A stretch of 64,000 nucleotides of DNA, from NCBI GenBank assembly GCA_963719085.1, contig CAVRAL010000001.1, positions 1,056,001 to 1,120,000 on the forward strand. Direction: 5' to 3'. The notes beneath the pieces were generated by a model. That model did not search any database and was not told the DNA's origin. It saw nothing but the letters and a program-made list of their open reading frames with translations. A program made the translations under genes and the position numbers. Each line of letters begins with the position of its first letter. The stretch's first letter is position 1. Of this stretch, positions 1 through 64,000 are shown one piece after another. The DNA is from a candidate division FCPU426 bacterium (GTDB lineage: Bacteria; Oederibacteriota; Muellerivitia; Muellerivitales; Muellerivitaceae).

Positions 1-562
1 TGGAATCAATCCCCCCCACGCCCGAGTCCGGATCCAGGATGAGAAGCACCCGGGAATATTTGGCCGTGGTCTCGATGATCCTTCCCACGATGCCTTGCTC
101 GGAGATGACCGGCGAATCCACCTGGACGCCGTCGTCGGTGCCTTTATCAATCACGAAACTTTTGTTCCAAGTGCTGGGATCATGGGCGATGATCCGGGCG
201 AGCTGGGCGTTGTGCGGCATGGTGGCCTTGATCCGAACCACATCCTGGAGCCGCTTTAACTCATCCCCCACCAGTTTGTCCGATGAGATTTCAAGCCGAA
301 GGGACTGATTGTCCTGTTGGAGCCGGGTGACTTCCTGTCGCAAGTGGCTCAATTCCTGAATGGCGTCCAGGGTATTTTCGGGAAAGGTCAAAATCTGATC
401 CACGCCGTCCTGGATCGGCTGCCAAACCGAGAGCGAGACGTTTTTAGCCGCTCCCGCCTCGCGCAAAGTCCGGGCGTGGCGGTGGAAATAAATCCAGACG
501 CACAAAAACAAAAGCAACGCCAGGAGAAGAAGCGATCGGTTTTTGATAAGGAATTTAAGCAC
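1..562 (-). CDS. mreC: Rod shape-determining protein MreC (truncated at window edge)
   Basis: Manual translation from GTG at 562: N-terminal TM, coiled coil, then ARIIAHDPSTWNKSFVIDKGTDDGV...GIVGRI...SRVLLILD. Lies directly downstream of mreB. Confidence 0.92.
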   Translation of the reverse strand, partial: MLKFLIKNRSLLLLALLLFLCVWIYFHRHARTLREAGAAKNVSLSVWQPIQDGVDQILTFPENTLDAIQELSHLRQEVTRLQQDNQSLRLEISSDKLVGDELKRLQDVVRIKATMPHNAQLARIIAHDPSTWNKSFVIDKGTDDGVQVDSPVISEQGIVGRIIETTAKYSRVLLILDPDSGVGGIDS

Positions 563-613
563 GGCGTCTTAAGCTTTCAAAGCGTTTGGCGGCTGGCCGC
601 TGGGGACGGAGGA

Positions 614-1654
614 TTAATTGTATTCTTTTTCAAGAACCGAAATCCGCTTCAACAAGTCCAGGGACTCATCCAAAAGCTTGCCCGCGCCCATGGCGACGGC
701 CGTCGTGGGATCGTCGGCCAAGTTCACCGGCACACCCGTCTCGTCCCGTAGACGTTCGTCCAAATTCTTTAAGAGTGAGGAGCCACCGGCCAGGATAATA
801 CCCCGGTCCACGATGTCCGCGGCCAACTCCGGCGGCGTGCGCTCCAGCGTCATCTTGATGGTCTCGATGATGGGAATCAGCGGCTCTTCCAGCGCTTCCC
901 GAATTTCTTCCGAGCGAAGCTCGATGGATTTGGGAAGACCGGTCACCAAGTCCCGGCCCTTAATCTGCATGCGCAGTTCCTGCTCCAGCGGGAAAGCCGA
1001 CCCGATTTGGATCTTGATATCCTCGGCCGTTCTTTCACCGATCAGGATGTTATAGGTCTTCTTGATGTGGCTGATGATGGCCTCATCCATTTCGTCCCCG
1101 GCTACCCGGATGGATTTTCCGTAAACAATGTCGGTCAAGGAGATAACGGCCACTTCGGTCGTGCCCCCGCCGATATCCACGATCATGTTGCCTTGGGCTT
1201 CCCCGACGGGTAACCCGGCGCCGATCGCCGCCGCCATGGGTTCTTCCACCAGAAACACTTCCCGGGCGCCGGCCTGCTCCGCCGAGTCGCGCACGGCGCG
1301 CTTCTCAACTTCGGTACAGCCGGAAGGAATGGCCACCACGATGCGGGGGCGGATCAGGGACTTTCGGTTGTGGACCTGGGAAATAAAGTGGCGCAGCATG
1401 CGTTCGGTAATCTCAAAATCGGCGATGACCCCGTCCTTCATGGGCCGGATGGCGACGATCGATCCCGGGGTGCGCCCCAGCATGGTTTTGGCTTCGTTGC
1501 CGACAGCCAGGATTTGGTTGGTAGCTTTATGCACAACCACCAGCGAGGGTTCTTGCAGGACGATGCCCCGTCCCTTCACGTAAACCAATGTGGTGGCGGT
1601 CCCCAAGTCGATGGCGACGTCACTGGAAAACAGCCCTAATAGGAAGTTCAGCAA
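614..1654 (-). CDS. mreB: Rod shape-determining actin-like ATPase MreB
   Basis: [38 protein letters not shown] motifs; 346 aa. Confidence 0.98.
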
Positions 1655-1920
1655 AGGTCTTCTCCTCGCCGCGAATTCGCGGCCGGTTTTTAAAGAATCT
1701 CGCTACCCAAAACACCTATAAAAAAAACAACCCCGGTCGAAAACCGAGGAAACTCAAGGATTTACGAACCCTTCGGTAAAGGCGCAGTAGTTTAACATAG
1801 GGCCTAGGCCTGTCCAATATTTTTCAATAAATATAGGCCCGAAAATGGCGGTTTATTAAGACGAAATCGGCTTTTATGCAGTGGGTTCGATTGGGGAAAA
1901 AAAGAAACTTCCGGCGAAAT

Positions 1921-2376
1921 TTACGGCGTGGGGGCGGGCGGTCCGCCGATGCCGCGTTGGGCTTTCATTTTCAGGACCCGCTCAAACAACTTTAAATATT
2001 CTTTTTTCAAATCGGCGTGAGAAAAGCCTTTGTAGCCGTTTTCGTTGTAATCCTCGCCCAGGTATTCTTTGCTCTGTTTGATGAAGGTAAGGACGGTCCC
2101 CACAGTCTCATCCTCGGCGTTGGCCGCCTGGATCGCGACCTTTTGGACCACGCCGTTTTTATAGCGGCTGATCTGTTCGGGACTGGGATTGACGATCCCC
2201 CCGATTTTCCCGGTAAAGGAATCGTTATAAAAGAGCACCTGGACTTCTTGGCCGATTAACCCAGCGGAGTTAAAGAGCTGTTCGTTCACCTTTTCGCTGG
2301 CGGGCATTTCAGCCCCGCAGTCCGAGCAGAACTTGGCTTTCGGGTCATTTTTCACGCCGCAACGGGGACATTTCAT
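1921..2376 (-). CDS. Zinc-ribbon domain hypothetical protein
   Basis: N-terminal CPRC-x10-CSDC zinc ribbon; remainder unrecognised. Confidence 0.75.
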   Translation of the reverse strand: MKCPRCGVKNDPKAKFCSDCGAEMPASEKVNEQLFNSAGLIGQEVQVLFYNDSFTGKIGGIVNPSPEQISRYKNGVVQKVAIQAANAEDETVGTVLTFIKQSKEYLGEDYNENGYKGFSHADLKKEYLKLFERVLKMKAQRGIGGPPAPTP

Positions 2377-2733
2377 GAATTTAAGGATTCTCCTGGGAAA
2401 GTTCGGGAAACTATACCAGCCAATTCCCCCAATTCAAGGGTTCTCATAGCTGTTTTAACGTTCGGATTCCTTATTTTATAACGACAAAAAACCTGAAAAC
2501 CTTAGCCCCAGGCGATAAAAACAAGGGTCTTTTCAACCTAATAGACGGTTGGCGGGGGTCAAAAGTTACCCCCCGAAGCCCGTCAAAACACCCGGAACAA
2601 CTCCAGCCAACAGGCCGAACTTGCGGCCCGCAATAGATGACAGTGTTTGTGCATTAAAATTGATTTAAGAAATAAATTTAATTCCCCAGAATAATATCTT
2701 GAATAATTTTTGTCCTTATTGAAAATACAGCGC

Positions 2734-2910
2734 ATGCGTTTGAAAATTCCGGCATTTAGGAAAACCGTCGAAGCCGGACAAGCCGCGACCGAGTATCTAT
2801 TGCTCGCCGCCATGATTTTGATGGTCTTCACCGGAACAACAGCGCTCTTTTCAAAACAGATCCAAAATTATTTGGACCTGTTACTTGAAATGATTTGTCT
2901 ACCCTTTTAA
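2734..2910 (+). CDS. Small Flp-like pilin / class III signal peptide protein
   Basis: GQAATEY followed by hydrophobic helix LLLAAMILMVF; first gene of the Tad locus. Confidence 0.7.
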   Translation: MRLKIPAFRKTVEAGQAATEYLLLAAMILMVFTGTTALFSKQIQNYLDLLLEMICLPF

Positions 2911-2924
2911 ATTTCGGAGGCCCC

Positions 2925-3149
2925 ATGAAACTCAAACACTCTCTCAAAAATAACCGCGGACAAGGAATGACCGAGTACATTTTGATCGTCGCGCTGATCG
3001 CCGTTTTTGCCATTGGAGCCATTAAGTTCTTCGGAAAAAGCACCTCCGATAACTTCACGGCCGCCGCCAACGCCACCAACTCGGCCGTTAACAGCGGCAC
3101 CGCTGGTTCCTCCGCCGGCGGGGCGTTGGGAGCCGTCGCTGGGCATTAA
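2925..3149 (+). CDS. flp: Flp/Fap type IVc pilin
   Basis: GGAGG RBS; RGQGMTEYILIVALIAVFAIGAI Flp motif; 74 aa. Confidence 0.9.
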   Translation: MKLKHSLKNNRGQGMTEYILIVALIAVFAIGAIKFFGKSTSDNFTAAANATNSAVNSGTAGSSAGGALGAVAGH

Positions 3150-3154
3150 CCGCC

Positions 3155-3718
3155 ATGAGAACCCAGGCAAAAAACACCAAAGGCCAATCGTTGGTCGAGT
3201 TCACGCTCATCGCGCCTTTGGTTTTCTTTGTCTTTTTGGGAATTATTCAACTGACCTATATGGCTTTTGTTTTTTTCGCCGTGCAAAACGCGGCTTTTTC
3301 CATCGCTCACAAAGCCGCCGCTTCCGCTTCCCCCAAGGAATACAATCCGGCCCTCGATTTAATTTATGACTTGGCCCCTCTGGAAAAAATCAATTCTTCC
3401 CTCGTCCTAACCGCCTTGGCGTCTCAATGCCAAATTCAAAACCAGTCCGACCAAGTCCAGCTAACCTTGCGCTATCCCATGATTATTTGGATTCCACTGT
3501 TCAAAGAACTTTTTGGCGAAAAACTTTCTTTACCAACGACTTCTGAAAATCTCGACTCGAATCTCGTCCAAAATATTTTCGCCCTTGCCGGCGTCTCGAT
3601 CCCCCTACTGCGGGCCGCGGGGGCCCAAGCGCCTTACGTCCACTGGTTTGTCGTCACCGCGTCAGCGCTGGATGAAAACTCCGTTCCGAATACCGACGCT
3701 CTTCGGACACCCTTATGA
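3155..3718 (+). CDS. tadE: TadE-like pseudopilin
   Basis: KGQSLVEFTLIAPLVFFVFLGIIQ. Confidence 0.85.
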   Translation: MRTQAKNTKGQSLVEFTLIAPLVFFVFLGIIQLTYMAFVFFAVQNAAFSIAHKAAASASPKEYNPALDLIYDLAPLEKINSSLVLTALASQCQIQNQSDQVQLTLRYPMIIWIPLFKELFGEKLSLPTTSENLDSNLVQNIFALAGVSIPLLRAAGAQAPYVHWFVVTASALDENSVPNTDALRTPL

Positions 3719-4941
3719 CCTTACTTATTCGAAAAAAAATCGAAAAACCGGAGGGACAGGTTCTCTTAGCCACCTTGTTTTTTTGTTTTATTTTCGCGGC
3801 TTTATTCGCGGGCCTCTACAAATCGGGGCTTGTTTATAGCCTAAAGGAAAGGTCCAACCGCTCTTGCGAATTAACGGCTTTATCCGCCGGGGCCGTCTAC
3901 GCGAACGGCATGCAGCTGGTCCGGTTGACCAATGTGCTATTAATCGCCTTCGCGATGATCGACCTGACCGTCATCGCGGCCGAAGTCGCCGCGGCGTCCT
4001 CGGTCAGTTTCGGCGCCTTAGCCTTAATTGCCAGCCGGGCCGATCCGCATACGCGGAAAATAGTTCAAGATCTCCAAAAAGTTCTTTTCGGAATTGACAT
4101 TAAGGTTCCCGGCCTTTACCCGCTCCTCATTTTGACGGAAGGGCTTTCCGCCGACGAAAAAAACTGTTTAATGAACAATTGGTCCATCCCTGCCCACTTA
4201 TCCTTTCACGTCCCTTTTCCGCCTTCTCCCTTATTTCTTTTCAGCGTTGAAACTTCCACCCCAATATTTATTTCGGCGGTACCTACCATGGCTTTAAAAT
4301 TCCGAACCGCCGATCAATTCATCAATGATATGGATGATTCCAACGAGAACAAAGTCTATTACCGGTACAAGGATCAGCAAACAGGAACCTATCATTACGT
4401 CGAAGAAAAGGACACCGAGGAAGCGCCCGGATCAGTCCACGAAGGACAAAGACGCGTCAGAGAGGGTTTACCCGGATCAAACAAACTTCTCAAAATGGAA
4501 CCCGTCACCATGACGGAGGCCGAAAAGGACGCCTTGGGCTCGGCCGAAGGCGAGCTCCCCAAACACGGCCTGACTCAAATTCAAAGTTCTTTTGGCGCCA
4601 TCGCACACCTCTTAAACGGAATCCCAATGGATGTCACCGATCGGGACGACCCGCCCAACCACACGGTGGTCGTTTATTCCACCCTTCCCACAACCCTTCA
4701 AAAGACAAGCCAGTCCGGCGTGAACCTACAATCCCTGAGCGAAACCAGCGTCGAGGGTCCGGGATTAGCCGCCTGGGATTTTGAAAACCCCTTATACCAA
4801 GCCCGCCTGACGGAGTTCGACGCTTCCCGCGCCGCTCAAATCATAAGCTCCAAAATAAATTTGCAAAACCTGATCGGGTCGGGACAAATCCCATCGCTTC
4901 CCCATTTTTCCAATATTCCCGCCGCGCTTACGGGGTTTTAA
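3715..4941 (+). CDS. TadG-like pilus assembly protein
   Basis: EGQVLL prepilin-like N-terminus, TM segment, ALSAGAVYANGM; ATGA-coupled to tadE. Confidence 0.65.
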   Translation: MTLLIRKKIEKPEGQVLLATLFFCFIFAALFAGLYKSGLVYSLKERSNRSCELTALSAGAVYANGMQLVRLTNVLLIAFAMIDLTVIAAEVAAASSVSFGALALIASRADPHTRKIVQDLQKVLFGIDIKVPGLYPLLILTEGLSADEKNCLMNNWSIPAHLSFHVPFPPSPLFLFSVETSTPIFISAVPTMALKFRTADQFINDMDDSNENKVYYRYKDQQTGTYHYVEEKDTEEAPGSVHEGQRRVREGLPGSNKLLKMEPVTMTEAEKDALGSAEGELPKHGLTQIQSSFGAIAHLLNGIPMDVTDRDDPPNHTVVVYSTLPTTLQKTSQSGVNLQSLSETSVEGPGLAAWDFENPLYQARLTEFDASRAAQIISSKINLQNLIGSGQIPSLPHFSNIPAALTGF

Positions 4942-5429
4942 TGAAAAATTCCCAAGGGCAAGCCCTTACCGAAATGGTCCTGGTCATTCCCCTGCTTTCT
5001 CTTTTAGCTTTTGGGCTTATTCAGTTTGCCGTCTTTTTTTCCGCCAAGTCTGCCTTTGAATACGCCTGCGGTCAAATGGCCCGGCAATACGCTTGCGGAC
5101 GCGTTTCAAAGACATCCGACCTTTCCGGCTCGATATGGAACGCGCTGGGATCTTATCAGCGTTTTTTTGACCCCTCGTCTTTACGCGTTTCCGCCTCTCC
5201 CTTCTCATCCCAACTCGCGGCGCCTTTTTTATCCATCGCGAACGCCATGCCGGGCGCGGGCTTATTGACCTCCACACTCGGGGATGGCTTTCTGAATTAC
5301 TCGGGTCAGACTTGGATCGTCACGCTCCAATACAACGGCCTTCCCTTCTCCCATCTTTTCCTGTCCCGGGGGGTCCAGCTTCAAACTCAATTAGCCGTCC
5401 TCAAATATCCCGACGGGGCGATTCCATGA
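4941..5429 (+). CDS. TadE/TadF-like pseudopilin
   Basis: QGQALTEMVLVIPLLSLLAFGLIQF...AR. Confidence 0.85.
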   Translation: MKNSQGQALTEMVLVIPLLSLLAFGLIQFAVFFSAKSAFEYACGQMARQYACGRVSKTSDLSGSIWNALGSYQRFFDPSSLRVSASPFSSQLAAPFLSIANAMPGAGLLTSTLGDGFLNYSGQTWIVTLQYNGLPFSHLFLSRGVQLQTQLAVLKYPDGAIP

Positions 5430-6145
5430 AAAAAACATGGTTTTGGGCCACCCTGGTTTTTTGGGGAATTCTCTCAAGCGCCGTCATTTCCCGGGCGCTG
5501 ATCTTTTCGCCTTTACAATTCGACCCCCAAACCATTCAACACTTTGAAACACAGGTCAACGGGCTGCCTCAAGACCATCGGGTGTGGGTTAATTCGGGAA
5601 CGCTCAATCGTTTAATTCCCCTCATCGAAACCCAATATAAAAATCAAGGCTGGAACTTGGTCGGTTCGGGAATGGACTTTGCCCCAACCGCCCTCGGGAT
5701 TCAAGATCCGTCCATCGCCTTTCCCGATACTTTTCAAATCAAGATTTTTGAAAAAAACGCCGTCACCCGCACATTGGGTTTATGGCAATCGCCCGGGACG
5801 GATCAAACTTACGGCTGGACTTGCGATACGTCCCAAGCCATCCAGGACTTCGTTCAAGCCCGCAAAAACTGGAATTTCCCATTCGCGCCCCCGCCAAACG
5901 CCACTTCTTTTTTCGTTGAAAAAATAAGAAACTGCCAGATCGCGATCATCTTGGTTCCCGCGACGCCCCATCCCTTGGAGGAATTTGACGAAATTTGTCG
6001 CGCCCAATCCTTTGAGAAGAACCCCTACACCGGCGATACCTCCAACCCCACTTTTATCCTGAAAAAAAACAGGCTCCGCCTTTTAGCCCAACTCATCGCC
6101 GGAAAAACCCAGACTTCCCTCTCATTTGTGGATTTAAACAAATAA
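5426..6145 (+). CDS. Exported hypothetical protein in Tad operon
   Basis: ATG at 5426 overlaps the upstream stop; signal peptide MKKTWFWATLVFWGILSSA. Confidence 0.7.
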   Translation: MKKTWFWATLVFWGILSSAVISRALIFSPLQFDPQTIQHFETQVNGLPQDHRVWVNSGTLNRLIPLIETQYKNQGWNLVGSGMDFAPTALGIQDPSIAFPDTFQIKIFEKNAVTRTLGLWQSPGTDQTYGWTCDTSQAIQDFVQARKNWNFPFAPPPNATSFFVEKIRNCQIAIILVPATPHPLEEFDEICRAQSFEKNPYTGDTSNPTFILKKNRLRLLAQLIAGKTQTSLSFVDLNK

Positions 6146-6155
6146 AGGAAAAGCA

Positions 6156-6959
6156 ATGAACGACAAAAGAATTCTGATCGCCTTGGGCGCGGGACTATTC
6201 GCCGGCCTACTCGCCTTTTGGCTGATGGCGGAAAAAATAAAGGTTTATGAGAGACAATCCACTCCCACGGATGTCTTAGTCGCCACGACCTTTATCCCCG
6301 CCGAATCGCCTCTTCGGCCCAACCAAATCGAAAAACGAAAAATTCCGGCCGAGTTCATCGACCCCAGCGCCATTCAAGATCCAAAAGAGGTCGAAGGGCT
6401 CATTACCTTGGTGCCCATTTCAGCCGGCGAACAAATCCTCTCAAACAAATTCGGGCTTCCGGGAAACGGCTTGGCCCTGACGCTGCCGCAGGGACTGCGA
6501 GCTTTCACTCTTGAGGTCAATGAAATGACGGGCGTCGGCGGTTTACTCAATCCCGGAGACCGGGTCGATATCCTTTCGCACCTTGAGACCAATCAAAAGC
6601 AAATTACGGCGACGGTTCTTCAGAATGTCTTGGTTTTGGCCACGGGAATTAAAACCAGTAATTTCTCGTCCGATCATCCGTCTTCCAACGCCGCCCCGGC
6701 AAACCCCGGGGAAAATTCCCAGAATTCTTACGATACGGTCACTGTGGCCGTCACACCCGAGCAGGCGGAAATGCTCGCCTTTTTGGACGAGCGTCATCCG
6801 CTGCGCTTTGTCCTGCGTTCCCCCGGCGATGAGGAGATTTTACCGTTGGCGCCTCAAAGCGATTTGGAAATGATCAATAAAATCGGGACTTTTTCGAAAC
6901 CTCGCGAAAAAAGTTTGGAAGTCATTCGAGGAATCCAAAACACCGAGGAAGGACAATAA
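6156..6959 (+). CDS. cpaB: Flp pilus assembly protein CpaB/RcpC
   Basis: TM, SAF-like domain, GLRAFTLEV...GVGGLLNPGDRVDIL, LQNVLVLA, VTVAVTPEQAE. Confidence 0.93.
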   Translation: MNDKRILIALGAGLFAGLLAFWLMAEKIKVYERQSTPTDVLVATTFIPAESPLRPNQIEKRKIPAEFIDPSAIQDPKEVEGLITLVPISAGEQILSNKFGLPGNGLALTLPQGLRAFTLEVNEMTGVGGLLNPGDRVDILSHLETNQKQITATVLQNVLVLATGIKTSNFSSDHPSSNAAPANPGENSQNSYDTVTVAVTPEQAEMLAFLDERHPLRFVLRSPGDEEILPLAPQSDLEMINKIGTFSKPREKSLEVIRGIQNTEEGQ

Positions 6960-6960
6960 A

Positions 6961-7968
6961 ATGACAAAAAAATTATCGACTCTGATCCTGGCTTTTTTCA
7001 CCGGCCTTTCGCCGGTTTGGGCTGAATCCGACACATTCCACCTGACTATCGGGGACTCCAAACTCCTCCATCTTCAATCCACTGAAAAAATAGCGGTCGG
7101 CAATCCCGCCATTGCCGACATCACGACCGTCAGCAATGACGAAATCCTTATTTCGGCCAAATCCGTCGGCAGCACCTCCCTGACTTTCATTGCCGCCAAC
7201 GGAAATCAGACCAGCCAAACGATTATCGTAACCGCCCACAATTTAAAGAAAGCCATGATCGAAGTCGGGGCTGAGATTATGGAGATACAATCCCAAAGCG
7301 CTTTGGAAGCGGGATTGAGCTGGGGGTCCGTCTCACCGAGCGCCGTCACTGGTACCGCCAGTACGGTGGTTTCGAATAGCCTGGTCGTCGGCGAAAATTC
7401 ACCGCCGCCGCTTTTGTCTTTCGGCTCCTTGAATCGCCAAGCCATTACGGCTTCCCTTCAATTATTGATCAATCGAGGAAAAGCCAAGGTATTGGCCAAA
7501 CCCAAGCTTTTGGCGGTGAGCGGCGAGGAGGCGAGTTTTTTAGCGGGAGGGGAAGTTCCTTATATCGTTCAAAACAGCCTGGGAGCTTCCAGCGTTGACT
7601 TTAAACCCTACGGAGTCAAGCTCAACGTCAAGCCAACCTTGGACGCCGATGGGAATATTTTCGCCACCTTGCGCGCGGAGGTCAGCGGGATTGACTCCCA
7701 GAACGGCATCACCTTAAACAACGCGGTCATCCCCGCCCTTCGCACCCGCTGGGTCGAAACCAGTGTGTATATGCGAAGCGGAAGCACCTTGGTCATCGCC
7801 GGCTTGATTGAGGACGAGAGCCAAAAACTCACATCCGGCATCCCGATTTTAAGCGACATTCCCGTTCTGGGCGAGTTGTTCAAGTTCACGGACAACAGCC
7901 AAACTCAAACCGAGCTGGTTATTTTCGTAACGCCTTCTTTGGTGGGACAAAACGACGAGGCAGATTAA
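6961..7968 (+). CDS. cpaC: Tad secretin CpaC/RcpA (short form)
   Basis: IAVGNPAIAD N-domain; LAKPKLLAVSGEEASFLAGGEVP, GIPILSDIPVLGELF, ELVIFVTP. Confidence 0.93.
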   Translation: MTKKLSTLILAFFTGLSPVWAESDTFHLTIGDSKLLHLQSTEKIAVGNPAIADITTVSNDEILISAKSVGSTSLTFIAANGNQTSQTIIVTAHNLKKAMIEVGAEIMEIQSQSALEAGLSWGSVSPSAVTGTASTVVSNSLVVGENSPPPLLSFGSLNRQAITASLQLLINRGKAKVLAKPKLLAVSGEEASFLAGGEVPYIVQNSLGASSVDFKPYGVKLNVKPTLDADGNIFATLRAEVSGIDSQNGITLNNAVIPALRTRWVETSVYMRSGSTLVIAGLIEDESQKLTSGIPILSDIPVLGELFKFTDNSQTQTELVIFVTPSLVGQNDEAD

Positions 7969-7979
7969 ATTCAGTTTTT

Positions 7980-8444
7980 TTATTTTTCGGCCGCGGGCGC
8001 CGCGGACAAGCCTTCCACTTGATCCCCCGCCTTCACCCCGTTGTTCTTGTACCACCCGGTGTTCATTTCCAAGGCGTACTGGGCCTGACCCGTCGAATAA
8101 AAGGTATCCTCGGTCTCGGGCGGCATTTCCAAAATGTTCAATATGACACCCCGGCTATCCATATAAGCGATGCTCAAGGGCAGGAGGGTGTTTTTCATCC
8201 AAAAGGCCCTAATTTGGGCGTCCGGAAACACGAAAATCATTCCATGGTTCTTCTCCATCTCGCTTCGAAACATTAATCCCGTCATGCGGGTGGACTCTTT
8301 ATTCGCGACTTCCGCCTCAACCGCGTGGCCGTCAATGGTCAGGGTCACCACCGGCAAAACCGACTTTGCCTTGGGGTGACAAGCCGAGATTGAAACAGTC
8401 AACAACCCCAAAACAAAGATTGAAAATCGGATGGTTTTCTTCAT
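7980..8444 (-). CDS. DUF192 family lipoprotein
   Basis: EVA...RMTGLMFR...GMIFVF...FWMKNTLLPLSIAY...ALEMNTG; lipobox ISAC. Confidence 0.9.
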   Translation of the reverse strand: MKKTIRFSIFVLGLLTVSISACHPKAKSVLPVVTLTIDGHAVEAEVANKESTRMTGLMFRSEMEKNHGMIFVFPDAQIRAFWMKNTLLPLSIAYMDSRGVILNILEMPPETEDTFYSTGQAQYALEMNTGWYKNNGVKAGDQVEGLSAAPAAEK

Positions 8445-8554
8445 GATTTTTTCCGTTTCTCCGAAGTGAAAATGATCAAAAACCCTTATTTTTAAAAGGT
8501 TTTTCAAGATATATTAATTGACGGCTGAATTGCAATTGCTTTAAGATAAATGCC

Positions 8555-9628
8555 ATGAAAAAACAATTTTTGGCTTTCGTCTTTGTTCTTTCCGGCGCCC
8601 TTCTCGCTCCTTCCTTAGGAAAAGCGGCTCCCAGTGTCGAAGAAGCTTACCAATACGCCTACAGTCTTTATAGCGCCAATAATTTCGCCCAGGCCAAACA
8701 ATATTACCTCTATGTCGTCTTGAACGGCACCGATTCCGAGCAAAAAGCCAATTCCCTCTATCTACTTTGCCAATGTTACCTCCGTCTCGGGGATTACAAC
8801 AATTGCGTGAAAGCGGCCAATATGTTGGCCGGCGGATATCCCAAGTCCAATATCGTCAAAAATGGCAGTTTGACGAATTTTTCCACCAGCCTAATCAGCC
8901 AAGTCAGTAACTTTGACACCGATTGGGATTATTGGCGCTATCAAGATGGAACCGACGACAAGGACCAAATCGTTTGGAAAGAAAGCGTTCCTATCGGGAA
9001 AAAAATCAAGCAGATCGATTTCAAATTGGCTTTCGGCCTTTACCGGGCCTTGGCGAAGCTAAACCCCAACGCGGCGGAGACCCTGGACGCCAAGAAAAAA
9101 TTGGACGCCATGTTGTCCCGCCCCATGACCATTATTTGGGTCGATGAAAAAGCGGCGCCGAGCCGCAATGGGCATCCCGCGGACTTTTTCTCGCTTTTCA
9201 CTAAAAACGAGAAAAAAGATTTCTCGAAAGTAATCTGTGAACGAATGTTCTACGACTGGAAAAGCGACATGCTTTGGCGGTTCATGGACATGTACGACGA
9301 TGTCCGCAACTTAAAACCTCAATACACCGCGAAAACCTTCAATCTCGACAGCGATAATTCAGGGGATACCGGCGTGGCCGCCGCGGCCCCAACCGCCACT
9401 CCCAACCCTTCGGCCGCCTTGCCTCCTCCGCCGCCGCTTCCAGGCTTAGAAGCCTCGGCCGACACCACAAACTCGAAAACCCCGCCTCCACCGCCGGCGC
9501 CCTCCACGGCGCCCACCGATACGGACTTGACCCTCGGCCGGCTTTTCGCGGCCGCCGCCTACGATCCCTATTCCGACACCTTCAGCAACCCCGCCGAAAC
9601 TTCCGGGGCGACCGCCCCAAGCCTCTGA
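8555..9628 (+). CDS. Exported TPR-containing protein with Pro/Thr-rich tail
   Basis: Signal peptide; AYSLYSANNFAQAK and SLYLLCQCYLRLGDY TPR-like helices; PPPPP C-terminal region. Confidence 0.75.
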   Translation: MKKQFLAFVFVLSGALLAPSLGKAAPSVEEAYQYAYSLYSANNFAQAKQYYLYVVLNGTDSEQKANSLYLLCQCYLRLGDYNNCVKAANMLAGGYPKSNIVKNGSLTNFSTSLISQVSNFDTDWDYWRYQDGTDDKDQIVWKESVPIGKKIKQIDFKLAFGLYRALAKLNPNAAETLDAKKKLDAMLSRPMTIIWVDEKAAPSRNGHPADFFSLFTKNEKKDFSKVICERMFYDWKSDMLWRFMDMYDDVRNLKPQYTAKTFNLDSDNSGDTGVAAAAPTATPNPSAALPPPPPLPGLEASADTTNSKTPPPPPAPSTAPTDTDLTLGRLFAAAAYDPYSDTFSNPAETSGATAPSL

Positions 9629-9633
9629 ACCTC

Positions 9634-10014
9634 ATGAACCGGGAGAATCGCCAAAAGGTCGGTCATTCCCTCCTTGTCGGCTTATGGCTCATCGTGTTTT
9701 TCAGCTTGCCCGCCCTTTCATTGGCCGATACTAGCGCCACTCCAACGACCGGCACGTTAACCGCTTCGCAGCCGACCACCCAACAATACGGCAGCACGAA
9801 GCTTTTGGAAATTCACAAACCCATGATTCCGACCGCCTGGGGACGGGTCATCCAATATAAAAAAGACATTAACTTCGTTTTAATCGGCCACAACCAAGAA
9901 ACACTTTATGAGTTTGTGCTCGAGACGAATGACGGGATCATCCGCACCGCGACTTATCATGAAACCTCAGACGGGGACGGCTATTGGGAAGTTTACGTCT
10001 GGGACCAGCTTTGA
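9634..10014 (+). CDS. Small exported hypothetical protein
   Basis: Signal peptide and Thr-rich linker; stop overlaps the next gene's TTG. Confidence 0.7.
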   Translation: MNRENRQKVGHSLLVGLWLIVFFSLPALSLADTSATPTTGTLTASQPTTQQYGSTKLLEIHKPMIPTAWGRVIQYKKDINFVLIGHNQETLYEFVLETNDGIIRTATYHETSDGDGYWEVYVWDQL

Positions 10015-12017
10015 GCAAAAAAGGGAAAATCATTTCGGTCATTGGGGCCCAACCCGCCACCGGCAATTCCACAATCGCCCTTATGCTCGGAAGATATCTC
10101 CTCTCACAAAAATCAGCGGCTTCCGTCTTTATTGACCCCGGTTCAACTCCGCCTTTGTTTTTCCCCTTTCAGCCGCCGACGGCTTCCGCCATCCGTTCTT
10201 TTCGCCAGCTCCTTCCTTACACCGATCAACTTGATCTCAAAACAATTGAAAATTTCTTCGCGTCCTCTCCTGAGGGCCTTCGATATGTCCCATTAACCGA
10301 ATCTCCGAATCCCAAACCAGACGGGAACGAAAGCCTTCGGTTGATAAAAACACTGCGGCCATTTTTCGACTATTTAATTGTGGATTGGGGATCCTCCTTG
10401 GGAGAAGCGCCCTTAGCGCTCCTCGAAATGAGCGATTTGATCCTTTTCACCTCGTCATTAGAAAACTCATCGGTAGCCGCCCTCCAGAAAGTCGAAAAAT
10501 CGCTGTTATCCCGCCACTTCCCTTTGCACACCTCAAAAGTCATCTTAAATCAAACCGCCGAAACCCAGCCTCACCTCAGCGATTTTACGAATTGGACAAG
10601 CGCCTTTTCATTCCTCGGAACGCTTCCTTTCCAGGGTGGAAACTTTAAAAAAACATTAGGCGGAAAAGAACCGGCGGCTTTTTTGAAAAATCAGGGCGCG
10701 GGCCCTCTTTTCAAAGCCGTCGAAACTTGCTTGGAATCAGGAATCCTTTTACCACTAGCGACCCCTACTTCTTCAGAGCATTTTGAACGGGTCCATCGAT
10801 TGCACCAAAAATTATTGGAAACGCTTCGAACTGGCGGGCATCTGGACTCATCCCCCAATGGCGGGATTCTAAAACGCGAGCTTTTGGAGCCCAAAGCCCG
10901 AGAAATTTTAGACCGACTTATTCAGGAATTCAAAATTCCAACCCGGGAACAAACCCAGACGCTCATGAACGAAACGATTGATCTTTGTTTCGGATTTGGT
11001 CCACTGGAACCGTTACTCCAAAGCGCCGAAATCACCGAAATAATGGTCAATGGCCCCGGCCACGTATTCGTCGAGAAGGAAGGCCGCCTGGAAAAGACGG
11101 ATATTCGCTTTATCAATGATCAACAATTATTGACAATCATTGAACGGATTTTGGCCCCCATTGGGCGCCGGATCGATGAAAGCCAGCCTTATGTGGATGG
11201 AAGACTCCCCGACGGGTCAAGAATCAACGCGGTCATCGCGCCATTAAGCCTCAGCGGACCCGTGTTAACCATCCGAAAGTTTTCCAAGCAAAAACTTCAA
11301 GCCGCCGACCTCGTCCGTTTCGGCTCCCTCACTCAAGAGGCCGCCGACTTTTTGAACGCTTGCGTGCGGGCCAGAAAAAACATTGTCGTTTCCGGGGGAA
11401 CCGGCTCCGGAAAAACCACCTTGCTCAATGTGCTTTCCACCTTTATCCCCGACGATGAAAGAATCGTGACCATCGAGGATTCCGCCGAACTTCAGCTGGC
11501 GCAAGCCCATGTGGTTCGACTCGAAGGCCGTCCCGCTAATCTCGAGGGAAAAGGGCAAGTCACTATCCGGGATTTGGTCATAAACGCTTTACGCATGCGC
11601 CCAGATCGGATCATTGTTGGCGAGGTTCGGGGAAGCGAGGCGCTCGACATGCTTCAAGCGATGAACACGGGGCACGACGGCTCTCTCACCACGGGCCACG
11701 CCAATTCGCCGCGAGACATGTTGGCTCGTTTGGAAACCATGTGCTTATTCACCGGATTAAGTCTTCCGCTTCGGGCCATCCGAGAACAAATCGCGCGGGC
11801 CGTGCACTTGGTCGTTCAGCAATCCAGGCTCCCCAACGGACGAAGAGCCGTCACCCGGATCACGGAAATCCAAGGCATGGAAGGCGATGTGATTCTTTTG
11901 CAGGACTTATTCGCGCGGGAAGACGGCGGGGGGTTGGTTCGAAAATCTTTTGCCCCTAAATTCATTCCCGATTTAGAGGCGCAAGGTTATCACTGGCCCG
12001 GACATACGGCCAAGTAG
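10011..12017 (+). CDS. cpaF: Fused CpaE/TadZ-like (MinD/ParA fold) and CpaF/TadA ATPase
   Basis: N-terminal [15 protein letters not shown]...FDYLIVD...VILNQ; C-terminal [43 protein letters not shown]. Confidence 0.92.
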
Positions 12018-12021
12018 CGCC

Positions 12022-12468
12022 CTATTTCTGCGGGGTCGACTGGATCTTCACTGAAAAGTTGGGCGAGGGGGCGTAAGACGTGTCCCCGACCGGCGTGATC
12101 TGGGCGATCTCGGCTTGGTACTTGGAGTAATCCGGACGCAAGGTCCTCACATCGGCGTCCATGGGGCCTTCGGGCGGGACCCAATCCCCCAAATAAGCCC
12201 GGCACAACCATTCTTTTTCCGCGGCCAAATCCACCCACTTGCTGTGGGGCGGCGTGTAGAATTCCTGCACTTCCTGGTAATCCCACATGGCTTCTTTGTA
12301 TTGTTTCTGTTGGTAAAGCGCCTCGCCCCGGTCGTAGGCGTTATGGGCCCGGCGAAGAAGCTCCAAATTGGCCATCCCATAGGCGATCGCGAGGGTCACC
12401 AGAATGGTCATTCCGGTTTTAAAACCTTCCCATTGGTAAAAAGGAATATCTTTTTTCGAGTCGGCCAA
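12022..12468 (-). CDS. Membrane-anchored TPR-like hypothetical protein
   Basis: Single TM then AYDRGEALYQQKQYKEAMWDY; GGAGG RBS; 13 nt downstream of pheS. Confidence 0.75.
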   Translation of the reverse strand: MADSKKDIPFYQWEGFKTGMTILVTLAIAYGMANLELLRRAHNAYDRGEALYQQKQYKEAMWDYQEVQEFYTPPHSKWVDLAAEKEWLCRAYLGDWVPPEGPMDADVRTLRPDYSKYQAEIAQITPVGDTSYAPSPNFSVKIQSTPQK

Positions 12469-12481
12469 GACAGCCCTCCGC

Positions 12482-13495
12482 CTAAAATTGGTTTAAAAAC
12501 CGAACGTCATTCTGGTAGAACAACCGGATATCGTCCACATGATACTTGGAAATGGCGATCCGTTCCACGCCCATTCCAAAGGCGAAACCGGTCCATTTTT
12601 CCGAATCAATTTTGCAATTCTCCAAGACATTGGGATCGATCATGCCGCATCCCATAATCTCAATCCACCCGGCGTGTTTGCAAACCGAACATCCTTTGCC
12701 CTCGCAAAAAGCGCAGGAAATATCCACCTCGGCGCTGGGCTCGGTAAAGGGGAAAAAACTGGGCCGAAAACGGGTCTTAATTTTAGGACCAAAAAACTTT
12801 TTCACAAAGGCATCCAGGGTTCCCTTTAGATGGCCAAAGTTAACTCCCTCATCCAATAAGAATCCGTCCACCTGGTGAAAGATATGATGATGGGTCGCGT
12901 CGATGGCTTCTTTACGGTAGACCCGGCCCGGCATAACGACTTTAAAGGGCGGCTTGGCGTTTTCCATCACCCGGACTTGGACCGGGGTTGTATGGGTGCG
13001 CATCAGGACTTCTTCCGTCAGGTAAAAGGTGTCGTGGGAATCACGGGCCGGATGGTCGGTCGGAAAATTTAAAGCCAGGAAGTTATAATAGTCGGTCTCA
13101 ACATCCGGTCCCTCAACAATATCAAAGCCAAACCCTTGGAATATCCCGCAAATTTCTTTTTGCACCAAGGTGAGGGGATGGAGTTTGCCAATCGGTTGGA
13201 TACGTCCCGGCAGGGTGGAGTCCCATCCCGGTATGGCCTTTTGGGATTCCTGTTCCTCGAAAGCTTCTTTTTTTTGATCCAGGAGCACGGTAATTTTGTT
13301 TTTGGCCTCGTTCAAGGCCTTGCCCATCTGGGGCTTTTCTTCCGCGGGAACCTTACCGAGTTCCTTCAAAAGGTTGGTCAATTCCCCGCTTTTACCCAAA
13401 AACCGCACACGGCAATCCTCGACCTCTTTAAGGCTCCCGGATTGGGCGGCCGCCGCTTCAGCGGCTTTTAAGATTTCCTGGATACGATCAATCAC
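12482..13495 (-). CDS. pheS: Phenylalanine--tRNA ligase alpha subunit
   Basis: GKLHP, HPARDSHDTFY, RTHTTPVQ, RFRPSFFPFTEPSAE, GFAFGMGVER. Confidence 0.98.
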   Translation of the reverse strand: MIDRIQEILKAAEAAAAQSGSLKEVEDCRVRFLGKSGELTNLLKELGKVPAEEKPQMGKALNEAKNKITVLLDQKKEAFEEQESQKAIPGWDSTLPGRIQPIGKLHPLTLVQKEICGIFQGFGFDIVEGPDVETDYYNFLALNFPTDHPARDSHDTFYLTEEVLMRTHTTPVQVRVMENAKPPFKVVMPGRVYRKEAIDATHHHIFHQVDGFLLDEGVNFGHLKGTLDAFVKKFFGPKIKTRFRPSFFPFTEPSAEVDISCAFCEGKGCSVCKHAGWIEIMGCGMIDPNVLENCKIDSEKWTGFAFGMGVERIAISKYHVDDIRLFYQNDVRFLNQF

Positions 13496-13552
13496 GACTC
13501 CACCTTGTTGATGATATTTTCACATCTCGCGTCCGCATTCCTCATCTAAAAC

Positions 13553-14119
13553 TCAATGGGATACAACGGGAGCAGATCCCAAAACAGTCGGATCTTCCAA
13601 AAGCTCCTTGAAAAACGCCTGGTTTGGCGCAGTAAAAGCCAGCTCAACATAACCATTCACGGCAACTATTTTAACCAAAACCTGTTTTCCGTTGATGATT
13701 TGTTGGAGCTGATCCAAAGTCAAGTCATAGTAAATTCCTGAAGTATTGGCGTTTCGGGCGAATTGGAGCAATTGCCCATCGACATTAATGATTAATGAAT
13801 AGCCATCTGCAACTTTAAACGGCTGATAATGCACAAGACGCATTTCGTATGTTCGAGCTCCGGTTTTGGAAACAGTTTCTTTCAATCCAAGATTAAAAAC
13901 ACAATTATAAATTGCTGGTATCGCTCCACCATTCGTCCAAGCCGTATCACATGGCGTGCATTTTTGGCCGTCCCAGTTGCTCAGACCATTTGTATCTGCT
14001 TCATAGGTGGTAGTCATTTCAACGGAATCTGGAACAACGTTTAATTCGTAATCGGTTATTTTAGTGGTCGCACAACCACAAAAGAAAACACAAAATATCA
14101 ATAAAAGAACAATTGGCAC
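13553..14119 (-). CDS. AT-rich hypothetical lipoprotein
   Basis: AGGAGG RBS, GTG start, lipobox FCGC; visibly AT-richer than its neighbours. Confidence 0.75.
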   Translation of the reverse strand: MPIVLLLIFCVFFCGCATTKITDYELNVVPDSVEMTTTYEADTNGLSNWDGQKCTPCDTAWTNGGAIPAIYNCVFNLGLKETVSKTGARTYEMRLVHYQPFKVADGYSLIINVDGQLLQFARNANTSGIYYDLTLDQLQQIINGKQVLVKIVAVNGYVELAFTAPNQAFFKELLEDPTVLGSAPVVSH

Positions 14120-14150
14120 ATAAGCCTCCTAAAACCGGATATCGACGACA

Positions 14151-14951
14151 CTATCCTTTTGGACGATTCGCCACCCAGAAAAGGGCCAAACTTCCCGCCA
14201 CTCCCGCGTTTAAAGATTCCGTCTTGCCCGCCATCGGAATCCCGACCCGCGCGTCACAGGCCGCCATCAATTCTTCCGACAGTCCCGCGCCTTCAGACCC
14301 CACCCAAAGGGCCACCTTGGCGGGCAAAGGAATTTCAAGCAAGGACGCTCCAGGATGGCTCGTCAGCGCTAGCGAATAAAACCCGTTGGCCTTCAGCCAC
14401 TCGATATGGGCGGTCCAAGGCATCTTGTCTTGAAATGGCAGACGGAAAAGGGCGCCCATGGTGGATCGAATCACTTTGGGATTGAAAACGTCGCAAGAAC
14501 CTTCGGTCAATAAAACCCCGCCGGCGCCGAAGGCCTCCGCGGAACGAAAAAGAGTCCCCAAATTTCCGGCGTCTTGAATCTGGTCCGCGCATAAAAGAAT
14601 CGCGGCGTCTTCTTTCGGCCATTGGCTTACGGGCTTTTGAACGACCGCCAACAAACCCTGCGGAGTCGTTGTATCGGAAACATATTGGATGATCTTGGGA
14701 TGGACCGGAACCCAACGGGCTTTTTGCTTGCGGCACTCAACTTGAAGCTTTTTTCCCAACTCGGTCTTTTCAGCGTCCGGGGTGGCGAAAACGTAGCGGA
14801 CATTCAAATTGCTGGCGAAGGCCTCTTCCACCAAATGAAAACCCTCGCAAAGAAAATCAAACGACTCTTTGATTTGCTTGGGTTTCTTTAAGGAATAGGC
14901 GTGCTTGACCATGGAGTTTTGCACGCTTTGAATGAGGGAAGATTCGCTCAT
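14151..14951 (-). CDS. TrmH/SpoU family RNA methyltransferase
   Basis: IQDAGNLGTLFRSAEAFG, GSEGAGL, IPMAGKTESLNAGVA. Confidence 0.95.
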   Translation of the reverse strand: MSESSLIQSVQNSMVKHAYSLKKPKQIKESFDFLCEGFHLVEEAFASNLNVRYVFATPDAEKTELGKKLQVECRKQKARWVPVHPKIIQYVSDTTTPQGLLAVVQKPVSQWPKEDAAILLCADQIQDAGNLGTLFRSAEAFGAGGVLLTEGSCDVFNPKVIRSTMGALFRLPFQDKMPWTAHIEWLKANGFYSLALTSHPGASLLEIPLPAKVALWVGSEGAGLSEELMAACDARVGIPMAGKTESLNAGVAGSLALFWVANRPKG

Positions 14952-14973
14952 GGATTAATCCCTGCCTCCGGGC

Positions 14974-15020
14974 AAAAAAACACCCCTTATCGTCTTGAAA
15001 GAGGATAAGGGGTGAAAAAA
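14974..15020 (-). terminator. Intrinsic terminator after rplT
   Basis: CACCCCTTATC...GATAAGGGGTG stem with a U tract on the minus strand. Confidence 0.8.
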
Positions 15021-15030
15021 ACGAGAAAGC

Positions 15031-15390
15031 TTAGGACTTTTTCGAACTCTTGGCCACTTGGACCAATTGCTCAAAAGCCTTGGTATCCGTCACGGCCAGG
15101 TCGGACAGGATCTTGCGGTCCAATTCCACCGAAGCCGTCTTCAACCCGTTCATGAACTGGCTGTAAGACATGCCGTGCTCGCGGACCGCCGCGTTGATGC
15201 GGGTGATCCACAACCGGCGGAACTCGCGCTTGCGGGCCTTGCGGTCCCTGAAAGCGTAATTCCCGGAACGCTTCGACGCTTCCCGCACCGTGCGGTACTG
15301 GCGGCTCTTGGCTCCGAAATAGCCCTTGGTCAGTTTAAAAAACTTCTTCTTCCGTTTTCTCTTCGCGACCGCTCTTTTAATACGTGCCAT
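15031..15390 (-). CDS. rplT: 50S ribosomal protein L20
   Basis: MARIKR...KGYFG...[11 protein letters not shown]...[10 protein letters not shown]. Confidence 0.99.
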
Positions 15391-15405
15391 GTTCTGTTCT
15401 CGCTC

Positions 15406-15606
15406 CTATATTCCCAGCATTCTTTTAACCGCCAGCTCCTGCGTTTTCTTCAAAAGAGGCTGGTCTTTCAAATGACGTTTCCGCTTGGGGGATTTGCTCC
15501 CCATCAAATGACTGCGGCCGGATTGCTTCTTGACCTTGATCTTCCCGGTGCCGGTCACTTTAAAGCGCTTCGCGACGCTTTTTTTACTCTTGAACTTTTT
15601 GGCCAT
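15406..15606 (-). CDS. rpmI: 50S ribosomal protein L35
   Basis: KSKKSVAKRFKVTGTGKIK...SHL; between infC and rplT. Confidence 0.97.
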   Translation of the reverse strand: MAKKFKSKKSVAKRFKVTGTGKIKVKKQSGRSHLMGSKSPKRKRHLKDQPLLKKTQELAVKRMLGI

Positions 15607-16171
15607 TTTCGGCGTCCTTTTCCTTTGCAGGTGTAGTTTCCTTCCCAGCGGGCCGATTCGGCTTCGGGGAAAAGACTGCGACAATCTGGTTGCCTTCATC
15701 CTTGGGCGGCGCTTCCAAATCGGAGAACTCGCTCATGTCGGCGACGATCCGGTTCATCAGCTGCTTGCCCAAATCCTTGTGGCTCAACTCACGGCCGCGG
15801 AACATCAAGGTGCATTTCACCTTGTCCCCGTGCTCAAAAAAGCTCCAAGCCATCCGCAGCTTGGTCTGATAGTCATGCTCGTCAATCTTCGGGCGCATCT
15901 TGAGTTCTTTAACCTTGATGACCCGCTGTTTTTTAGAGGCTTCTTTTTCCTTCTTGCGCTGGGCGTACTTAAACTTTCCGTAATTCAGGATGCGGCAAAC
16001 CGGCGGCACGCCCTCCGGGGCGACTTCCACGAGATCCAAGTTCCGTTCTTCGGCCATAGCGAGCGCCTTGCTCAGTTCAACGATGCCTAATTGTTCTCCA
16101 GCGTCCCCCACCAACCGGATTTGACGCGCCCGGATTTGATGGTTGATCCTTAATTCTTTTGAGGGCGAAAT
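15584..16171 (-). CDS. infC: Translation initiation factor IF-3 (ATT start)
   Basis: GGAGG-N9-ATT in frame; RINHQIRARQIRLV, LDLVEVAP, PPVCRILNYGKFKY, KELKMRPKIDEHDY. Confidence 0.96.
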   Translation of the reverse strand: MSPSKELRINHQIRARQIRLVGDAGEQLGIVELSKALAMAEERNLDLVEVAPEGVPPVCRILNYGKFKYAQRKKEKEASKKQRVIKVKELKMRPKIDEHDYQTKLRMAWSFFEHGDKVKCTLMFRGRELSHKDLGKQLMNRIVADMSEFSDLEAPPKDEGNQIVAVFSPKPNRPAGKETTPAKEKDAENGQKVQE

Positions 16172-16201
16172 AAGTGCTTACCTCCGAATAAGATTGGGTC
16201 C

Positions 16202-16325
16202 AAAAAAAAAGGACGAACCCGTGGGTCCGCCCAAAAAAGTAGGTCGCCATTAACAGCCCAATGGAAAAACCGTAACCCGTTCGCGCCCGAAGGGCTTAGG
16301 GTGAGGGGCGGACGCCCCTGCTTGA
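16202..16325 (-). ncRNA. L20 ribosomal protein leader (attenuator type)
   Basis: AAGCAGGGGCGTCCGCCCCTCACC 5' element; terminator GGGCGGACCCACGGGTTCGTCC-U9; GTCCGCCC can pair with GGGCGGAC as an antiterminator; upstream of infC-rpmI-rplT. Confidence 0.8.
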
Positions 16326-16332
16326 GCTGATA

Positions 16333-16361
16333 ATGTTAATCGTAATGGGATTGGTTGTCAA
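16333..16361 (-). promoter_or_regulatory. Sigma70 promoter for infC operon
   Basis: TTGACA-N17-TAACAT immediately before the leader. Confidence 0.75.
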
Positions 16362-16429
16362 AGCCTATTTGGACGCCAAAACGCCGATGAAACGGGGTCG
16401 ATACTGTCGCCCTGGCTTCAGCCCAATCT

Positions 16430-17233
16430 TCAAGTTAGGCCGGGGTCTCTCATTTTTTTCAGGCTCGGCCAAGCCGAGCCCTCCATAGGATGAATGTCTT
16501 TAACCTGTGAATAATTATCCAGTCCTACGCCTTTCCAGAATTCAAAATATTTATCGGTATCAAAATCATTCGCATGGCTCCAATTTTTAAGTTTGATCCT
16601 CATCTCCTCCGGGGTACGTCCATAAGCGAAATGCAGGAGACGGAGGGGAGAGACTTTCTTGTTCTGGCCCGTGTGTCTCGCGCCGATGTATCCTCCCCGG
16701 AGTCTGGTGCCAACCGGATGATGATGGTTCTCCTTGTCCACTACCAACAACTCATTTCCGATTTTTTTGTAAACAAGGATCCAATGGGCGAGAATCATCC
16801 CGGAACCGTTCCCTGAGTCAATCCACTCTTTAAATTCCTCGGGATTCAGCAGGATTTCGTCGGAATCGATTTGAATGATCCAATTGCCTTTTTGGCACAA
16901 TCCGGAAAGGTAGTTCCGTTCGTGGGTTTCGCAGGCCATGGGATCAGGAGCTGAATGAAAATCCTCCTCAACAACCCGTATCTTGCCCTCGGGGTCGAGT
17001 CGCCGAATCATCGATTGGAATTCCACGGTATCGAACTCGAATGGCTTTTTGGTGAAAGAGATCCTGTCTCGATCCAAGCCCAGAATAATCTCGTCGGCAA
17101 TGGAATAAAGAGACTTGATGACTGGAGGTAAATACTTGTAATCATAGGCAACCAACACCACAAAGCTTAAAGGCGCGACACCTTTTTGAGGATGTCCCAA
17201 CCATTTCAACCAAAGTTTAAGTTTCACCGCCAC
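16430..17233 (-). CDS. GT-A fold (GT2-like) glycosyltransferase
   Basis: SIADEIIL, ERNY, WIIQIDSDE (DxD), LLHFAY. Confidence 0.7.
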   Translation of the reverse strand: MAVKLKLWLKWLGHPQKGVAPLSFVVLVAYDYKYLPPVIKSLYSIADEIILGLDRDRISFTKKPFEFDTVEFQSMIRRLDPEGKIRVVEEDFHSAPDPMACETHERNYLSGLCQKGNWIIQIDSDEILLNPEEFKEWIDSGNGSGMILAHWILVYKKIGNELLVVDKENHHHPVGTRLRGGYIGARHTGQNKKVSPLRLLHFAYGRTPEEMRIKLKNWSHANDFDTDKYFEFWKGVGLDNYSQVKDIHPMEGSAWPSLKKMRDPGLT

Positions 17234-17327
17234 CTCCTTGCACCCAATGGGAAAGACTCAAGAACTAGTTCCATTTGAATTAGGCTCCAAAAGAAACTTT
17301 GAAACGCGCAATATAAATCAACGGGAC

Positions 17328-17852
17328 TCAAGCGAAATTATGCCAGATCAACATATGAATCGCGATATATAGGAACAGGGCCATCTCAATCCCCGCCGCG
17401 ATCAATAGCAGTCGGCGCGGTTGTTTGAACTTGGTGATAAAGGAGAAGAAGACAAACCCGAAACCTAAAACAACAGTCCCAAATACTCGAAGCAGCGCGA
17501 AAAACGAGAAAAACACCCACAAAGAATGGGTATTCATACATAAAATCCTGACCGCTAGCATATACCCCTCAGCCAACGGCCCAGTTAAGGCCAACCCGAT
17601 CGCGAAGATTGAGAATAAGTTCCAAAACTTTTCATTGGACCGCAGGAAAAAAAGAGCCAAGGCTACCGGAAAGATCGATAAAAAAGTAAAGGCCCCGATG
17701 AAAAGGATCATTTCTCCGCCCGCCACCATCCCACCGGATTGGGCATTAAACTGTGAGGTGGCCAAATCATCCAAATAAGCCGCCAAGCAAGCACCGGCAA
17801 AGGCCAAAATAAACCCCGCTATAACTAAACCGATTTTCGTCATTGTTTTCAT
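17328..17852 (-). CDS. Hypothetical multi-pass membrane protein
   Basis: About five hydrophobic segments; AT-rich. Confidence 0.75.
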   Translation of the reverse strand: MKTMTKIGLVIAGFILAFAGACLAAYLDDLATSQFNAQSGGMVAGGEMILFIGAFTFLSIFPVALALFFLRSNEKFWNLFSIFAIGLALTGPLAEGYMLAVRILCMNTHSLWVFFSFFALLRVFGTVVLGFGFVFFSFITKFKQPRRLLLIAAGIEMALFLYIAIHMLIWHNFA

Positions 17853-17885
17853 TGGAGCCTCATCTCGAACGATTGTTGATCTTCT

Positions 17886-18197
17886 CTATTTTTGTTTAAC
17901 CCGGCCAAACACAATCGCCAATTGAACCCCGATCAATAGCAACCCCAACCCGACAGCCCCAGCCTGCGCCAACTGCCGGATGTCAAAATCTCCGACCCTG
18001 AAAATCAAAAAGTAAGCAATCAATAAATTAAAAAGCCCCCAAAGAACATTAGACAAAGGCGAGGACAATCCTTTTCCAGGCGGTTTGCCAAAAGGCGACG
18101 GAAACTTTCGTCCGGAAACGCCATTAACGAAATGAGGAACAAAATTACCCAGAAAAGCCCCACCAAAGAAGTAAGCAACATAAACATACCATTCCAT
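17886..18197 (-). CDS. Small conserved-type membrane protein
   Basis: GAGGAGGAG RBS; FFGGAFLGNFVPHFVNGVSG..FPSPF..PPGKGLSSP..NVLWG. Confidence 0.8.
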   Translation of the reverse strand: MEWYVYVAYFFGGAFLGNFVPHFVNGVSGRKFPSPFGKPPGKGLSSPLSNVLWGLFNLLIAYFLIFRVGDFDIRQLAQAGAVGLGLLLIGVQLAIVFGRVKQK

Positions 18198-18278
18198 AGT
18201 CTCCTCCTCAGTTTTCCGATTAGTTGAGTCTATCAAACGATTCGCGAACCATTCGACAAGCGGGCAGATCATCAAAGC

Positions 18279-18455
18279 TTAAGGTTTATAGACAAGCATC
18301 GCCTTGATGTACATGGCGATCGCTCCGACAATCCAGCCCGCGAAAAATATAGCGACTAGCTTGGTTTTTTCTTTACCACCCTTGAGCCAAAATAGGCCCA
18401 GAACGACAGCCATAACGATGGCCACCGCGATCCCCCAACTTACGAATGGATTCAT
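18279..18455 (-). CDS. 58-aa two-TM membrane protein (below the ORF track cutoff)
   Basis: Manual translation MNPFVSWGIAVAIVMAVVLGLFWLKGGKEKTKLVAIFFAGWIVGAIAMYIKAMLVYKP; GGAG upstream. Confidence 0.65.
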   Translation of the reverse strand: MNPFVSWGIAVAIVMAVVLGLFWLKGGKEKTKLVAIFFAGWIVGAIAMYIKAMLVYKP

Positions 18456-18562
18456 AATGTAAGCTCCGATTTTCGAACACGACGTGTCCCTATTCCGTAC
18501 GATTTGCGAACCGTTAGATTCAAGATACGTAGATAGAAACAGTCAGTTAAAAATCACCCGGG

Positions 18563-19102
18563 TTAACTGACCCTTGAAAATGGCGAATCTTTCGGATTCA
18601 CCAAATGCTTTAAAAACCTTACGCAAAGGAACATATTCATCAGAAAACCAAATACAATTGCGAAGCTAAAAACGAGGGGCGCTATTTCAATAAACGCCCA
18701 TGTCCTTAAATTAATTTTGTTTGTGGAAAATATAGTCATAAAACCAAAAAATAATGAAAAAACAATGAAGAAAATTAAAATTGAAAATAAAATCCTCATT
18801 CCGGCCCCATCTTTGGTCTGAATAACGAATTCAGGTTTGTCCAAAGTACTTTCGACCCTCCCCATCATTTCGATTTTTTGTTGGTAACCCGAGCCCCCAT
18901 ATCTTCGATTGGTATAAGACCATCGGCTTAAAATAAAATTGTCTTTATCTTTCCAAAAAAGTCCATAACGTGCAGGAAGAGGACCAAACAGCTGTTCCTT
19001 TAATGAGATGACGTCAGGAATATCCATTTTTTCATGTTCCTTGAAGATTTTGCGACATTCCGCAAGATCGATGCTTGAATTAATCCTGAACTTTAGTGGC
19101 AT
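18563..19102 (-). CDS. Hypothetical membrane protein
   Basis: Soluble N-terminus plus two C-terminal TMs; strongly AT-rich. Confidence 0.7.
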   Translation of the reverse strand: MPLKFRINSSIDLAECRKIFKEHEKMDIPDVISLKEQLFGPLPARYGLFWKDKDNFILSRWSYTNRRYGGSGYQQKIEMMGRVESTLDKPEFVIQTKDGAGMRILFSILIFFIVFSLFFGFMTIFSTNKINLRTWAFIEIAPLVFSFAIVFGFLMNMFLCVRFLKHLVNPKDSPFSRVS

Positions 19103-19219
19103 GATTTTTTTGATCCTTCCCCGGGTTGGACTCGAACCACCCCACAGTTCGTTTGGATATGCACTATTTTAGCCCAAGAAGAAGAGAAGTATTTATAGAT
19201 TTGGAAGGGACCGCGAAAT

Positions 19220-19262
19220 AAAAAAGGGCAATGGAATCCTTGTTGAAAGGATACCATTGCCC
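19220..19262 (-). terminator. Intrinsic terminator of the thrS-lipoprotein unit
   Basis: GGGCAATGG.ATCCT...AGGAT.CCATTGCCC-TTTTTT. Confidence 0.8.
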
Positions 19263-19286
19263 ATCAAACGGCCAAATGAGCTATTT

Positions 19287-19850
19287 TTAGGGGCAAACCC
19301 AATCGGCGGAAATCTCCGGGGCCGAGGCGAAACTGAACACCGAACTGCTGGGGAAAGTCGCCGGGAGCAGCCCCGATCCGGGGCCGTAGGAAGCCTCGTT
19401 TGTACCCGTCGCATTGGTTAAAAGATACTCGACCGCCTGCGAGGACCCCACCGCCAGCCAATAATAACCCGCGGGCAAGTCCACCCCGCCGCCGGAAAAG
19501 TCGAGGGTCACGCCCGCGCAGGCCGTCACTTCTTGGCTGATCACCGGGCTCACCAGGGTTCCGGGCGCCGAAGTACCATCCGAATAGATGCCCACATTGA
19601 AGGTCGTTCCCGCCGATCCGCAAACATTGATCCGAATGTCGGTGACCTTCGCTTCATGCGTGAATTGGTAACGAGAGGCGTACAAGTGGTCCGTGGTGGT
19701 CGTATTGGTTCCATCCGTGCTGTTTAACCCAACGTTTCCACCGGTACAGGGAGCGGGGCCGGACGGCGAGGAACCGCAACCCAGGTTGGTAAGAATCGAA
19801 GCTAAAATAATGGGGCAAGCGAACAAAAGCGTGAATACTAAATTTTTCAT
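19287..19850 (-). CDS. Hypothetical lipoprotein (beta-rich)
   Basis: Lipobox NLGC, Ser/Pro linker, VGIYSD...PGTL...LPAGYYWLAV. Confidence 0.75.
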   Translation of the reverse strand: MKNLVFTLLFACPIILASILTNLGCGSSPSGPAPCTGGNVGLNSTDGTNTTTTDHLYASRYQFTHEAKVTDIRINVCGSAGTTFNVGIYSDGTSAPGTLVSPVISQEVTACAGVTLDFSGGGVDLPAGYYWLAVGSSQAVEYLLTNATGTNEASYGPGSGLLPATFPSSSVFSFASAPEISADWVCP

Positions 19851-19880
19851 GGATTTAGTTCCTCCCTATTTTCAATCCAA

Positions 19881-21707
19881 CTATTCCGGCAGCGTCACAT
19901 CAGCGAAGTTATCCATCAACCGTTCCCTGACCATCTTTTCAAGCATGTCCTCGGCCTTGGCCAAGGGCGCTTGGATTTGTTTCTCGGCGGCATAGCGGCG
20001 CCAAGTGATGGTCTCGTCTTTCACCTCGTTGGCCCCGACGATCCAGATATTGGGAATCTTTCGGGTGATGGCGTTGCGCACCTTTTTCGAGAAAGAATCG
20101 TTGGAAAAATCGACCTCGGCCCGAATCAACCGCGAGTCCAATTCGGCTTTGATCTTTTCGGCATAGGGCAAAAAATCCTCGGCGACCGGAACCACTCTCA
20201 CTTGAGTCGGCGACATCCAGGTCGGGAAAGCCCCGCCCCAACGCTCGATCAAGAATGAAATGAACCGCTCATGGGTGCCCAAAGGCGCCCGGTGAATAAT
20301 GAAGGGTCTTTGCTTGGAGCCGTCCGAAGCCGTGTATTCCAACTCGAAGCGCTCGGGAGAAGTGAAGTCGAGCTGAACGGTCGCCGCCGTCTCTTCCCGG
20401 CCCAGCACATTCTCGGTCTGGTAGTCGATCTTGGGGCCGTAAAAGGCCGCCTCGCCCGCCACTTCCTCGTATTCCACATTCAATTCTTTCAGCACTTCCC
20501 GAAGGATATTTTCGGTGCGGATCCAAAGCGGCTCATTTTCCCCGAACTTGTCCTTGTCCTTGTCATGGAGCGAAAGCCTTACCCAGATCTTGTCCATGCG
20601 GAACTTGCTGAAATAAAACTGGTGCATGGCCACGACTTTTTTGATCTCAGATTTAATCTGGTCCTCGGTGCAATAGATGTGGGCGTCGTTCATGGCCAAC
20701 CCCCGCACGCGAAGAAGCCCGGCCAATTGGCCTGATTTCTCGAAACGGTACACCGTGCCGTATTCGGCCAAACGCAGGGGAAGCTCCCGGTAGCTGCGGG
20801 GGCGGGCCAGGTAAATCATGTGGTGATGGGGGCAATTCATGGGCTTCAAGTAAAATTCTTCGGGAGGCGAATCTGGGTCTTTTTCCACGCTTCGCATGGG
20901 CGGGAACATTCCCTCTTTATAAAGCTTGAGATGGCCCGAGAGTTTGTACAGGTCTCCATTGGCGATATGGGGCGTGGCTACGCGGACATAGCCGTCCCGG
21001 AACTCGGTTTCCTTGGCGAAGGCTTCCAATTCCTCACGGATCACGGTCCCGTTAGGAAGCCAAAGGGGTAATCCCTTCCCCACCCGCTCATCAATGGTGA
21101 AAAGTTCAAGCTCTTGACCCAGCTTGCGGTGGTCGCGCTTCAAGGCCAGTTCCCGGTCCTTGACGAATTGTTTCAGTTCCGCCTCAGTGGGAAAAGCCAG
21201 GCCGTAAATGCGGGTCAGCATGGGATTCTTGGAATCTCCCCGCCAGTAACTGCCGGCGATGGAATCAAGCTTAAAACCCATCAGGGGAATCTTGGAGGTA
21301 TCCGCGACGTGGGGGCCTTCGCACATATCCACAAAGGGGCCGCTGGAATAAAAACTGAGGTTTTCCCCCTCGGCAATTAATTCTTTGGCGTATTCGGTCT
21401 TCAGGCTTTGGCCCATGCCGTCCAGTTTCTTGAGGGCTTCATCCTTGGGCAGGTCTTCACGCTTGAACTCTTGTTTTTCCTGGATGATTTTACGCATGCG
21501 TTTTTCGAGGTCGGGGAAATCGGCTTCGGTGAGGGGTTCTTCCAATAAAAAGTCGTAATAAAAACCCGTACGGATGGGGGGGCCAAATCCTAATTGAGCC
21601 TTGGGCCTTATCTGTAAAACGGCCTCGGCCAGGATATGGGCCATGGAATGGCGTATCTTGAAAAGCGTCTCATCCATTCTATGTTTTGGTTCGTATTTTT
21701 CGGACAT
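19881..21707 (-). CDS. thrS: Threonine--tRNA ligase
   Basis: RHSMAH, GFYYDF, DMCEGPH, RDHRKLG, LKPMNCPHH, AAFYGPKID, IHRAPLGTHERF. Confidence 0.98.
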   Translation of the reverse strand: MSEKYEPKHRMDETLFKIRHSMAHILAEAVLQIRPKAQLGFGPPIRTGFYYDFLLEEPLTEADFPDLEKRMRKIIQEKQEFKREDLPKDEALKKLDGMGQSLKTEYAKELIAEGENLSFYSSGPFVDMCEGPHVADTSKIPLMGFKLDSIAGSYWRGDSKNPMLTRIYGLAFPTEAELKQFVKDRELALKRDHRKLGQELELFTIDERVGKGLPLWLPNGTVIREELEAFAKETEFRDGYVRVATPHIANGDLYKLSGHLKLYKEGMFPPMRSVEKDPDSPPEEFYLKPMNCPHHHMIYLARPRSYRELPLRLAEYGTVYRFEKSGQLAGLLRVRGLAMNDAHIYCTEDQIKSEIKKVVAMHQFYFSKFRMDKIWVRLSLHDKDKDKFGENEPLWIRTENILREVLKELNVEYEEVAGEAAFYGPKIDYQTENVLGREETAATVQLDFTSPERFELEYTASDGSKQRPFIIHRAPLGTHERFISFLIERWGGAFPTWMSPTQVRVVPVAEDFLPYAEKIKAELDSRLIRAEVDFSNDSFSKKVRNAITRKIPNIWIVGANEVKDETITWRRYAAEKQIQAPLAKAEDMLEKMVRERLMDNFADVTLPE

Positions 21708-21748
21708 GATGGTTCCAAATCGACTAGCGGTGAATCGGCCGGGAAAAA

Positions 21749-21825
21749 TGGTGGGCGTAACTGGACTCGAACCAGTGACCCCTTCCATGTCAAGGAAGTA
21801 CTCTAACCAACTGAGCTATACGCCC
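21749..21825 (-). tRNA. tRNA-Val(GAC)
   Basis: GGGCGTATAGCTCAGTTGG...CTTCC-TTGACAT-GGAAG...GTTCGAGTCC...CCA, 77 nt. Confidence 0.97.
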
Positions 21826-21858
21826 CGGAATCTAAAAAAGAAGCCAACAGCAGACCGA

Positions 21859-21886
21859 ATTGTAGGGGGGCTTCCGAATCTGTCAA
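21859..21886 (-). promoter_or_regulatory. Sigma70 promoter for tRNA-Val/thrS
   Basis: TTGACA-N16-TACAAT. Confidence 0.75.
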
Positions 21887-21909
21887 GTTGACCGGAGTCA
21901 CCCCAACGC

Positions 21910-22584
21910 CTACTCGGGGAAAATTTTCTCCATTAAACGGCCCAACTCGCTGAACTTTTCCTGGTAATCCTCTTGGCTGAGCCGGATCACCTGATGGGCC
22001 TCTTCCCGGCCATAAGTATGCACAATATCGGTTTGTCCCTTGTGCATGGTGGGAAAGTCCTTGTAGGTAAGGAAGTAATGGCGCAAACGGTCGACCAGGT
22101 TATGCGGGCAATCGCTGATGTCGTTCCATTCGCCATAGACCAGGTCGCTTTTCAGCACCGCGATGATTTTGTCGTCCGCTTCCCCATTGTCAATCATGCG
22201 GAGGCCCCCGATAGGTTTGGCCTCCACCAGGATGTCGCTCTTAAAAATCGGCCGCTCCGAAAGCACGCAGATATCCAGCGGATCCGTATCCCCGTCCATC
22301 TTGGAGATTCCGGCTTTTTGGGCGAAGTAGGCGGATACCCGGGGTCCGCAATAGGTCCGGGGAATGAAACCGTAAAGCGAGGGGCATTGGCTGGAAAAGG
22401 CCTGGGGCCGGTCCACCCGGAGGAATCCGGTATTTTTGTCCACCTCATACTTCACGTTGTCCGTGGGCGTGATTTCGATGTAAGCGTTCACGAAACGCGG
22501 CGCTTCATAACCGATATCCAGGCCGTGCCAGGGATGATGTTTGAATAAAAGCCGCGCGTATTTTCCGAATAATTGATCTGACAT
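21910..22584 (-). CDS. ppa: Inorganic pyrophosphatase (family I)
   Basis: HPWH, KYEVDK, YGFIPRT, DGDTDPLDICVL, DDKIIAV. Confidence 0.95.
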   Translation of the reverse strand: MSDQLFGKYARLLFKHHPWHGLDIGYEAPRFVNAYIEITPTDNVKYEVDKNTGFLRVDRPQAFSSQCPSLYGFIPRTYCGPRVSAYFAQKAGISKMDGDTDPLDICVLSERPIFKSDILVEAKPIGGLRMIDNGEADDKIIAVLKSDLVYGEWNDISDCPHNLVDRLRHYFLTYKDFPTMHKGQTDIVHTYGREEAHQVIRLSQEDYQEKFSELGRLMEKIFPE

Positions 22585-22649
22585 AAAATCCTCCAACCCC
22601 CCGCAGAAAAGTGCCTGATTCTACCGAACTCAAGGCCTCTGTCTAGTTT

Positions 22650-23207
22650 TTATTTCGCCTTCGCTTCCCCAAGTAAAGCCTTCACCCGGCTAAAAAGCGG
22701 CAAGCCCGCGTCCTTCGCCGACAAGACCGGGTTTTGTACCGGCCATTTGATTCCAAGCTCCGGGTCGTTCCACAAAATCCCGATTTCGTCCTTCGGGTCG
22801 TAATAATCCGTGCACTTATACTCGATCTCCGCCACCGGGCTCAGCACACAAAACCCGTGAAAAAAACCCGGCGGTAGATAAAGCGCCTGAAAGTCGGAGT
22901 CCTTCAAGCTGCAGCCAAACCACTTCCCGTAAGCGGGTGAACTTGGGCGGGCGTCCACGGCCACGTCATAAATTTCCCCGAGAGCCACCCGGACAAATTT
23001 GCCCTGGGGCTTTTGAAGCTGGGCGTGAAGCCCGCGAAGTACGCCCTGCTGGGAGCGGGAACGGTTGTCCTGCAAAAACCTCTCCGTGATCCCCAATCCC
23101 GCCAAACGGCTCTCATGATAATTCTCGACGAAATAACCCCGGTCATCGCCATGACGCGTCAATTGGATCAGTTTAAGCCCCGGCAAAGGTTCTTGAAGCA
23201 GACGCAT
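22650..23207 (-). CDS. rfbC: dTDP-4-dehydrorhamnose 3,5-epimerase
   Basis: DDRGYFVE, QDNRSRS..GVLRGLH, YDVAVDAR, HGFCVLS. Confidence 0.97.
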   Translation of the reverse strand: MRLLQEPLPGLKLIQLTRHGDDRGYFVENYHESRLAGLGITERFLQDNRSRSQQGVLRGLHAQLQKPQGKFVRVALGEIYDVAVDARPSSPAYGKWFGCSLKDSDFQALYLPPGFFHGFCVLSPVAEIEYKCTDYYDPKDEIGILWNDPELGIKWPVQNPVLSAKDAGLPLFSRVKALLGEAKAK

Positions 23208-23214
23208 GGCCCGT

Positions 23215-24075
23215 TCACCCCAAAAGTGATTTTAAATAATCCCCATAGGATCCCGGATAGTTCTCGGCGATCGTTTTAAACTCGTCCCGGCTCAAGAATT
23301 TTTGCTTGTAGGCGATCTCTTCCAAGCAGGCCACCCGCAATCCCTGCCGTTCCTCGATGGCTTGAATGAAGGTGGAAGCCTGCAGCAGCGACTCCGGCGT
23401 CCCCGTATCCAGCCAGGCGATTCCCCGGCCCAAGGTCAAAACCCCCATTTTTTTGCGCCGCATATACTCAAGATTCACATCCGTGATCTCCAACTCCCCG
23501 CGCTTGGAAGGTTTCAACCCGCCCGCGATCTTCACCACGTCTTTGTCATAAAAATAAATTCCGGGGACCGCGTAGGACGATTTAGGCTTCGCGGGTTTTT
23601 CCTCAATCCCGACCACCCCGCCCTTCCCGTCAAACTCGATCACCCCATAACGCTCGGGGTCCCGGACAAAATAAGCGAAGATCATGGCCCCATCGGTCAG
23701 CTTGGCGCCTTCCTGCAAATGCTGGGTCAAACCCTGTCCGTAAAAGATGTTGTCGCCCAGCACCAGGGCCACCGGCTCATTCTGGATAAAATCCTTGCCG
23801 ATCAAAAAGGCTTGGGCGATGCCGGCGGGTTTTTCTTGGACCGCGTACCGCATCCGGACCCCCACGGAGGACCCATCGCCAAAGAGCCGTTTGAACCCGG
23901 CGATGTCGTCGGGCGTGCTGATGAGTAAAATATCCCGAATGCCGGCCAGCATCAAAACTGAAAGCGGGTAATACACCATCGGTTTGTTATAAACCGGAAG
24001 CAGCTGTTTGCTGACCGACCGCGTAATGGGATGGAGCCTGGTTCCGCTCCCCCCCGCCAAAAGAATGCCTCTCAT
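23215..24075 (-). CDS. rfbA: Glucose-1-phosphate thymidylyltransferase
   Basis: [41 protein letters not shown]. Confidence 0.98.
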
Positions 24076-25169
24076 TTTTCGCCCCCCGCCAATCCCAGCC
24101 TTTGCCGGTTATATTTTCCCGTCTGGACCTTCGCGCACCAAACCCGGTTCAGTAGATACCACCGGACCGTTTCCCGGATGCCTTCCTTAAATCCATGCTT
24201 GGGCTTCCATCCCAGTTCCCGCTTGATCTTGGAAGCGTCGATGGCGTAACGGCGGTCATGGCCGGGCCGATCCTTCACGAAGATCTTCAATTGGTCGTAA
24301 TGCTTGACCGCCTTCGCTTTCAACACCGGGTTTTGCCCGGGCGGCACCGCTTCTTCCAAACACCGGCAGATGGTATCGACCACTTGCAGGTTGGTCTTCT
24401 CGCTGTGGCCTCCCACATTATACTTTTCGCCGGGCTTTCCCCGGGTTAATACGGTCCAAAGGGCCTCGCAATGGTCGCCCACATAAAGCCAATCCCGCAC
24501 ATTCAAACCATCCCCATAAATGGGCAGGGCCTTGCCTTCCAAGGCGTTTAAAAGGGTCAGGGGAATCAGTTTCTCCGGATATTGGTAGGGACCGTAATTG
24601 TTCGAGCAATTGGTCATCAAGACCGGAAGCCCGAAGGTCTCGAAATAGGCCCGGCTCAAATGATCGGCACCCGCCTTGGTGGCCGAATAGGGTGAATTGG
24701 GTTGATAGGGCGTCTCTTCTTTAAACAGACCCTTCGGTCCCAGGCTTCCGTAAACTTCATCCGTTGAGATTTGTAAAAACCGAAAACCCTTGGCTTTTTT
24801 CTTGGCCAAAGCCCCCCAGTAACGGCGGCTTTCTTCCAAAAGTTCAAAGGCGCCTAAAACATTCGTCCTCACGAAAACCCGGGGCCCCTCGATCGACCGG
24901 TCCACGTGGCTTTCCGCGGCGAAGTTGACGACAAAGTCCGGCCGAGCGGCCAGAAAAGCTTTCCGCACCATCACCGGATCGGCGATATCGCCCTTGATCA
25001 TTTGAAAGCGCTTATTCCCCAAAACATCCCGCAGGGTCAAAAGATTCCCCGCGTAGGTCAGTTTGTCCAATACGGTCACCCGGACATCTTGGCCCTTGCC
25101 CAAGGCGGTCCTCACGAAGTTCGAACCGATAAACCCGGCCCCCCCCGTCACCAAAATGGAAGTCATCAC
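24072..25169 (-). CDS. rfbB: dTDP-glucose 4,6-dehydratase
   Basis: [41 protein letters not shown]. Confidence 0.98.
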
Positions 25170-25190
25170 GCCCCCTTGATCAAAACGATT

Positions 25191-26777
25191 TTACAGGTTA
25201 ACACTGGAACCGGTTTGATGCGCTGGTTTCAATAGGTCAAAAACGGTCTTCACCGGGTTAAACGTGGCCAAGGGCACTTCCACGAAAAGGGTTGTCCAGC
25301 CCGCCATGGCGCCGTTCCAAAGCCCGGGAAGTTCCAAGGCCTTTAACTCCCGCCCCTGATGGGATTTGCGGCTGATAAAGACCGCTTTCTCGTCCACATA
25401 GTCCGCCAACGAATAAGGTTTTCCACGCCGATCGGAGACGGCGCAAACCAAGTCCACCGGATTGAAATGCGTGGATTCGCGGAAAAGCGCGGCCTGGGCC
25501 TCGGAGTCGGGATCGACTTGGGACCCTTCCACGATTTGAAGCGACTCCCCGCTCCCGGGGCCTTTGACCCAAAAAGGACCGCCGCCCGGCTCTCCCGTGT
25601 TCGGGACGACACCGCAAACCCGCATCGGACGATCCAACAGTTTTTGAAGCCACTTCACTTTTTCCGGCTCGTCCTTTTTCGCGAATGTGTCGGGCACTTT
25701 GACCCACAAAACCTCCCGGACAAATTCAGCCATTTCCCGAAGCGACGCCTCGGAAACGTTGCCCTCGTCCAAACGGCGCAGAAACTCAAAAACCCTCCCC
25801 TGGGTTTCGAGCAGGTAACCCGCCAAAAGCTTTTTCCATTCGATGGTGGGTTCCAGAAATTTCTCGATCACCACATTGTCGATGTTCTTAATGAACACGA
25901 TGTCGGCGCCCAGCTGGTCGAGGTTTTTTAAAAGCGCCCCATGACCCGCCGGCCTAAAAACCAGCCGGCCTTCCTTATCCCGGAAGGGCTCATTATTTAA
26001 ATCCACCGCGACCGTTTGATAAGACTTTTCCTGTTCGGAAAAACCGACTTGAAACCGGGCGCCCATGGGTTTCTCAAGGGCTTGGGTCAATTCCGCGACC
26101 CGCTTCTCGTAAGCGGCGCGGTGTTCGGGAGACACCGTAAAATGGATCCGGCAAACACCTTGGGCGTCCTTCAAATAATGGACGCCTTCCCGCAAATGCT
26201 CTTCCAGCGCCGTCCTGGGCCCCTCCGGATGGCCGTGAAATTGGATAAGGCCTTTGGAAGCCAGGCCATAACCCAATCCTTCCTCCGACAAAAGCGATTC
26301 CCAAACGGGGCCGTACTCGCCTTGCTTCAACAGCGCGTCGAGGTCTTTTCCCCGCGATTGGAGTTGTCGCTTGAGATCGCCGTAAAAAGCCACACGGGGC
26401 AGCGAATCCATGAAAAACAACAGGCTCAAGGCTTCGGCGTCGCCCAAAGCGGACTTGGCTTGAAGCTCCGCGCGCCGCGCGCAGCCTTCCTTCAAAAATT
26501 TTAAGAACGATTGGAACATGCGGGTCGCCGCGCCGGAGGCCGGGACAAATTTCGAAAGCCTTCCCTGGTCCCGGGCGACGCCGTAAGAAGCCAAGAGCCC
26601 CGGCTTTTGCGGGTCCTCGATTTTATGGATTCCATCGGATAGGACCGCCGGGCGCGCCAAAACGGCGAAAGGGGGTGGATTTTTAAAAAGGGATATCTGC
26701 CGTTCCACCTCGGCGGGCGGAAGCGCAAGTTGTCTCATTTGCTCGAAGTCGGAAGCGGACCAGGAATGGGGGCTCAT
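25191..26777 (-). CDS. DUF4301 family protein (nucleotide-sugar pyrophosphorylase-like motifs)
   Basis: KFVPASGAATRMF, FRPAGHGALL, FIKNIDNV, GEPGGGPFW, STHFNPVDLVC, ELPGLWNGAMA, FNPVKTV. Confidence 0.9.
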   Translation of the reverse strand: MSPHSWSASDFEQMRQLALPPAEVERQISLFKNPPPFAVLARPAVLSDGIHKIEDPQKPGLLASYGVARDQGRLSKFVPASGAATRMFQSFLKFLKEGCARRAELQAKSALGDAEALSLLFFMDSLPRVAFYGDLKRQLQSRGKDLDALLKQGEYGPVWESLLSEEGLGYGLASKGLIQFHGHPEGPRTALEEHLREGVHYLKDAQGVCRIHFTVSPEHRAAYEKRVAELTQALEKPMGARFQVGFSEQEKSYQTVAVDLNNEPFRDKEGRLVFRPAGHGALLKNLDQLGADIVFIKNIDNVVIEKFLEPTIEWKKLLAGYLLETQGRVFEFLRRLDEGNVSEASLREMAEFVREVLWVKVPDTFAKKDEPEKVKWLQKLLDRPMRVCGVVPNTGEPGGGPFWVKGPGSGESLQIVEGSQVDPDSEAQAALFRESTHFNPVDLVCAVSDRRGKPYSLADYVDEKAVFISRKSHQGRELKALELPGLWNGAMAGWTTLFVEVPLATFNPVKTVFDLLKPAHQTGSSVNL

Positions 26778-26811
26778 GACTGGGCCCCTCGGGAAGAAAA
26801 AGGAAAAGAAA

Positions 26812-26887
26812 TGGAGGCGGCAGGCGGATTTGAACCGCCGAATCGCGGTTTTGCAGACCGCTCCCTTAACCACTTGGGTATGCCGCC
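26812..26887 (-). tRNA. tRNA-Cys(GCA)
   Basis: GGCGGCA acceptor stem, GCGGT-CTGCAAA-ACCGC anticodon arm, TTCAAAT T-loop, CCA. Confidence 0.97.
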
Positions 26888-26979
26888 CAAAAAACCAAAA
26901 TCTTCCGGCGCTAAAAATGAATCAAAACCCTCGGGAACCAATTTTTTAAATTCGGGGGGGTTTGAAAAAAACAAAAAAA

Positions 26980-27054
<75 letters not shown>

Positions 27055-27088
27055 GTTTTTCACGAATGAATCTCTCGAAACGGAGCGG

Positions 27089-27117
27089 ATTATACTGATC
27101 GCTAAGGCAGGAGTCAA
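27089..27117 (-). promoter_or_regulatory. Sigma70 promoter for tRNA-Gly/Cys
   Basis: TTGACT-N17-TATAAT followed by a GC-rich discriminator. Confidence 0.85.
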
Positions 27118-27169
27118 TTGGGGAAATAAGGCAACGCGACCCACCTTCCCCACAGACGCGAACCCCATA

Positions 27170-27991
27170 CTAATCCTTCTTGAGCCCCAGGTCTTTCGCG
27201 ACTTGGTCGATAATCTCGGCGTCGATGGTTTCTTTTTTCAGCAAATAGCCTTCCAACATGGCGTTGTCGCACGTGGTGTTGATCAATCGGGGAATACCCT
27301 TGGTGTAATCAAAAATTTTCTGATAAGCGTCCAGCGTAAAGACCGGCTTCACGCAGCCGGCCACGGACAGGCGATGCTGGATATAATTTTCGGTGCTCTC
27401 CCGGGTCAATGACTTGACGAAAAATTTCACCGCGATCCGTTGAAACAAGGGCGGGTCCAGGGCCAGATACTGCTCGAGCTCGGGCAGACCCAAAAGAATA
27501 ATGGAGATGAGCTTGCGGCCCGGCACCTCCAGGTTTAAAAGGCCCCGAAACTCCTCGAAAATTTCCTTCTTCTGAAGCATGTTCGCCTCATCGATTAAAA
27601 CCACCGCCTTACGCCCCTCCTCATAAATTTTCATGAGGCGCTCGTAAAGCTGGGAAATGATCTGTCCCTTGGTTTCGCCCGGGTCTTCCACGCCCAACTG
27701 AACGGCGATTTTTTTGAGCATCCATTCGGCCGTGATTTCGGTATGAACGATGACCAAGAGGGTGGCTTCGTATTGGGGATCCTGCTCCAGTTTTTCCAAA
27801 GCTTTGCGGGCCAAAAGGGTCTTCCCCGCGCCGATGTCCCCCACGACCACAGTCAAGCCCTTCATGGTATCGACCGCGTGAAGCATCCTCACCATGGCTT
27901 CCGAATGTTGGCTGCTTTCGAAATAAAAACGGCTGTCGGGAGCGTTGGAAAAAGCCTGTTCCCTTAATCCGTAAAATTGTTCGTAGCTCAT
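27170..27991 (-). CDS. ExeA/GspA-type AAA ATPase
   Basis: YEQFYGL..AFS..PD.RF, GDIGAGKT, VLIDEA, GLPEL, TKGIPRLIN..CDNA. Confidence 0.92.
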   Translation of the reverse strand: MSYEQFYGLREQAFSNAPDSRFYFESSQHSEAMVRMLHAVDTMKGLTVVVGDIGAGKTLLARKALEKLEQDPQYEATLLVIVHTEITAEWMLKKIAVQLGVEDPGETKGQIISQLYERLMKIYEEGRKAVVLIDEANMLQKKEIFEEFRGLLNLEVPGRKLISIILLGLPELEQYLALDPPLFQRIAVKFFVKSLTRESTENYIQHRLSVAGCVKPVFTLDAYQKIFDYTKGIPRLINTTCDNAMLEGYLLKKETIDAEIIDQVAKDLGLKKD

Positions 27992-28161
27992 AAGTCCTCG
28001 GGAGGTGCCTTTGGGTTCGGCGGGTCCGAAATCCAAAAACGGAATCAAGGATGCCTGTCGTTTTTCGGCTAGAATCTGTTAATTTTTAGTACGAAGTCCA
28101 ATAATTCTTGAGCAAAGAACTTGGATCAAACGAGAACAACTAAAGAAGCCCCAAATCAGCG

Positions 28162-30720
28162 TCAAACGTAGCCTACTCGATTTGACTTCTTTTTGCCACC
28201 CGAATTTTCCCCCTCGGAGGGGTTTTCGGCGGCCGAACCGGCCTCGGGAGCGGGTTTTGGCGTCGAAATCACCGCCGCGGGAGGCGCGGCGGCTTTGGGC
28301 CCGCCCTTGGCTTTCATCAAGTTTTCCACGTCCGCCAGCTTTTTCTTAGCCTCAAAATTATCCGGTTCGGCGTGAATAATCCTTTGATAAATCTTCATGG
28401 CTTCCTCATAGAGGCCCTGACGGGTATAAATTTCGGCCACGGCCACCGTCATGAACTCATCCCGGCTTTCTTCCAAAGCGGAGTCGGTCTTGGAGTGCGC
28501 GTCCAGCTTGGACATGCCCGGCGCGGTCACCGCATGGGGCGCGGAAGCCGCCTTCGGCGCGACGGAAGGCGCGGGCGCGGGGATGGGTGCCGGCGTGGCG
28601 GGCGCGGGCCTTGAGGCGGCCTCTTCCCTGGCTTTGGCGGCCATTTCTTCCCGGAGTTTTTTCTCGATTTCTTCCCGGATCTTTTGTTCCATTTCCACGC
28701 GGGCTTTCTTTTCCATCTCTTCCCGGAGCTTCTGCTCGCTTTCCTGCTTGGCTTTTTGCATCATTTCGTCCTGGACCTTGCGTTCCAGTTCCTCGCGCAT
28801 CTTATGTTCCGCCTCATCGCGGATTTTCTTTTCCATTTCGACGTGCGCTTGGCGGTCAGCCTCCGCCCTGGCTTTTTGCTCCAGTTCTTCCCTCAGCTTT
28901 TTGGATTCTTCCTCGGCCTTGCGTTCCATTTCATCGCGAAGACGCCGTTCCTCGTCTTCCTTGGCCTTCTTTTCGGCTTCCAAGGCCCCAATCACATCGT
29001 CGCCGGTCTTCACGTAAGCCGTATAGGCTTGGTTCAATTTCGTGCGGATTTCATTGTTGTCCGGATGGGCTTCCAACAGCTGTTGATAAATCTCGATGGC
29101 TTCTTCCACCAGGTTTTGCTTGAGGTAGTTTTCCGCGATCCCCAATTGGGCGTTCAGTTCGATCAAAGGATCTTCCGGGGCTTTCGCCGCGGGAGCGGGT
29201 GCCGGAGCGGCAACCACCGGCGCGGGAGCGGCCGCGGGCGTGTCATCCTCCAAATCCATCACATTTTCAGCCGCCTTCGCGGGCGCTGGCGCAGTCCCCA
29301 CGGGGGGCGCGGGCGAGTTCCCGGCGGATTCAACGGCTTTGGCCCCCGCAGGGGGCGCGGCTACTGCGGCTTTGACAGGCGGGGGCGGAGGCATCGCGGG
29401 CTTCGGCGAAGTCCCCGCCGGGGGCGCGGCTACAGCGGGAGCCGGGGTCGCCGTGGCGGTCGGATTCAGTTCCTGCGCCTTGGTCATCCAAGCGGAAGCT
29501 TGATCGGCTTTTCCTTGGGCGGTGGCCAAGCCCGCCGCTTTTTGAAAGGCTTCCACGGCTTTTTCTTTTTGTCCGCTTTTTTTCAAAAGATCGCCGAGCC
29601 GTCCCACCGCCGCGAAAGCGTTCGCGTCGAGCGAAATCACTTTTTGGGCCACTTCCACCGCGTTGGGCAAAAGACCCTTTTCCTCATACTTGCCCACCAG
29701 CACATTGAAGCCGTTGATGGCCTCGAGCTTGGAGCCTTTTTTCAAGGAGATGTCCGCCAGCGCTTCCAAAGCCCCCAAATTATCCTTTTCGACCTTCAGC
29801 GCCTTCTGGATGGATTCCACCGCTTTGTCGAGTTGCCCCTGCTCGCTTAAGACCAATCCCAAATGAACCAAGGCGCCCACATGGTTGATTTTGAACCGGA
29901 GCAAACTCTCAAACTCAGCTTTGGCTTCCGAGTATTGCTGTTTTTTTAAAAAAATAAGCCCCAAGGTGTAATGGGCCTCAATGCTTTTGAACTCGATGGC
30001 TTTATTGGCGTAAAGCAAAGCCTTGTCCATGTCGCCTTTGGCGTGGGCCAATTCGGCGATGGATAAGAATTCTTTTTTGGCGTCGCTCTCGGAGCCTTGT
30101 TTGATGAAAATTTGGGCCAGATTGATGCGGGCATCCAAGTTCCCCGGTTCCAGTTGGACGATTTTCTGGAACATTTCCTGGGCTTTTTTGAAAAGGCGGT
30201 TTTTGAGAAAAGCCGAGCCGATGGCCAGGTACTGCTGGATGGCCTCATCCATCTTGCCTTGTTTTTCCAGGAGTTCGGCGAGCTTGGAATAGGCGGAGAG
30301 GTTTTCCGGGTCCAGTTTCACCACTTCGCTCAGGGCCTCGGTAGCGGCGTCCAGATTGCCTTGTTCCATGGCCGAATCGGCCTTGAGGGTTTGCTTGATG
30401 AGGCCTTGCTTCTTTTGCGCGTCCGCCGATAATTTGGAGGTCTCAAGCGCCGCTATTTTTTTGTTCACCACAAGGGCCTTGTCTACTTGGCCCCGGGATG
30501 AAAAATCGGAGGAGACTTTGTTATAGGCGTCAAAAGCCTCGGCCACCGCGCCTTTTTTCACATAAACATCGCCCAGCATGTTGTGGGTATTCACGTCCTC
30601 AGGGTCTAAAGCGATGAGTTTTTTGTATTCCTCAATCGCTTTGTCCCAGCGGCCTTCCTGGAAATAAATATAGGCCATTTTGACGATGTTTTTTTTGTCG
30701 CCGCCGGCTGGGGTGCTCAT
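28162..30720 (-). CDS. Large TPR protein (SgmX-like) with Pro/Ala linkers and a charged helix
   Basis: Many N-terminal TPRs, P/A-rich linkers, E/K/R-rich helix, terminal TPR, C-terminus KKKSNRVGYV. Confidence 0.85.
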   Translation of the reverse strand: MSTPAGGDKKNIVKMAYIYFQEGRWDKAIEEYKKLIALDPEDVNTHNMLGDVYVKKGAVAEAFDAYNKVSSDFSSRGQVDKALVVNKKIAALETSKLSADAQKKQGLIKQTLKADSAMEQGNLDAATEALSEVVKLDPENLSAYSKLAELLEKQGKMDEAIQQYLAIGSAFLKNRLFKKAQEMFQKIVQLEPGNLDARINLAQIFIKQGSESDAKKEFLSIAELAHAKGDMDKALLYANKAIEFKSIEAHYTLGLIFLKKQQYSEAKAEFESLLRFKINHVGALVHLGLVLSEQGQLDKAVESIQKALKVEKDNLGALEALADISLKKGSKLEAINGFNVLVGKYEEKGLLPNAVEVAQKVISLDANAFAAVGRLGDLLKKSGQKEKAVEAFQKAAGLATAQGKADQASAWMTKAQELNPTATATPAPAVAAPPAGTSPKPAMPPPPPVKAAVAAPPAGAKAVESAGNSPAPPVGTAPAPAKAAENVMDLEDDTPAAAPAPVVAAPAPAPAAKAPEDPLIELNAQLGIAENYLKQNLVEEAIEIYQQLLEAHPDNNEIRTKLNQAYTAYVKTGDDVIGALEAEKKAKEDEERRLRDEMERKAEEESKKLREELEQKARAEADRQAHVEMEKKIRDEAEHKMREELERKVQDEMMQKAKQESEQKLREEMEKKARVEMEQKIREEIEKKLREEMAAKAREEAASRPAPATPAPIPAPAPSVAPKAASAPHAVTAPGMSKLDAHSKTDSALEESRDEFMTVAVAEIYTRQGLYEEAMKIYQRIIHAEPDNFEAKKKLADVENLMKAKGGPKAAAPPAAVISTPKPAPEAGSAAENPSEGENSGGKKKSNRVGYV

Positions 30721-30982
30721 TCAGGCCTCAAGTTGGAATAAAGAAAACAATCGAGTTTACCGCTTCACCTCAGAACCCTGAGTTTTTTTACTATAACATT
30801 GGGTAAAGTGGAGCGCAAGAAAATGCAGGGATTTGTTGGGTCTTTTCCTTATCGCGACCGACTCCGACGCCTTTTTGGTCAGAAAAATTATCGCGAAGGC
30901 CTTCGCCAAGGAATCCGCAAAATCCGCCTCACCCTCCATCGGCCTTTGTGACGCGGGCGACACCCAAACTATAAACCGAAGG

Positions 30983-31420
30983 TTAAAGAAACCGCAAAGA
31001 AGCCTTTTTCCGCTTCAAACACCTGGGGCAATTGAGCATCCGGGAAGAAGCGGAGTCCGCCAATCCCGGCCGGATAAGCCGAAACCATTCCGACGTCCAC
31101 GCCCCTTGGCTTTTATCCAAAAAACGCCCCAGTGGTCTTTCCGAAATGAAAACATGGGCACATTGACATTTTTTACAGGTCAGGGCCAGCTTGGTCTCCG
31201 AGGGTTCGGCCAGAATCTTTTCCCAGGCTTTGGCGTTTTCAGCCAACAGCTCCATGCCCAAAATCTCGTCCCGGTAAACCCCGCCGCCGACCCGCCATTC
31301 TTTCACCTCGCCCGGGAGGGTTTCCCAAAGGGTCAAAAGCCGGTAACCCGCCTGCTCCTTGAGGAAGCCATAATGACGGTTGAAAAGAAAGTTATTCCAC
31401 CAGCCGTGAAATGGATTCAT
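30983..31420 (-). CDS. Hypothetical protein with two CxxC motifs
   Basis: CKKC and CPRC; GGAAAAGAAC upstream. Confidence 0.55.
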   Translation of the reverse strand: MNPFHGWWNNFLFNRHYGFLKEQAGYRLLTLWETLPGEVKEWRVGGGVYRDEILGMELLAENAKAWEKILAEPSETKLALTCKKCQCAHVFISERPLGRFLDKSQGAWTSEWFRLIRPGLADSASSRMLNCPRCLKRKKASLRFL

Positions 31421-31578
31421 GTTCTTCTTTCCGGGAAATCCAAAATAAAATATCGGCGCCCTATTTCCCCCATTCTAAGGGATGAAACGCCTTCCCGCAC
31501 CCGTTACAACCGGGTTAAATAAAAAAATCCACGGAATTTTTTATTGGGAACTCGGCGGTTTCAATCCATACTAGTCCC

Positions 31579-32325
31579 ATGCCCCTTACCCAATTCCAGG
31601 ACAATCCTTTTTACATCGGGTGCCTGATCGGCCTTTTTTTCTCCTTTTACCTCTGGACCATCCTCGATTATTTTTCCCGGTCCCGGACCAACCAAAGGGC
31701 CTTTGAAAACCTCGCCCATCAACTGGACTTCGAGTTTTACGAATCCAAATGGCTTTTTGAGAAAAACGGCTTCGCCTTACCGGCGCCCGTCTGGCCATAC
31801 CGTCCCCGCAAACCCATTTTCAGCGTCAGCCCCGCTTGGGGCTGCCGGAATATCCTGAAGGGCGCGCGCAACGGATGGGATGTCCTCTTTTTGGAAAGGG
31901 CCTATCAAGACCGGGACTTCAAGGACATCCGCGAGACCCTGGTGCTTTACGACCGCAAAAACGCCCGTCTTCCCCAAATGGAGCTGGTGCCGCGCCGGCT
32001 TTTCGACAAATTTCACCGCCGCCTGGAACTGGAAATCAGGACCAATCCCCTCACCGCCAAAATGGTTTTAATCGAGGCCGGGGACCTCGGCCATTTCAAA
32101 CGGCCCAGCCATTATCTTTGGGGAGAACTCCAAGACGAACCCCGGATCCGGGAACTTTTAACGAATGATTTCTGGCTTTATCTGGAACGCTTCCCCAACT
32201 GGCGGCTCAAGGCCCAAGGCGATTGGCTCCTGGTCTTCGAGGAAAACATTCCGGTGCCTCCGGAAAAAATCCTGGAATTCGCCGATCAGTCGGCGCGCGC
32301 CGCGGATTTCTTTTTCAAGAATTAA
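31579..32325 (+). CDS. Hypothetical membrane-anchored protein
   Basis: N-terminal TM, 248 aa, followed by a terminator. Confidence 0.7.
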   Translation: MPLTQFQDNPFYIGCLIGLFFSFYLWTILDYFSRSRTNQRAFENLAHQLDFEFYESKWLFEKNGFALPAPVWPYRPRKPIFSVSPAWGCRNILKGARNGWDVLFLERAYQDRDFKDIRETLVLYDRKNARLPQMELVPRRLFDKFHRRLELEIRTNPLTAKMVLIEAGDLGHFKRPSHYLWGELQDEPRIRELLTNDFWLYLERFPNWRLKAQGDWLLVFEENIPVPPEKILEFADQSARAADFFFKN

Positions 32326-32356
32326 AAAAGCCCCCGTCAATAAGCCGAGGGCTTTT
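32324..32356. terminator. Bidirectional terminator between convergent genes
   Basis: AAAAAAGCCC...GGGCTTTT. Confidence 0.6.
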
Positions 32357-32379
32357 CATGGTCGATTTTATTTAAAATT

Positions 32380-32718
32380 TCACGGCTTCAAGGGAACCGA
32401 AGTCGCCACACCCATGGGCAAGTTCAGCGTATTGCCCGGCTGGGACGCCGGCGTCGCCGTAGGCGCGGCCATGCCTACCACGGTTCCGCTCATAATTCCT
32501 GAATTCGCGGCCGACGAAGTCTGCGGGGCCGCCCGATGATGGTGGCGGGGCCGCGGCGTCGATACCGGTGTCACCACCGCGACCGGCGTGATGACTTGAC
32601 CGGCTCCTGAGGCGCGCACTGAAGACGGCAACCCGCCGGTTGTCGTTTGCGCCCAAAGGGTCGAAAAGCTCAAACCTAAAACCGAAAGACCTGTGATCGC
32701 TAAAATATTCTTATTCAT
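32380..32718 (-). CDS. Small exported low-complexity (Pro/Thr) protein
   Basis: GAGGAG RBS, signal peptide ending TLWA, TP-rich body. Confidence 0.7.
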   Translation of the reverse strand: MNKNILAITGLSVLGLSFSTLWAQTTTGGLPSSVRASGAGQVITPVAVVTPVSTPRPRHHHRAAPQTSSAANSGIMSGTVVGMAAPTATPASQPGNTLNLPMGVATSVPLKP

Positions 32719-32799
32719 TTTCAAGCTCCTCGTTTGTTTTCTATGGATTTAGACGAAGGGCACAGTCCGGAAGTTCTACGTTTCTAAATGATAAAGGGA

Positions 32800-33621
32800 T
32801 TAAGGGGCTTTTCGAGCCTTAGCGGCGGGTAAACGGTTTTTCTGGCAGGATACCGCGAAAAAAAGAAAAGCGATCGAAATGAGAATCGCCGCCCACAAGG
32901 GCATTTCATCCCTCCAGAAAATTAAAAAAACGGTTAAAGCGGTCAAAGCCGGCGCGTGGCTGACGACCGCGAGCCTCAACGATTGGTCGTAATCCAACCG
33001 CTTTTTGAGCCCCTTGGCCACCAGAAGGCCTCCCAGCGCGTAAATCAACAGCGCCGCCATCTCGAAAAGAAACCAAAACAATACGATACAAAAATAGCCC
33101 AGACTTCCGGACCAGCGGACCAGAAAATCCGTCCAGCGCTTCAGTTTTTCACCGGTCACGCTCAGATCAGGAAACAAGGCCCAGTTCCGGACCTGATCCC
33201 GGGCCAAACCCAAACTCACGCGTCTTTCTTGAAACTGCGTCTTCGTCGCCAAGAGGGCTGTTTGAAGATTCTCCACCCCGGGGATTTTGTCCAACTGGTT
33301 GATTTTCCCGGTCGTGTCGATCACCAGGGCCGATACGGAGCTGAAATCCACACGGTAAGGCTGGGAGACGGGCGACGAGAATTGTCCGCCTTCAATTTGA
33401 AAATCCGGAATTTTATCGGCGATTCCCGGCAAAACCTGGGAAGCCGCGGATTGCAGAAGAATCGCCTGGGGCACGGCCAAAACCACCAAAAGTAAAAAAA
33501 GAAAGCCAAACCCGGTTCCGGACCAGCGCTCCCCCACTTCCAAATAAAGCTCGGGGGAAAAAAGGGAAAACAGGATGGTTTTCCACGCCGGTGTTTTCTT
33601 TTTTAGTTTTTGTTTTTTCAT
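32800..33621 (-). CDS. DUF1189-like membrane protein
   Basis: SLFSPELY..., TM, soluble loop with LVIDTTG, C-terminal TM bundle with Y.QSLRLAVVSHAP. Confidence 0.7.
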   Translation of the reverse strand: MKKQKLKKKTPAWKTILFSLFSPELYLEVGERWSGTGFGFLFLLLVVLAVPQAILLQSAASQVLPGIADKIPDFQIEGGQFSSPVSQPYRVDFSSVSALVIDTTGKINQLDKIPGVENLQTALLATKTQFQERRVSLGLARDQVRNWALFPDLSVTGEKLKRWTDFLVRWSGSLGYFCIVLFWFLFEMAALLIYALGGLLVAKGLKKRLDYDQSLRLAVVSHAPALTALTVFLIFWRDEMPLWAAILISIAFLFFAVSCQKNRLPAAKARKAP

Positions 33622-33995
33622 TAGACCGTGGAAGGCGGGAAAGTTTTCAGATAAATCTCAAGGGATTTTCGGTCATCGTCCGTCATCGACACGAAAGTCA
33701 GCCCGGCTCCGGACGCGTTAACCCAAGCGACTTTGGCGAAGGCTGAAAAAGGGGCGGTTCGACCCGGGATTGAAAACTTGAGCGTGACCAAATCCTGAGC
33801 GGTTAAATCCGGATGGCCGCCGAGCAGCATCCCCCCCAAACTGGCGTCCACAGTCTCGGCCATTTTGGTATTGGCGATGAGGTCCTGAATTCCCCGGTCC
33901 TTCTGCTGGCCTTTCATCACCAAGTAAGTCACCTGGATATGGGCTTGAACCCGGGGATAGGCTCTTTTATTGAAAAACATTTTGGCTTCAGGCAT
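33621..33995 (-). CDS. PilZ domain protein (c-di-GMP receptor)
   Basis: RAYPR (RxxxR) and DASLGG (DxSxxG); AKVAW...GLTF. Confidence 0.88.
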   Translation of the reverse strand: MPEAKMFFNKRAYPRVQAHIQVTYLVMKGQQKDRGIQDLIANTKMAETVDASLGGMLLGGHPDLTAQDLVTLKFSIPGRTAPFSAFAKVAWVNASGAGLTFVSMTDDDRKSLEIYLKTFPPSTV

Positions 33996-34205
33996 GGGTT
34001 TCCTTTTCGGAAGGCATTTTACCCCGAAATGATAATGGAGGTGATAAAAATTAACTCCGGTTCTCTTACCGAAGATCCACAATCCGCGCGGGGAATTTTC
34101 AACCCCTTTCATCCGCCATATTCCAAAATCATTTGGATGGCCAGGCCGCAGGCCGCTTGAATTCCCGCCCATTGAAAAATCCAAGAGAGCCTGTTGCAAA
34201 ACCGG

Positions 34206-34243
34206 CAAAAAAAAAGCCCCCTCGGCTTTCGCCGGGGGGGCTT
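34206..34243 (-). terminator. Intrinsic terminator after cspA
   Basis: AAGCCCCCCCGGCGAAAGCCGAGGGGGCTTTTTTTT. Confidence 0.85.
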
Positions 34244-34259
34244 GACTTCGAAAAGACGG

Positions 34260-34460
34260 TTAGATCTTGACGACGTTTTCGGCCTTGAGACCCTTATCCC
34301 CACGAACCACTTCGAATTCCACGCGGTCCCCTTCGTTCAGGGACTTGTAGCCATCCGCTTGAATGGACGAATGGTGAACGAATACATCCTCACCACCATC
34401 TTGGGCGATAAAACCAAAACCTTTTTCATTCTTAAACCACTTCACGGTACCTTGCGACAT
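34260..34460 (-). CDS. cspA: Cold-shock protein
   Basis: [22 protein letters not shown], 66 aa. Confidence 0.97.
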
Positions 34461-34609
34461 TGTTTGAAACCTCGACTTTATTCTAAAAATTTAACTGCAT
34501 CAGTTGAGGCCCGAAGGCCTTTCACGGATGGTCCCATCCTACAGCACCGTGGCGAAATAAGCGACAAATCGGCGTCCGGCGGCGACTATTTTGGCCCAAA
34601 CAGCCATTT

Positions 34610-35953
34610 TTACCCCTGGCGCAGGGATCGTTTGATGCTTTTCCAACTCGCCCGGGTATCGGTCGGCCGATATTGTTCGCGGATCGCGGCTTTCAACGAA
34701 AGGCGGTATTTTTGATTTTCGGACATTTTCCGGATTTCGGCGTACCAAGCCGCCGGCTGGTCGGCTTCCAGGGCCGGCATGATCCCGCGGGTGGCTTCCC
34801 GAAGCGCGGGCGTGGTGGACACAATGACCGGAATCCCAAAATCCAGGCATTCGGAAGCCCCCAGACCCCATCCCTCCAACCAGGACGGCATCACGCCGAA
34901 CATCGCGCCCCGGTAGTAGTCAATCAACTCCAAATCACCCACCTGTCCGGTAAAAATCATTCGTTCGCGTAATTCGGGATTTTGTTTCAGATATTCCCGC
35001 AATTTCTCCAAACCCCAACCCCACTTCCCCGCGCAGATAAGTTTGGGCAGCCGCACGCCCTCTTCCAAGGCTTGTTTCCAAATCCGGGCCAAGAGCAAAT
35101 GATTTTTCCTAATTTCCACCGTGGCGCAATAGAGGATGTAAGGTTCTTTCGGCTTCAGCGGCGCGGTCCGGCCCAGCTTTTTGGCCTTTTCGTAAAGAAT
35201 CGAGGGCATGGAAAAACGGTGGACGGGCACCGGCAAGCTTCGGGAGCCGTTCAAATAAGAACTCATCATGCCCTGGGAAGACTTGGAGGTACAAACCACC
35301 CGGGTGCCTGGCGCCTTCAGGAGCAGATCAATATTCTCGGTAAACCGTTTTGCCTGAACGGGCTTATCCAGAAAATCCGGTTTCAAGATCGGGATCAAAT
35401 CATGGCAAATAAAGGCCCGGCGGCGGCTTTCCCGGACCAACTTGGGCAATTGAGGCCCGGTCAAGGCCGCGTCGGATAAAAGAAGGATTCCTTGCCGGGT
35501 ATCCACATCGGGCGCTCGCGAATCTTTAGGGCGAAGAAGACGGCAATAAATCCGGCGGGCCCTGAAAACAAGTTTAAAAACATAAAATAAAAAACGAAAC
35601 CGAAATTTCCGGGTAACGAGATTCGCGTAATAGCGGTCGGAAGATCGACCCAAGCCGGGGTTCTCGCGGATCCGGCGGAACGCCCACGCAACAATCCCCG
35701 CCCATGATCCTTGGCCGATCTCGGCGGAAACATCCCCATTCCGATAAACAAGCGATTCCCTTTCCCAGGCATGAATTTCCTGGTAGGCCCCCCGTCCGGG
35801 GACGAAACGCACTATTTTCACGCTGGCATCCGGATCATTCAGCGCGCACTGAAAGATGAATTTTTCGACCCTCGGAATGCCGGAGAAGGACTCGGCGAAA
35901 TTCAATAAGGCGCTGGTGGCGTCCACGTAAATGGGATCGTTTCGTGTCCCCAT
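34610..35953 (-). CDS. Glycosyltransferase family 4 (GT-B)
   Basis: SGIPRVE, CHDLIP, ATVEIRKNH, PSWLEGWGLGASEC. Confidence 0.88.
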   Translation of the reverse strand: MGTRNDPIYVDATSALLNFAESFSGIPRVEKFIFQCALNDPDASVKIVRFVPGRGAYQEIHAWERESLVYRNGDVSAEIGQGSWAGIVAWAFRRIRENPGLGRSSDRYYANLVTRKFRFRFLFYVFKLVFRARRIYCRLLRPKDSRAPDVDTRQGILLLSDAALTGPQLPKLVRESRRRAFICHDLIPILKPDFLDKPVQAKRFTENIDLLLKAPGTRVVCTSKSSQGMMSSYLNGSRSLPVPVHRFSMPSILYEKAKKLGRTAPLKPKEPYILYCATVEIRKNHLLLARIWKQALEEGVRLPKLICAGKWGWGLEKLREYLKQNPELRERMIFTGQVGDLELIDYYRGAMFGVMPSWLEGWGLGASECLDFGIPVIVSTTPALREATRGIMPALEADQPAAWYAEIRKMSENQKYRLSLKAAIREQYRPTDTRASWKSIKRSLRQG

Positions 35954-35955
35954 GA

Positions 35956-37191
35956 CTAAAACCTCACACCCGATAAAATCCATCGTGACAGGCTGATCAA
36001 AATCAACAAAGCGCCCAGAAGCACAAAGACCAATATCATCCGGCGCGCGCGACGGCGACGTTTTTCTTGATCCACCAATTTTCCCGTCTGAAAGGCAATG
36101 TCCAGCGCCCGGGCGGGCAATAACCCGCGGGCAGCGGCCTCCGAATCCCCTCCCGGAGAAAGCCGGACTTCCTGAAAAAGTCGGGCTCCCGGCTTTGCCA
36201 AAAATATTTTGGCGATTTTCAAATTGTCTTTGACGTGGCGTTTTAACAAGGCCGTCTGTTGCCGAGGAGAAAGCCACTCCCGAACCCTGGATTTCATGTC
36301 GCCTCCGGATTCCATTCGAGCCGCCTCCAACACCCATCGCCGAGGTAAGGTTGGCTTTCCGTCATTCATCCGCCGATTGAGAATACGGATGAACTCAATA
36401 AAATCCCTCGGGGGCGTCTTATTCACCGATTCAAGGTCCTCGTCCGGCGGCTCCCAGGAAGCCGGCACCTGCAATCCAAGCGCTTTTTCAAAAAAATCCG
36501 ACACCACCCCTAGGGGCAACCCACCCGGCTCATAGGGTCGGACCAGTATTTTTTCGGGCCCGAAGGCGCCGGACCAAAATTTAAGCAAGCCGCGGCTCTT
36601 CATCCGGGGCCCAAAACGCCCCCGGAAATCCTTAAAATCAATCGTCGCGGTTCCCTCGCCCTTGATGAGCTGGGAGTAATGGGAAACCAACAGCTCATCT
36701 TGCCGGCGCAGATAAACCACGAGCCTGGGATCATAATTTCGTCGATAAACAAAACCAGCCAATAACTGGGCGGCCGTCTTCACCCATCGCGGGTTAAATT
36801 CGATCTCACTGGCCATATGCAGGTCGAACAGGTCCTCGGCCGAAATAAGCAACCGTTTCGATTTAAACCGCCTGAGTTGAGAGTCGAAAGAATCAAATAT
36901 CGAGTCCAATGATTCAAACGGCCTGCAGTAAACCCCGTATTTTCGCCAAAACTTATCGGCGGCTTGAGCGTCGCCATGCTCCAGCATCGCTTGGCGCCGC
37001 AAAAGAACAAAGACACGGAAATGGCTGTTGGCGTAAGCCCGAACGCCTCGGTTGAAACGAGGCGCCAAAGGATAAAGGAGTCCATTGGCCTTTAAAGCTT
37101 TTTCGTTTTTCGACAAAAAAGACTGGAGGGCCTTGGAACCGGTTTTATGCTGACCGATGTGGAGAATGAGTTCTATCCGGTGTGCGCTCAC
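35956..37191 (-). CDS. Sulfotransferase-like P-loop protein with C-terminal TM
   Basis: LILHIGQHKTGSKALQ, LISAEDL, VYLRRQD...S.YSQ, C-terminal hydrophobic anchor. Confidence 0.7.
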   Translation of the reverse strand: MSAHRIELILHIGQHKTGSKALQSFLSKNEKALKANGLLYPLAPRFNRGVRAYANSHFRVFVLLRRQAMLEHGDAQAADKFWRKYGVYCRPFESLDSIFDSFDSQLRRFKSKRLLISAEDLFDLHMASEIEFNPRWVKTAAQLLAGFVYRRNYDPRLVVYLRRQDELLVSHYSQLIKGEGTATIDFKDFRGRFGPRMKSRGLLKFWSGAFGPEKILVRPYEPGGLPLGVVSDFFEKALGLQVPASWEPPDEDLESVNKTPPRDFIEFIRILNRRMNDGKPTLPRRWVLEAARMESGGDMKSRVREWLSPRQQTALLKRHVKDNLKIAKIFLAKPGARLFQEVRLSPGGDSEAAARGLLPARALDIAFQTGKLVDQEKRRRRARRMILVFVLLGALLILISLSRWILSGVRF

Positions 37192-37793
37192 GCTTTTCTG
37201 CCCAAGCCGATGATCCGAGGCGGATTCATGACCTTGAAAACCCTGACATCCTTGAGTCCAGCCAACAAAACTTCACGCATGGCCTGCTCCGTAAAGCGGT
37301 AGTAATCCCCGGGAAACCGGTGTTCTCCTAAAGTCAGCGTACCGGCGTTGAAAAACTCGGCGCGGGTTACCTGAGCAAAAAAACGGACCAACATTTTAAT
37401 CAAAGAACGCTTTGGCAAAAAACTATCCAGACCCATTCCGTGAAATCCGGGAACCCCGATGACCACCCACCCGCCGGGCGCCGTCACCCGTACCATTTCC
37501 GAGACCGTTTTCCAGAAAAAAGGGTCATGTTCCAAGGTGGAATTGCAAAGCACCGCCTCAAACCGGTTATCCTCGAACTGGGACATCGAATGGGCGTCCC
37601 CTTGCAGGATTCGCCAGCCTTCCCCCGACGAGGCTTCTTCCAAGTTAAGCCCTATCCTTTCAGGCACTTTCTTGAGGCATTCCATCGCTAGAAGATTATC
37701 TGGTCCCGGAACCGCGCCCACTTCCAGCACGGACCGGCTCAACCCCATGGGTTGAATCAAACGCTCGAAGGCTTGATAAACCTCGGGACTCAC
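37188..37793 (-). CDS. Class I SAM-dependent methyltransferase
   Basis: VLEVGA, FEAVLCNSTLEHD, RVTAPGG, PGDYYRF; GTGA overlaps on both sides. Confidence 0.88.
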   Translation of the reverse strand: MSPEVYQAFERLIQPMGLSRSVLEVGAVPGPDNLLAMECLKKVPERIGLNLEEASSGEGWRILQGDAHSMSQFEDNRFEAVLCNSTLEHDPFFWKTVSEMVRVTAPGGWVVIGVPGFHGMGLDSFLPKRSLIKMLVRFFAQVTRAEFFNAGTLTLGEHRFPGDYYRFTEQAMREVLLAGLKDVRVFKVMNPPRIIGLGRKA

Positions 37794-39958
37794 GCCGAAT
37801 CCTTTCGCGCGAGTCGGCCCGGCCATAGGGATCGTGCCATCGCGATCAAACGCCGTTTAATGAATTTACGCGCCATTCGAAAGTACGAAGCGATAAACCG
37901 AAGACTCGTCATCAGCCGGGGATTCACCGACAGGGCCACGCTCCAAATTTTGAACCAGGGGAATCCGCCTTCTTGGGAATGGGTGAGACTTTGGTTAAAA
38001 AGAAAAGCCAGGGTCTGGGCCTCATAACGGGACAAATGCGGCTCAAGGCGGGACTGAGAGGTCAATCCCCTTTTAATGGCCATTTGGGCAATGGAGCGGA
38101 AAATCCGCGAGTTGGCCGATATCTGGTGGAATGGCACTTTTGAGCTGGCATTGTCCCCATGCTGGACCCAGCAGCCAGCGATCGTGTTCAAAAGAAGAAC
38201 CTCGCCTTCCAGCGACAGTCTTAAAAAAGAATCCATATCCGAGGAACTGATGGGAGCCGTATAGCAGCCGTTCCGGACCGCTTCCCGGCGGTCGAACAAA
38301 ATTCCCAAATGGGTGAAGAAGCCTGTTTGAAAGACAAATTTCAAATAATCGGCCCCGGTCAGACATTTTTCGGATTCGGGGATCGGGGGCAATAAATCCA
38401 CATCCGGTTTCTTTTCATCCGCGAAATGAACCCGATGGCCGGCCTGGGCGAATAAAATTTTCCGGCCCGACTGCCTCCCAATCGCTTCCCGGGCGCGGCT
38501 GATAAAGACCGGGTCGGTCAAATAATCATCCCCGTCCAGCATCAGAGCCCAATCCCCTTGGGCGCATTCGACAATCGCTTTGCGGTAATTGGCCGCCCGG
38601 CCCAAATTCGCCTGGTTGCGGACATAATGAAAACGCGGATCGCTTTTCCACTTTTGACATAAGATCCCGGTTTTATCGGTGGAAGCGTCATCGACCACAA
38701 TGACCTCCAAGGAGCGAAAATTTTGCATCAGGGCGCTGGAAACCGCCCGATCCAAAAAGCCTTCCTGATTATAGGTCGGGATAAGAATGGAGACCTCGGG
38801 GCGGGCTTCCCGGAGAGGCCGCTCCTCTAAAAGTCCGGCCAAACGGGCCGTCTCGCCGGCCCCATCGCTGAGGGGCGGGGATTCTTGGATGTTTCGGCCG
38901 AATTCCTCAATTAATCCTCGATTCAACAAGAGGCGGCTGAGGGCTCCATCGATCGCGGCGGGGTCGTTGGGGACGATGAATCCCGTGCGGCCATTTTCAA
39001 CCAACTCATCCGCGCCGTTCACATCGGTCATCAATACGGGTTTCCCCGCGTGGAGGGCCTCTAAAACCACCATGGAGCTGCCTTCGGATTTTGAAAGCAG
39101 CACAAATAGGTCGCACTTCGCCAACCAGGGATCAACCGCCTCTTGATGTCCCATCAAGAAGAACCGATCTTCCAAACCCAGTGCCTTGATTTCGGTTCGA
39201 AGACGGGGTTCTTCGGGTCCTTCCCCCAGGACGATCCAGCGAAAATCAATCCCTAAATCACGGAGCCGGGCATGCGCCCTTATGTTTTCAAGGATTTGTT
39301 TATCCGGAACCAACCGGGCCACCGTGAGCACCACGAGCAAGTCCCGCGGGACAATAACCGGTGTTTCACCGGCGGAAGAACCCGGCTCGTCCTCGCCGAT
39401 CGGCGGGAACATCACCTGAAAGGGCCGCTCTCTCAAAGGCGGGCAATGGGGAGCGATGGTGGTCCAAAGTTTCCGGGAGACCGTCAGGATAAGATCGGCG
39501 GCCAGGAGGCAGCTTTCCACGGAGCTTCTTTCCCGAAGGGATTGCTTGGAAAAAAAGATCAGCCCTTCATCCACCAGAAAGACAATTTTCCGGGGACTCC
39601 GCGCCAAGCTAAAAGCCACACAAGCGCGCCAGTCGGGAAAAACCGAGGTGCCCAGGACGGCATGATAGTCCCGTTGAAGGGGCTCAATCTTTTCACGCTG
39701 TAAAAAAAGCTCCATCGAGCCCAGCGAGTCCTGTTCGCCTAAGGAGTAAGCCCCCGTGTCCCGATGGCCCATTTGAAGCCGGAAAAGCCCCACTTCGGCC
39801 GGAAGACGGGAAAGCATCCGCTCGTCCGCGGGGCCCGTGACCAGGAAATCAATGTCATAAATGGAAACAAGACGCCGGATGTGGCGAAGCGCCAACAAGG
39901 CGGCTCCGCCCGGAGTGAATTCCCAAGCGATGAACAAGATTCTTTTTTTGGGCGTCAT
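37790..39958 (-). CDS. Bifunctional GT4-GT2 glycosyltransferase
   Basis: GT4: VARLVPDK, SKSEGSSMVVLEA. GT2: VSILIPTYN, VVDDASTD, LDGDD. Confidence 0.92.
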   Translation of the reverse strand: MTPKKRILFIAWEFTPGGAALLALRHIRRLVSIYDIDFLVTGPADERMLSRLPAEVGLFRLQMGHRDTGAYSLGEQDSLGSMELFLQREKIEPLQRDYHAVLGTSVFPDWRACVAFSLARSPRKIVFLVDEGLIFFSKQSLRERSSVESCLLAADLILTVSRKLWTTIAPHCPPLRERPFQVMFPPIGEDEPGSSAGETPVIVPRDLLVVLTVARLVPDKQILENIRAHARLRDLGIDFRWIVLGEGPEEPRLRTEIKALGLEDRFFLMGHQEAVDPWLAKCDLFVLLSKSEGSSMVVLEALHAGKPVLMTDVNGADELVENGRTGFIVPNDPAAIDGALSRLLLNRGLIEEFGRNIQESPPLSDGAGETARLAGLLEERPLREARPEVSILIPTYNQEGFLDRAVSSALMQNFRSLEVIVVDDASTDKTGILCQKWKSDPRFHYVRNQANLGRAANYRKAIVECAQGDWALMLDGDDYLTDPVFISRAREAIGRQSGRKILFAQAGHRVHFADEKKPDVDLLPPIPESEKCLTGADYLKFVFQTGFFTHLGILFDRREAVRNGCYTAPISSSDMDSFLRLSLEGEVLLLNTIAGCWVQHGDNASSKVPFHQISANSRIFRSIAQMAIKRGLTSQSRLEPHLSRYEAQTLAFLFNQSLTHSQEGGFPWFKIWSVALSVNPRLMTSLRFIASYFRMARKFIKRRLIAMARSLWPGRLARKDSA

Positions 39959-40067
39959 GGTGGACAAGATCCGGTCGTTTAATTGATTCCATGACAATCA
40001 TAATTGCGGCCGGGTCGTTTTTGGAAAAAAGCGTCAGGTCTCGTCCGATTCGCGGGTCGCGAAAATA

Positions 40068-40100
40068 AAAAAAAGGCCGGCCCACAGGGCCGGCCTTTTT
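40068..40100. terminator. Intrinsic terminator
   Basis: AAAAAAAGGCCGGCCC-ACA-GGGCCGGCCTTTTT. Confidence 0.8.
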
Positions 40101-40128
40101 CGCTTTATTCGTTTAAATCCAACGGGTC

Positions 40129-40335
40129 TTACTGGCCGTCATACCGATGGTCATTGTACCAGGGGTGATTGGACCGCCAATTATCATCATGGTCATGATC
40201 GTAATGCCACCTGGAATCATGGACCACGACCTCAACCCCCGCGCCCTGGCCGCTCATATGGGCGTAACAGCCCGAAGTCCAAGTGACGCAAAGCGCGAAA
40301 AGAACCGCGTAACAACCCAACGTAAAAATTTTCAT
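40129..40335 (-). CDS. Small His/Asp/Trp-rich lipoprotein
   Basis: GGGGAGG RBS, lipobox TSGC, HDSRWHYDHDHDDNW. Confidence 0.65.
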   Translation of the reverse strand: MKIFTLGCYAVLFALCVTWTSGCYAHMSGQGAGVEVVVHDSRWHYDHDHDDNWRSNHPWYNDHRYDGQ

Positions 40336-40457
40336 CAACACACCTCCCCGAAATTTAAAACCATTTCGAACCCATGGCTGTTTTCATCCTAAATCCCTCA
40401 AAAAGAAGGCGGGCGCGATGGCGCGCCCGCCCCAAGAAACGGATGTGAAATTGTCGA

Positions 40458-40976
40458 TTACTGCGCCGCCGCGTCCTGTTTTTTGTCCGCGATCTTCTCG
40501 TCGGTTTTATCCAGCTTTTGCTCGTTGGAGTCCATCTGCTTCACGTTCGCGTCGCGATGCATGCGGTCAGCGTCCAACTTAGCGATGCTTTTGTCCCGCT
40601 TGGCGCGATGGTGTTTTAACTTCGCCGCGTCATGATGGATATCGTGATGGTCATCCCGGATATCGGCGCGGTCTTTTCGCGCGTCTTTCGAGTCGCCATT
40701 CGCCTTGGCATCCTTCAATCCGGCCCGATCCTCCGACAATTGCTTCGAGTCGGAGCGCTCATCCTTTTTCTCGCCCTTAATGGCCGAATCATTATCTTGG
40801 ATGGCGTTTTGATCCTTGCCCATTTTGTCATCGGCCTTATTCACGCCGGTTTGATCCTGGCTCACGTCCGTTTTGAGATTCTGCTTATCATTTTGAAGCG
40901 AAGCGTCATCGGCCATCGAAATCCCGGCCGCCGACACAAACCACAATCCCATCAAAACCGCCAATTGCTTTCTCAT
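40458..40976 (-). CDS. Exported highly hydrophilic coiled-coil protein
   Basis: Signal peptide; D/K/Q-rich 7-residue periodicity (DRADIRD DHHDIHH D). Confidence 0.8.
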   Translation of the reverse strand: MRKQLAVLMGLWFVSAAGISMADDASLQNDKQNLKTDVSQDQTGVNKADDKMGKDQNAIQDNDSAIKGEKKDERSDSKQLSEDRAGLKDAKANGDSKDARKDRADIRDDHHDIHHDAAKLKHHRAKRDKSIAKLDADRMHRDANVKQMDSNEQKLDKTDEKIADKKQDAAAQ

Positions 40977-41037
40977 TTTTTGTTTTCCTTTTTCTTTCGT
41001 CTATTCAACTTTAAAAGCTCAAAACCCCGGCAACGCC

Positions 41038-41757
41038 TTAGGGCATCGTGATGTTATTGGTCAACAGCGTCACTTCGCCGGTCTGTGACAAGGCCCGGCC
41101 CACCAGAACCGCGCCGGCGGCAAAGGTGATGTCCGTATGAGCCATCACGGTTCCCTTGAAGGACGTCGTGGTGTTAAAGGCGCAGCCGCTGCCCACTTGC
41201 CAGAAAACGTTGGAAGCTTGCGCGCTTCCGGTCAAGATGACTTTGCGTCCGGGACCTGTCGTCAGGGTCGAGGCGATCTGGAAAATAAAGACGGCGTCCG
41301 GGTTGCCCAAACCATCCAAAGTCAGGTCTCCCGACGATATCTCAAGCGAACCGGTTGATTTATAGAGCCCTGGATAAAGTGTTTGGCCCCCCAAATTACC
41401 GGAAACCGACGCGGGCGTAACCCTTCCCGCGGCATTGTTGTAAGCCGTGGTCAAATCCCCTTGAGCGATCGACGCGGCGCCGTTGGCCACATCCGAAACC
41501 CCCGAGCAATTGATCACCCACTGCGTTCCCGTCACCGAGCTGCCCGGATATTCGCCCAGTCCCCCGCAAAGAGTGACCGGACCGCTTTCCGTGATGGTGG
41601 TGGAAGCGAGGACCACGTAATTCGCCGCCGCCCCAAGCGTCACCGGCGCCTGAACGGATTGAACCGTCCCCAGGCCCGCGGGACTACCGGAACAACCCGC
41701 GATCAAACCGGCTGACATTAATAATGGCGCGACCAAAAAACCTTTGAATTTTTTCAC
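41038..41757 (-). CDS. Ice-binding protein, DUF3494 family, lipoprotein
   Basis: Lipobox IAGC; LGAAANYVVLAS, AQGDLTTAYN.AAG, LGGQTLYPGLY, LTLDG.GNPDAVFIFQI, AQASNVFWQVG. Confidence 0.93.
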   Translation of the reverse strand: MKKFKGFLVAPLLMSAGLIAGCSGSPAGLGTVQSVQAPVTLGAAANYVVLASTTITESGPVTLCGGLGEYPGSSVTGTQWVINCSGVSDVANGAASIAQGDLTTAYNNAAGRVTPASVSGNLGGQTLYPGLYKSTGSLEISSGDLTLDGLGNPDAVFIFQIASTLTTGPGRKVILTGSAQASNVFWQVGSGCAFNTTTSFKGTVMAHTDITFAAGAVLVGRALSQTGEVTLLTNNITMP

Positions 41758-41804
41758 ACTCACCGTTCCTAAGAATTTTTTATGAAGGTTACAGGGGAGG
41801 TTAA

Positions 41805-41820
41805 AGCAAGGAACGTGCCT
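41805..41820 (-). promoter_or_regulatory. Sigma54 (-24/-12) promoter
   Basis: AGGCACGTTCCTTGCT versus consensus TGGCACG-N4-TTGCW, about 50 nt upstream of the start codon. Confidence 0.7.
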
Positions 41821-42034
41821 CGAAGGTCGGAGGCCAAAGCTTGGATAAATCGAGCAAAAGCGGGGCTTCCCGTGATTTAAAAAAATGGGAACGATCCAAA
41901 GAACCGCGGCGTCAATCAAAACGAGGCTCTCGATTATCGTTTTGATCGCCCCGACAAAAAGTCGAATTAAAACAGGGCCGGGTATGAAAACGGAAGCGGC
42001 GCCCCGCAGGAAGCCGGCGCGGGATCCCCGCGGT

Positions 42035-42547
42035 TTAGGGCAAAGCCTTCCAAACCCGGCCGGGCGCGGCGGGAAGCGAATCCATGTGTTTCAGGAAAAG
42101 AGTGATTTCCCAAATTTGCTCATCGGTGAGGGTTTGGCTGAAACCGGGCATCCCAGTCAAGCGGATCCCGTGTTTGATCTTCCAAAAAGGCGCGCCATCC
42201 GGGTCATCCTCCACACCCTCCCGGGCCAATTGGGGGGCGGGTTGGAAAAGCCCCACGGCAATGTTGGACGCCTTCGCGTCGGAATAACCGTGGCAGACCG
42301 CGCAATTCATGGAATAGAGCCGGATTCCATCAATCAAATGAGAATCCGTGAGGGCCACGGGGTTGGGCCCTTGGGGGGCTTCCCGTTTTAAGGTTGCCCG
42401 AAGGGATGTGTGCGCCGCCCAGCTTTCAAAAAAACCGGGCTTGCCGTCCGCGTTGGCCGGCATGAATCCCAGAATGATAAAAAAATAAACTCCCAAGACA
42501 CCCAGAACCAAAGTCAGCGCGATTCCGATCGCTATTCCCTTGAGCAT
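42035..42547 (-). CDS. Membrane-anchored monoheme cytochrome c
   Basis: N-terminal TM, CAVCHG, GIRLTGMPGF. Confidence 0.92.
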   Translation of the reverse strand: MLKGIAIGIALTLVLGVLGVYFFIILGFMPANADGKPGFFESWAAHTSLRATLKREAPQGPNPVALTDSHLIDGIRLYSMNCAVCHGYSDAKASNIAVGLFQPAPQLAREGVEDDPDGAPFWKIKHGIRLTGMPGFSQTLTDEQIWEITLFLKHMDSLPAAPGRVWKALP

Positions 42548-42645
42548 TGTTTTTTCCTGTTCCGGCCGAACTAAAGCCGATGGTTTGAAGCGTCTTGCTT
42601 GTCCGCCGCGGACAACATAAAGAACAACCAGACCGTTCGTCCAAT

Positions 42646-42673
42646 AAAAAAGCCGTTCCATGTCGGAACGGCC
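42646..42673 (-). terminator. Intrinsic terminator after the autotransporter
   Basis: GGCCGTTCC-GACAT-GGAACGGC-TTTTTT. Confidence 0.8.
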
Positions 42674-42699
42674 TCCGAAAGCTTTTATTCCATCCCATT

Positions 42700-45600
42700 T
42701 CAGAAGCCGAGATTCACCCCGCCCGAGAAGTTTTGCGCGGCGTAATGGGTCATACCCAACTTATTTTGATAATCCACGTGGACATTCAGGTTTTTGGCGA
42801 ACTCCGCGTTAAGCCCGACCCCCAAGATCGCCGCGTCGGTTCCGGTGGCGGCCCCGCTCACCGTAAAGTCGTTGCCCGATCCCAAGTTGGCCGTCAGGCT
42901 GTCGTCATTTCCTTCGTACAAGTGCTCCCAAGCCGCGCTCAAAGAAGGCGAAAACTTCACTCCACCCGCCGTCCAAACCCGGCTCAATTGAACGCCCAAG
43001 TCGCTGCTCAAATAGCCCTCGCCTTGGGCGGCGTAAGTCAAAGGCGACGCCGAACCCTTTTCGATGAATCCGTTCACATTCACTTGGGTGAATTGGCCCG
43101 AGAGCGACGGGCTGATCGTCAAGCCGTCGGTTTCCCAATCAAATCCCAGGTTGGCCTGGCCTGTCATTTGGGTTCCGGAGGCGCTTCCGTTGGCCGCCCC
43201 GCCGAGGGAGGCGCGCTCCGTGCCGTAGTTGTCGATGCCGGCTTCCACCAAACCATTGAGATGAAGGTCGGCTTGTTTGAACCCGGCGAAAACTCCCAAC
43301 TGGCCGCCCGTCACATTCACCGTTCCGGTCGATTGGCTGGAACCGGATTGAGTGTAGCCCAGCATCAATCCGCCCATGAGATCCTTGCCCAGTCGGGTCT
43401 GAAGGCCCGCCATCGTGCCTCCGGTGGAAAACTGATAACCGGCGCCATTGCCGTCGCCCGTCACGGTCCCGAAATCACCCAACCCGCTCACGAACACGTT
43501 CCAGGCCGGGCCGGCGTTTTCCAACCCCTGCGCCATCCGGGCTTCCTGCCCCGCCGGCAGGTTTCCCGCGAACCTCGGTCCGTTCGTATTCCAAGCCGCC
43601 GAGCGCGAGCCCTCCTCCAATCCCAGCCCGTCCCAGAAGTTTGAAATTTGCCGGCCGATGAGTCCGGCTTCCATCTGTGAATTCGAGAATCCAATCTTAA
43701 AGATCGGCGTCAGGCCGTCCGGCGACAACAAGTTGTAAATTCCCGGCAAAGCGCTGTCCGGATGGGAATTGAGAATATTGAGTAAGCCGGGGTCCAGTGA
43801 ATGGTCGTCCAAGAAATCCAAAACCCCCGCAACCGCTTTCTGGTTGGGCGTCAAGGCCAGATCCGAGAAAGTCGGGGCCACGATGGCCAAGGTCACCGCG
43901 CCGGTTCCGTAAATGACGGAAACAGAGGCGCTTGAAAGCGTGTCAAAAACCGAGGCGAAGGTCGTGCTTCCCAATCCCGCGGAATCCAAAATTTCAAAGG
44001 TCCGGCTTCCCCGGGTCGTGGACACGATTTCCAAGGCGCCGTCCAAGCTGGCCGTGCCGGTCACGTCCACCAAAACCGGCGAGGAATTACTCAGGCCCAA
44101 CCGCAGGGTCGCCCCGGCGGATTGGGTGTAATCGCCGCCCACGCTTAAGGTGAGCGGACCGTTGAGGGCCAAGGTGGCGTTGTTCACCACATCGCCGGAT
44201 CCAAGGGCGGTCGCGTTGCCGGCCGCCAGGGTACCGCCGGAAATCGTGGTGTCGCCGCTGTAGCTGTTGGCGCCGGACAGGGTCAAGGCCCCCGAACCTA
44301 GCTTTTCAAAACTCGCGTTGCCCGCGATCAATCCGCCGAAATTACCCGAGGAGGCTTGAATCTCGGCCGTACCGCCAATGACCGTGACCGAGCCCAATCC
44401 GCTCAAATCACCCAAGGCCAGCGACGCGGTTCCTGTCACCGAGCCCGAACCATCCAAACCTCCCTCGACCGCGAAAGAAGAATCCGAGTCCGCCAGATCT
44501 AAAGAAGTCAAGCTCACCGAGGCGTTGCCGCCCAAACCGTTGCTCACGCCCGTCGCTCCAGCCCCGCCTTCGGCCAAAAGCGAAGCGCCGTGATTCAACA
44601 TCATGTTCCCCGCGTCCAAGGAAGCCTTGCCGCCCTGTCCGCCCACGCTATCCGTGCTGTATCCACCCGCTCCGCCGGAAACCGTCAAACCTGCGGCATC
44701 AATCGAAACCGGACCCGCCACCGTGAGGACCGCGTCGCCGCCGTCCCCGCCGTCACCCGAGCCCGCGTTGTTCGAACCAGCGCCGCCGGCCACGACCATG
44801 CCGGCCGCCGAACCAATGGTTTGTCCCGCTTGGCCGTACGCATTGGACGTCAAAATGAGTTCGCCCAGACTGGCGATCGCGGTGCCGCCCGATGGGGCTA
44901 CGCCGCCCGCGCCATAGAAATCCAAGGCCAAACCGCCGGTCACGGACAGGGAGGCCGAGTCCACCGTCACCCCTCCATCCACCGTCAGGGCGGCCGATCC
45001 GCTCACGACGCCCAATTGATCCCCGTAATATCCCGACCCTACCTGTCCGCCGGAAACCGTGAACTGGGAAGTGTTGAACGCCGAAGTCAGGTAAAGGTTT
45101 TGGCCGATGGAAACAAAGCCATCGCCTCCCGATCCGCCCAGGTAGGAACCGCTGCCGCCGTACCCTCCCGCCGCGTAAAAATGGCTGGAATCAATCGAAA
45201 CCGATCCATCGGTGGCCAAAGCCGCCAAACCGCCGTTGCCGGCGTTATCACTGTTATAGTCCTGCGCGCCCGCGCCCCCGGTCACGGAAAAGCTGGAGGT
45301 CAAAGCGGGCGACGTTGTTACGGGATCCGAAGTTTCCACCAGGCTTCCCAGGGTCACCCAAGCGTTTCCGCCGTTGGATTCGGTCGCTCCGGTATCACCG
45401 AGGCCGTAATACGAGTCCCCTCCTTGCGCGACGAAAATAGATGAATCCATCGACACGGGACCATGGATCGAGACCGCCGCGTCCCCACCGGGGCCGGAGT
45501 CGCCATTGAAATTGTCGTAAGAGCCATATCCACCGTAAACCCCGACGATTGACTGACTGCCAAGGGCCAGCCCCGTCGCCTGGTAGTTGTTGGAGGTGAT

Positions 45601-48600
45601 GACCAGTTGGCCGGCGCTCAGAAAAGCGTTTCCGCCCGCCCCTTCGACTTGGCTGTTCACCCCTCCGCCAGAATTGCCCGAGCCGCCATCCACATAGAGC
45701 CCGCTTGAATCCACGGAAACGGCCCCGCCCACTCCCAGGCTTGCCGCGCCGCCGGAACCGGCCACACCCGGGCTGTAATAGGTAAGATCGGCGCCCGCGC
45801 TTCCCCCGGCGACGGTGAAATTCGAACCATCGTTATTCGCTGTCATCGTAAGGTTCGATCCGATGGTGACGAAGGCGCCCCCGCCGTCGCCGCCGGTCAC
45901 ATTGTCCGTGGAGCCTCCGCTGCCGCCATAAATATTGGCCGCGCTGGAATCCATCGACACGGATCCCGAAACCGTTAAAGCGCCCTGGCCCCCGGTCCCA
46001 GCCGTGTTTAAATAGTGGTTGTCGGATCCCGCCCCGCCCGAAATATTGAGAACTGTTTGAAATCCGTATTGACCGAACAAATCGCTGGTGAGCAAAAGGT
46101 TCGTGGTGGAAACCACGCCGTCCCCCCCGTTATCGGCCGGGACCGTTCCGCCGAAAATGTTTCCGCTCCCGCCCGCCACATTCACCGCGGACGTATCAAT
46201 CGACACGGATCCTGAAACCGTCAAGCGGGCGCCGCCGTTGGTCCCGTCACCCAGGGCGTAGCCAACACCGTCGCCGCCGCCAAACAAATCGAAGGTCGAA
46301 ATATTTTGGCTCGATGTCACGATGAAATTCTGCCCGATGGTCGCCGTGGCGTTCCCGCCGCTCCCCCCCACCGCGTCATTGTTATTACCGCCGTTGCCGG
46401 CGGTAAAATTCGCGTTGGCCGAATCCACCGAAACTCCCGCGCCAGCCAAGAAAAGAACGTCACCGCCGTCACCCGCCGCGCCCAGGCCCGTGTCCGCGCC
46501 GCCGTTGCCGGCCTTTAAGTTAAAGGAAATGTTGTGGCCGTTGCCCGACACCACCAAGCTGTCCGTCCACAAGGTCGCGTCTCCACCCGCGCCCTCGGTT
46601 AGGCCCGCCGAACTCGTACCCGATCCGCCGTTGCCCGCGATCAAGTTGATATTGCCCGAATCGAAAAGTTCACCCGCCAGGGTCACGCCCAAAGAGCCGC
46701 CCGCGCCGCCCAAGGCCGACCCTTGGGTATTTGATCCGCCGTTGCCGGCATTGACGTTCAAACTGGCGGAATTGGTTGAATAGTCCACGATTAAATTGGA
46801 GCCAAGCGAAACCCAGGCGCTCCCGCCGTTCCCCGCCTGGCCGAAGGCGCTGTTGCCGCCTGACCCCGCGGCGACATTGAGATTGGTGGATTCCACCGTC
46901 ACGCCGCCCAGGTCCGACAAGGAAGCCGAGCCGCCCGAACCACCGATGCCGCTCACGCCTTCGCTTCCGCCGGAGCCGGCCAAAATCTCAAAACTCGGAT
47001 TATTGGATCCCGCCACGGTCAAGTTCCCCAAGGACACCGAGGCGCCGCCGCCCGAACCCTCCGTCACACCCGCCGCCGCGTCGCCGGATTGCCCGCCGCC
47101 GCCGACCACGCTGACCGTACCCGAGGCTACCGACACCGCGCCCGCGACGGTCAAGGCCGCCTCACCGCCGCTGCCGCCCACGCCCAAAAGATCGTTGGTG
47201 CCCGCGGTTCCTGCGGCGGCACCGCTCATGTAATTACTGCCGTTAATTTGGCCCGAACCAGGCGTTGCCGACGAACCCGCTTTGCCGCCATTGCCGCCCA
47301 AAACGTTGAACTGGGAGGCATCCGTCAATGTCAAAGCCATCAAGCCGGCGCCCGCATCGCCCCCCACGCCGCCCGAGCCGCTCACGTCATCGCTTCCAGC
47401 CGTCCCGCCCTTGACCAGGCTGCCATCAACATTCTGGGCGTCGGAAATCGCGTTGCCTCCCAGGCCGACAGCGCCGCCTTGTCCGCCTAGGCCGGCCGTA
47501 ACATTGAAAATGGAATTGTCCAGCGAAACCGCGCCCGCGGAAGCCTGAGCGTTGCCGCCGTCGCCGCCCGCGCCGCCCACGTCATCGCTCCCGCCGGCTC
47601 CACCCCGGAGGGTCGCTGCGTCATCATAAGTACTCCCATAGAAACTGAAAGGATTGGAAGTCAGCGTTCCGCCCATCCCCACGCCGGCGCCGGACCCGCC
47701 GGATCCGGCGGCGACCACGAGCGATCCGTTGGAGATCGAGGCAGCGCCCAAGGAGACCGAAGCCGAGCCGCCGTTGCTGCCCGCCGCTCCCGTGACCCCA
47801 TTGGCGCCCGGATTGCCCGTAAGATTGACCATGTAAAGCTCGCTTTGAGACAGGATCGCGGCGCCGCCGACCTGGGCCGGGGCCGAAAGGCCCGCGGCGC
47901 CCGAAACCGTGACGTGGGACGAGTCGATGGAAACCATTCCCGCCACCGTCAAAGCCGCGCTTCCACCCGCCCCCAAAGCTCCAGGCGTGTCCGCGTTCCC
48001 AAAGTTCCCGCTCACCGTGGAGGGATAGGAAGTCGAACCGGTGAACTGGGCCGTGCCCCACAAGCCCGCCCCGCCCCCTTGGCCGCCCGCGCCGCCGGTG
48101 ATATCGAGGGTCGAGCCGTCGTCCAGCGCCAAAGAACTGAAAGACACCGCCGCGCTCCCGCCATTGCCGCCCGCGCCGCCCACGTCACTGTTGCCGCCGT
48201 TGCCCGTCTGGGCCACGCCCTGATCGGAGCCGGCCAAGACCGCGTTGCCGCCGTCACCCGCGTCACCGCCGTTACCGCCCACGCCGGCGGAAATAGAAAG
48301 GGTTGAATCGTCCAGGGACACCGCGCCCGCCAAAACCGTCGCCGACCCGCCATTGCCGCCCGCGCCGCCCATGTCGCCATCACCCCCGATGCCGCCAACC
48401 TCGGTGGTCGCGTAGGAACTGCTCAGGGAATAGGCTGCGCCGCCGGTCCCGACGAAACCGCCGTTACCGCCCGCGCCAGCCGCCACGGTCATTTGGGAGC
48501 CATTCACGAGGGACAAGGATCCGAAGGTCGCCGCCGCGCCGCCGCCGTTACCACCGGCGCCAGCCGTGACACCGCTCTGCGCGTTTCCCGCCGCCAGGCT

Positions 48601-51600
48601 GATGGACTGGGTGTAATAGTCCGTCACCGAATCGCTTCCGATTCCGTTTGAAAGGCCCGCCGCGCCGGAAGCGCCCGCCACGGTCACCGTCGAGGCGTTC
48701 ACGGCGGCCAATCCCGACACCGCCAAGGAAGCGGAGCCGCCATTACCAGCCGCGCCGGGCTCATCATCGGCCCCCCCGATCCCATTGGTGACATTGTCCC
48801 CGCTATAGCGGGTGCCGAAGAAATAGGTTTGTCCGCCCAAGCCCGCCAAACCGCCGGTCCCCGCCGCGCCGCCCGTGACATTCAAGTTGGAATTCCCACT
48901 CAAGGACAAACCGCCCAAAACCAGGCTGGCGTCACCGCCGTTGCCGCCGTCGCCCCCCTGATTACCGTTGCCGCCGTCGCCCGTCACGGAGGTTTCGTTG
49001 CCATAGTCATGGCCAAAACTGACACTTCCCCCCAACCCGGCGTTGCCGCCATCGCCGCCCGCGCCGCCGGCCACTGAAAAGTCCGCGCCGTCCGTCATGG
49101 CCAGTGAGCTTAAAGTGACGCCCGCGTCGCCGCCGTTTCCGCCGTTGCCCCCCATATTGCCGTCGCCGCCTTGGCTGGCGTAGCCATCCCCGGGATTTCC
49201 GCCGTAAGCCCCCCCGAACCAATCGGATCCGCCATTGCCCGCGCCGCCACCATGGCCGCCCAAGCCGCCGGCCACCGTGAAGGTGGAATCATCGATTGAC
49301 ACCGACGCCGCGGTCACCGAAACCGAACCGCCGTCGCCACCCGCGCCGCCGGTATTGTCATCCCCCCCAACGCCGCTGGTGAAGGGACTGCCGTCAAAGT
49401 GGTTGTTTTCCGTGATCGACCCGCCGCTTCCAGCCTCCCCGCCGATGCCGCCCGCGCCGCCGGAAACTTGAAGTTGCGCCTGGTCCACCAAAGTGACCGC
49501 GCCTAAACCAGCCGTCAACGAACCACCCTGGCCGCCCGCCCCACCGTTATTGCCGCTACCGGCGTTTCCGCCAAACACCTGGGAACTATTTCCACCGGTC
49601 GGAAACAAAGCGGTGCCGCCCAAACCAGCCGCGCCGCCATCGCCGGCCGAGCCGCCGGCCAAGGTCAAGGCGGAATCATCGAGCGAAAGAACGCCCGTCT
49701 TAACCGTCACCGCCCCGCCCATTCCGCCCATCCCGCCGGTGTTGTCGTTGCCGCCGTTTCCAGCCGTATATTGGGAAGTCTCCGTGAAATAAAAGCTCTC
49801 GACCAATCCGCCCGAACCCGCGGCACCGCCCGTCCCGCCGCTCCCCCCCGTCACATTCACGCCATAACCACTGGCAACCGTCAAGGAACCCAGGCTCACC
49901 CCCGCCGCGCCACCCTCACCGCCCGACAAACCCAATTGGGAGTCCAAGCCGCTCCCCGACGTCAAGGTCACGCCCGTGGCGTAAGCCGGGTAGGTATTAA
50001 CCATGGTCGAGGCGCCCGCGCCCACGGAGCCCGCCGCCGCGCCGGCCCCGCCGGTAACGCTCACTCCGGTTGAATCCACAGCCACCGTGCCCGCGACCGT
50101 CAAGGCCGCCGCGCCGCCATTACCGCCTGAGCCCCCGAAATTATCCGCGCCTCCCGCGCCGCCCGTCAGCGCGAAGGTGGAATTGTTCAAGGAACTGGTG
50201 ATGGCCAAACTATTAAAGGAAGCCGAGACGTCGCCTCCATTGCCGCCGCCCAAGCCATTGCCCGTTCCGCCCGCGCCGCCCACGCCATTGAAGGAACTGG
50301 AATCCACCGACACCGCCGCAGCCAAGAGGGTGGCGTCCCCGCCGTTACCGCCCGCGCCGCCGGAATTATTGGAACCGTTGGTTCCCAGAATCCCGTTATT
50401 GCTCGAAGGCGAACTCCCGCCAAAGCTGAACCCGCCGCCGGTTCCGGCCAAACCACCGGTACCGCCCGCTCCGCCCATGAGACTCAAGTTTGAGCTATTC
50501 GTGAGGATAAGATCGCCCAGCGAAGCCAAAAGGTTTCCAGCATCGCCGCCCCGGCCCCCGGTATTGCCGTTGCCGCCGTTGCCGGCTGTCACATTATTAT
50601 TATCGACCACATTCCCGTAAAAGCTGACCGAACCGCCCGTTCCCGCCGCGCCGCCGTCGCCGCCCGCGCCGCCGGCCAGGCTTAAATTCGCGCCATTGTC
50701 CAAGTCCGTCGGGCCCAGGGTCACGGCCAAGTCCCCGCCGTTACCACCCGCCCCGCCGCTATTGCCGTTGCCGCCATTGCCGGCCAAGGCGCCCACCTTA
50801 AAGGCCCCAAAATGATCGGCCGTGATCGACCCGCCAACACCCGCCCCGCCGCCCGCGCCGCCGGAGGCACCGGCCCAATTGAGGTTGGTGCCTTCCAAAG
50901 AAACCGCGCCCACCGCGGCTGTGGCCGCGCCGCCATCGCCGCCTAAGCCTCCCAGGTTATCGTCGCCGCCATTACCCGCCACCAGGGTGGTGCCTTGGTT
51001 AGGATAGTAAGGGTCCGAAACGCCGCTGCCGTTGCCGGCCCCACCGCCTAATCCGCCCGAACCCGCCCGGGTAAACAGGGTCCCCGAATTGACCAAGTTC
51101 AAACCGCCCAAGCTGACCGACGCGCTTCCACCCGCGCCGCCTTGGGCGCCTTGGTTATCGCTGAAACCATCCACGCCGGATAAGTTGCCCGAGGAGTCGC
51201 TCACTTGGGAAGACCCCAACGCCAAAGCGCCCGACCCCACGTCACCCGCCCCGCCTCCGGCGCCGCCCACCACGCTGACCGTCCCGGCGTCCACGGTCAT
51301 CACACCCGTCGCGGTCAATCCCGCCGAACCGCCCTGGCCGCCGAGGTTGGCCCGCGCGTTGCCGCCCGCGCCGGCCACAATATTGAGGGCGCTGGAACCC
51401 ACCGAGACCGCCCCCGAAACCGTTAAAGAAGCGTCCCCTCCATTGCCGCCCGCGCCGCCGGTATTACTCACGCCGGCCCCGCCGACCGTCACCGCGTTGT
51501 AATAGAAATTAATGCCGGAGGGTTGAAGCTGCTCCGTGTCGCCGCCCAGCCCCGCGCCGCCGCCGTCGCCGCCGTCGCCGCCAACCAGGTTGAAGGTGGA

Positions 51601-53559
51601 ATTGTCCGCCAAGGTTAAAGGACCCAGGGTCGCCGACGCGCTCCCACCGTTGCCGCCGGTTCCGCCCACGTTGTTGTCCCCGCCCTGGCCTCCCAGCATG
51701 TTGGTGTAGTAATAATAGTAGCCATAGCCAAAAGCCAAGTTTCCGCCATTCCCTGCCCCGCCGCCGGTGCCGCCCGTGCCCGCCGTTACGCCCAAAATGG
51801 AATTGTTAAGGGAAACCGCGCCGGCCGAAAGAGCGGCGTCACCACCCGTTCCCCCGTCGCCGCCCGTATTATCGCTGCCGCCCACCCCCCCGGTGAAAGC
51901 GCCGGGTTCCGAAGAAAGGGACAAACTAACGCCGCCGCCCAAGCCGGCCCCGCCGCCATTGCCTCCCGCGCCCGCCGCCACAACCCAGGTCGCGGCGTTG
52001 GTCAGGGCCAAGGAACCTAAGGTCGCTCCCGCCGAGCCGCCGTTGGCACCAGCCGTTCCCCTGTTGTGATCAAGACCCCCTCCAGCGGTGATCGTCACGT
52101 TGCTGGAAAAAAGATAATGTGAGGTTGAACCTGTCCCCGAATCGCCGCCGGCCGCGCCCGCGCCGCCGGTCACGCTGACCGAACTGTCATCCACCGAAAC
52201 CGCTCCGGTGACGGTTAAGGAACCGTTTCCGCCCTGACCCGACGCTCCGTTGGTGTCGCCGGTTCCATCGGCGCCCACAATGGCCGTATTTGAGAAATTC
52301 GCCAAACTAAAATCGCCGCCGGAGCTGGCCGATCCACCCAAACCCCCGGCGCCGCCGCCCACGGAAAACTGGGAACCGCCGGTCATCGTCAAAGAACCAA
52401 AACTCACACCCGCGTCGCCGCCCTGGCCGCCGTTTCCGCCTTGGTTGTCATTACCGCCATTGCCCGTCAAGGCCAAGTTCAAATAGGAATTATTCGTGTC
52501 GGTCACTTGCGCGAGCCCGCCCACGCCCGCGTCGCCGCCGTTTCCGCCCGCGCCCGCCGCCACTGACAAGGTCGAGGCATCCAGGGAAACCGCTCCCCCG
52601 ACCACCAGAGCGGCGTCACTTCCGTCAGCCGCGTTACCCCCGGTGTTGCCGCTGCCACCCGCGCCGGATATGAGCGTGGAACCTTGAGTGGTCCCATCGA
52701 TGATCACGCTCCCCCCCACGCCCGCCGAACCGCCGTCACCGCCCGCGTCGCCTTGCAATTGCAAACCCGAACCGCCCGTCAGCGTAAGCCCGCCCAAGGT
52801 GGCGCCCGCGGCCCCGCTCAACCCGCCGCTCAATCCTTGGTTGTTATCCGTTCCCGCAAGACCTGTCACCGCGCCGTTCATCAGACCCGTGGCTATCTCC
52901 GAGACCGGAACCGGCCCGGTCGGCTCCGCCGCTCCGCCTTGCCCGCCCTCCACGCTCACTTGGCTGGCGTCTTCCGACACCGCCCCGGACACCGTTAAAT
53001 TCGCCGAACCGCCGACGCCGGTTGAGATTCCAGGTCCGGCTGAAAGTCCAATGGTGGAACTGGAAACCTGGAGGGTGTTGGACGCCAGGGAAACCGAATT
53101 GCCGCTGTTATTCGCTCCCGCCAAAAACAGCGCGCCGTTGTTGTCCACGGTCAAGTCGCTTGAGCCCGCCAGCGAACCGTCGTTGATCTGGATGCCCGAG
53201 ATATCGGCGGAGACCGCGGCGAGGTTGAGGACCTGAAACGCGTTCGCGCCATTCACTTGAACGAGGGCGCCCGTATTTAAAATCGTGACGTTGGCGCTGA
53301 GCGTGGGAAGGTCGGCGGTCAGGGAAATGGTCTGGTTCGAGATGCCCGAGAGATCGATGGTGCCGCCATCCGCGTTGGCGTTGATTTGATTGATGGCGTC
53401 GCCCAAGGATCCGGCGCTGTTATCGCCATTGGCGTTGGAAACAACGATATCCAGCGGCGCCGCCGAGAGGAACGGCGGCGCGCTAAAAAAACCAAGGGCC
53501 AACAGGAAAACGGCGGAGGGAAAAAGAATTCGAGTAAGGGGGGTTGAGGTTTTTTTCAA
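42700..53559 (-). CDS. Giant glycine-rich repeat autotransporter (type Va), 3619 aa
   Basis: Signal peptide; long GGxGG repeat passenger; PATR (KLGSGALTLSGANSYSGDTTISGGTL); C-terminal beta-barrel ending GGVNLGF. Confidence 0.93.
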   Translation of the reverse strand: MKKTSTPLTRILFPSAVFLLALGFFSAPPFLSAAPLDIVVSNANGDNSAGSLGDAINQINANADGGTIDLSGISNQTISLTADLPTLSANVTILNTGALVQVNGANAFQVLNLAAVSADISGIQINDGSLAGSSDLTVDNNGALFLAGANNSGNSVSLASNTLQVSSSTIGLSAGPGISTGVGGSANLTVSGAVSEDASQVSVEGGQGGAAEPTGPVPVSEIATGLMNGAVTGLAGTDNNQGLSGGLSGAAGATLGGLTLTGGSGLQLQGDAGGDGGSAGVGGSVIIDGTTQGSTLISGAGGSGNTGGNAADGSDAALVVGGAVSLDASTLSVAAGAGGNGGDAGVGGLAQVTDTNNSYLNLALTGNGGNDNQGGNGGQGGDAGVSFGSLTMTGGSQFSVGGGAGGLGGSASSGGDFSLANFSNTAIVGADGTGDTNGASGQGGNGSLTVTGAVSVDDSSVSVTGGAGAAGGDSGTGSTSHYLFSSNVTITAGGGLDHNRGTAGANGGSAGATLGSLALTNAATWVVAAGAGGNGGGAGLGGGVSLSLSSEPGAFTGGVGGSDNTGGDGGTGGDAALSAGAVSLNNSILGVTAGTGGTGGGAGNGGNLAFGYGYYYYYTNMLGGQGGDNNVGGTGGNGGSASATLGPLTLADNSTFNLVGGDGGDGGGAGLGGDTEQLQPSGINFYYNAVTVGGAGVSNTGGAGGNGGDASLTVSGAVSVGSSALNIVAGAGGNARANLGGQGGSAGLTATGVMTVDAGTVSVVGGAGGGAGDVGSGALALGSSQVSDSSGNLSGVDGFSDNQGAQGGAGGSASVSLGGLNLVNSGTLFTRAGSGGLGGGAGNGSGVSDPYYPNQGTTLVAGNGGDDNLGGLGGDGGAATAAVGAVSLEGTNLNWAGASGGAGGGAGVGGSITADHFGAFKVGALAGNGGNGNSGGAGGNGGDLAVTLGPTDLDNGANLSLAGGAGGDGGAAGTGGSVSFYGNVVDNNNVTAGNGGNGNTGGRGGDAGNLLASLGDLILTNSSNLSLMGGAGGTGGLAGTGGGFSFGGSSPSSNNGILGTNGSNNSGGAGGNGGDATLLAAAVSVDSSSFNGVGGAGGTGNGLGGGNGGDVSASFNSLAITSSLNNSTFALTGGAGGADNFGGSGGNGGAAALTVAGTVAVDSTGVSVTGGAGAAAGSVGAGASTMVNTYPAYATGVTLTSGSGLDSQLGLSGGEGGAAGVSLGSLTVASGYGVNVTGGSGGTGGAAGSGGLVESFYFTETSQYTAGNGGNDNTGGMGGMGGAVTVKTGVLSLDDSALTLAGGSAGDGGAAGLGGTALFPTGGNSSQVFGGNAGSGNNGGAGGQGGSLTAGLGAVTLVDQAQLQVSGGAGGIGGEAGSGGSITENNHFDGSPFTSGVGGDDNTGGAGGDGGSVSVTAASVSIDDSTFTVAGGLGGHGGGAGNGGSDWFGGAYGGNPGDGYASQGGDGNMGGNGGNGGDAGVTLSSLAMTDGADFSVAGGAGGDGGNAGLGGSVSFGHDYGNETSVTGDGGNGNQGGDGGNGGDASLVLGGLSLSGNSNLNVTGGAAGTGGLAGLGGQTYFFGTRYSGDNVTNGIGGADDEPGAAGNGGSASLAVSGLAAVNASTVTVAGASGAAGLSNGIGSDSVTDYYTQSISLAAGNAQSGVTAGAGGNGGGAAATFGSLSLVNGSQMTVAAGAGGNGGFVGTGGAAYSLSSSYATTEVGGIGGDGDMGGAGGNGGSATVLAGAVSLDDSTLSISAGVGGNGGDAGDGGNAVLAGSDQGVAQTGNGGNSDVGGAGGNGGSAAVSFSSLALDDGSTLDITGGAGGQGGGAGLWGTAQFTGSTSYPSTVSGNFGNADTPGALGAGGSAALTVAGMVSIDSSHVTVSGAAGLSAPAQVGGAAILSQSELYMVNLTGNPGANGVTGAAGSNGGSASVSLGAASISNGSLVVAAGSGGSGAGVGMGGTLTSNPFSFYGSTYDDAATLRGGAGGSDDVGGAGGDGGNAQASAGAVSLDNSIFNVTAGLGGQGGAVGLGGNAISDAQNVDGSLVKGGTAGSDDVSGSGGVGGDAGAGLMALTLTDASQFNVLGGNGGKAGSSATPGSGQINGSNYMSGAAAGTAGTNDLLGVGGSGGEAALTVAGAVSVASGTVSVVGGGGQSGDAAAGVTEGSGGGASVSLGNLTVAGSNNPSFEILAGSGGSEGVSGIGGSGGSASLSDLGGVTVESTNLNVAAGSGGNSAFGQAGNGGSAWVSLGSNLIVDYSTNSASLNVNAGNGGSNTQGSALGGAGGSLGVTLAGELFDSGNINLIAGNGGSGTSSAGLTEGAGGDATLWTDSLVVSGNGHNISFNLKAGNGGADTGLGAAGDGGDVLFLAGAGVSVDSANANFTAGNGGNNNDAVGGSGGNATATIGQNFIVTSSQNISTFDLFGGGDGVGYALGDGTNGGARLTVSGSVSIDTSAVNVAGGSGNIFGGTVPADNGGDGVVSTTNLLLTSDLFGQYGFQTVLNISGGAGSDNHYLNTAGTGGQGALTVSGSVSMDSSAANIYGGSGGSTDNVTGGDGGGAFVTIGSNLTMTANNDGSNFTVAGGSAGADLTYYSPGVAGSGGAASLGVGGAVSVDSSGLYVDGGSGNSGGGVNSQVEGAGGNAFLSAGQLVITSNNYQATGLALGSQSIVGVYGGYGSYDNFNGDSGPGGDAAVSIHGPVSMDSSIFVAQGGDSYYGLGDTGATESNGGNAWVTLGSLVETSDPVTTSPALTSSFSVTGGAGAQDYNSDNAGNGGLAALATDGSVSIDSSHFYAAGGYGGSGSYLGGSGGDGFVSIGQNLYLTSAFNTSQFTVSGGQVGSGYYGDQLGVVSGSAALTVDGGVTVDSASLSVTGGLALDFYGAGGVAPSGGTAIASLGELILTSNAYGQAGQTIGSAAGMVVAGGAGSNNAGSGDGGDGGDAVLTVAGPVSIDAAGLTVSGGAGGYSTDSVGGQGGKASLDAGNMMLNHGASLLAEGGAGATGVSNGLGGNASVSLTSLDLADSDSSFAVEGGLDGSGSVTGTASLALGDLSGLGSVTVIGGTAEIQASSGNFGGLIAGNASFEKLGSGALTLSGANSYSGDTTISGGTLAAGNATALGSGDVVNNATLALNGPLTLSVGGDYTQSAGATLRLGLSNSSPVLVDVTGTASLDGALEIVSTTRGSRTFEILDSAGLGSTTFASVFDTLSSASVSVIYGTGAVTLAIVAPTFSDLALTPNQKAVAGVLDFLDDHSLDPGLLNILNSHPDSALPGIYNLLSPDGLTPIFKIGFSNSQMEAGLIGRQISNFWDGLGLEEGSRSAAWNTNGPRFAGNLPAGQEARMAQGLENAGPAWNVFVSGLGDFGTVTGDGNGAGYQFSTGGTMAGLQTRLGKDLMGGLMLGYTQSGSSQSTGTVNVTGGQLGVFAGFKQADLHLNGLVEAGIDNYGTERASLGGAANGSASGTQMTGQANLGFDWETDGLTISPSLSGQFTQVNVNGFIEKGSASPLTYAAQGEGYLSSDLGVQLSRVWTAGGVKFSPSLSAAWEHLYEGNDDSLTANLGSGNDFTVSGAATGTDAAILGVGLNAEFAKNLNVHVDYQNKLGMTHYAAQNFSGGVNLGF

Positions 53560-53649
53560 AAAGGAAACGCCCTCCGAAAATGGAACCGATAGAGAGTGTG
53601 GGAAGAGCGTTGAAAGACCGCCGTCAAGCGGCCCCCAAATTATGGAATG

Positions 53650-53701
53650 TGAAAAGCCAAAGAAAAGACGAATGAAAAGCAGTATAAAGACCGTGAAAAG
53701 C
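53650..53701. repeat. Phased TGAAAAGC direct repeats upstream of the autotransporter
   Basis: TGAAAAGC at 53650, 53673 and 53694; weaker copies at 53661 and 53683. Confidence 0.6.
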
Positions 53702-53817
53702 AGATCAAGAATTTAATGGGCAAATCCGGGTAAATTATTTCCCTCTTCCCCGAACCGAGGTACCTTTTTTTGTTGGAACTTTGTCCGGCGAAACTAATCC
53801 GCTCGACAAAAAATACC

Positions 53818-53852
53818 AAAAAAAAGGCCGGCGTGATAACCACGCCGGCCTT
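53818..53852 (-). terminator. Intrinsic terminator after rpoD
   Basis: AAGGCCGGCGTG-GTTAT-CACGCCGGCC-TTTTTTTT. Confidence 0.85.
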
Positions 53853-53873
53853 CAACCCCAATTTTAATTTTTC

Positions 53874-55688
53874 TTAATTCAAATATTCCTTCAACATGCG
53901 GCCCCGGGAAGGATGCCGTAATTTTCGAAGGGCCTTGGCCTCAATCTGCCGCACGCGCTCGCGGGTCACGTTGTACACGTTCCCCACTTCTTCCAAGGTG
54001 TGCGCGGAGCCGTCTTTCAAGCCAAAACGCAGGCGCAAAACCTCGGCCTCGCGCTCTTTGAGCGTCCCCAAAACCTTCGAGATATGCTCTTGAAGCAGCA
54101 CGAAAGCGGCCGCGTTATCCGGGCTGACGGCTTCCTTATCGGCGATAAAATCGCCCAAGTGGCTGTCGGCTTCCTCGCCGATGGGCGTTTCCAGCGAGAT
54201 GGGGTTCTGGGCGATCTTCAGGACGGCCCGCACCTTTTCCGCCGGCATATCCATGCGTTTGGCGATCTCGTCCGCCGTGGGCTCATGGCCCAATTCCTGC
54301 ACCAATTCGCGCGACGCCATCAAGGACTTATTGATGACTTCATGCATGTGCACCGGAATACGGATCGTGCGGCTCATATCCGCGATCGCGCGGGTAATGG
54401 CCTGGCGGATCCACCAGGTGGCGTAAGTGGAAAACTTATAGCCCCGGCGGTACTCAAACTTTTCCACTCCCCGCATCAACCCGATGTTCCCTTCCTGGAT
54501 CAAGTCCAGGAACGGCAGGCCGCGGTTGTTGTATTTTTTGGCGATCGAAATGACCAGCCGTAAATTGGCTTCCACCAATTCCATCCGGGCGTAATAAGCC
54601 TCGCGCTCGCCGGTGCGGATGGTTCGCATCATGACCTTGAGATGCTCCAGGTTGGTCAGGGCCTCTTTCTCGAGTTTCCGGATTCCCTTGCGCGACGCGT
54701 CCCACAAAAGGCAGGCCTGCAGAAGCGCCTCGCCTTTGAGGGCGCTGTGCTTCTCGATGCTTTTCAGGTTGGGATGTTCCGTGTCCTTGAGCAAGCCCGG
54801 AAGCTTGATGTAAAGCGCGGGAGGCAGCTGCATCTTCTTTTCCTGCGCGTGCATGATGTGTTCCTGCTCCTCGATGGACTCGCCGCGTTCCCGCAGGGCG
54901 GCCGTGAGGGCTTCCTTCACCTTCTTATGGAACTGGCAATCCTTGACCAGCCAGATGAGGTCAATGAGCTTGGCGTCCAATTGCTCCATCAGGGCTTTTT
55001 TGGCCTCGGGTTTCAGCGACTTCAGCGTCACCTTGTGCTGAAGGGCCTTAATTTGCTTTTCCTGGACCTTGAGCTTGGCGTGGTTTTTGCGCAGCTTAGC
55101 CAATATCTTTTTTTCCGGCGGGCCATTCGGCAGTTCGTCGTACTGGTCCAGGTTCATGGTTTCTTTGAGGGTCTTCTTTTTAGTGAGAATGTCGTTGAAA
55201 AGCTCGTGCAGTTGTTGGAATCCCAACAGCGACCCCAAGACCACTTTATCGGCCTTGAATTCACCGGCCTCGATGCGTTTGGCGATCGCGATTTCTTCCG
55301 CGCGGGTCAAAAGCGAGATCCGCCCCATTTGGTGCAGGTACATTTTAACGGGATCGCCGATACGGGTTTCGCTTCCGGCGACTTGGAGGGCCTTGTCGAA
55401 CTCATCGGCCTCGTCGTCCGAGTCCTCTTCCTTCACGATCTCCCCGGGAAGCAGGGCGACGGTTTCTTTTTGCTCGTCCGGAATCGCGGTGACCTTCTCC
55501 GCCCGCTCCACGATTTTGATGTCGTTCTCACCCAGCATGAACAAGATGTTGTCGATCTCCTCCGAGGAGACGACCTCGTGCGGCAGAATATCGTTCACTT
55601 GCTTATGGGTGATGTAACCTTTTTCTTTTCCCACGGCCAGAATAAGCTTGGCGTGGTCCGACTTGTTCTTGGGGGCTTGTGGCTTCAC
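53874..55688 (-). CDS. rpoD: RpoD-type sigma70 factor
   Basis: Region 1.1 [72 protein letters not shown]. Confidence 0.93.
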
Positions 55689-56118
55689 TGAGTCTCCGCT
55701 TCTTGAAATCATCGTTGTTGAAACGATGGCCCGAAACGCCTGTTTACTTAAAAACCACGGCGCGGGGGGTATCTATTGTACCCCATCCATCGGCCTTTCG
55801 GGGATTCGTCTGAATGAAAAGTTCGCCTCGGCGGGGCCCTTGTCGCCTAGTTCATTATTGACCATAGGCCATGCTTAAAGCATGTGGGACCCGCCCCGGG
55901 TCAAACCCAAATATCGGTAGGAAGAGCCTGATTTTCGAGGGGTTTGCGCAAATTAAAGGCGGAAAAAGCACGCCGGCGAGAGCTTTTTCCTTCAGGTTTT
56001 TCGCCGCCCCGGGGGCCTTCGCGAGCCATTAGTTTTAGCAAAAGGGCGGGCGTTTCTTTATTTTACGCGGAGGGCCCGAGTTGAAAATACGCCTAAACCG
56101 GCGCCTGGGTTCCCGCGC

Positions 56119-56709
56119 TTATTTTTGAGTGGGCTCGGCGGGTTGATAGCAATGACCGACAACACCCGACTCAAAAGCCCTGGACTTTAAAAGTTTAAGG
56201 GGGATTCTTTTTTCAATGCCTTCAAACAGGGCCTTCCCGCGGCCCAAAGCCACCGGATGAACATTGATCCAGTACTCGTCGATCAGGCCCATCTGCATCA
56301 AAACCTGGGGAAATTTCGCCCCGCCCCACATCATCAAATGTTTCCCGGGTTGTTGTTTTAAGATCGCGATTTCCATTCCCGCGTCCCCCCGCACCAGGCG
56401 CGCGTTTTCCCACTCCAGGTTTTCCAACGTTTTTGAAAAAACAATTTTCGGGGTCTTGTCGAGCCAGCGGGAAAATGCCTTGTCGGATTCCGAGCTTTCA
56501 CGGTTATGGGCGACCGCCGGCCAATAGTTTTTGAACTCTTGGTAGATCACCCGGGACATTAAAACCGTGTCCACCTGATCCAGGATGTCCTGGATGTGCC
56601 GCCAATTTTCCTTGGTGCGCGCGTGAGGGAAGGCCCAATCCATCTCGCCATTGGGCCCGGCGATGAAACCGTCCAGGGAGGTCTCGACTTTAAAAATAAC
56701 TTTTCGCAT
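56119..56709 (-). CDS. Dihydrofolate reductase-like (RibD C-terminal domain) protein
   Basis: SLDGFIAGP, PKIVFSKTL, GLIDEY.I.VHPV.LG.GK.LF. Confidence 0.9.
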   Translation of the reverse strand: MRKVIFKVETSLDGFIAGPNGEMDWAFPHARTKENWRHIQDILDQVDTVLMSRVIYQEFKNYWPAVAHNRESSESDKAFSRWLDKTPKIVFSKTLENLEWENARLVRGDAGMEIAILKQQPGKHLMMWGGAKFPQVLMQMGLIDEYWINVHPVALGRGKALFEGIEKRIPLKLLKSRAFESGVVGHCYQPAEPTQK

Positions 56710-56810
56710 CTCACGGCCCTTGCCGCCCTTGAACCCCTCGTACTTTTCCCGGATCATCCGGCCGACATCCATCAGTGTTTTCATGGGCCCACTATCCCCA
56801 TTCCGAGGGC

Positions 56811-56955
56811 GAACCACAATAGCCCGCGAAAATTAATCAAAATATTTCAAGCGATCACTTTGATACAAAATTTATCATTCCGAGAATTCTCAAGCGCCGA
56901 TCAAAGTGATGGAAATTAAATATTTTCAAAGCGGGGCCTCCCATCCTTGTGGTTC
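56811..56955. repeat. 145-bp imperfect inverted repeat
   Basis: Co-axial arms GAACCACAA/TTGTGGTTC, AAAATATTT/AAATATTTT and ATCACTTTGAT/ATCAAAGTGAT. Confidence 0.7.
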
Positions 56956-57007
56956 AACGCCGGATCAGCCATAGTCATTCCAGCGAAAAAGAATCAAGGA
57001 GACGAAA

Positions 57008-57601
57008 GTGAAAAAAAGAATTTTGAGTTGGTTGATGCTTTCCCTGATGTTCACCGCCGTTACCGGTTTATGCCGGGCGGATGAGGACGCGCGCATCATT
57101 GGTAAAATGGGTGAAAATTCGCCGACGGATCACCTGCGGAAAGCTTCCCTCTATATGGTCTTCAACGGCGCCAAAGCGGAAGGCTTGCCGGCTGTCCCCT
57201 CGGGAGCCGAGACCCGGTTTTATTCCAAGGTTTGGGACGGGTTGTACCTGCAAGCCACCAGCGAATCCGGTGATCACGGCATCGCGGGTTACCAGTTCTA
57301 TTTTTCCAAGGATGAGGCCGGCCAGGATACGTTAGACACCGTGGAAGCCAAGGACGGCCCTTCGCTGAGCGAAATCACCGCTATGGATTTCCGCAGCGAC
57401 GACAACTTCACCATCCGCCCCCTGAAACCGGGACCGGGTACGCCGGCCGACCGCGGAGCGTTCCGGGTCATTTCCTATGACGGCTTTAGCGCCACGATCC
57501 GGGTTCTCGAGTTCACCCTCGGGGACGTCAACCTGCAGAAGAAAGCCTATTTCAAAAGCCTGTCCTGCCTGGTGACGGTTTGCGAAAAGGCTTCAAACTA
57601 G
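57008..57601 (+). CDS. Exported hypothetical protein
   Basis: AAGGAG RBS, GTG start, signal peptide. Confidence 0.75.
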   Translation: MKKRILSWLMLSLMFTAVTGLCRADEDARIIGKMGENSPTDHLRKASLYMVFNGAKAEGLPAVPSGAETRFYSKVWDGLYLQATSESGDHGIAGYQFYFSKDEAGQDTLDTVEAKDGPSLSEITAMDFRSDDNFTIRPLKPGPGTPADRGAFRVISYDGFSATIRVLEFTLGDVNLQKKAYFKSLSCLVTVCEKASN

Positions 57602-57650
57602 CATCACGCTTTGAAATCCGAACATCGATAAAATAGGTTCGGAAGGTCCG

Positions 57651-57684
57651 AAGCCGTCCACTCCCAAGAGTGGACGGCTTTTTT
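57651..57684 (+). terminator. Intrinsic terminator
   Basis: AAGCCGTCCACTC-CCAA-GAGTGGACGGCTTTTTT. Confidence 0.85.
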
Positions 57685-57738
57685 ATTTGATCCCAGCCAA
57701 AAACGGGAACCGCCGGCGCGCGTCCAACCCGCCATCCT

Positions 57739-60630
57739 TCACAGCCTTATTCCCTCGTTTTCAAACGGCCGCGTCCGCCATTTTTTTTGTTTGGGAAGCC
57801 GCAGCCTGAAACAAGTTCCCTGGCCCACTTCGGAAGTCACCGTGATGTCACCCTTTTGCAGCTGCATGAAATTTTTCGCGATGAAAAGCCCCAACCCGGC
57901 CCCGGCGCGGGCCGCTTCTTTGCCCAAAACCCGGCTGCGGGTGAAAAGCCGTCCCAAGGTCTCCGTGTCCATCCCGATCCCGGTATCGCTGACCTCGAGC
58001 CAGCCCTCCTCTTCCCGGTCCTTGATTTCAAGCGTGATGGATCCTTTATCGGTGCATTTCAGGGCGTTGTTGATCAGGTTACGGACCGTCTCCACCGTCT
58101 TATCCTTATCCGCCAAAACCGTGAGCGCCCCGTCCATTCCCTTGAGCTTCAATTCCAGTCCCTTTTCCCTCGTCACCTCTTCGTAATCGCGGATGGACAG
58201 CTCTACCACTTGCCGCAGGTCGATGGGCTGCAGGTCCACCGAAATCACCCCCCGCTCGATTTTGGAGACGCTCAACAGGTCCGAGATCAGCCGGTAATTA
58301 TCCGTCCCAATGCTGCGCATATCCGAAAGGTACTCCCGTTGCTTTACGGTCAGTTCGCCCGCCAAGCCTTCCAGCATGTTCTCGATATACCCGTTGATCT
58401 CCGCCACCGGTGTTTTCAATTGATGCGACACCACGGAGATGAGCTCATTTTTCATCTCGGCGATTTGCTTGATCTCATTGATGTTTTCCACCACGGACAA
58501 ACGGTAGAGGGGCTTTCCCTCGGTGTCTAACACGGTCGAGGCGGTCTCCTTGCACCAAACGCTTTTCCCATCCCGGGTCAGGTAGCGTTTCTCAATCTGG
58601 TAGCTGGGGATGAGTCCATCGAACAATTTATTGGCCATTTCCCGGTCGACCTTCACGTCCTCGGCTTCCGAATGCCCGTAAAAGGGCTGGTGGATCAATT
58701 CTTTTTTCCGGTAGCCCAACATCTGGCAAAAAGCCTGGTTCACGTTGATCCATTCCCGGTCGCGGTTGGTCAGGGTCATGCCGATGGGCCCTTCCTCGAA
58801 AAGATTCCGGAACATTTCTTCCCGTTCCTGGAGGATGTTTTCCGCCTGACGCCGGTCCGAAATATCCCGCAGGATGCGGGTATGGAAAACGCCCCCTTTG
58901 GTTTCCCAGGACGAGGACGAGATTTCCAGCGGAAACTCGCCCAGATCTTTTCGCCGCCCCACCAATTCCATCCGGGAGGCTTCCAAAGGACGGCCCCAGT
59001 CATCCCGGTAAAGCCGGTTGAGCCGCTCGGGCAAAAGCACCACAAAGGGCTTCCCCAGGATTTCCTCCGGGCGATAGCCAAAAATCTTTTCCGCGCTGTG
59101 GTTGAAGTACCGAATATCCCCGTGGGCGTCGCATAACACGATTCCTTCGGTGGCGGTTTCGGTCACAGCCTTGAATTTTTCCACGTTGTCGGCCAGTTCC
59201 TTTTCCGCCCTTTGCCGCTCGCCGATATCCACCAGGGCCGCCACGGCGAACTTCACTTTTCCGTTCACGTCCAAAATAGGCGAGCCCCACATTTGAAGCG
59301 CGGTTTCATTTTCCGGGAGCCGCACGATCAAATCCTCAACGTTAGATTTCTCGCCCCGCAAAGCCCTCAAGAGCGGCATCCGTTCCGCGGGATAAGCCGC
59401 TCCCCCCTGGGCTTCCTGGAAGCGGTAAGCCTTCGAAAGGGTCTCGGGGGAAACCTCCCGCAAAACCCCCTGGCCCAGGATTTGTTTGGCTGTTTGGTTC
59501 GCGTAATAAGGTTTTCCCATGGCATCCAAGACAAAAATCCCGACGGGCACTACTTCCAGAAACTGAAACAATCGGTGCTCATTGTCCATCAGGGTACGGA
59601 TAAAAAATTTCCGGTCGCTGATGTCCCGGGCGATGAGCGTGAAATAACCGCCGTCACGGTTTTCCCGGGTTGCCAAATTGATTTCCACCGGTATTTTCAC
59701 CCCATCCTTGCGGAGCATCTCGGCTTCCAGGAATTTCTCACCCTCCGCCGGGTCATCCTTGAAGAAAAAACCGTCGAGCGCCGCCGCGCCCACCCGCTCC
59801 AAAAACCCCGGTGAAATTAAAAAATAAATGTTTTGGCCCAGGAGCTCCTCCCGGGAATATCCGAACATCGCCTCGGCCGCGGGGTTTACGGCGGTCAGGA
59901 CCCCATCCCGGCCAAAGGTGAGGAATGGGTCATTGGACGTCTCGGCCAAAGTCTTGAATTTTTGCTCGCTGGAGACCAGCCGGTTATGGGCGATCCGGCG
60001 CTGGCGGATTTGACGCAGCGTGAAATAAGCCGCCAACAGGCACACCAGGCCTAAGACCGCCCCCCCGACCAAAATCACATCCAGGTTGCGCCGGCTTCCA
60101 ATCGCCTCTTCGGACCTGTGGATTTTCAAGGACCAGGCTTCCAGGCGGCTGAGGTCTTGAATGAGACCCTGAATTTCGCCGTTCGTTTTTTTGAACGCCG
60201 AACCCTGCACATCCCCCACCGCCAGTTCCCATTTCCCCGCCTGGGCCCAGCGGAGGCCCCGCTCGACGCCGGAAATTTGGGCGGCCACCAAATTATCCAA
60301 CAGGTCCAAACTGGTCACCGGCAGGGGATCTTCCTCAACCGACTCCCGTAAATTCCGGGTGTCCTGATCCACGCGGCTCATTTCCCGGCTCAAGGGGCCC
60401 AAAATTTTGGCGTCCCGGGTCAACAGATACCGGGTGTAATCCACCTCAATTTGCTTCAAGTCCAATTGGATTTTTTGGAATCCCTGAATCACGCGAAACG
60501 CGTGATCCGCCCATTCGGCGCCGTTCTCCAGCTGGCGGATGCCGCTGTAGCCCGAGACAAAGATCAGCGCCGCCCCTAAAAGGACGCCGGCCGCCCCAAT
60601 CTTCAGCCACTTCCTGAAAGGGGATCTCAT
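57739..60630 (-). CDS. Sensor histidine kinase (CHASE3-like, four PAS, HisKA, HATPase)
   Basis: TM-CHASE3-like-TM, four PAS repeats, SHQLKTP H-box, NLINNALK, DTGIG, GAGLGL. Confidence 0.92.
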   Translation of the reverse strand: MRSPFRKWLKIGAAGVLLGAALIFVSGYSGIRQLENGAEWADHAFRVIQGFQKIQLDLKQIEVDYTRYLLTRDAKILGPLSREMSRVDQDTRNLRESVEEDPLPVTSLDLLDNLVAAQISGVERGLRWAQAGKWELAVGDVQGSAFKKTNGEIQGLIQDLSRLEAWSLKIHRSEEAIGSRRNLDVILVGGAVLGLVCLLAAYFTLRQIRQRRIAHNRLVSSEQKFKTLAETSNDPFLTFGRDGVLTAVNPAAEAMFGYSREELLGQNIYFLISPGFLERVGAAALDGFFFKDDPAEGEKFLEAEMLRKDGVKIPVEINLATRENRDGGYFTLIARDISDRKFFIRTLMDNEHRLFQFLEVVPVGIFVLDAMGKPYYANQTAKQILGQGVLREVSPETLSKAYRFQEAQGGAAYPAERMPLLRALRGEKSNVEDLIVRLPENETALQMWGSPILDVNGKVKFAVAALVDIGERQRAEKELADNVEKFKAVTETATEGIVLCDAHGDIRYFNHSAEKIFGYRPEEILGKPFVVLLPERLNRLYRDDWGRPLEASRMELVGRRKDLGEFPLEISSSSWETKGGVFHTRILRDISDRRQAENILQEREEMFRNLFEEGPIGMTLTNRDREWINVNQAFCQMLGYRKKELIHQPFYGHSEAEDVKVDREMANKLFDGLIPSYQIEKRYLTRDGKSVWCKETASTVLDTEGKPLYRLSVVENINEIKQIAEMKNELISVVSHQLKTPVAEINGYIENMLEGLAGELTVKQREYLSDMRSIGTDNYRLISDLLSVSKIERGVISVDLQPIDLRQVVELSIRDYEEVTREKGLELKLKGMDGALTVLADKDKTVETVRNLINNALKCTDKGSITLEIKDREEEGWLEVSDTGIGMDTETLGRLFTRSRVLGKEAARAGAGLGLFIAKNFMQLQKGDITVTSEVGQGTCFRLRLPKQKKWRTRPFENEGIRL

Positions 60631-60673
60631 GAGGCCGTTTTCCCGCCCAAATGAATGATTGAAACTTTCACGC

Positions 60674-61126
60674 TCAGTCCACCTTCAGCAAGGTCAGCTG
60701 TAAGGGCTGGCCCTGACTTTGGAAATGAAACAAGCCGAGGATGTCGCCGGCCGGGAATCGCGGTTCCCGGTCCGGCTCGGAAACGGCGGGCATGGAAAGA
60801 AAATGGTATTTGGTCATCATGCCTTTTAAATTCCCCCCCAGGATATTCACGATTTCTTTCAATCCGTCCCGGATTTGGTCCGGGACGACTTCCTCAATCG
60901 GGCACTGAAACATGGCGGCGGCGGCTTTTCGCGCCAGAATATCCGGGCACCTTAGGATCACCGTGATGTTCTGGCTGCCGATCACCCGGACCCAGGCCGT
61001 ATAGACGCCCGCGAGCGCCTCTTCCCCGGCCGAAACGGCGGGCGCGATTTCCATCTCCAACATCGACCCCCAAATGTCGCTCACCAGCTTGGGGACGCTG
61101 TCCATCCGGATTTCGGTCGTTTCCAT
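60674..61126 (-). CDS. cheX: Chemotaxis phosphatase CheX
   Basis: D.LKEIVNILGGNLK (ExxN) and LSMP. Confidence 0.85.
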   Translation of the reverse strand: METTEIRMDSVPKLVSDIWGSMLEMEIAPAVSAGEEALAGVYTAWVRVIGSQNITVILRCPDILARKAAAAMFQCPIEEVVPDQIRDGLKEIVNILGGNLKGMMTKYHFLSMPAVSEPDREPRFPAGDILGLFHFQSQGQPLQLTLLKVD

Positions 61127-61128
61127 GC

Positions 61129-61962
61129 TCAACCTCTTTCACTTTTCAACTTATAACCGGTGATGGTTTTACCAAATGTCTCGCCCTGGAAACCGCTGTC
61201 CAGAAACAAGGTGCTCTCCGAGGAGCCCAGAAAAAGGGTCCCCTCCGGCCGCAATAACCGCCGCAATTCCAAAAAAATCTTTTCCTTCATCTCATCGTCG
61301 AAATAAATCAACACGTTCCTCAACAACAATAAATCAACCGGACCCGCTTCCAGCCTCAGGTCCTTCAAATTGCTTTCTTTGAACTGGATGAGCGCCCGCA
61401 CTTCATCGTTCACTTGCCAATCACCCTCGAGGCGGTGGAAATATTTCGCCAAATATTCCGCGGACAACCCCCGGCGGATCTCGACGGGGTTATAACGGCC
61501 CTGCCGGGCCCGTTCCAAAATGGCCCGGGAAAAATCACTCCCCGTCAGCCTCAAATCCCAGTTCAAAAGAAACGGGAATTTTTCCTTAATCAATAGGGCC
61601 AAACTATAGATTTCTTGGCCGCTGGAACAGCCCATCGACCACAGGACCAAGCGCTTTTCCTTTTCGCGCGCCGCCACCAAGTCCGGAATCACCTTTTGTT
61701 CCAGCAGCTCAAACAAAGCCGGATCCCTGAAAAAATAGGTCTCGGCCGGGATCAAGGCTTCCACGACCTTGCGGGCCAAGGGCCCCCGGGAGTCCTGCGG
61801 CAGTTGGGCCATCAACTGGGCCAGGCTCTCAAATCCCCAGCCTTCCAAGGCCGGTTCCAGGGAAGAGGCGATCAAATATTCCTTGTCCTTGTCCAACAGG
61901 ACCCCGCAATGTTCCTGAACCAGGCGCCGCAAAAAATCAAAATAAAGGGTCGTGGCGGTCAT
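61129..61962 (-). CDS. cheR: Chemotaxis methyltransferase CheR
   Basis: ETYFFRD, WSMGCSSGQEIYSLA, LRNVLIYFD, LFLGSSE. Confidence 0.95.
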   Translation of the reverse strand: MTATTLYFDFLRRLVQEHCGVLLDKDKEYLIASSLEPALEGWGFESLAQLMAQLPQDSRGPLARKVVEALIPAETYFFRDPALFELLEQKVIPDLVAAREKEKRLVLWSMGCSSGQEIYSLALLIKEKFPFLLNWDLRLTGSDFSRAILERARQGRYNPVEIRRGLSAEYLAKYFHRLEGDWQVNDEVRALIQFKESNLKDLRLEAGPVDLLLLRNVLIYFDDEMKEKIFLELRRLLRPEGTLFLGSSESTLFLDSGFQGETFGKTITGYKLKSERG

Positions 61963-63095
61963 AGCGACATCCCCTCTTTTCGCGGCCGCGAAAAAGGCGA
62001 AGCGGAAAAATCCGCGCGTTCATACCGCGCCCGTCGAATAATTTCGGGTCCCATCTCCTGCAGGGGCAGCACCTTTTCGGCCAGTCCCGCCCGGACCACT
62101 TCCCCGGGCATCCCCCAGACCACGCTGCTGGCCTCATCCTGGGCCAGGACCTGACCGCCCCTTTCCACGATCTGTTCGGCCCCCTTGAGCCCGTCTTGTC
62201 CCATGCCGGTTAATAAAACCGCCAGCACATTGGGCCCATAAACCGCGGCCGCCGATTGGAACAACACGTCCACGCTGGGCCGGCAGGAATTAAAGAAAGG
62301 CCCCTGAAAAGTCCAAGCCTGGGGCCCCTCGCCCGAAAGCCGAACCGCCAGGTGATAATCCCCCGGCGCCAAGCGGACCATGCCGGGCCTTAAGACCTCG
62401 GACACCATGGCTTCCCGGACTTCTAAAACCGATTTATCCGTTAATCGCTCAGCCAGGGTCCCCGTGAAAACCGGCGGCATATGCTGGACGATCAAGACCG
62501 GCACGGGAAAATCCGCCGGAAGGGACGGAAGCAGGGCGGCCAGGGCGCTGGGGCCCCCGGTGGACACCCCCACCACCACCAAGTCCACCCGCTGGGGTTT
62601 AATTTTGGGGTTCTTCACGCGGGCCCGCGCGGGCCCGGGAAACAACGGCAAGGTTTCCATCCCCGGCTCAAGACTTGGCGGCTTGGGCATTTTTTCCGCC
62701 AAGGCCCGGATTTTGGGGATCAAATCCTCTTTCACCCGCTGGATGGATTCCTCCAGGAATCCCGAGGAGGGTTTTTCCAAATAGTCCTGCGCCCCCAAAA
62801 GCAAAGCGTCGATGGTGGCCTCCGCGCCTTTACGGGTAAAACTGCTGAACATGATGACCGGCAAATCGGGATACAGCCTCCGCGTCTGGCGCAGGGTTTC
62901 CAGGCCGTTCAGGTTCGGCATCTCCACGTCCAGGATCAACAAGTCCGGATTGCATTGGGGGATTTTAGCCAAGGCGATCCCGCCGTCGGGAGCGGTCCCG
63001 ATCACTTCCATATCCGGCTCGTCCGAAAGGACGTGGGCCAGCATTCTTCGAATGACCACCGAATCGTCCGCCACGAGAATTTTGATTCGTCCCAT
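61959..63095 (-). CDS. cheB: Chemotaxis methylesterase CheB
   Basis: REC domain plus GVSTGGP, IVQHMP, RPSVDVLF, LTGMGQDG. Confidence 0.97.
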   Translation of the reverse strand: MGRIKILVADDSVVIRRMLAHVLSDEPDMEVIGTAPDGGIALAKIPQCNPDLLILDVEMPNLNGLETLRQTRRLYPDLPVIMFSSFTRKGAEATIDALLLGAQDYLEKPSSGFLEESIQRVKEDLIPKIRALAEKMPKPPSLEPGMETLPLFPGPARARVKNPKIKPQRVDLVVVGVSTGGPSALAALLPSLPADFPVPVLIVQHMPPVFTGTLAERLTDKSVLEVREAMVSEVLRPGMVRLAPGDYHLAVRLSGEGPQAWTFQGPFFNSCRPSVDVLFQSAAAVYGPNVLAVLLTGMGQDGLKGAEQIVERGGQVLAQDEASSVVWGMPGEVVRAGLAEKVLPLQEMGPEIIRRARYERADFSASPFSRPRKEGMSL

Positions 63096-63097
63096 GT

Positions 63098-63469
63098 TCA
63101 AATCCTTGGAAAACCTAAAAGCCCCAATTTTTCAGCCAATGATTCTTTGTTAAACGGCTTGGCGATATACTCATCCGCCCCGGCCTCTTCCATCCGCGAC
63201 ACACCCTCCGCCTGGGTCTCGCTGCTGACCACCACCAGTTTGACCTGGTCATACTCGGGTTTGGATCGCACCGACTTCACGAAATCGTATCCGTTCATTT
63301 CCGGCATGTTCCAATCCACCAAGACCAGCTCGGGCCTGGGCTCCTGGCCCAAAGCGTCCAATCCAGTCAAGCCGTTGTCGGCCTCCGAAACCCCGAACCC
63401 CATCTCCAAGAGCAGTTTTTTCAGGATCATGCGCATGGCCCTGGAATCGTCAATGATAAGCGCTTGCAT
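63098..63469 (-). CDS. cheY: CheY-like response regulator
   Basis: IIDDS, LVDWNMPEMNG, YIAKPF. Confidence 0.92.
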   Translation of the reverse strand: MQALIIDDSRAMRMILKKLLLEMGFGVSEADNGLTGLDALGQEPRPELVLVDWNMPEMNGYDFVKSVRSKPEYDQVKLVVVSSETQAEGVSRMEEAGADEYIAKPFNKESLAEKLGLLGFPRI

Positions 63470-63490
63470 AAAACCTCCTTCTCTTAACCT

Positions 63491-64000
63491 CTAATACTTG
63501 AACTGCCCTAACAGCTTTTGAAGCTCCCCCGCCGTGCGGACCAAGTCTTTGGCCGCCGCGCGCGCGTCATTGGCCCCCTTGGAAGTGCCGCCCGTGGCCA
63601 GGGCCACGCCCGAAATGCTGGCCGCGATCTCCGAGCTTCCCTTGGCCGCCTGCGTGATATTGCGCCCAATCTCGTTGGTGGTGGCGGTTTGTTCCTCCAC
63701 CGCGCTGGCGATGGTGTTCGAAATATCGTTCACCTGGTTGATGATCTCGGTGATTTTTCCGATGGCGGTCACCGAGGCCTGGGTATTGCCTTGGATGGCC
63801 TCGATTTTGCGGCTGATATCCTCGGTGGCCCTCGCCGTTTCCCGGGCCAATTCCTTGATCTCGTTGGCCACCACGGCGAAACCCCGGCCCGCGTCCCCGG
63901 CCCGCGCGGCCTCAATGGTGGCGTTCAACGCCAAAAGATTGGTTTGCTCGGCGATCGAGGTGATGACCTTGATCACCTGGCCGATCTCGGCCCCGCTCTT
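63491..64000 (-). CDS. Methyl-accepting chemotaxis protein (C-terminal part)
   Basis: [32 protein letters not shown]. Confidence 0.96.

Follow-up and report, generated by a model that had tools for sequence, protein, structure and literature searches.

The window analysed here, a stretch of 64,000 nucleotides, carries at positions 42700..53559 of its minus strand the gene of a 3619-residue autotransporter. The protein is probably a type Va autotransporter whose passenger, judged from structure prediction, combines a β-solenoid with a two-layer fin of polyglycine-II (PGII) helices and acts as an adhesin that presents variable loops.

A 3619-residue type Va autotransporter

The gene is a single intact open reading frame (ORF) that opens with TTG and closes with a stop codon at 42700-42702. 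The initial annotation had called it a giant autotransporter, which was borne out by a C-terminal β-barrel translocator (residues 3355-3619; 42700..43497, minus strand) ending in ...GGVNLGF. PF03797 matches this part with E 3.6e-43 and 148.6 bits (cut-off, 26), over profile positions 1-255 of 255 (envelope 42766-43497), and the barrel forms the in-frame end of the ORF, in the same polypeptide as the passenger. Pfam and NCBIfam scans of the whole protein returned 0 families but are uninformative here, because the C-terminal piece alone matches PF03797 strongly. Next to the barrel, the membrane-proximal stalk and linker (residues 3019-3354; 43498..44505, minus strand) hold one copy of PATR, the autotransporter-associated β-strand repeat (44224-44307, minus strand; PF12951, E 1e-11; TIGR02601, E 2.4e-11). 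With this repeat and a β-helix fold known from prediction, the passenger too is of the type Va kind, and the protein is a classical (type Va) autotransporter.

Read by eye from the translation, residues 1 to ~34 (53458..53559, minus strand) resemble a signal peptide with KK, the uncharged stretch TSTPLTRILFPS, a hydrophobic core and ...LSAAP. The relative P0005 has the same layout and starts at the identical position, M-K-R being followed by a comparable hydrophobic leader, which supports the TTG start (53557-53559). Our reading of the sequence places a Shine-Dalgarno-like GGAGGG (53570-53575) in front of this codon with a 10-nt spacer, the two together spanning 53557..53575 on the minus strand. 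Upstream of the gene, a consensus scan returned a promoter-like TTGATC-16-TATACT at 53681..53708 (minus strand; 9 of 12 matches), located downstream of a sigma-70 gene and its strong terminator-like hairpin (53823-53853); with 4 promoter-like sites found against 2.3 expected, the scan is weak evidence for this site. The cap region behind the leader (residues 35-191; 52987..53457, minus strand) is conserved in P0005 and poor in Gly, which makes up 11% of the first 200 residues. Pfam and NCBIfam gave no match to the cap, and the N-terminal 330 residues found no relative in genome contigs.

The protein contains 0 Cys and 241 Asp and Glu residues versus 35 Lys and Arg, in agreement with an earlier description of the passenger as acidic and Cys-free, and 925 of its 3619 residues (25.6%) are Gly. 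The strong acidity would suit a reading in which the Gly/Asp/Asn runs are Ca2+-binding turns of a wide β-roll or β-solenoid, as in RTX proteins or the Marinomonas antifreeze domain; the chain would fold only upon meeting Ca2+ outside the cell, and the PGII fin would be an artefact of an ion-blind predictor. We regard this as unlikely. The Gly content and the empty whole-protein family scans, which are seen with many low-complexity proteins, are what one would expect if the Gly runs were flexible disordered spacers and the passenger a loosely structured low-complexity surface polymer, an idea that the data below make very improbable.

At the DNA level the repeats had been described as diverged, and Tandem Repeats Finder indeed reported only an 18-bp x2.1 and a 9-bp x2.8 array; six-unit tiles from the same protein are 35-39% identical to each other. 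No paralogue of the repeat was found elsewhere in the genome, all 7 of 7 matches lying inside the autotransporter ORF. From what is known of the family, the protein would be exported by Sec, its C-terminal 12-stranded barrel would insert into the outer membrane, and the 3300-residue passenger would be threaded out C-terminus first. Because the passenger leaves in this direction, the stalk and the short units would presumably fold first and template the remainder.

Glycine runs of constant length in the long units

A unit HMM and an alignment divide residues 192-2139 (47143..52986, minus strand) into 29 long units of 63-76 residues and one half unit, close to the ~47150-53000 first proposed for this array. 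The HMM was built from the sequence itself and tiles residues 192-2137 back to back, and the array is interrupted by the half-length unit at residues 716-751. Each long unit passes from a β arc through a GGx 'out' run of ~15 residues and a tip loop of 13-24 residues to a GGx 'back' run of 17-18 residues, so the HMM and the alignment confirm the originally claimed order of β-strand, GGx out, variable loop and GGx back. In the curated alignment of the 29 units, the consensus reads G-x-[VL]-[ST]-[LV]-x-D-x-S-x-[LVF]-x-V-x-GGAGGxGGxAGxGG up to the tip loop and GxGGxxNxGGxGGxGGxA-x-[LV]-[TS]-[LV] after it. The alternation of GAVSxD with LGSLxL that had been read into these units is frequent in the same alignment but not strict.

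GG.GG occurs 86 times, compared with a mean of 18.2 and a maximum of 31 in 200 shuffles, and the observed-to-expected ratio of Gly-Gly pairs in the long units is 1.61, 1.41 and 1.15 at lags 3, 6 and 9, respectively. The consensus and this enrichment both reveal Gly triplets in a fixed phase, as looked for in the sequence of a PGII bundle. A Gly period of 3 and not of 9 (1.61 at lag 3, 1.15 at lag 9) speaks against Ca2+-binding turns of the RTX type. The RTX repeat, a family that we take to be HemolysinCabind, consists of tandem nonapeptides GGxGxDxUx. Neither RTX nor any other Pfam family was found at E <= 1 on five passenger pieces or on two further pieces, and neither Pfam nor NCBIfam has a family that covers the repeat or any piece of the passenger.

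We then mapped insertions and deletions over 73 long units drawn from 7 proteins (ORFs). In total, the 'out' run (profile positions 15-30) shows 4 inserted residues and 3 deletions, and the 'back' run (positions 44-62) 2 inserted residues and 1 deletion, versus 67 inserted residues and 68 deletions in the tip loop (positions 31-38). Indels are confined almost wholly to the tip loop and the unit borders, and the GGx runs are constant in length. Disorder of the Gly runs, which the initial annotation had named as fatal to its own proposal, is opposed by this constancy independently of any model, because disordered spacers are not expected to stay register-locked in 73 units of 7 diverged proteins while the adjoining loop varies freely. 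The strict GGx phase points in the same direction.

The tip loop is the sole hypervariable part of the long unit and is rich in Tyr/Phe/Trp and Ser/Thr/Asn, with an aromatic content of 12% versus 0-3% elsewhere. The x positions of the GGx triplets hold A5 D5 T5 N4 L3 in column 20, N13 D5 Q3 in column 74 and S10 D9 A5 in column 77. Three columns are Ala-rich (column 17, A16 of 29; column 71, A14; column 78, A23), and the x columns adjoining them are mixed and acidic. A conserved Asn/Asp column inside the 'back' run (N18 D8 of 29) and the recurring GGxGG[DS]A endings are features that the Ca2+-binding reading can claim for itself.

Predicted fold of the long and short units

An AlphaFold2 model of six long units (residues 1353-1744), made with non-overlapping tiles as the alignment, has a mean pLDDT of 87.5 and a pTM of 0.83, with five models at 86.1-87.5. 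The alignments behind the models are shallow, 13 rows for the long units and 9 for the short ones, and some of what they contain is repeats of the protein itself. Over the Gly runs pLDDT comes in blocks of ~84-98, and DSSP assigns these runs to neither strand nor helix; such values in five concordant models count against disorder, although the tip loops, with pLDDT blocks of 60-77, are of the low confidence that disorder would bring.

The check recommended earlier, a six-unit AlphaFold2 model searched with Foldseek, returned 7jjv_A as the best row for the long units (E 1.1e-3, probability 0.99). No PDB match at E <= 0.001 was obtained for the long-unit or the short-unit model, and the comparison with viral models produced no match of note (TM <= 0.15, probability <= 0.08). 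As the class of Gly-rich PPII/PGII bundles we used 7JJV, 2PNE, 6F45, 7LS0, 1LNZ and 5L9W. In VIA-align, the nine-PPII-helix springtail antifreeze protein (AFP) 7jjv_B superposes on the Gly runs with Z 12.7 and 2.1 Å over 125 of 126 residues. Counted by hand, the matched model range 12-290 holds five 'out' and four 'back' runs, equal to the nine helices of 7jjv_B. 7jjv_A fits in a second register (model range 115-391; Z 11.5, 1.9 Å, 124 of 125 residues), as a periodic sheet should permit, and the snow flea AFP 2pne covers six runs (model range 13-192; Z 6.5, 1.5 Å, 81 of 81 residues).

On the basis of superposition and DSSP, packed and aligned PPII helices are present in the AlphaFold2 model, and the Gly runs of the long units are predicted to be polyglycine-II helices. 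The β-solenoid spine with a stacked PGII fin that had been inferred earlier is therefore supported for the long units, as a prediction. Since PGII bundles were part of its training data, AlphaFold2 may tend to build one for any GGx-rich sequence.

The rest of the long unit matches β-helices, namely Hbp (Z 9.6), pertactin (8.6), TibA (8.2), HMW1 (7.9) and Vag8 (7.7); with EtpA and FHA included, Z spans 7.6-9.6 and 117-146 residues are aligned, or ~20-25 per unit. These β-helix matches comprise both autotransporter and two-partner-secretion proteins. An RTX β-roll, the adenylate cyclase toxin block 7usl_C, aligns with the long-unit model in part (Z 8.8, 2.9 Å, 111 residues), which would be in keeping with Ca2+-binding turns. 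The PGII bundle nevertheless fits the model better, end to end and in two registers (Z 12.7 vs 8.8; 125 of 126 residues).

The ~22 short units of ~40 residues each occupy residues 2140-3018 (44506..47142, minus strand), as delimited by the unit HMM and AlphaFold2; the extent first given was ~44400-47150. A model of residues 2450-3018 (14 short units) has a pLDDT of 87.6 and a pTM of 0.90. Read by hand, these 569 residues hold 14 Gly hairpins at ~40.6 residues per unit, within the 35-45 residues originally proposed. In the model, the short unit appears as a three-stranded solenoid coil with a short Gly hairpin (GGxGG, a turn of 3-10 residues, GGxGG). The GGx hairpin attributed to these proximal units stands in this short GGxGG form and not as longer runs, since GG.GG occurs 10 times and GG.GG.GG 0 times. 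The best structural match is the β-solenoid 3p4g (Z 22.0, 2.7 Å, 269 of 301 residues, 16% identity), in an alignment that covers 269 of the 569 modelled residues, ~19 per short unit, with further matches to Vag8 (Z 18.8) and TibA (Z 16.7). 3p4g is a Ca2+-dependent β-helix, and its place at the top would again be in line with Ca2+-binding turns. No PGII match stood out for the short units, 7jjv having a Foldseek probability of 0.14-0.30 and being absent among the best 50 VIA rows. For the proximal units, the earlier inference of a fin is thus upheld by prediction as far as the β-solenoid and its short Gly hairpins are concerned, but not as far as PGII.

We propose that the passenger is one continuous solenoid of ~52 coils. 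Each coil would contain a three-strand β arc of ~20-25 residues, of the kind usual in autotransporters, and a glycine-rich hairpin would project from each coil, always at one and the same corner. The hairpin arms of the 29 distal coils, (GGx)n of ~15 and 17-18 residues, would be polyglycine-II helices, with the 'out' arms stacking as one layer and the 'back' arms as a second, antiparallel layer. The outcome would be a two-layer PGII sheet of ~58 helices, in effect a springtail antifreeze fold lengthened ~six-fold and joined to a β-helix. Such a fin would be ~14 nm long (29 x ~4.8 Å) and ~5 nm wide (15-18 residues x 3.1 Å), and its outer edge would bear the loops of 13-24 residues.

Known systems, proposed role and distribution

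Ag43, TibA, the AIDA-I type, pertactin, Vag8 and Hbp, all type Va adhesins, form the closest class. The protein shares with them a leader-like N-terminus, a repetitive, Cys-free and acidic passenger, PATR and the PF03797 barrel in a single polypeptide, and its predicted coils align with autotransporter β-helices (Vag8, Z 18.8; TibA, 16.7; Ag43b, 13.2; Hbp, 11.8; pertactin, 8.6; Pet also among them). Unlike theirs, its coils have ~40 or ~65 residues and not ~19-25, each coil being lengthened by a Gly-rich hairpin at one of its corners, and the prediction joins the hairpins of the distal 29 coils into a continuous PGII sheet. The passenger also differs in having no Pfam or NCBIfam family match.

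The predicted fin resembles the springtail and snow flea AFPs (7JJV, 2PNE, 3BOG) in that successive Gly-rich helices alternate between two layers; the available part of one report describes the springtail-type AFP as having helices parallel within a face and two mutually antiparallel faces (PMC12227593). The 9-helix and 6-helix AFPs superpose whole on the model at 1.5-2.1 Å, with an identity of 37-40% that is driven by Gly. In contrast to this likeness in fold, no sequence homology was detected in the PDB, phmmer giving no chain at E <= 1 and a profile search a single spurious match to an NADH dehydrogenase chain (E 0.02). The helices predicted here number ~58 vs 6-13 in the AFPs, the turn at one end would be replaced by a β-solenoid coil and the turn at the other by a variable loop of 13-24 residues, and the protein is bacterial, membrane-anchored and giant.

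This likeness raises the question of whether the fin itself, a sheet of ~14 x 5 nm, is the functional surface, with its flat two-layer PGII face docking onto ice or another crystalline or ordered surface in convergence with the springtail AFPs. The protein would then be a bacterial, surface-anchored counterpart of those AFPs and of the Marinomonas adhesin, and its sheet would be larger than any predicted PGII assembly named in the portions of the literature that we found. On this view the passenger would moreover define a new fold class, with β strands on some sides of each coil and PGII helices on others. We consider this quite improbable. The predicted fin does superpose on springtail and snow flea AFPs (Z 12.7 and 6.5, 2.1 and 1.5 Å), and the short units best match a β-helical antifreeze domain, 3p4g (Z 22.0), but a common fold is not proof of a common function and the identity to 3p4g is only 16%. 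In the springtail fold, according to the accessible part of a preprint, antifreeze activity scales with the area of the ice-binding site (bioRxiv 10.1101/2022.09.07.506985). The presumed outward x positions here, unlike those of the springtail AFP, are irregular, heterogeneous and often acidic or amide, and do not seem to make up a regular Ala or Thr array. At 41038-41919, two genes downstream and in the same orientation, there is a gene matched by the Pfam family Ice_binding (DUF3494; E 3.9e-54), but such a neighbour is present at 0 of 7 relatives' loci, and PF11999, which 16 of 30 other family genomes contain, occurs in only 4 of 9 repeat carriers. With these loci and no clear co-occurrence across the family, gene context was set aside as evidence for a link to ice.

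The role that we consider most likely is that of an adhesin, in which a rigid, acidic PGII blade would present its variable loops, lined up like a comb, to a ligand. This idea draws on an analogy with gp38 of phage S16 and the T-even phages (6F45), whose PGII bundle is described, in the available part of a preprint, as a stable base that carries variable receptor-binding loops and has β-solenoid layers at its flanks (bioRxiv 10.1101/2023.11.25.568672); a PGII platform presenting hypervariable loops is the working principle proposed here as well. gp38 differs in being a phage protein and not an autotransporter and in packing ten helices into a compact, three-dimensional sandwich, whereas an open-ended periodic sheet is predicted here, and 6F45 was absent among the best 50 rows of either VIA search of the long-unit model.

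Long GGx arrays on a cell-surface protein are also found in mycobacterial PE_PGRS proteins, with the structure coming from prediction only in both cases; the part of the source available to us reports AlphaFold-predicted large PGII sandwiches with as many as 54 helices (PMC9436101). The present protein is set apart by having neither a PE domain nor a type VII secretion context: no Pfam family was found on its N-terminal 157-253 residues, and it ends in a type V barrel. Its PGII arms, moreover, are predicted to be tied one pair per β-solenoid coil and exported by that barrel.

Gly-rich turns and an acidic sequence are shared with region IV of the Marinomonas primoryensis ice-binding adhesin (3P4G), a giant repetitive adhesin exported by type I secretion. 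Unlike 3P4G and RTX proteins, the autotransporter has no Ca2+-binding 19-residue repeat and no RTX nonapeptide, and its export is by type V.

Polyglycine-II bundles are rare. In the accessible part of a 2025 paper, solved bundles are listed for six natural proteins, with 6-14 helices each (PMC12227593), and the large PE_PGRS sandwiches are known, from the part of the source seen, by prediction only (PMC9436101). If the model holds, the protein would contain the first PGII assembly in an autotransporter, in the form of a periodic, open-ended sheet of ~58 helices. It would represent a hybrid β/PGII solenoid, which would be relevant to protein design and would bear on the vectorial folding of Gly-rich chains in secretion. 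It would also offer a soluble, Cys-free bacterial system for an experimental test of the PGII-sandwich idea. The literature that we found on this class of secreted proteins holds no description of a PGII fin on a solenoid, and the case illustrates that a family-restricted type of passenger can evade all current domain libraries.

The repeat is present in 9 of 30 other genomes of the Muellerivitaceae and in 0 of 68 elsewhere in the phylum, and was thus found only in this bacterial family among the genomes searched. An exhaustive HMMER search with residues 322-715 against 1.84 billion representatives gave 5 matches at E <= 1e-3, all of them fragments, and a word-indexed search among longer proteins gave 2. 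The ESM Atlas returned only unnamed clusters with scores <= 0.90 and low recognition, which carry no evidential weight. Seven giant relatives of 1555-4669 residues carry the same unit types, and 6 of the 7 end in the autotransporter-type ...GG[VI][NH]xx[FL], the exception being L023 (2046 residues). Their gene neighbourhoods have nothing in common, so gene context gives no hint of function.

The host is an uncultured soil bacterium. Short contigs assembled from soil metagenomes in one study match the gene piece by piece, without listed differences and with none of them spanning it, and the joints listed in these contigs, with sides of 20-22 nt, fall at repeats and look like artefacts.

Domain set and repeat units of the autotransporter

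The protein is encoded by a single ORF of 3619 codons on the minus strand (window 42700-53559). Upstream of the gene lie a strong terminator-like hairpin (53823-53853), which follows the sigma-70 gene, and a promoter-like site (53681-53708), and a Shine-Dalgarno-like GGAGGG is found 10 nt ahead of the TTG start codon. A Sec leader-like N-terminus follows, and the metagenomic relative P0005 shares both its start point and its layout. When the entire 3619-aa protein was scanned with Pfam and NCBIfam, 0 families were returned, whereas a separate scan of the last 666 residues (window 42700-44700) matched the full profile of the autotransporter beta-domain PF03797 at an E-value of 3.6e-43, together with one PATR repeat (E 1e-11), in agreement with TIGR02601. 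Judged by these domains, the protein is a classical type Va autotransporter, and the two scans indicate that giant Gly-rich proteins can appear domain-less in routine annotation. Pieces of the passenger matched no Pfam or NCBIfam model. Gly accounts for 25.6% of the residues, Cys is absent, and 241 Asp and Glu stand against 35 Lys and Arg, in keeping with the acidic, Cys-free passenger of the initial annotation.

The repeats were delineated with a unit HMM seeded with six units and then iterated on the autotransporter itself. Long units cover residues 192-2137 end to end, and the curated alignment contains 29 of them, each of 63-76 aa, plus one half unit at residues 716-751. Each long unit is composed of a beta segment (GxVSLxDxSxLxV), an 'out' Gly run (GGAGGxGGxAGxGG), a tip loop of 13-24 aa, a 'back' Gly run (GxGGxxNxGGxGGxGGxA), and a second beta segment continuing into the next unit. 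Residues 2140-3018 are occupied by about 22 short units of about 40 aa, whose Gly runs are only of GGxGG length. GG.GG occurs 86 times in the protein compared with 18.2 (maximum 31) across 200 shuffles, and Gly in the long units recurs with a period of 3 residues (observed/expected 1.61, 1.41, and 1.15 at lags 3, 6, and 9); the pattern is far beyond chance. The dozens of units that had been described from the sequence were recovered, and the boundaries of the two zones agree to within about 100 nt. The DNA copies are diverged, as had also been noted: Tandem Repeats Finder detected no long-period array in the gene, and six-unit tiles within the protein share 35-39% identity.

Where the repeat tolerates length changes was mapped by aligning 73 full-length long units, drawn from 7 ORFs, with the unit profile. 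The 'out' run (profile positions 15-30) carries 4 inserted residues and 3 deletions and the 'back' run (positions 44-62) 2 and 1, compared with 67 and 68 in the tip loop (positions 31-38); the other indels are confined to unit borders and a single beta-turn position. A stacked structure would be expected to show this combination of fixed-register Gly runs and a freely variable neighbouring loop. The tip loops are also rich in aromatic residues, with 12% Phe/Tyr/Trp versus 0-3% elsewhere. At the sequence level, the type V domain set and a repeat with this conservation pattern are established.

Predicted structures of the long and short units

The alignment used to fold six long units (residues 1353-1744) had 13 rows, each a six-unit tile that overlaps no other: 5 from the autotransporter itself and 8 from ORFs of five relatives. 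The resulting model has a mean pLDDT of 87.5 (86.1-87.5 over five models) and a pTM of 0.83, with values of about 84-98 in the Gly runs and 60-77 in the tip loops. The possibility that the Gly runs are disordered spacers is contradicted by this high confidence as well as by the register locking in the indel map, which spacers would not show. DSSP assigned two strands per unit, of about 11 and 5 residues, and neither strand nor helix to the Gly runs, apart from the conserved Ala and Asn, each marked as a single bridge residue.

In the Foldseek comparison with the PDB, a check that the initial annotation had proposed for an AlphaFold model, no match reached E ≤ 0.001; the best row was 7jjv_A, the springtail antifreeze protein (AFP) with nine PPII helices (E 1.1e-3, probability 0.99), and all beta-helix rows had TM ≤ 0.11. 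VIA-align, a structural comparison independent of Foldseek, aligned 125/126 residues of 7jjv_B to model range 12-290 (Z 12.7, rmsd 2.1 Å), where a count gave five 'out' and four 'back' runs, the same total as the nine helices of 7jjv. The six-helix snow flea AFP 2pne was aligned over 81/81 residues (Z 6.5, 1.5 Å) to range 13-192, which contains six runs. 7jjv_A was placed in a second register (range 115-391, 124/125 residues, Z 11.5, 1.9 Å), as a continuous periodic sheet should allow. Beta-helices were also aligned, over 117-151 residues or about 20-25 per unit, with Z scores of 9.6 (Hbp), 9.2 (VacA), 8.6 (pertactin), 8.2 (TibA), 7.9 (HMW1), 7.8 (EtpA), 7.7 (Vag8), and 7.6 (FHA). Taken together, the two sets of alignments point to one solenoid coil per long unit. 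The models imply that each coil consists of a normal three-strand arc and two polyglycine II (PGII) arms, and that the arms of successive coils stack in two antiparallel layers. A Ca2+-dependent beta-roll was weighed as another reading of the Gly-rich runs. The three-residue period argues against it, as do the absence of an RTX family match in the Pfam scan of passenger pieces and the fact that the PGII bundle fits better, end to end. The models, of good confidence, have a beta spine with an antifreeze-like PGII fin, and we consider a beta-solenoid with a PGII fin a reasonably probable architecture.

The short units (residues 2450-3018, 9-row alignment) gave a model with a pLDDT of 87.6 and a pTM of 0.90. 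Its top structural match was 3p4g (Z 22.0, 2.7 Å, 269/301 residues), followed by Vag8 (18.8), TibA (16.7), EtpA (15.1), VacA p55 (14.6), and Ag43b (13.2), so the best matches of the predicted fold are ordinary beta-solenoids. About 19 residues of each 40-residue unit are aligned, and the remaining 20 or so, a short Gly hairpin, would project from each coil. The PPII AFPs appeared only as weak Foldseek rows (probability 0.14-0.30), which limits the antifreeze-like PGII assignment to the distal long units. As a result, the proposal of a beta-solenoid spine carrying a stacked PGII fin stands in the predicted models for the long units, whereas only its beta-solenoid part extends to the short ones.

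The solved natural PPII bundles named in PMC12227593 (2025) are two springtail AFPs, phage S16 gp38, ALK, acetophenone carboxylase, and Obg, with 6-14 helices; PE_PGRS proteins are predicted sandwiches of up to 54 helices (PMC9436101). Type V secretion is known, and so are PGII bundles. In the open-access full texts searched, polyglycine II was not found together with autotransporters, and papers combining polyproline II, autotransporter, and glycine-rich dealt, by title and abstract, with disordered proteins or low-complexity regions. Nor did we find in these texts a description of what the models suggest here, a PGII helix pair per beta-solenoid coil forming an open-ended periodic sheet in an autotransporter passenger. 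As a prediction, this fusion is striking and testable.

Distribution and variation among relatives

Exhaustive searching of 1.84 billion representative proteins with HMMER yielded 5 matches at E ≤ 1e-3, all fragments, and a word-indexed protein search yielded 2 matches to the repeat; no sequence relative was found among solved structures. With the six-unit profile at E ≤ 1e-10, the repeat was detected in 9 of the 30 further genomes searched from the host's family and in 0 of 68 genomes drawn from 22 other families of the phylum. With single-protein queries, 8 of 40 relatives were positive at a cut-off of 1e-3, and 5 of 30 at 1e-8. By these searches the repeat is rare, and the host genome has no paralogue of it elsewhere. 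Judged by the neighbouring sigma factor (74-80% identity), the closest genomes are metagenome-assembled, and words of the autotransporter gene are present in soil metagenome runs from a single study.

The matches in relatives sit in giant ORFs of 1555-4669 aa, 6 of 7 of which have an autotransporter-type C-terminus. Both unit types are present, in differing order. At loci L020 (2912 aa) and L021 (2909 aa) the order is reversed, with short units N-terminal and long units adjoining the stalk, which suggests that the two are interchangeable modules of one solenoid.

Two relatives show further variation. The 4669-aa protein of genome G012 (L019:1905-15911, minus strand) has super-repeats, each about 419 aa long and nearly identical (residues 315-733, 734-1152, and 1153 onward), that look like recent internal duplications, whereas the copies in the window have diverged; genome G012 also encodes another giant, L018, of 2513 aa. 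In genome G010, a relative (L022:4556-11819, plus strand) falls into two overlapping ORFs (1015 and 1555 aa) whose junction carries runs of X, probably an assembly gap or masked stretch within the repeat rather than two genes.

Proposed assembly, function, and neighbouring genes

By analogy with known autotransporters, Sec export would be followed by barrel insertion, the Cys-free, acidic passenger would be threaded unfolded from C- to N-terminus, and vectorial folding would begin at the stalk and short units. By geometry, the fin would be about 14 nm long (29 coils at about 4.8 Å) and about 5 nm wide (arms of 15-18 residues at the PGII rise of 3.1 Å per residue; bioRxiv 10.1101/2023.11.25.568672). 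We propose a putative adhesin in which the rigid PGII blade holds out some 29 hypervariable, aromatic-rich loops like the teeth of a comb, a tentative role that, given the architecture, has slightly less than an even chance. The same principle, a PGII bundle as the carrier of variable loops, has been described for phage gp38, where the bundle is flanked by beta-solenoid layers and bears variable receptor-binding loops (the same preprint).

It is also attractive to suppose that the flat PGII sheet itself binds ice or a crystal face, given the match to antifreeze proteins and an Ice_binding (DUF3494) gene two genes downstream on the same strand (window 41038-41919, minus strand; 293 aa, Pfam E 3.9e-54). 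This idea is weakened by the absence of an Ice_binding neighbour from all 7 relatives' loci with a giant gene, by the frequency of DUF3494 in the host's family with or without the repeat, and by the irregular, acidic outward positions of the sheet. In some relatives the Ice_binding family has grown, to as many as 15 matches in one genome, several of them in tandem.

A c-type cytochrome gene (window 42035-42661, minus strand; 208 aa, PF13442 and PF00034) begins 38 nt past the autotransporter stop codon on the same strand and may be co-transcribed with it; among the sites listed, no intrinsic-terminator-like site lies between the two on the minus strand. For some autotransporters, dedicated transferases glycosylate the passenger. 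A glycosyltransferase cluster on the minus strand (window 34610-39997) comprises GT1, a 735-aa GT1+GT2 fusion, a methyltransferase, and an unassigned 411-aa ORF, and no link to the passenger was seen here. The minus strand also encodes an 852-aa protein made up almost entirely of TPR repeats (window 28162-30720).
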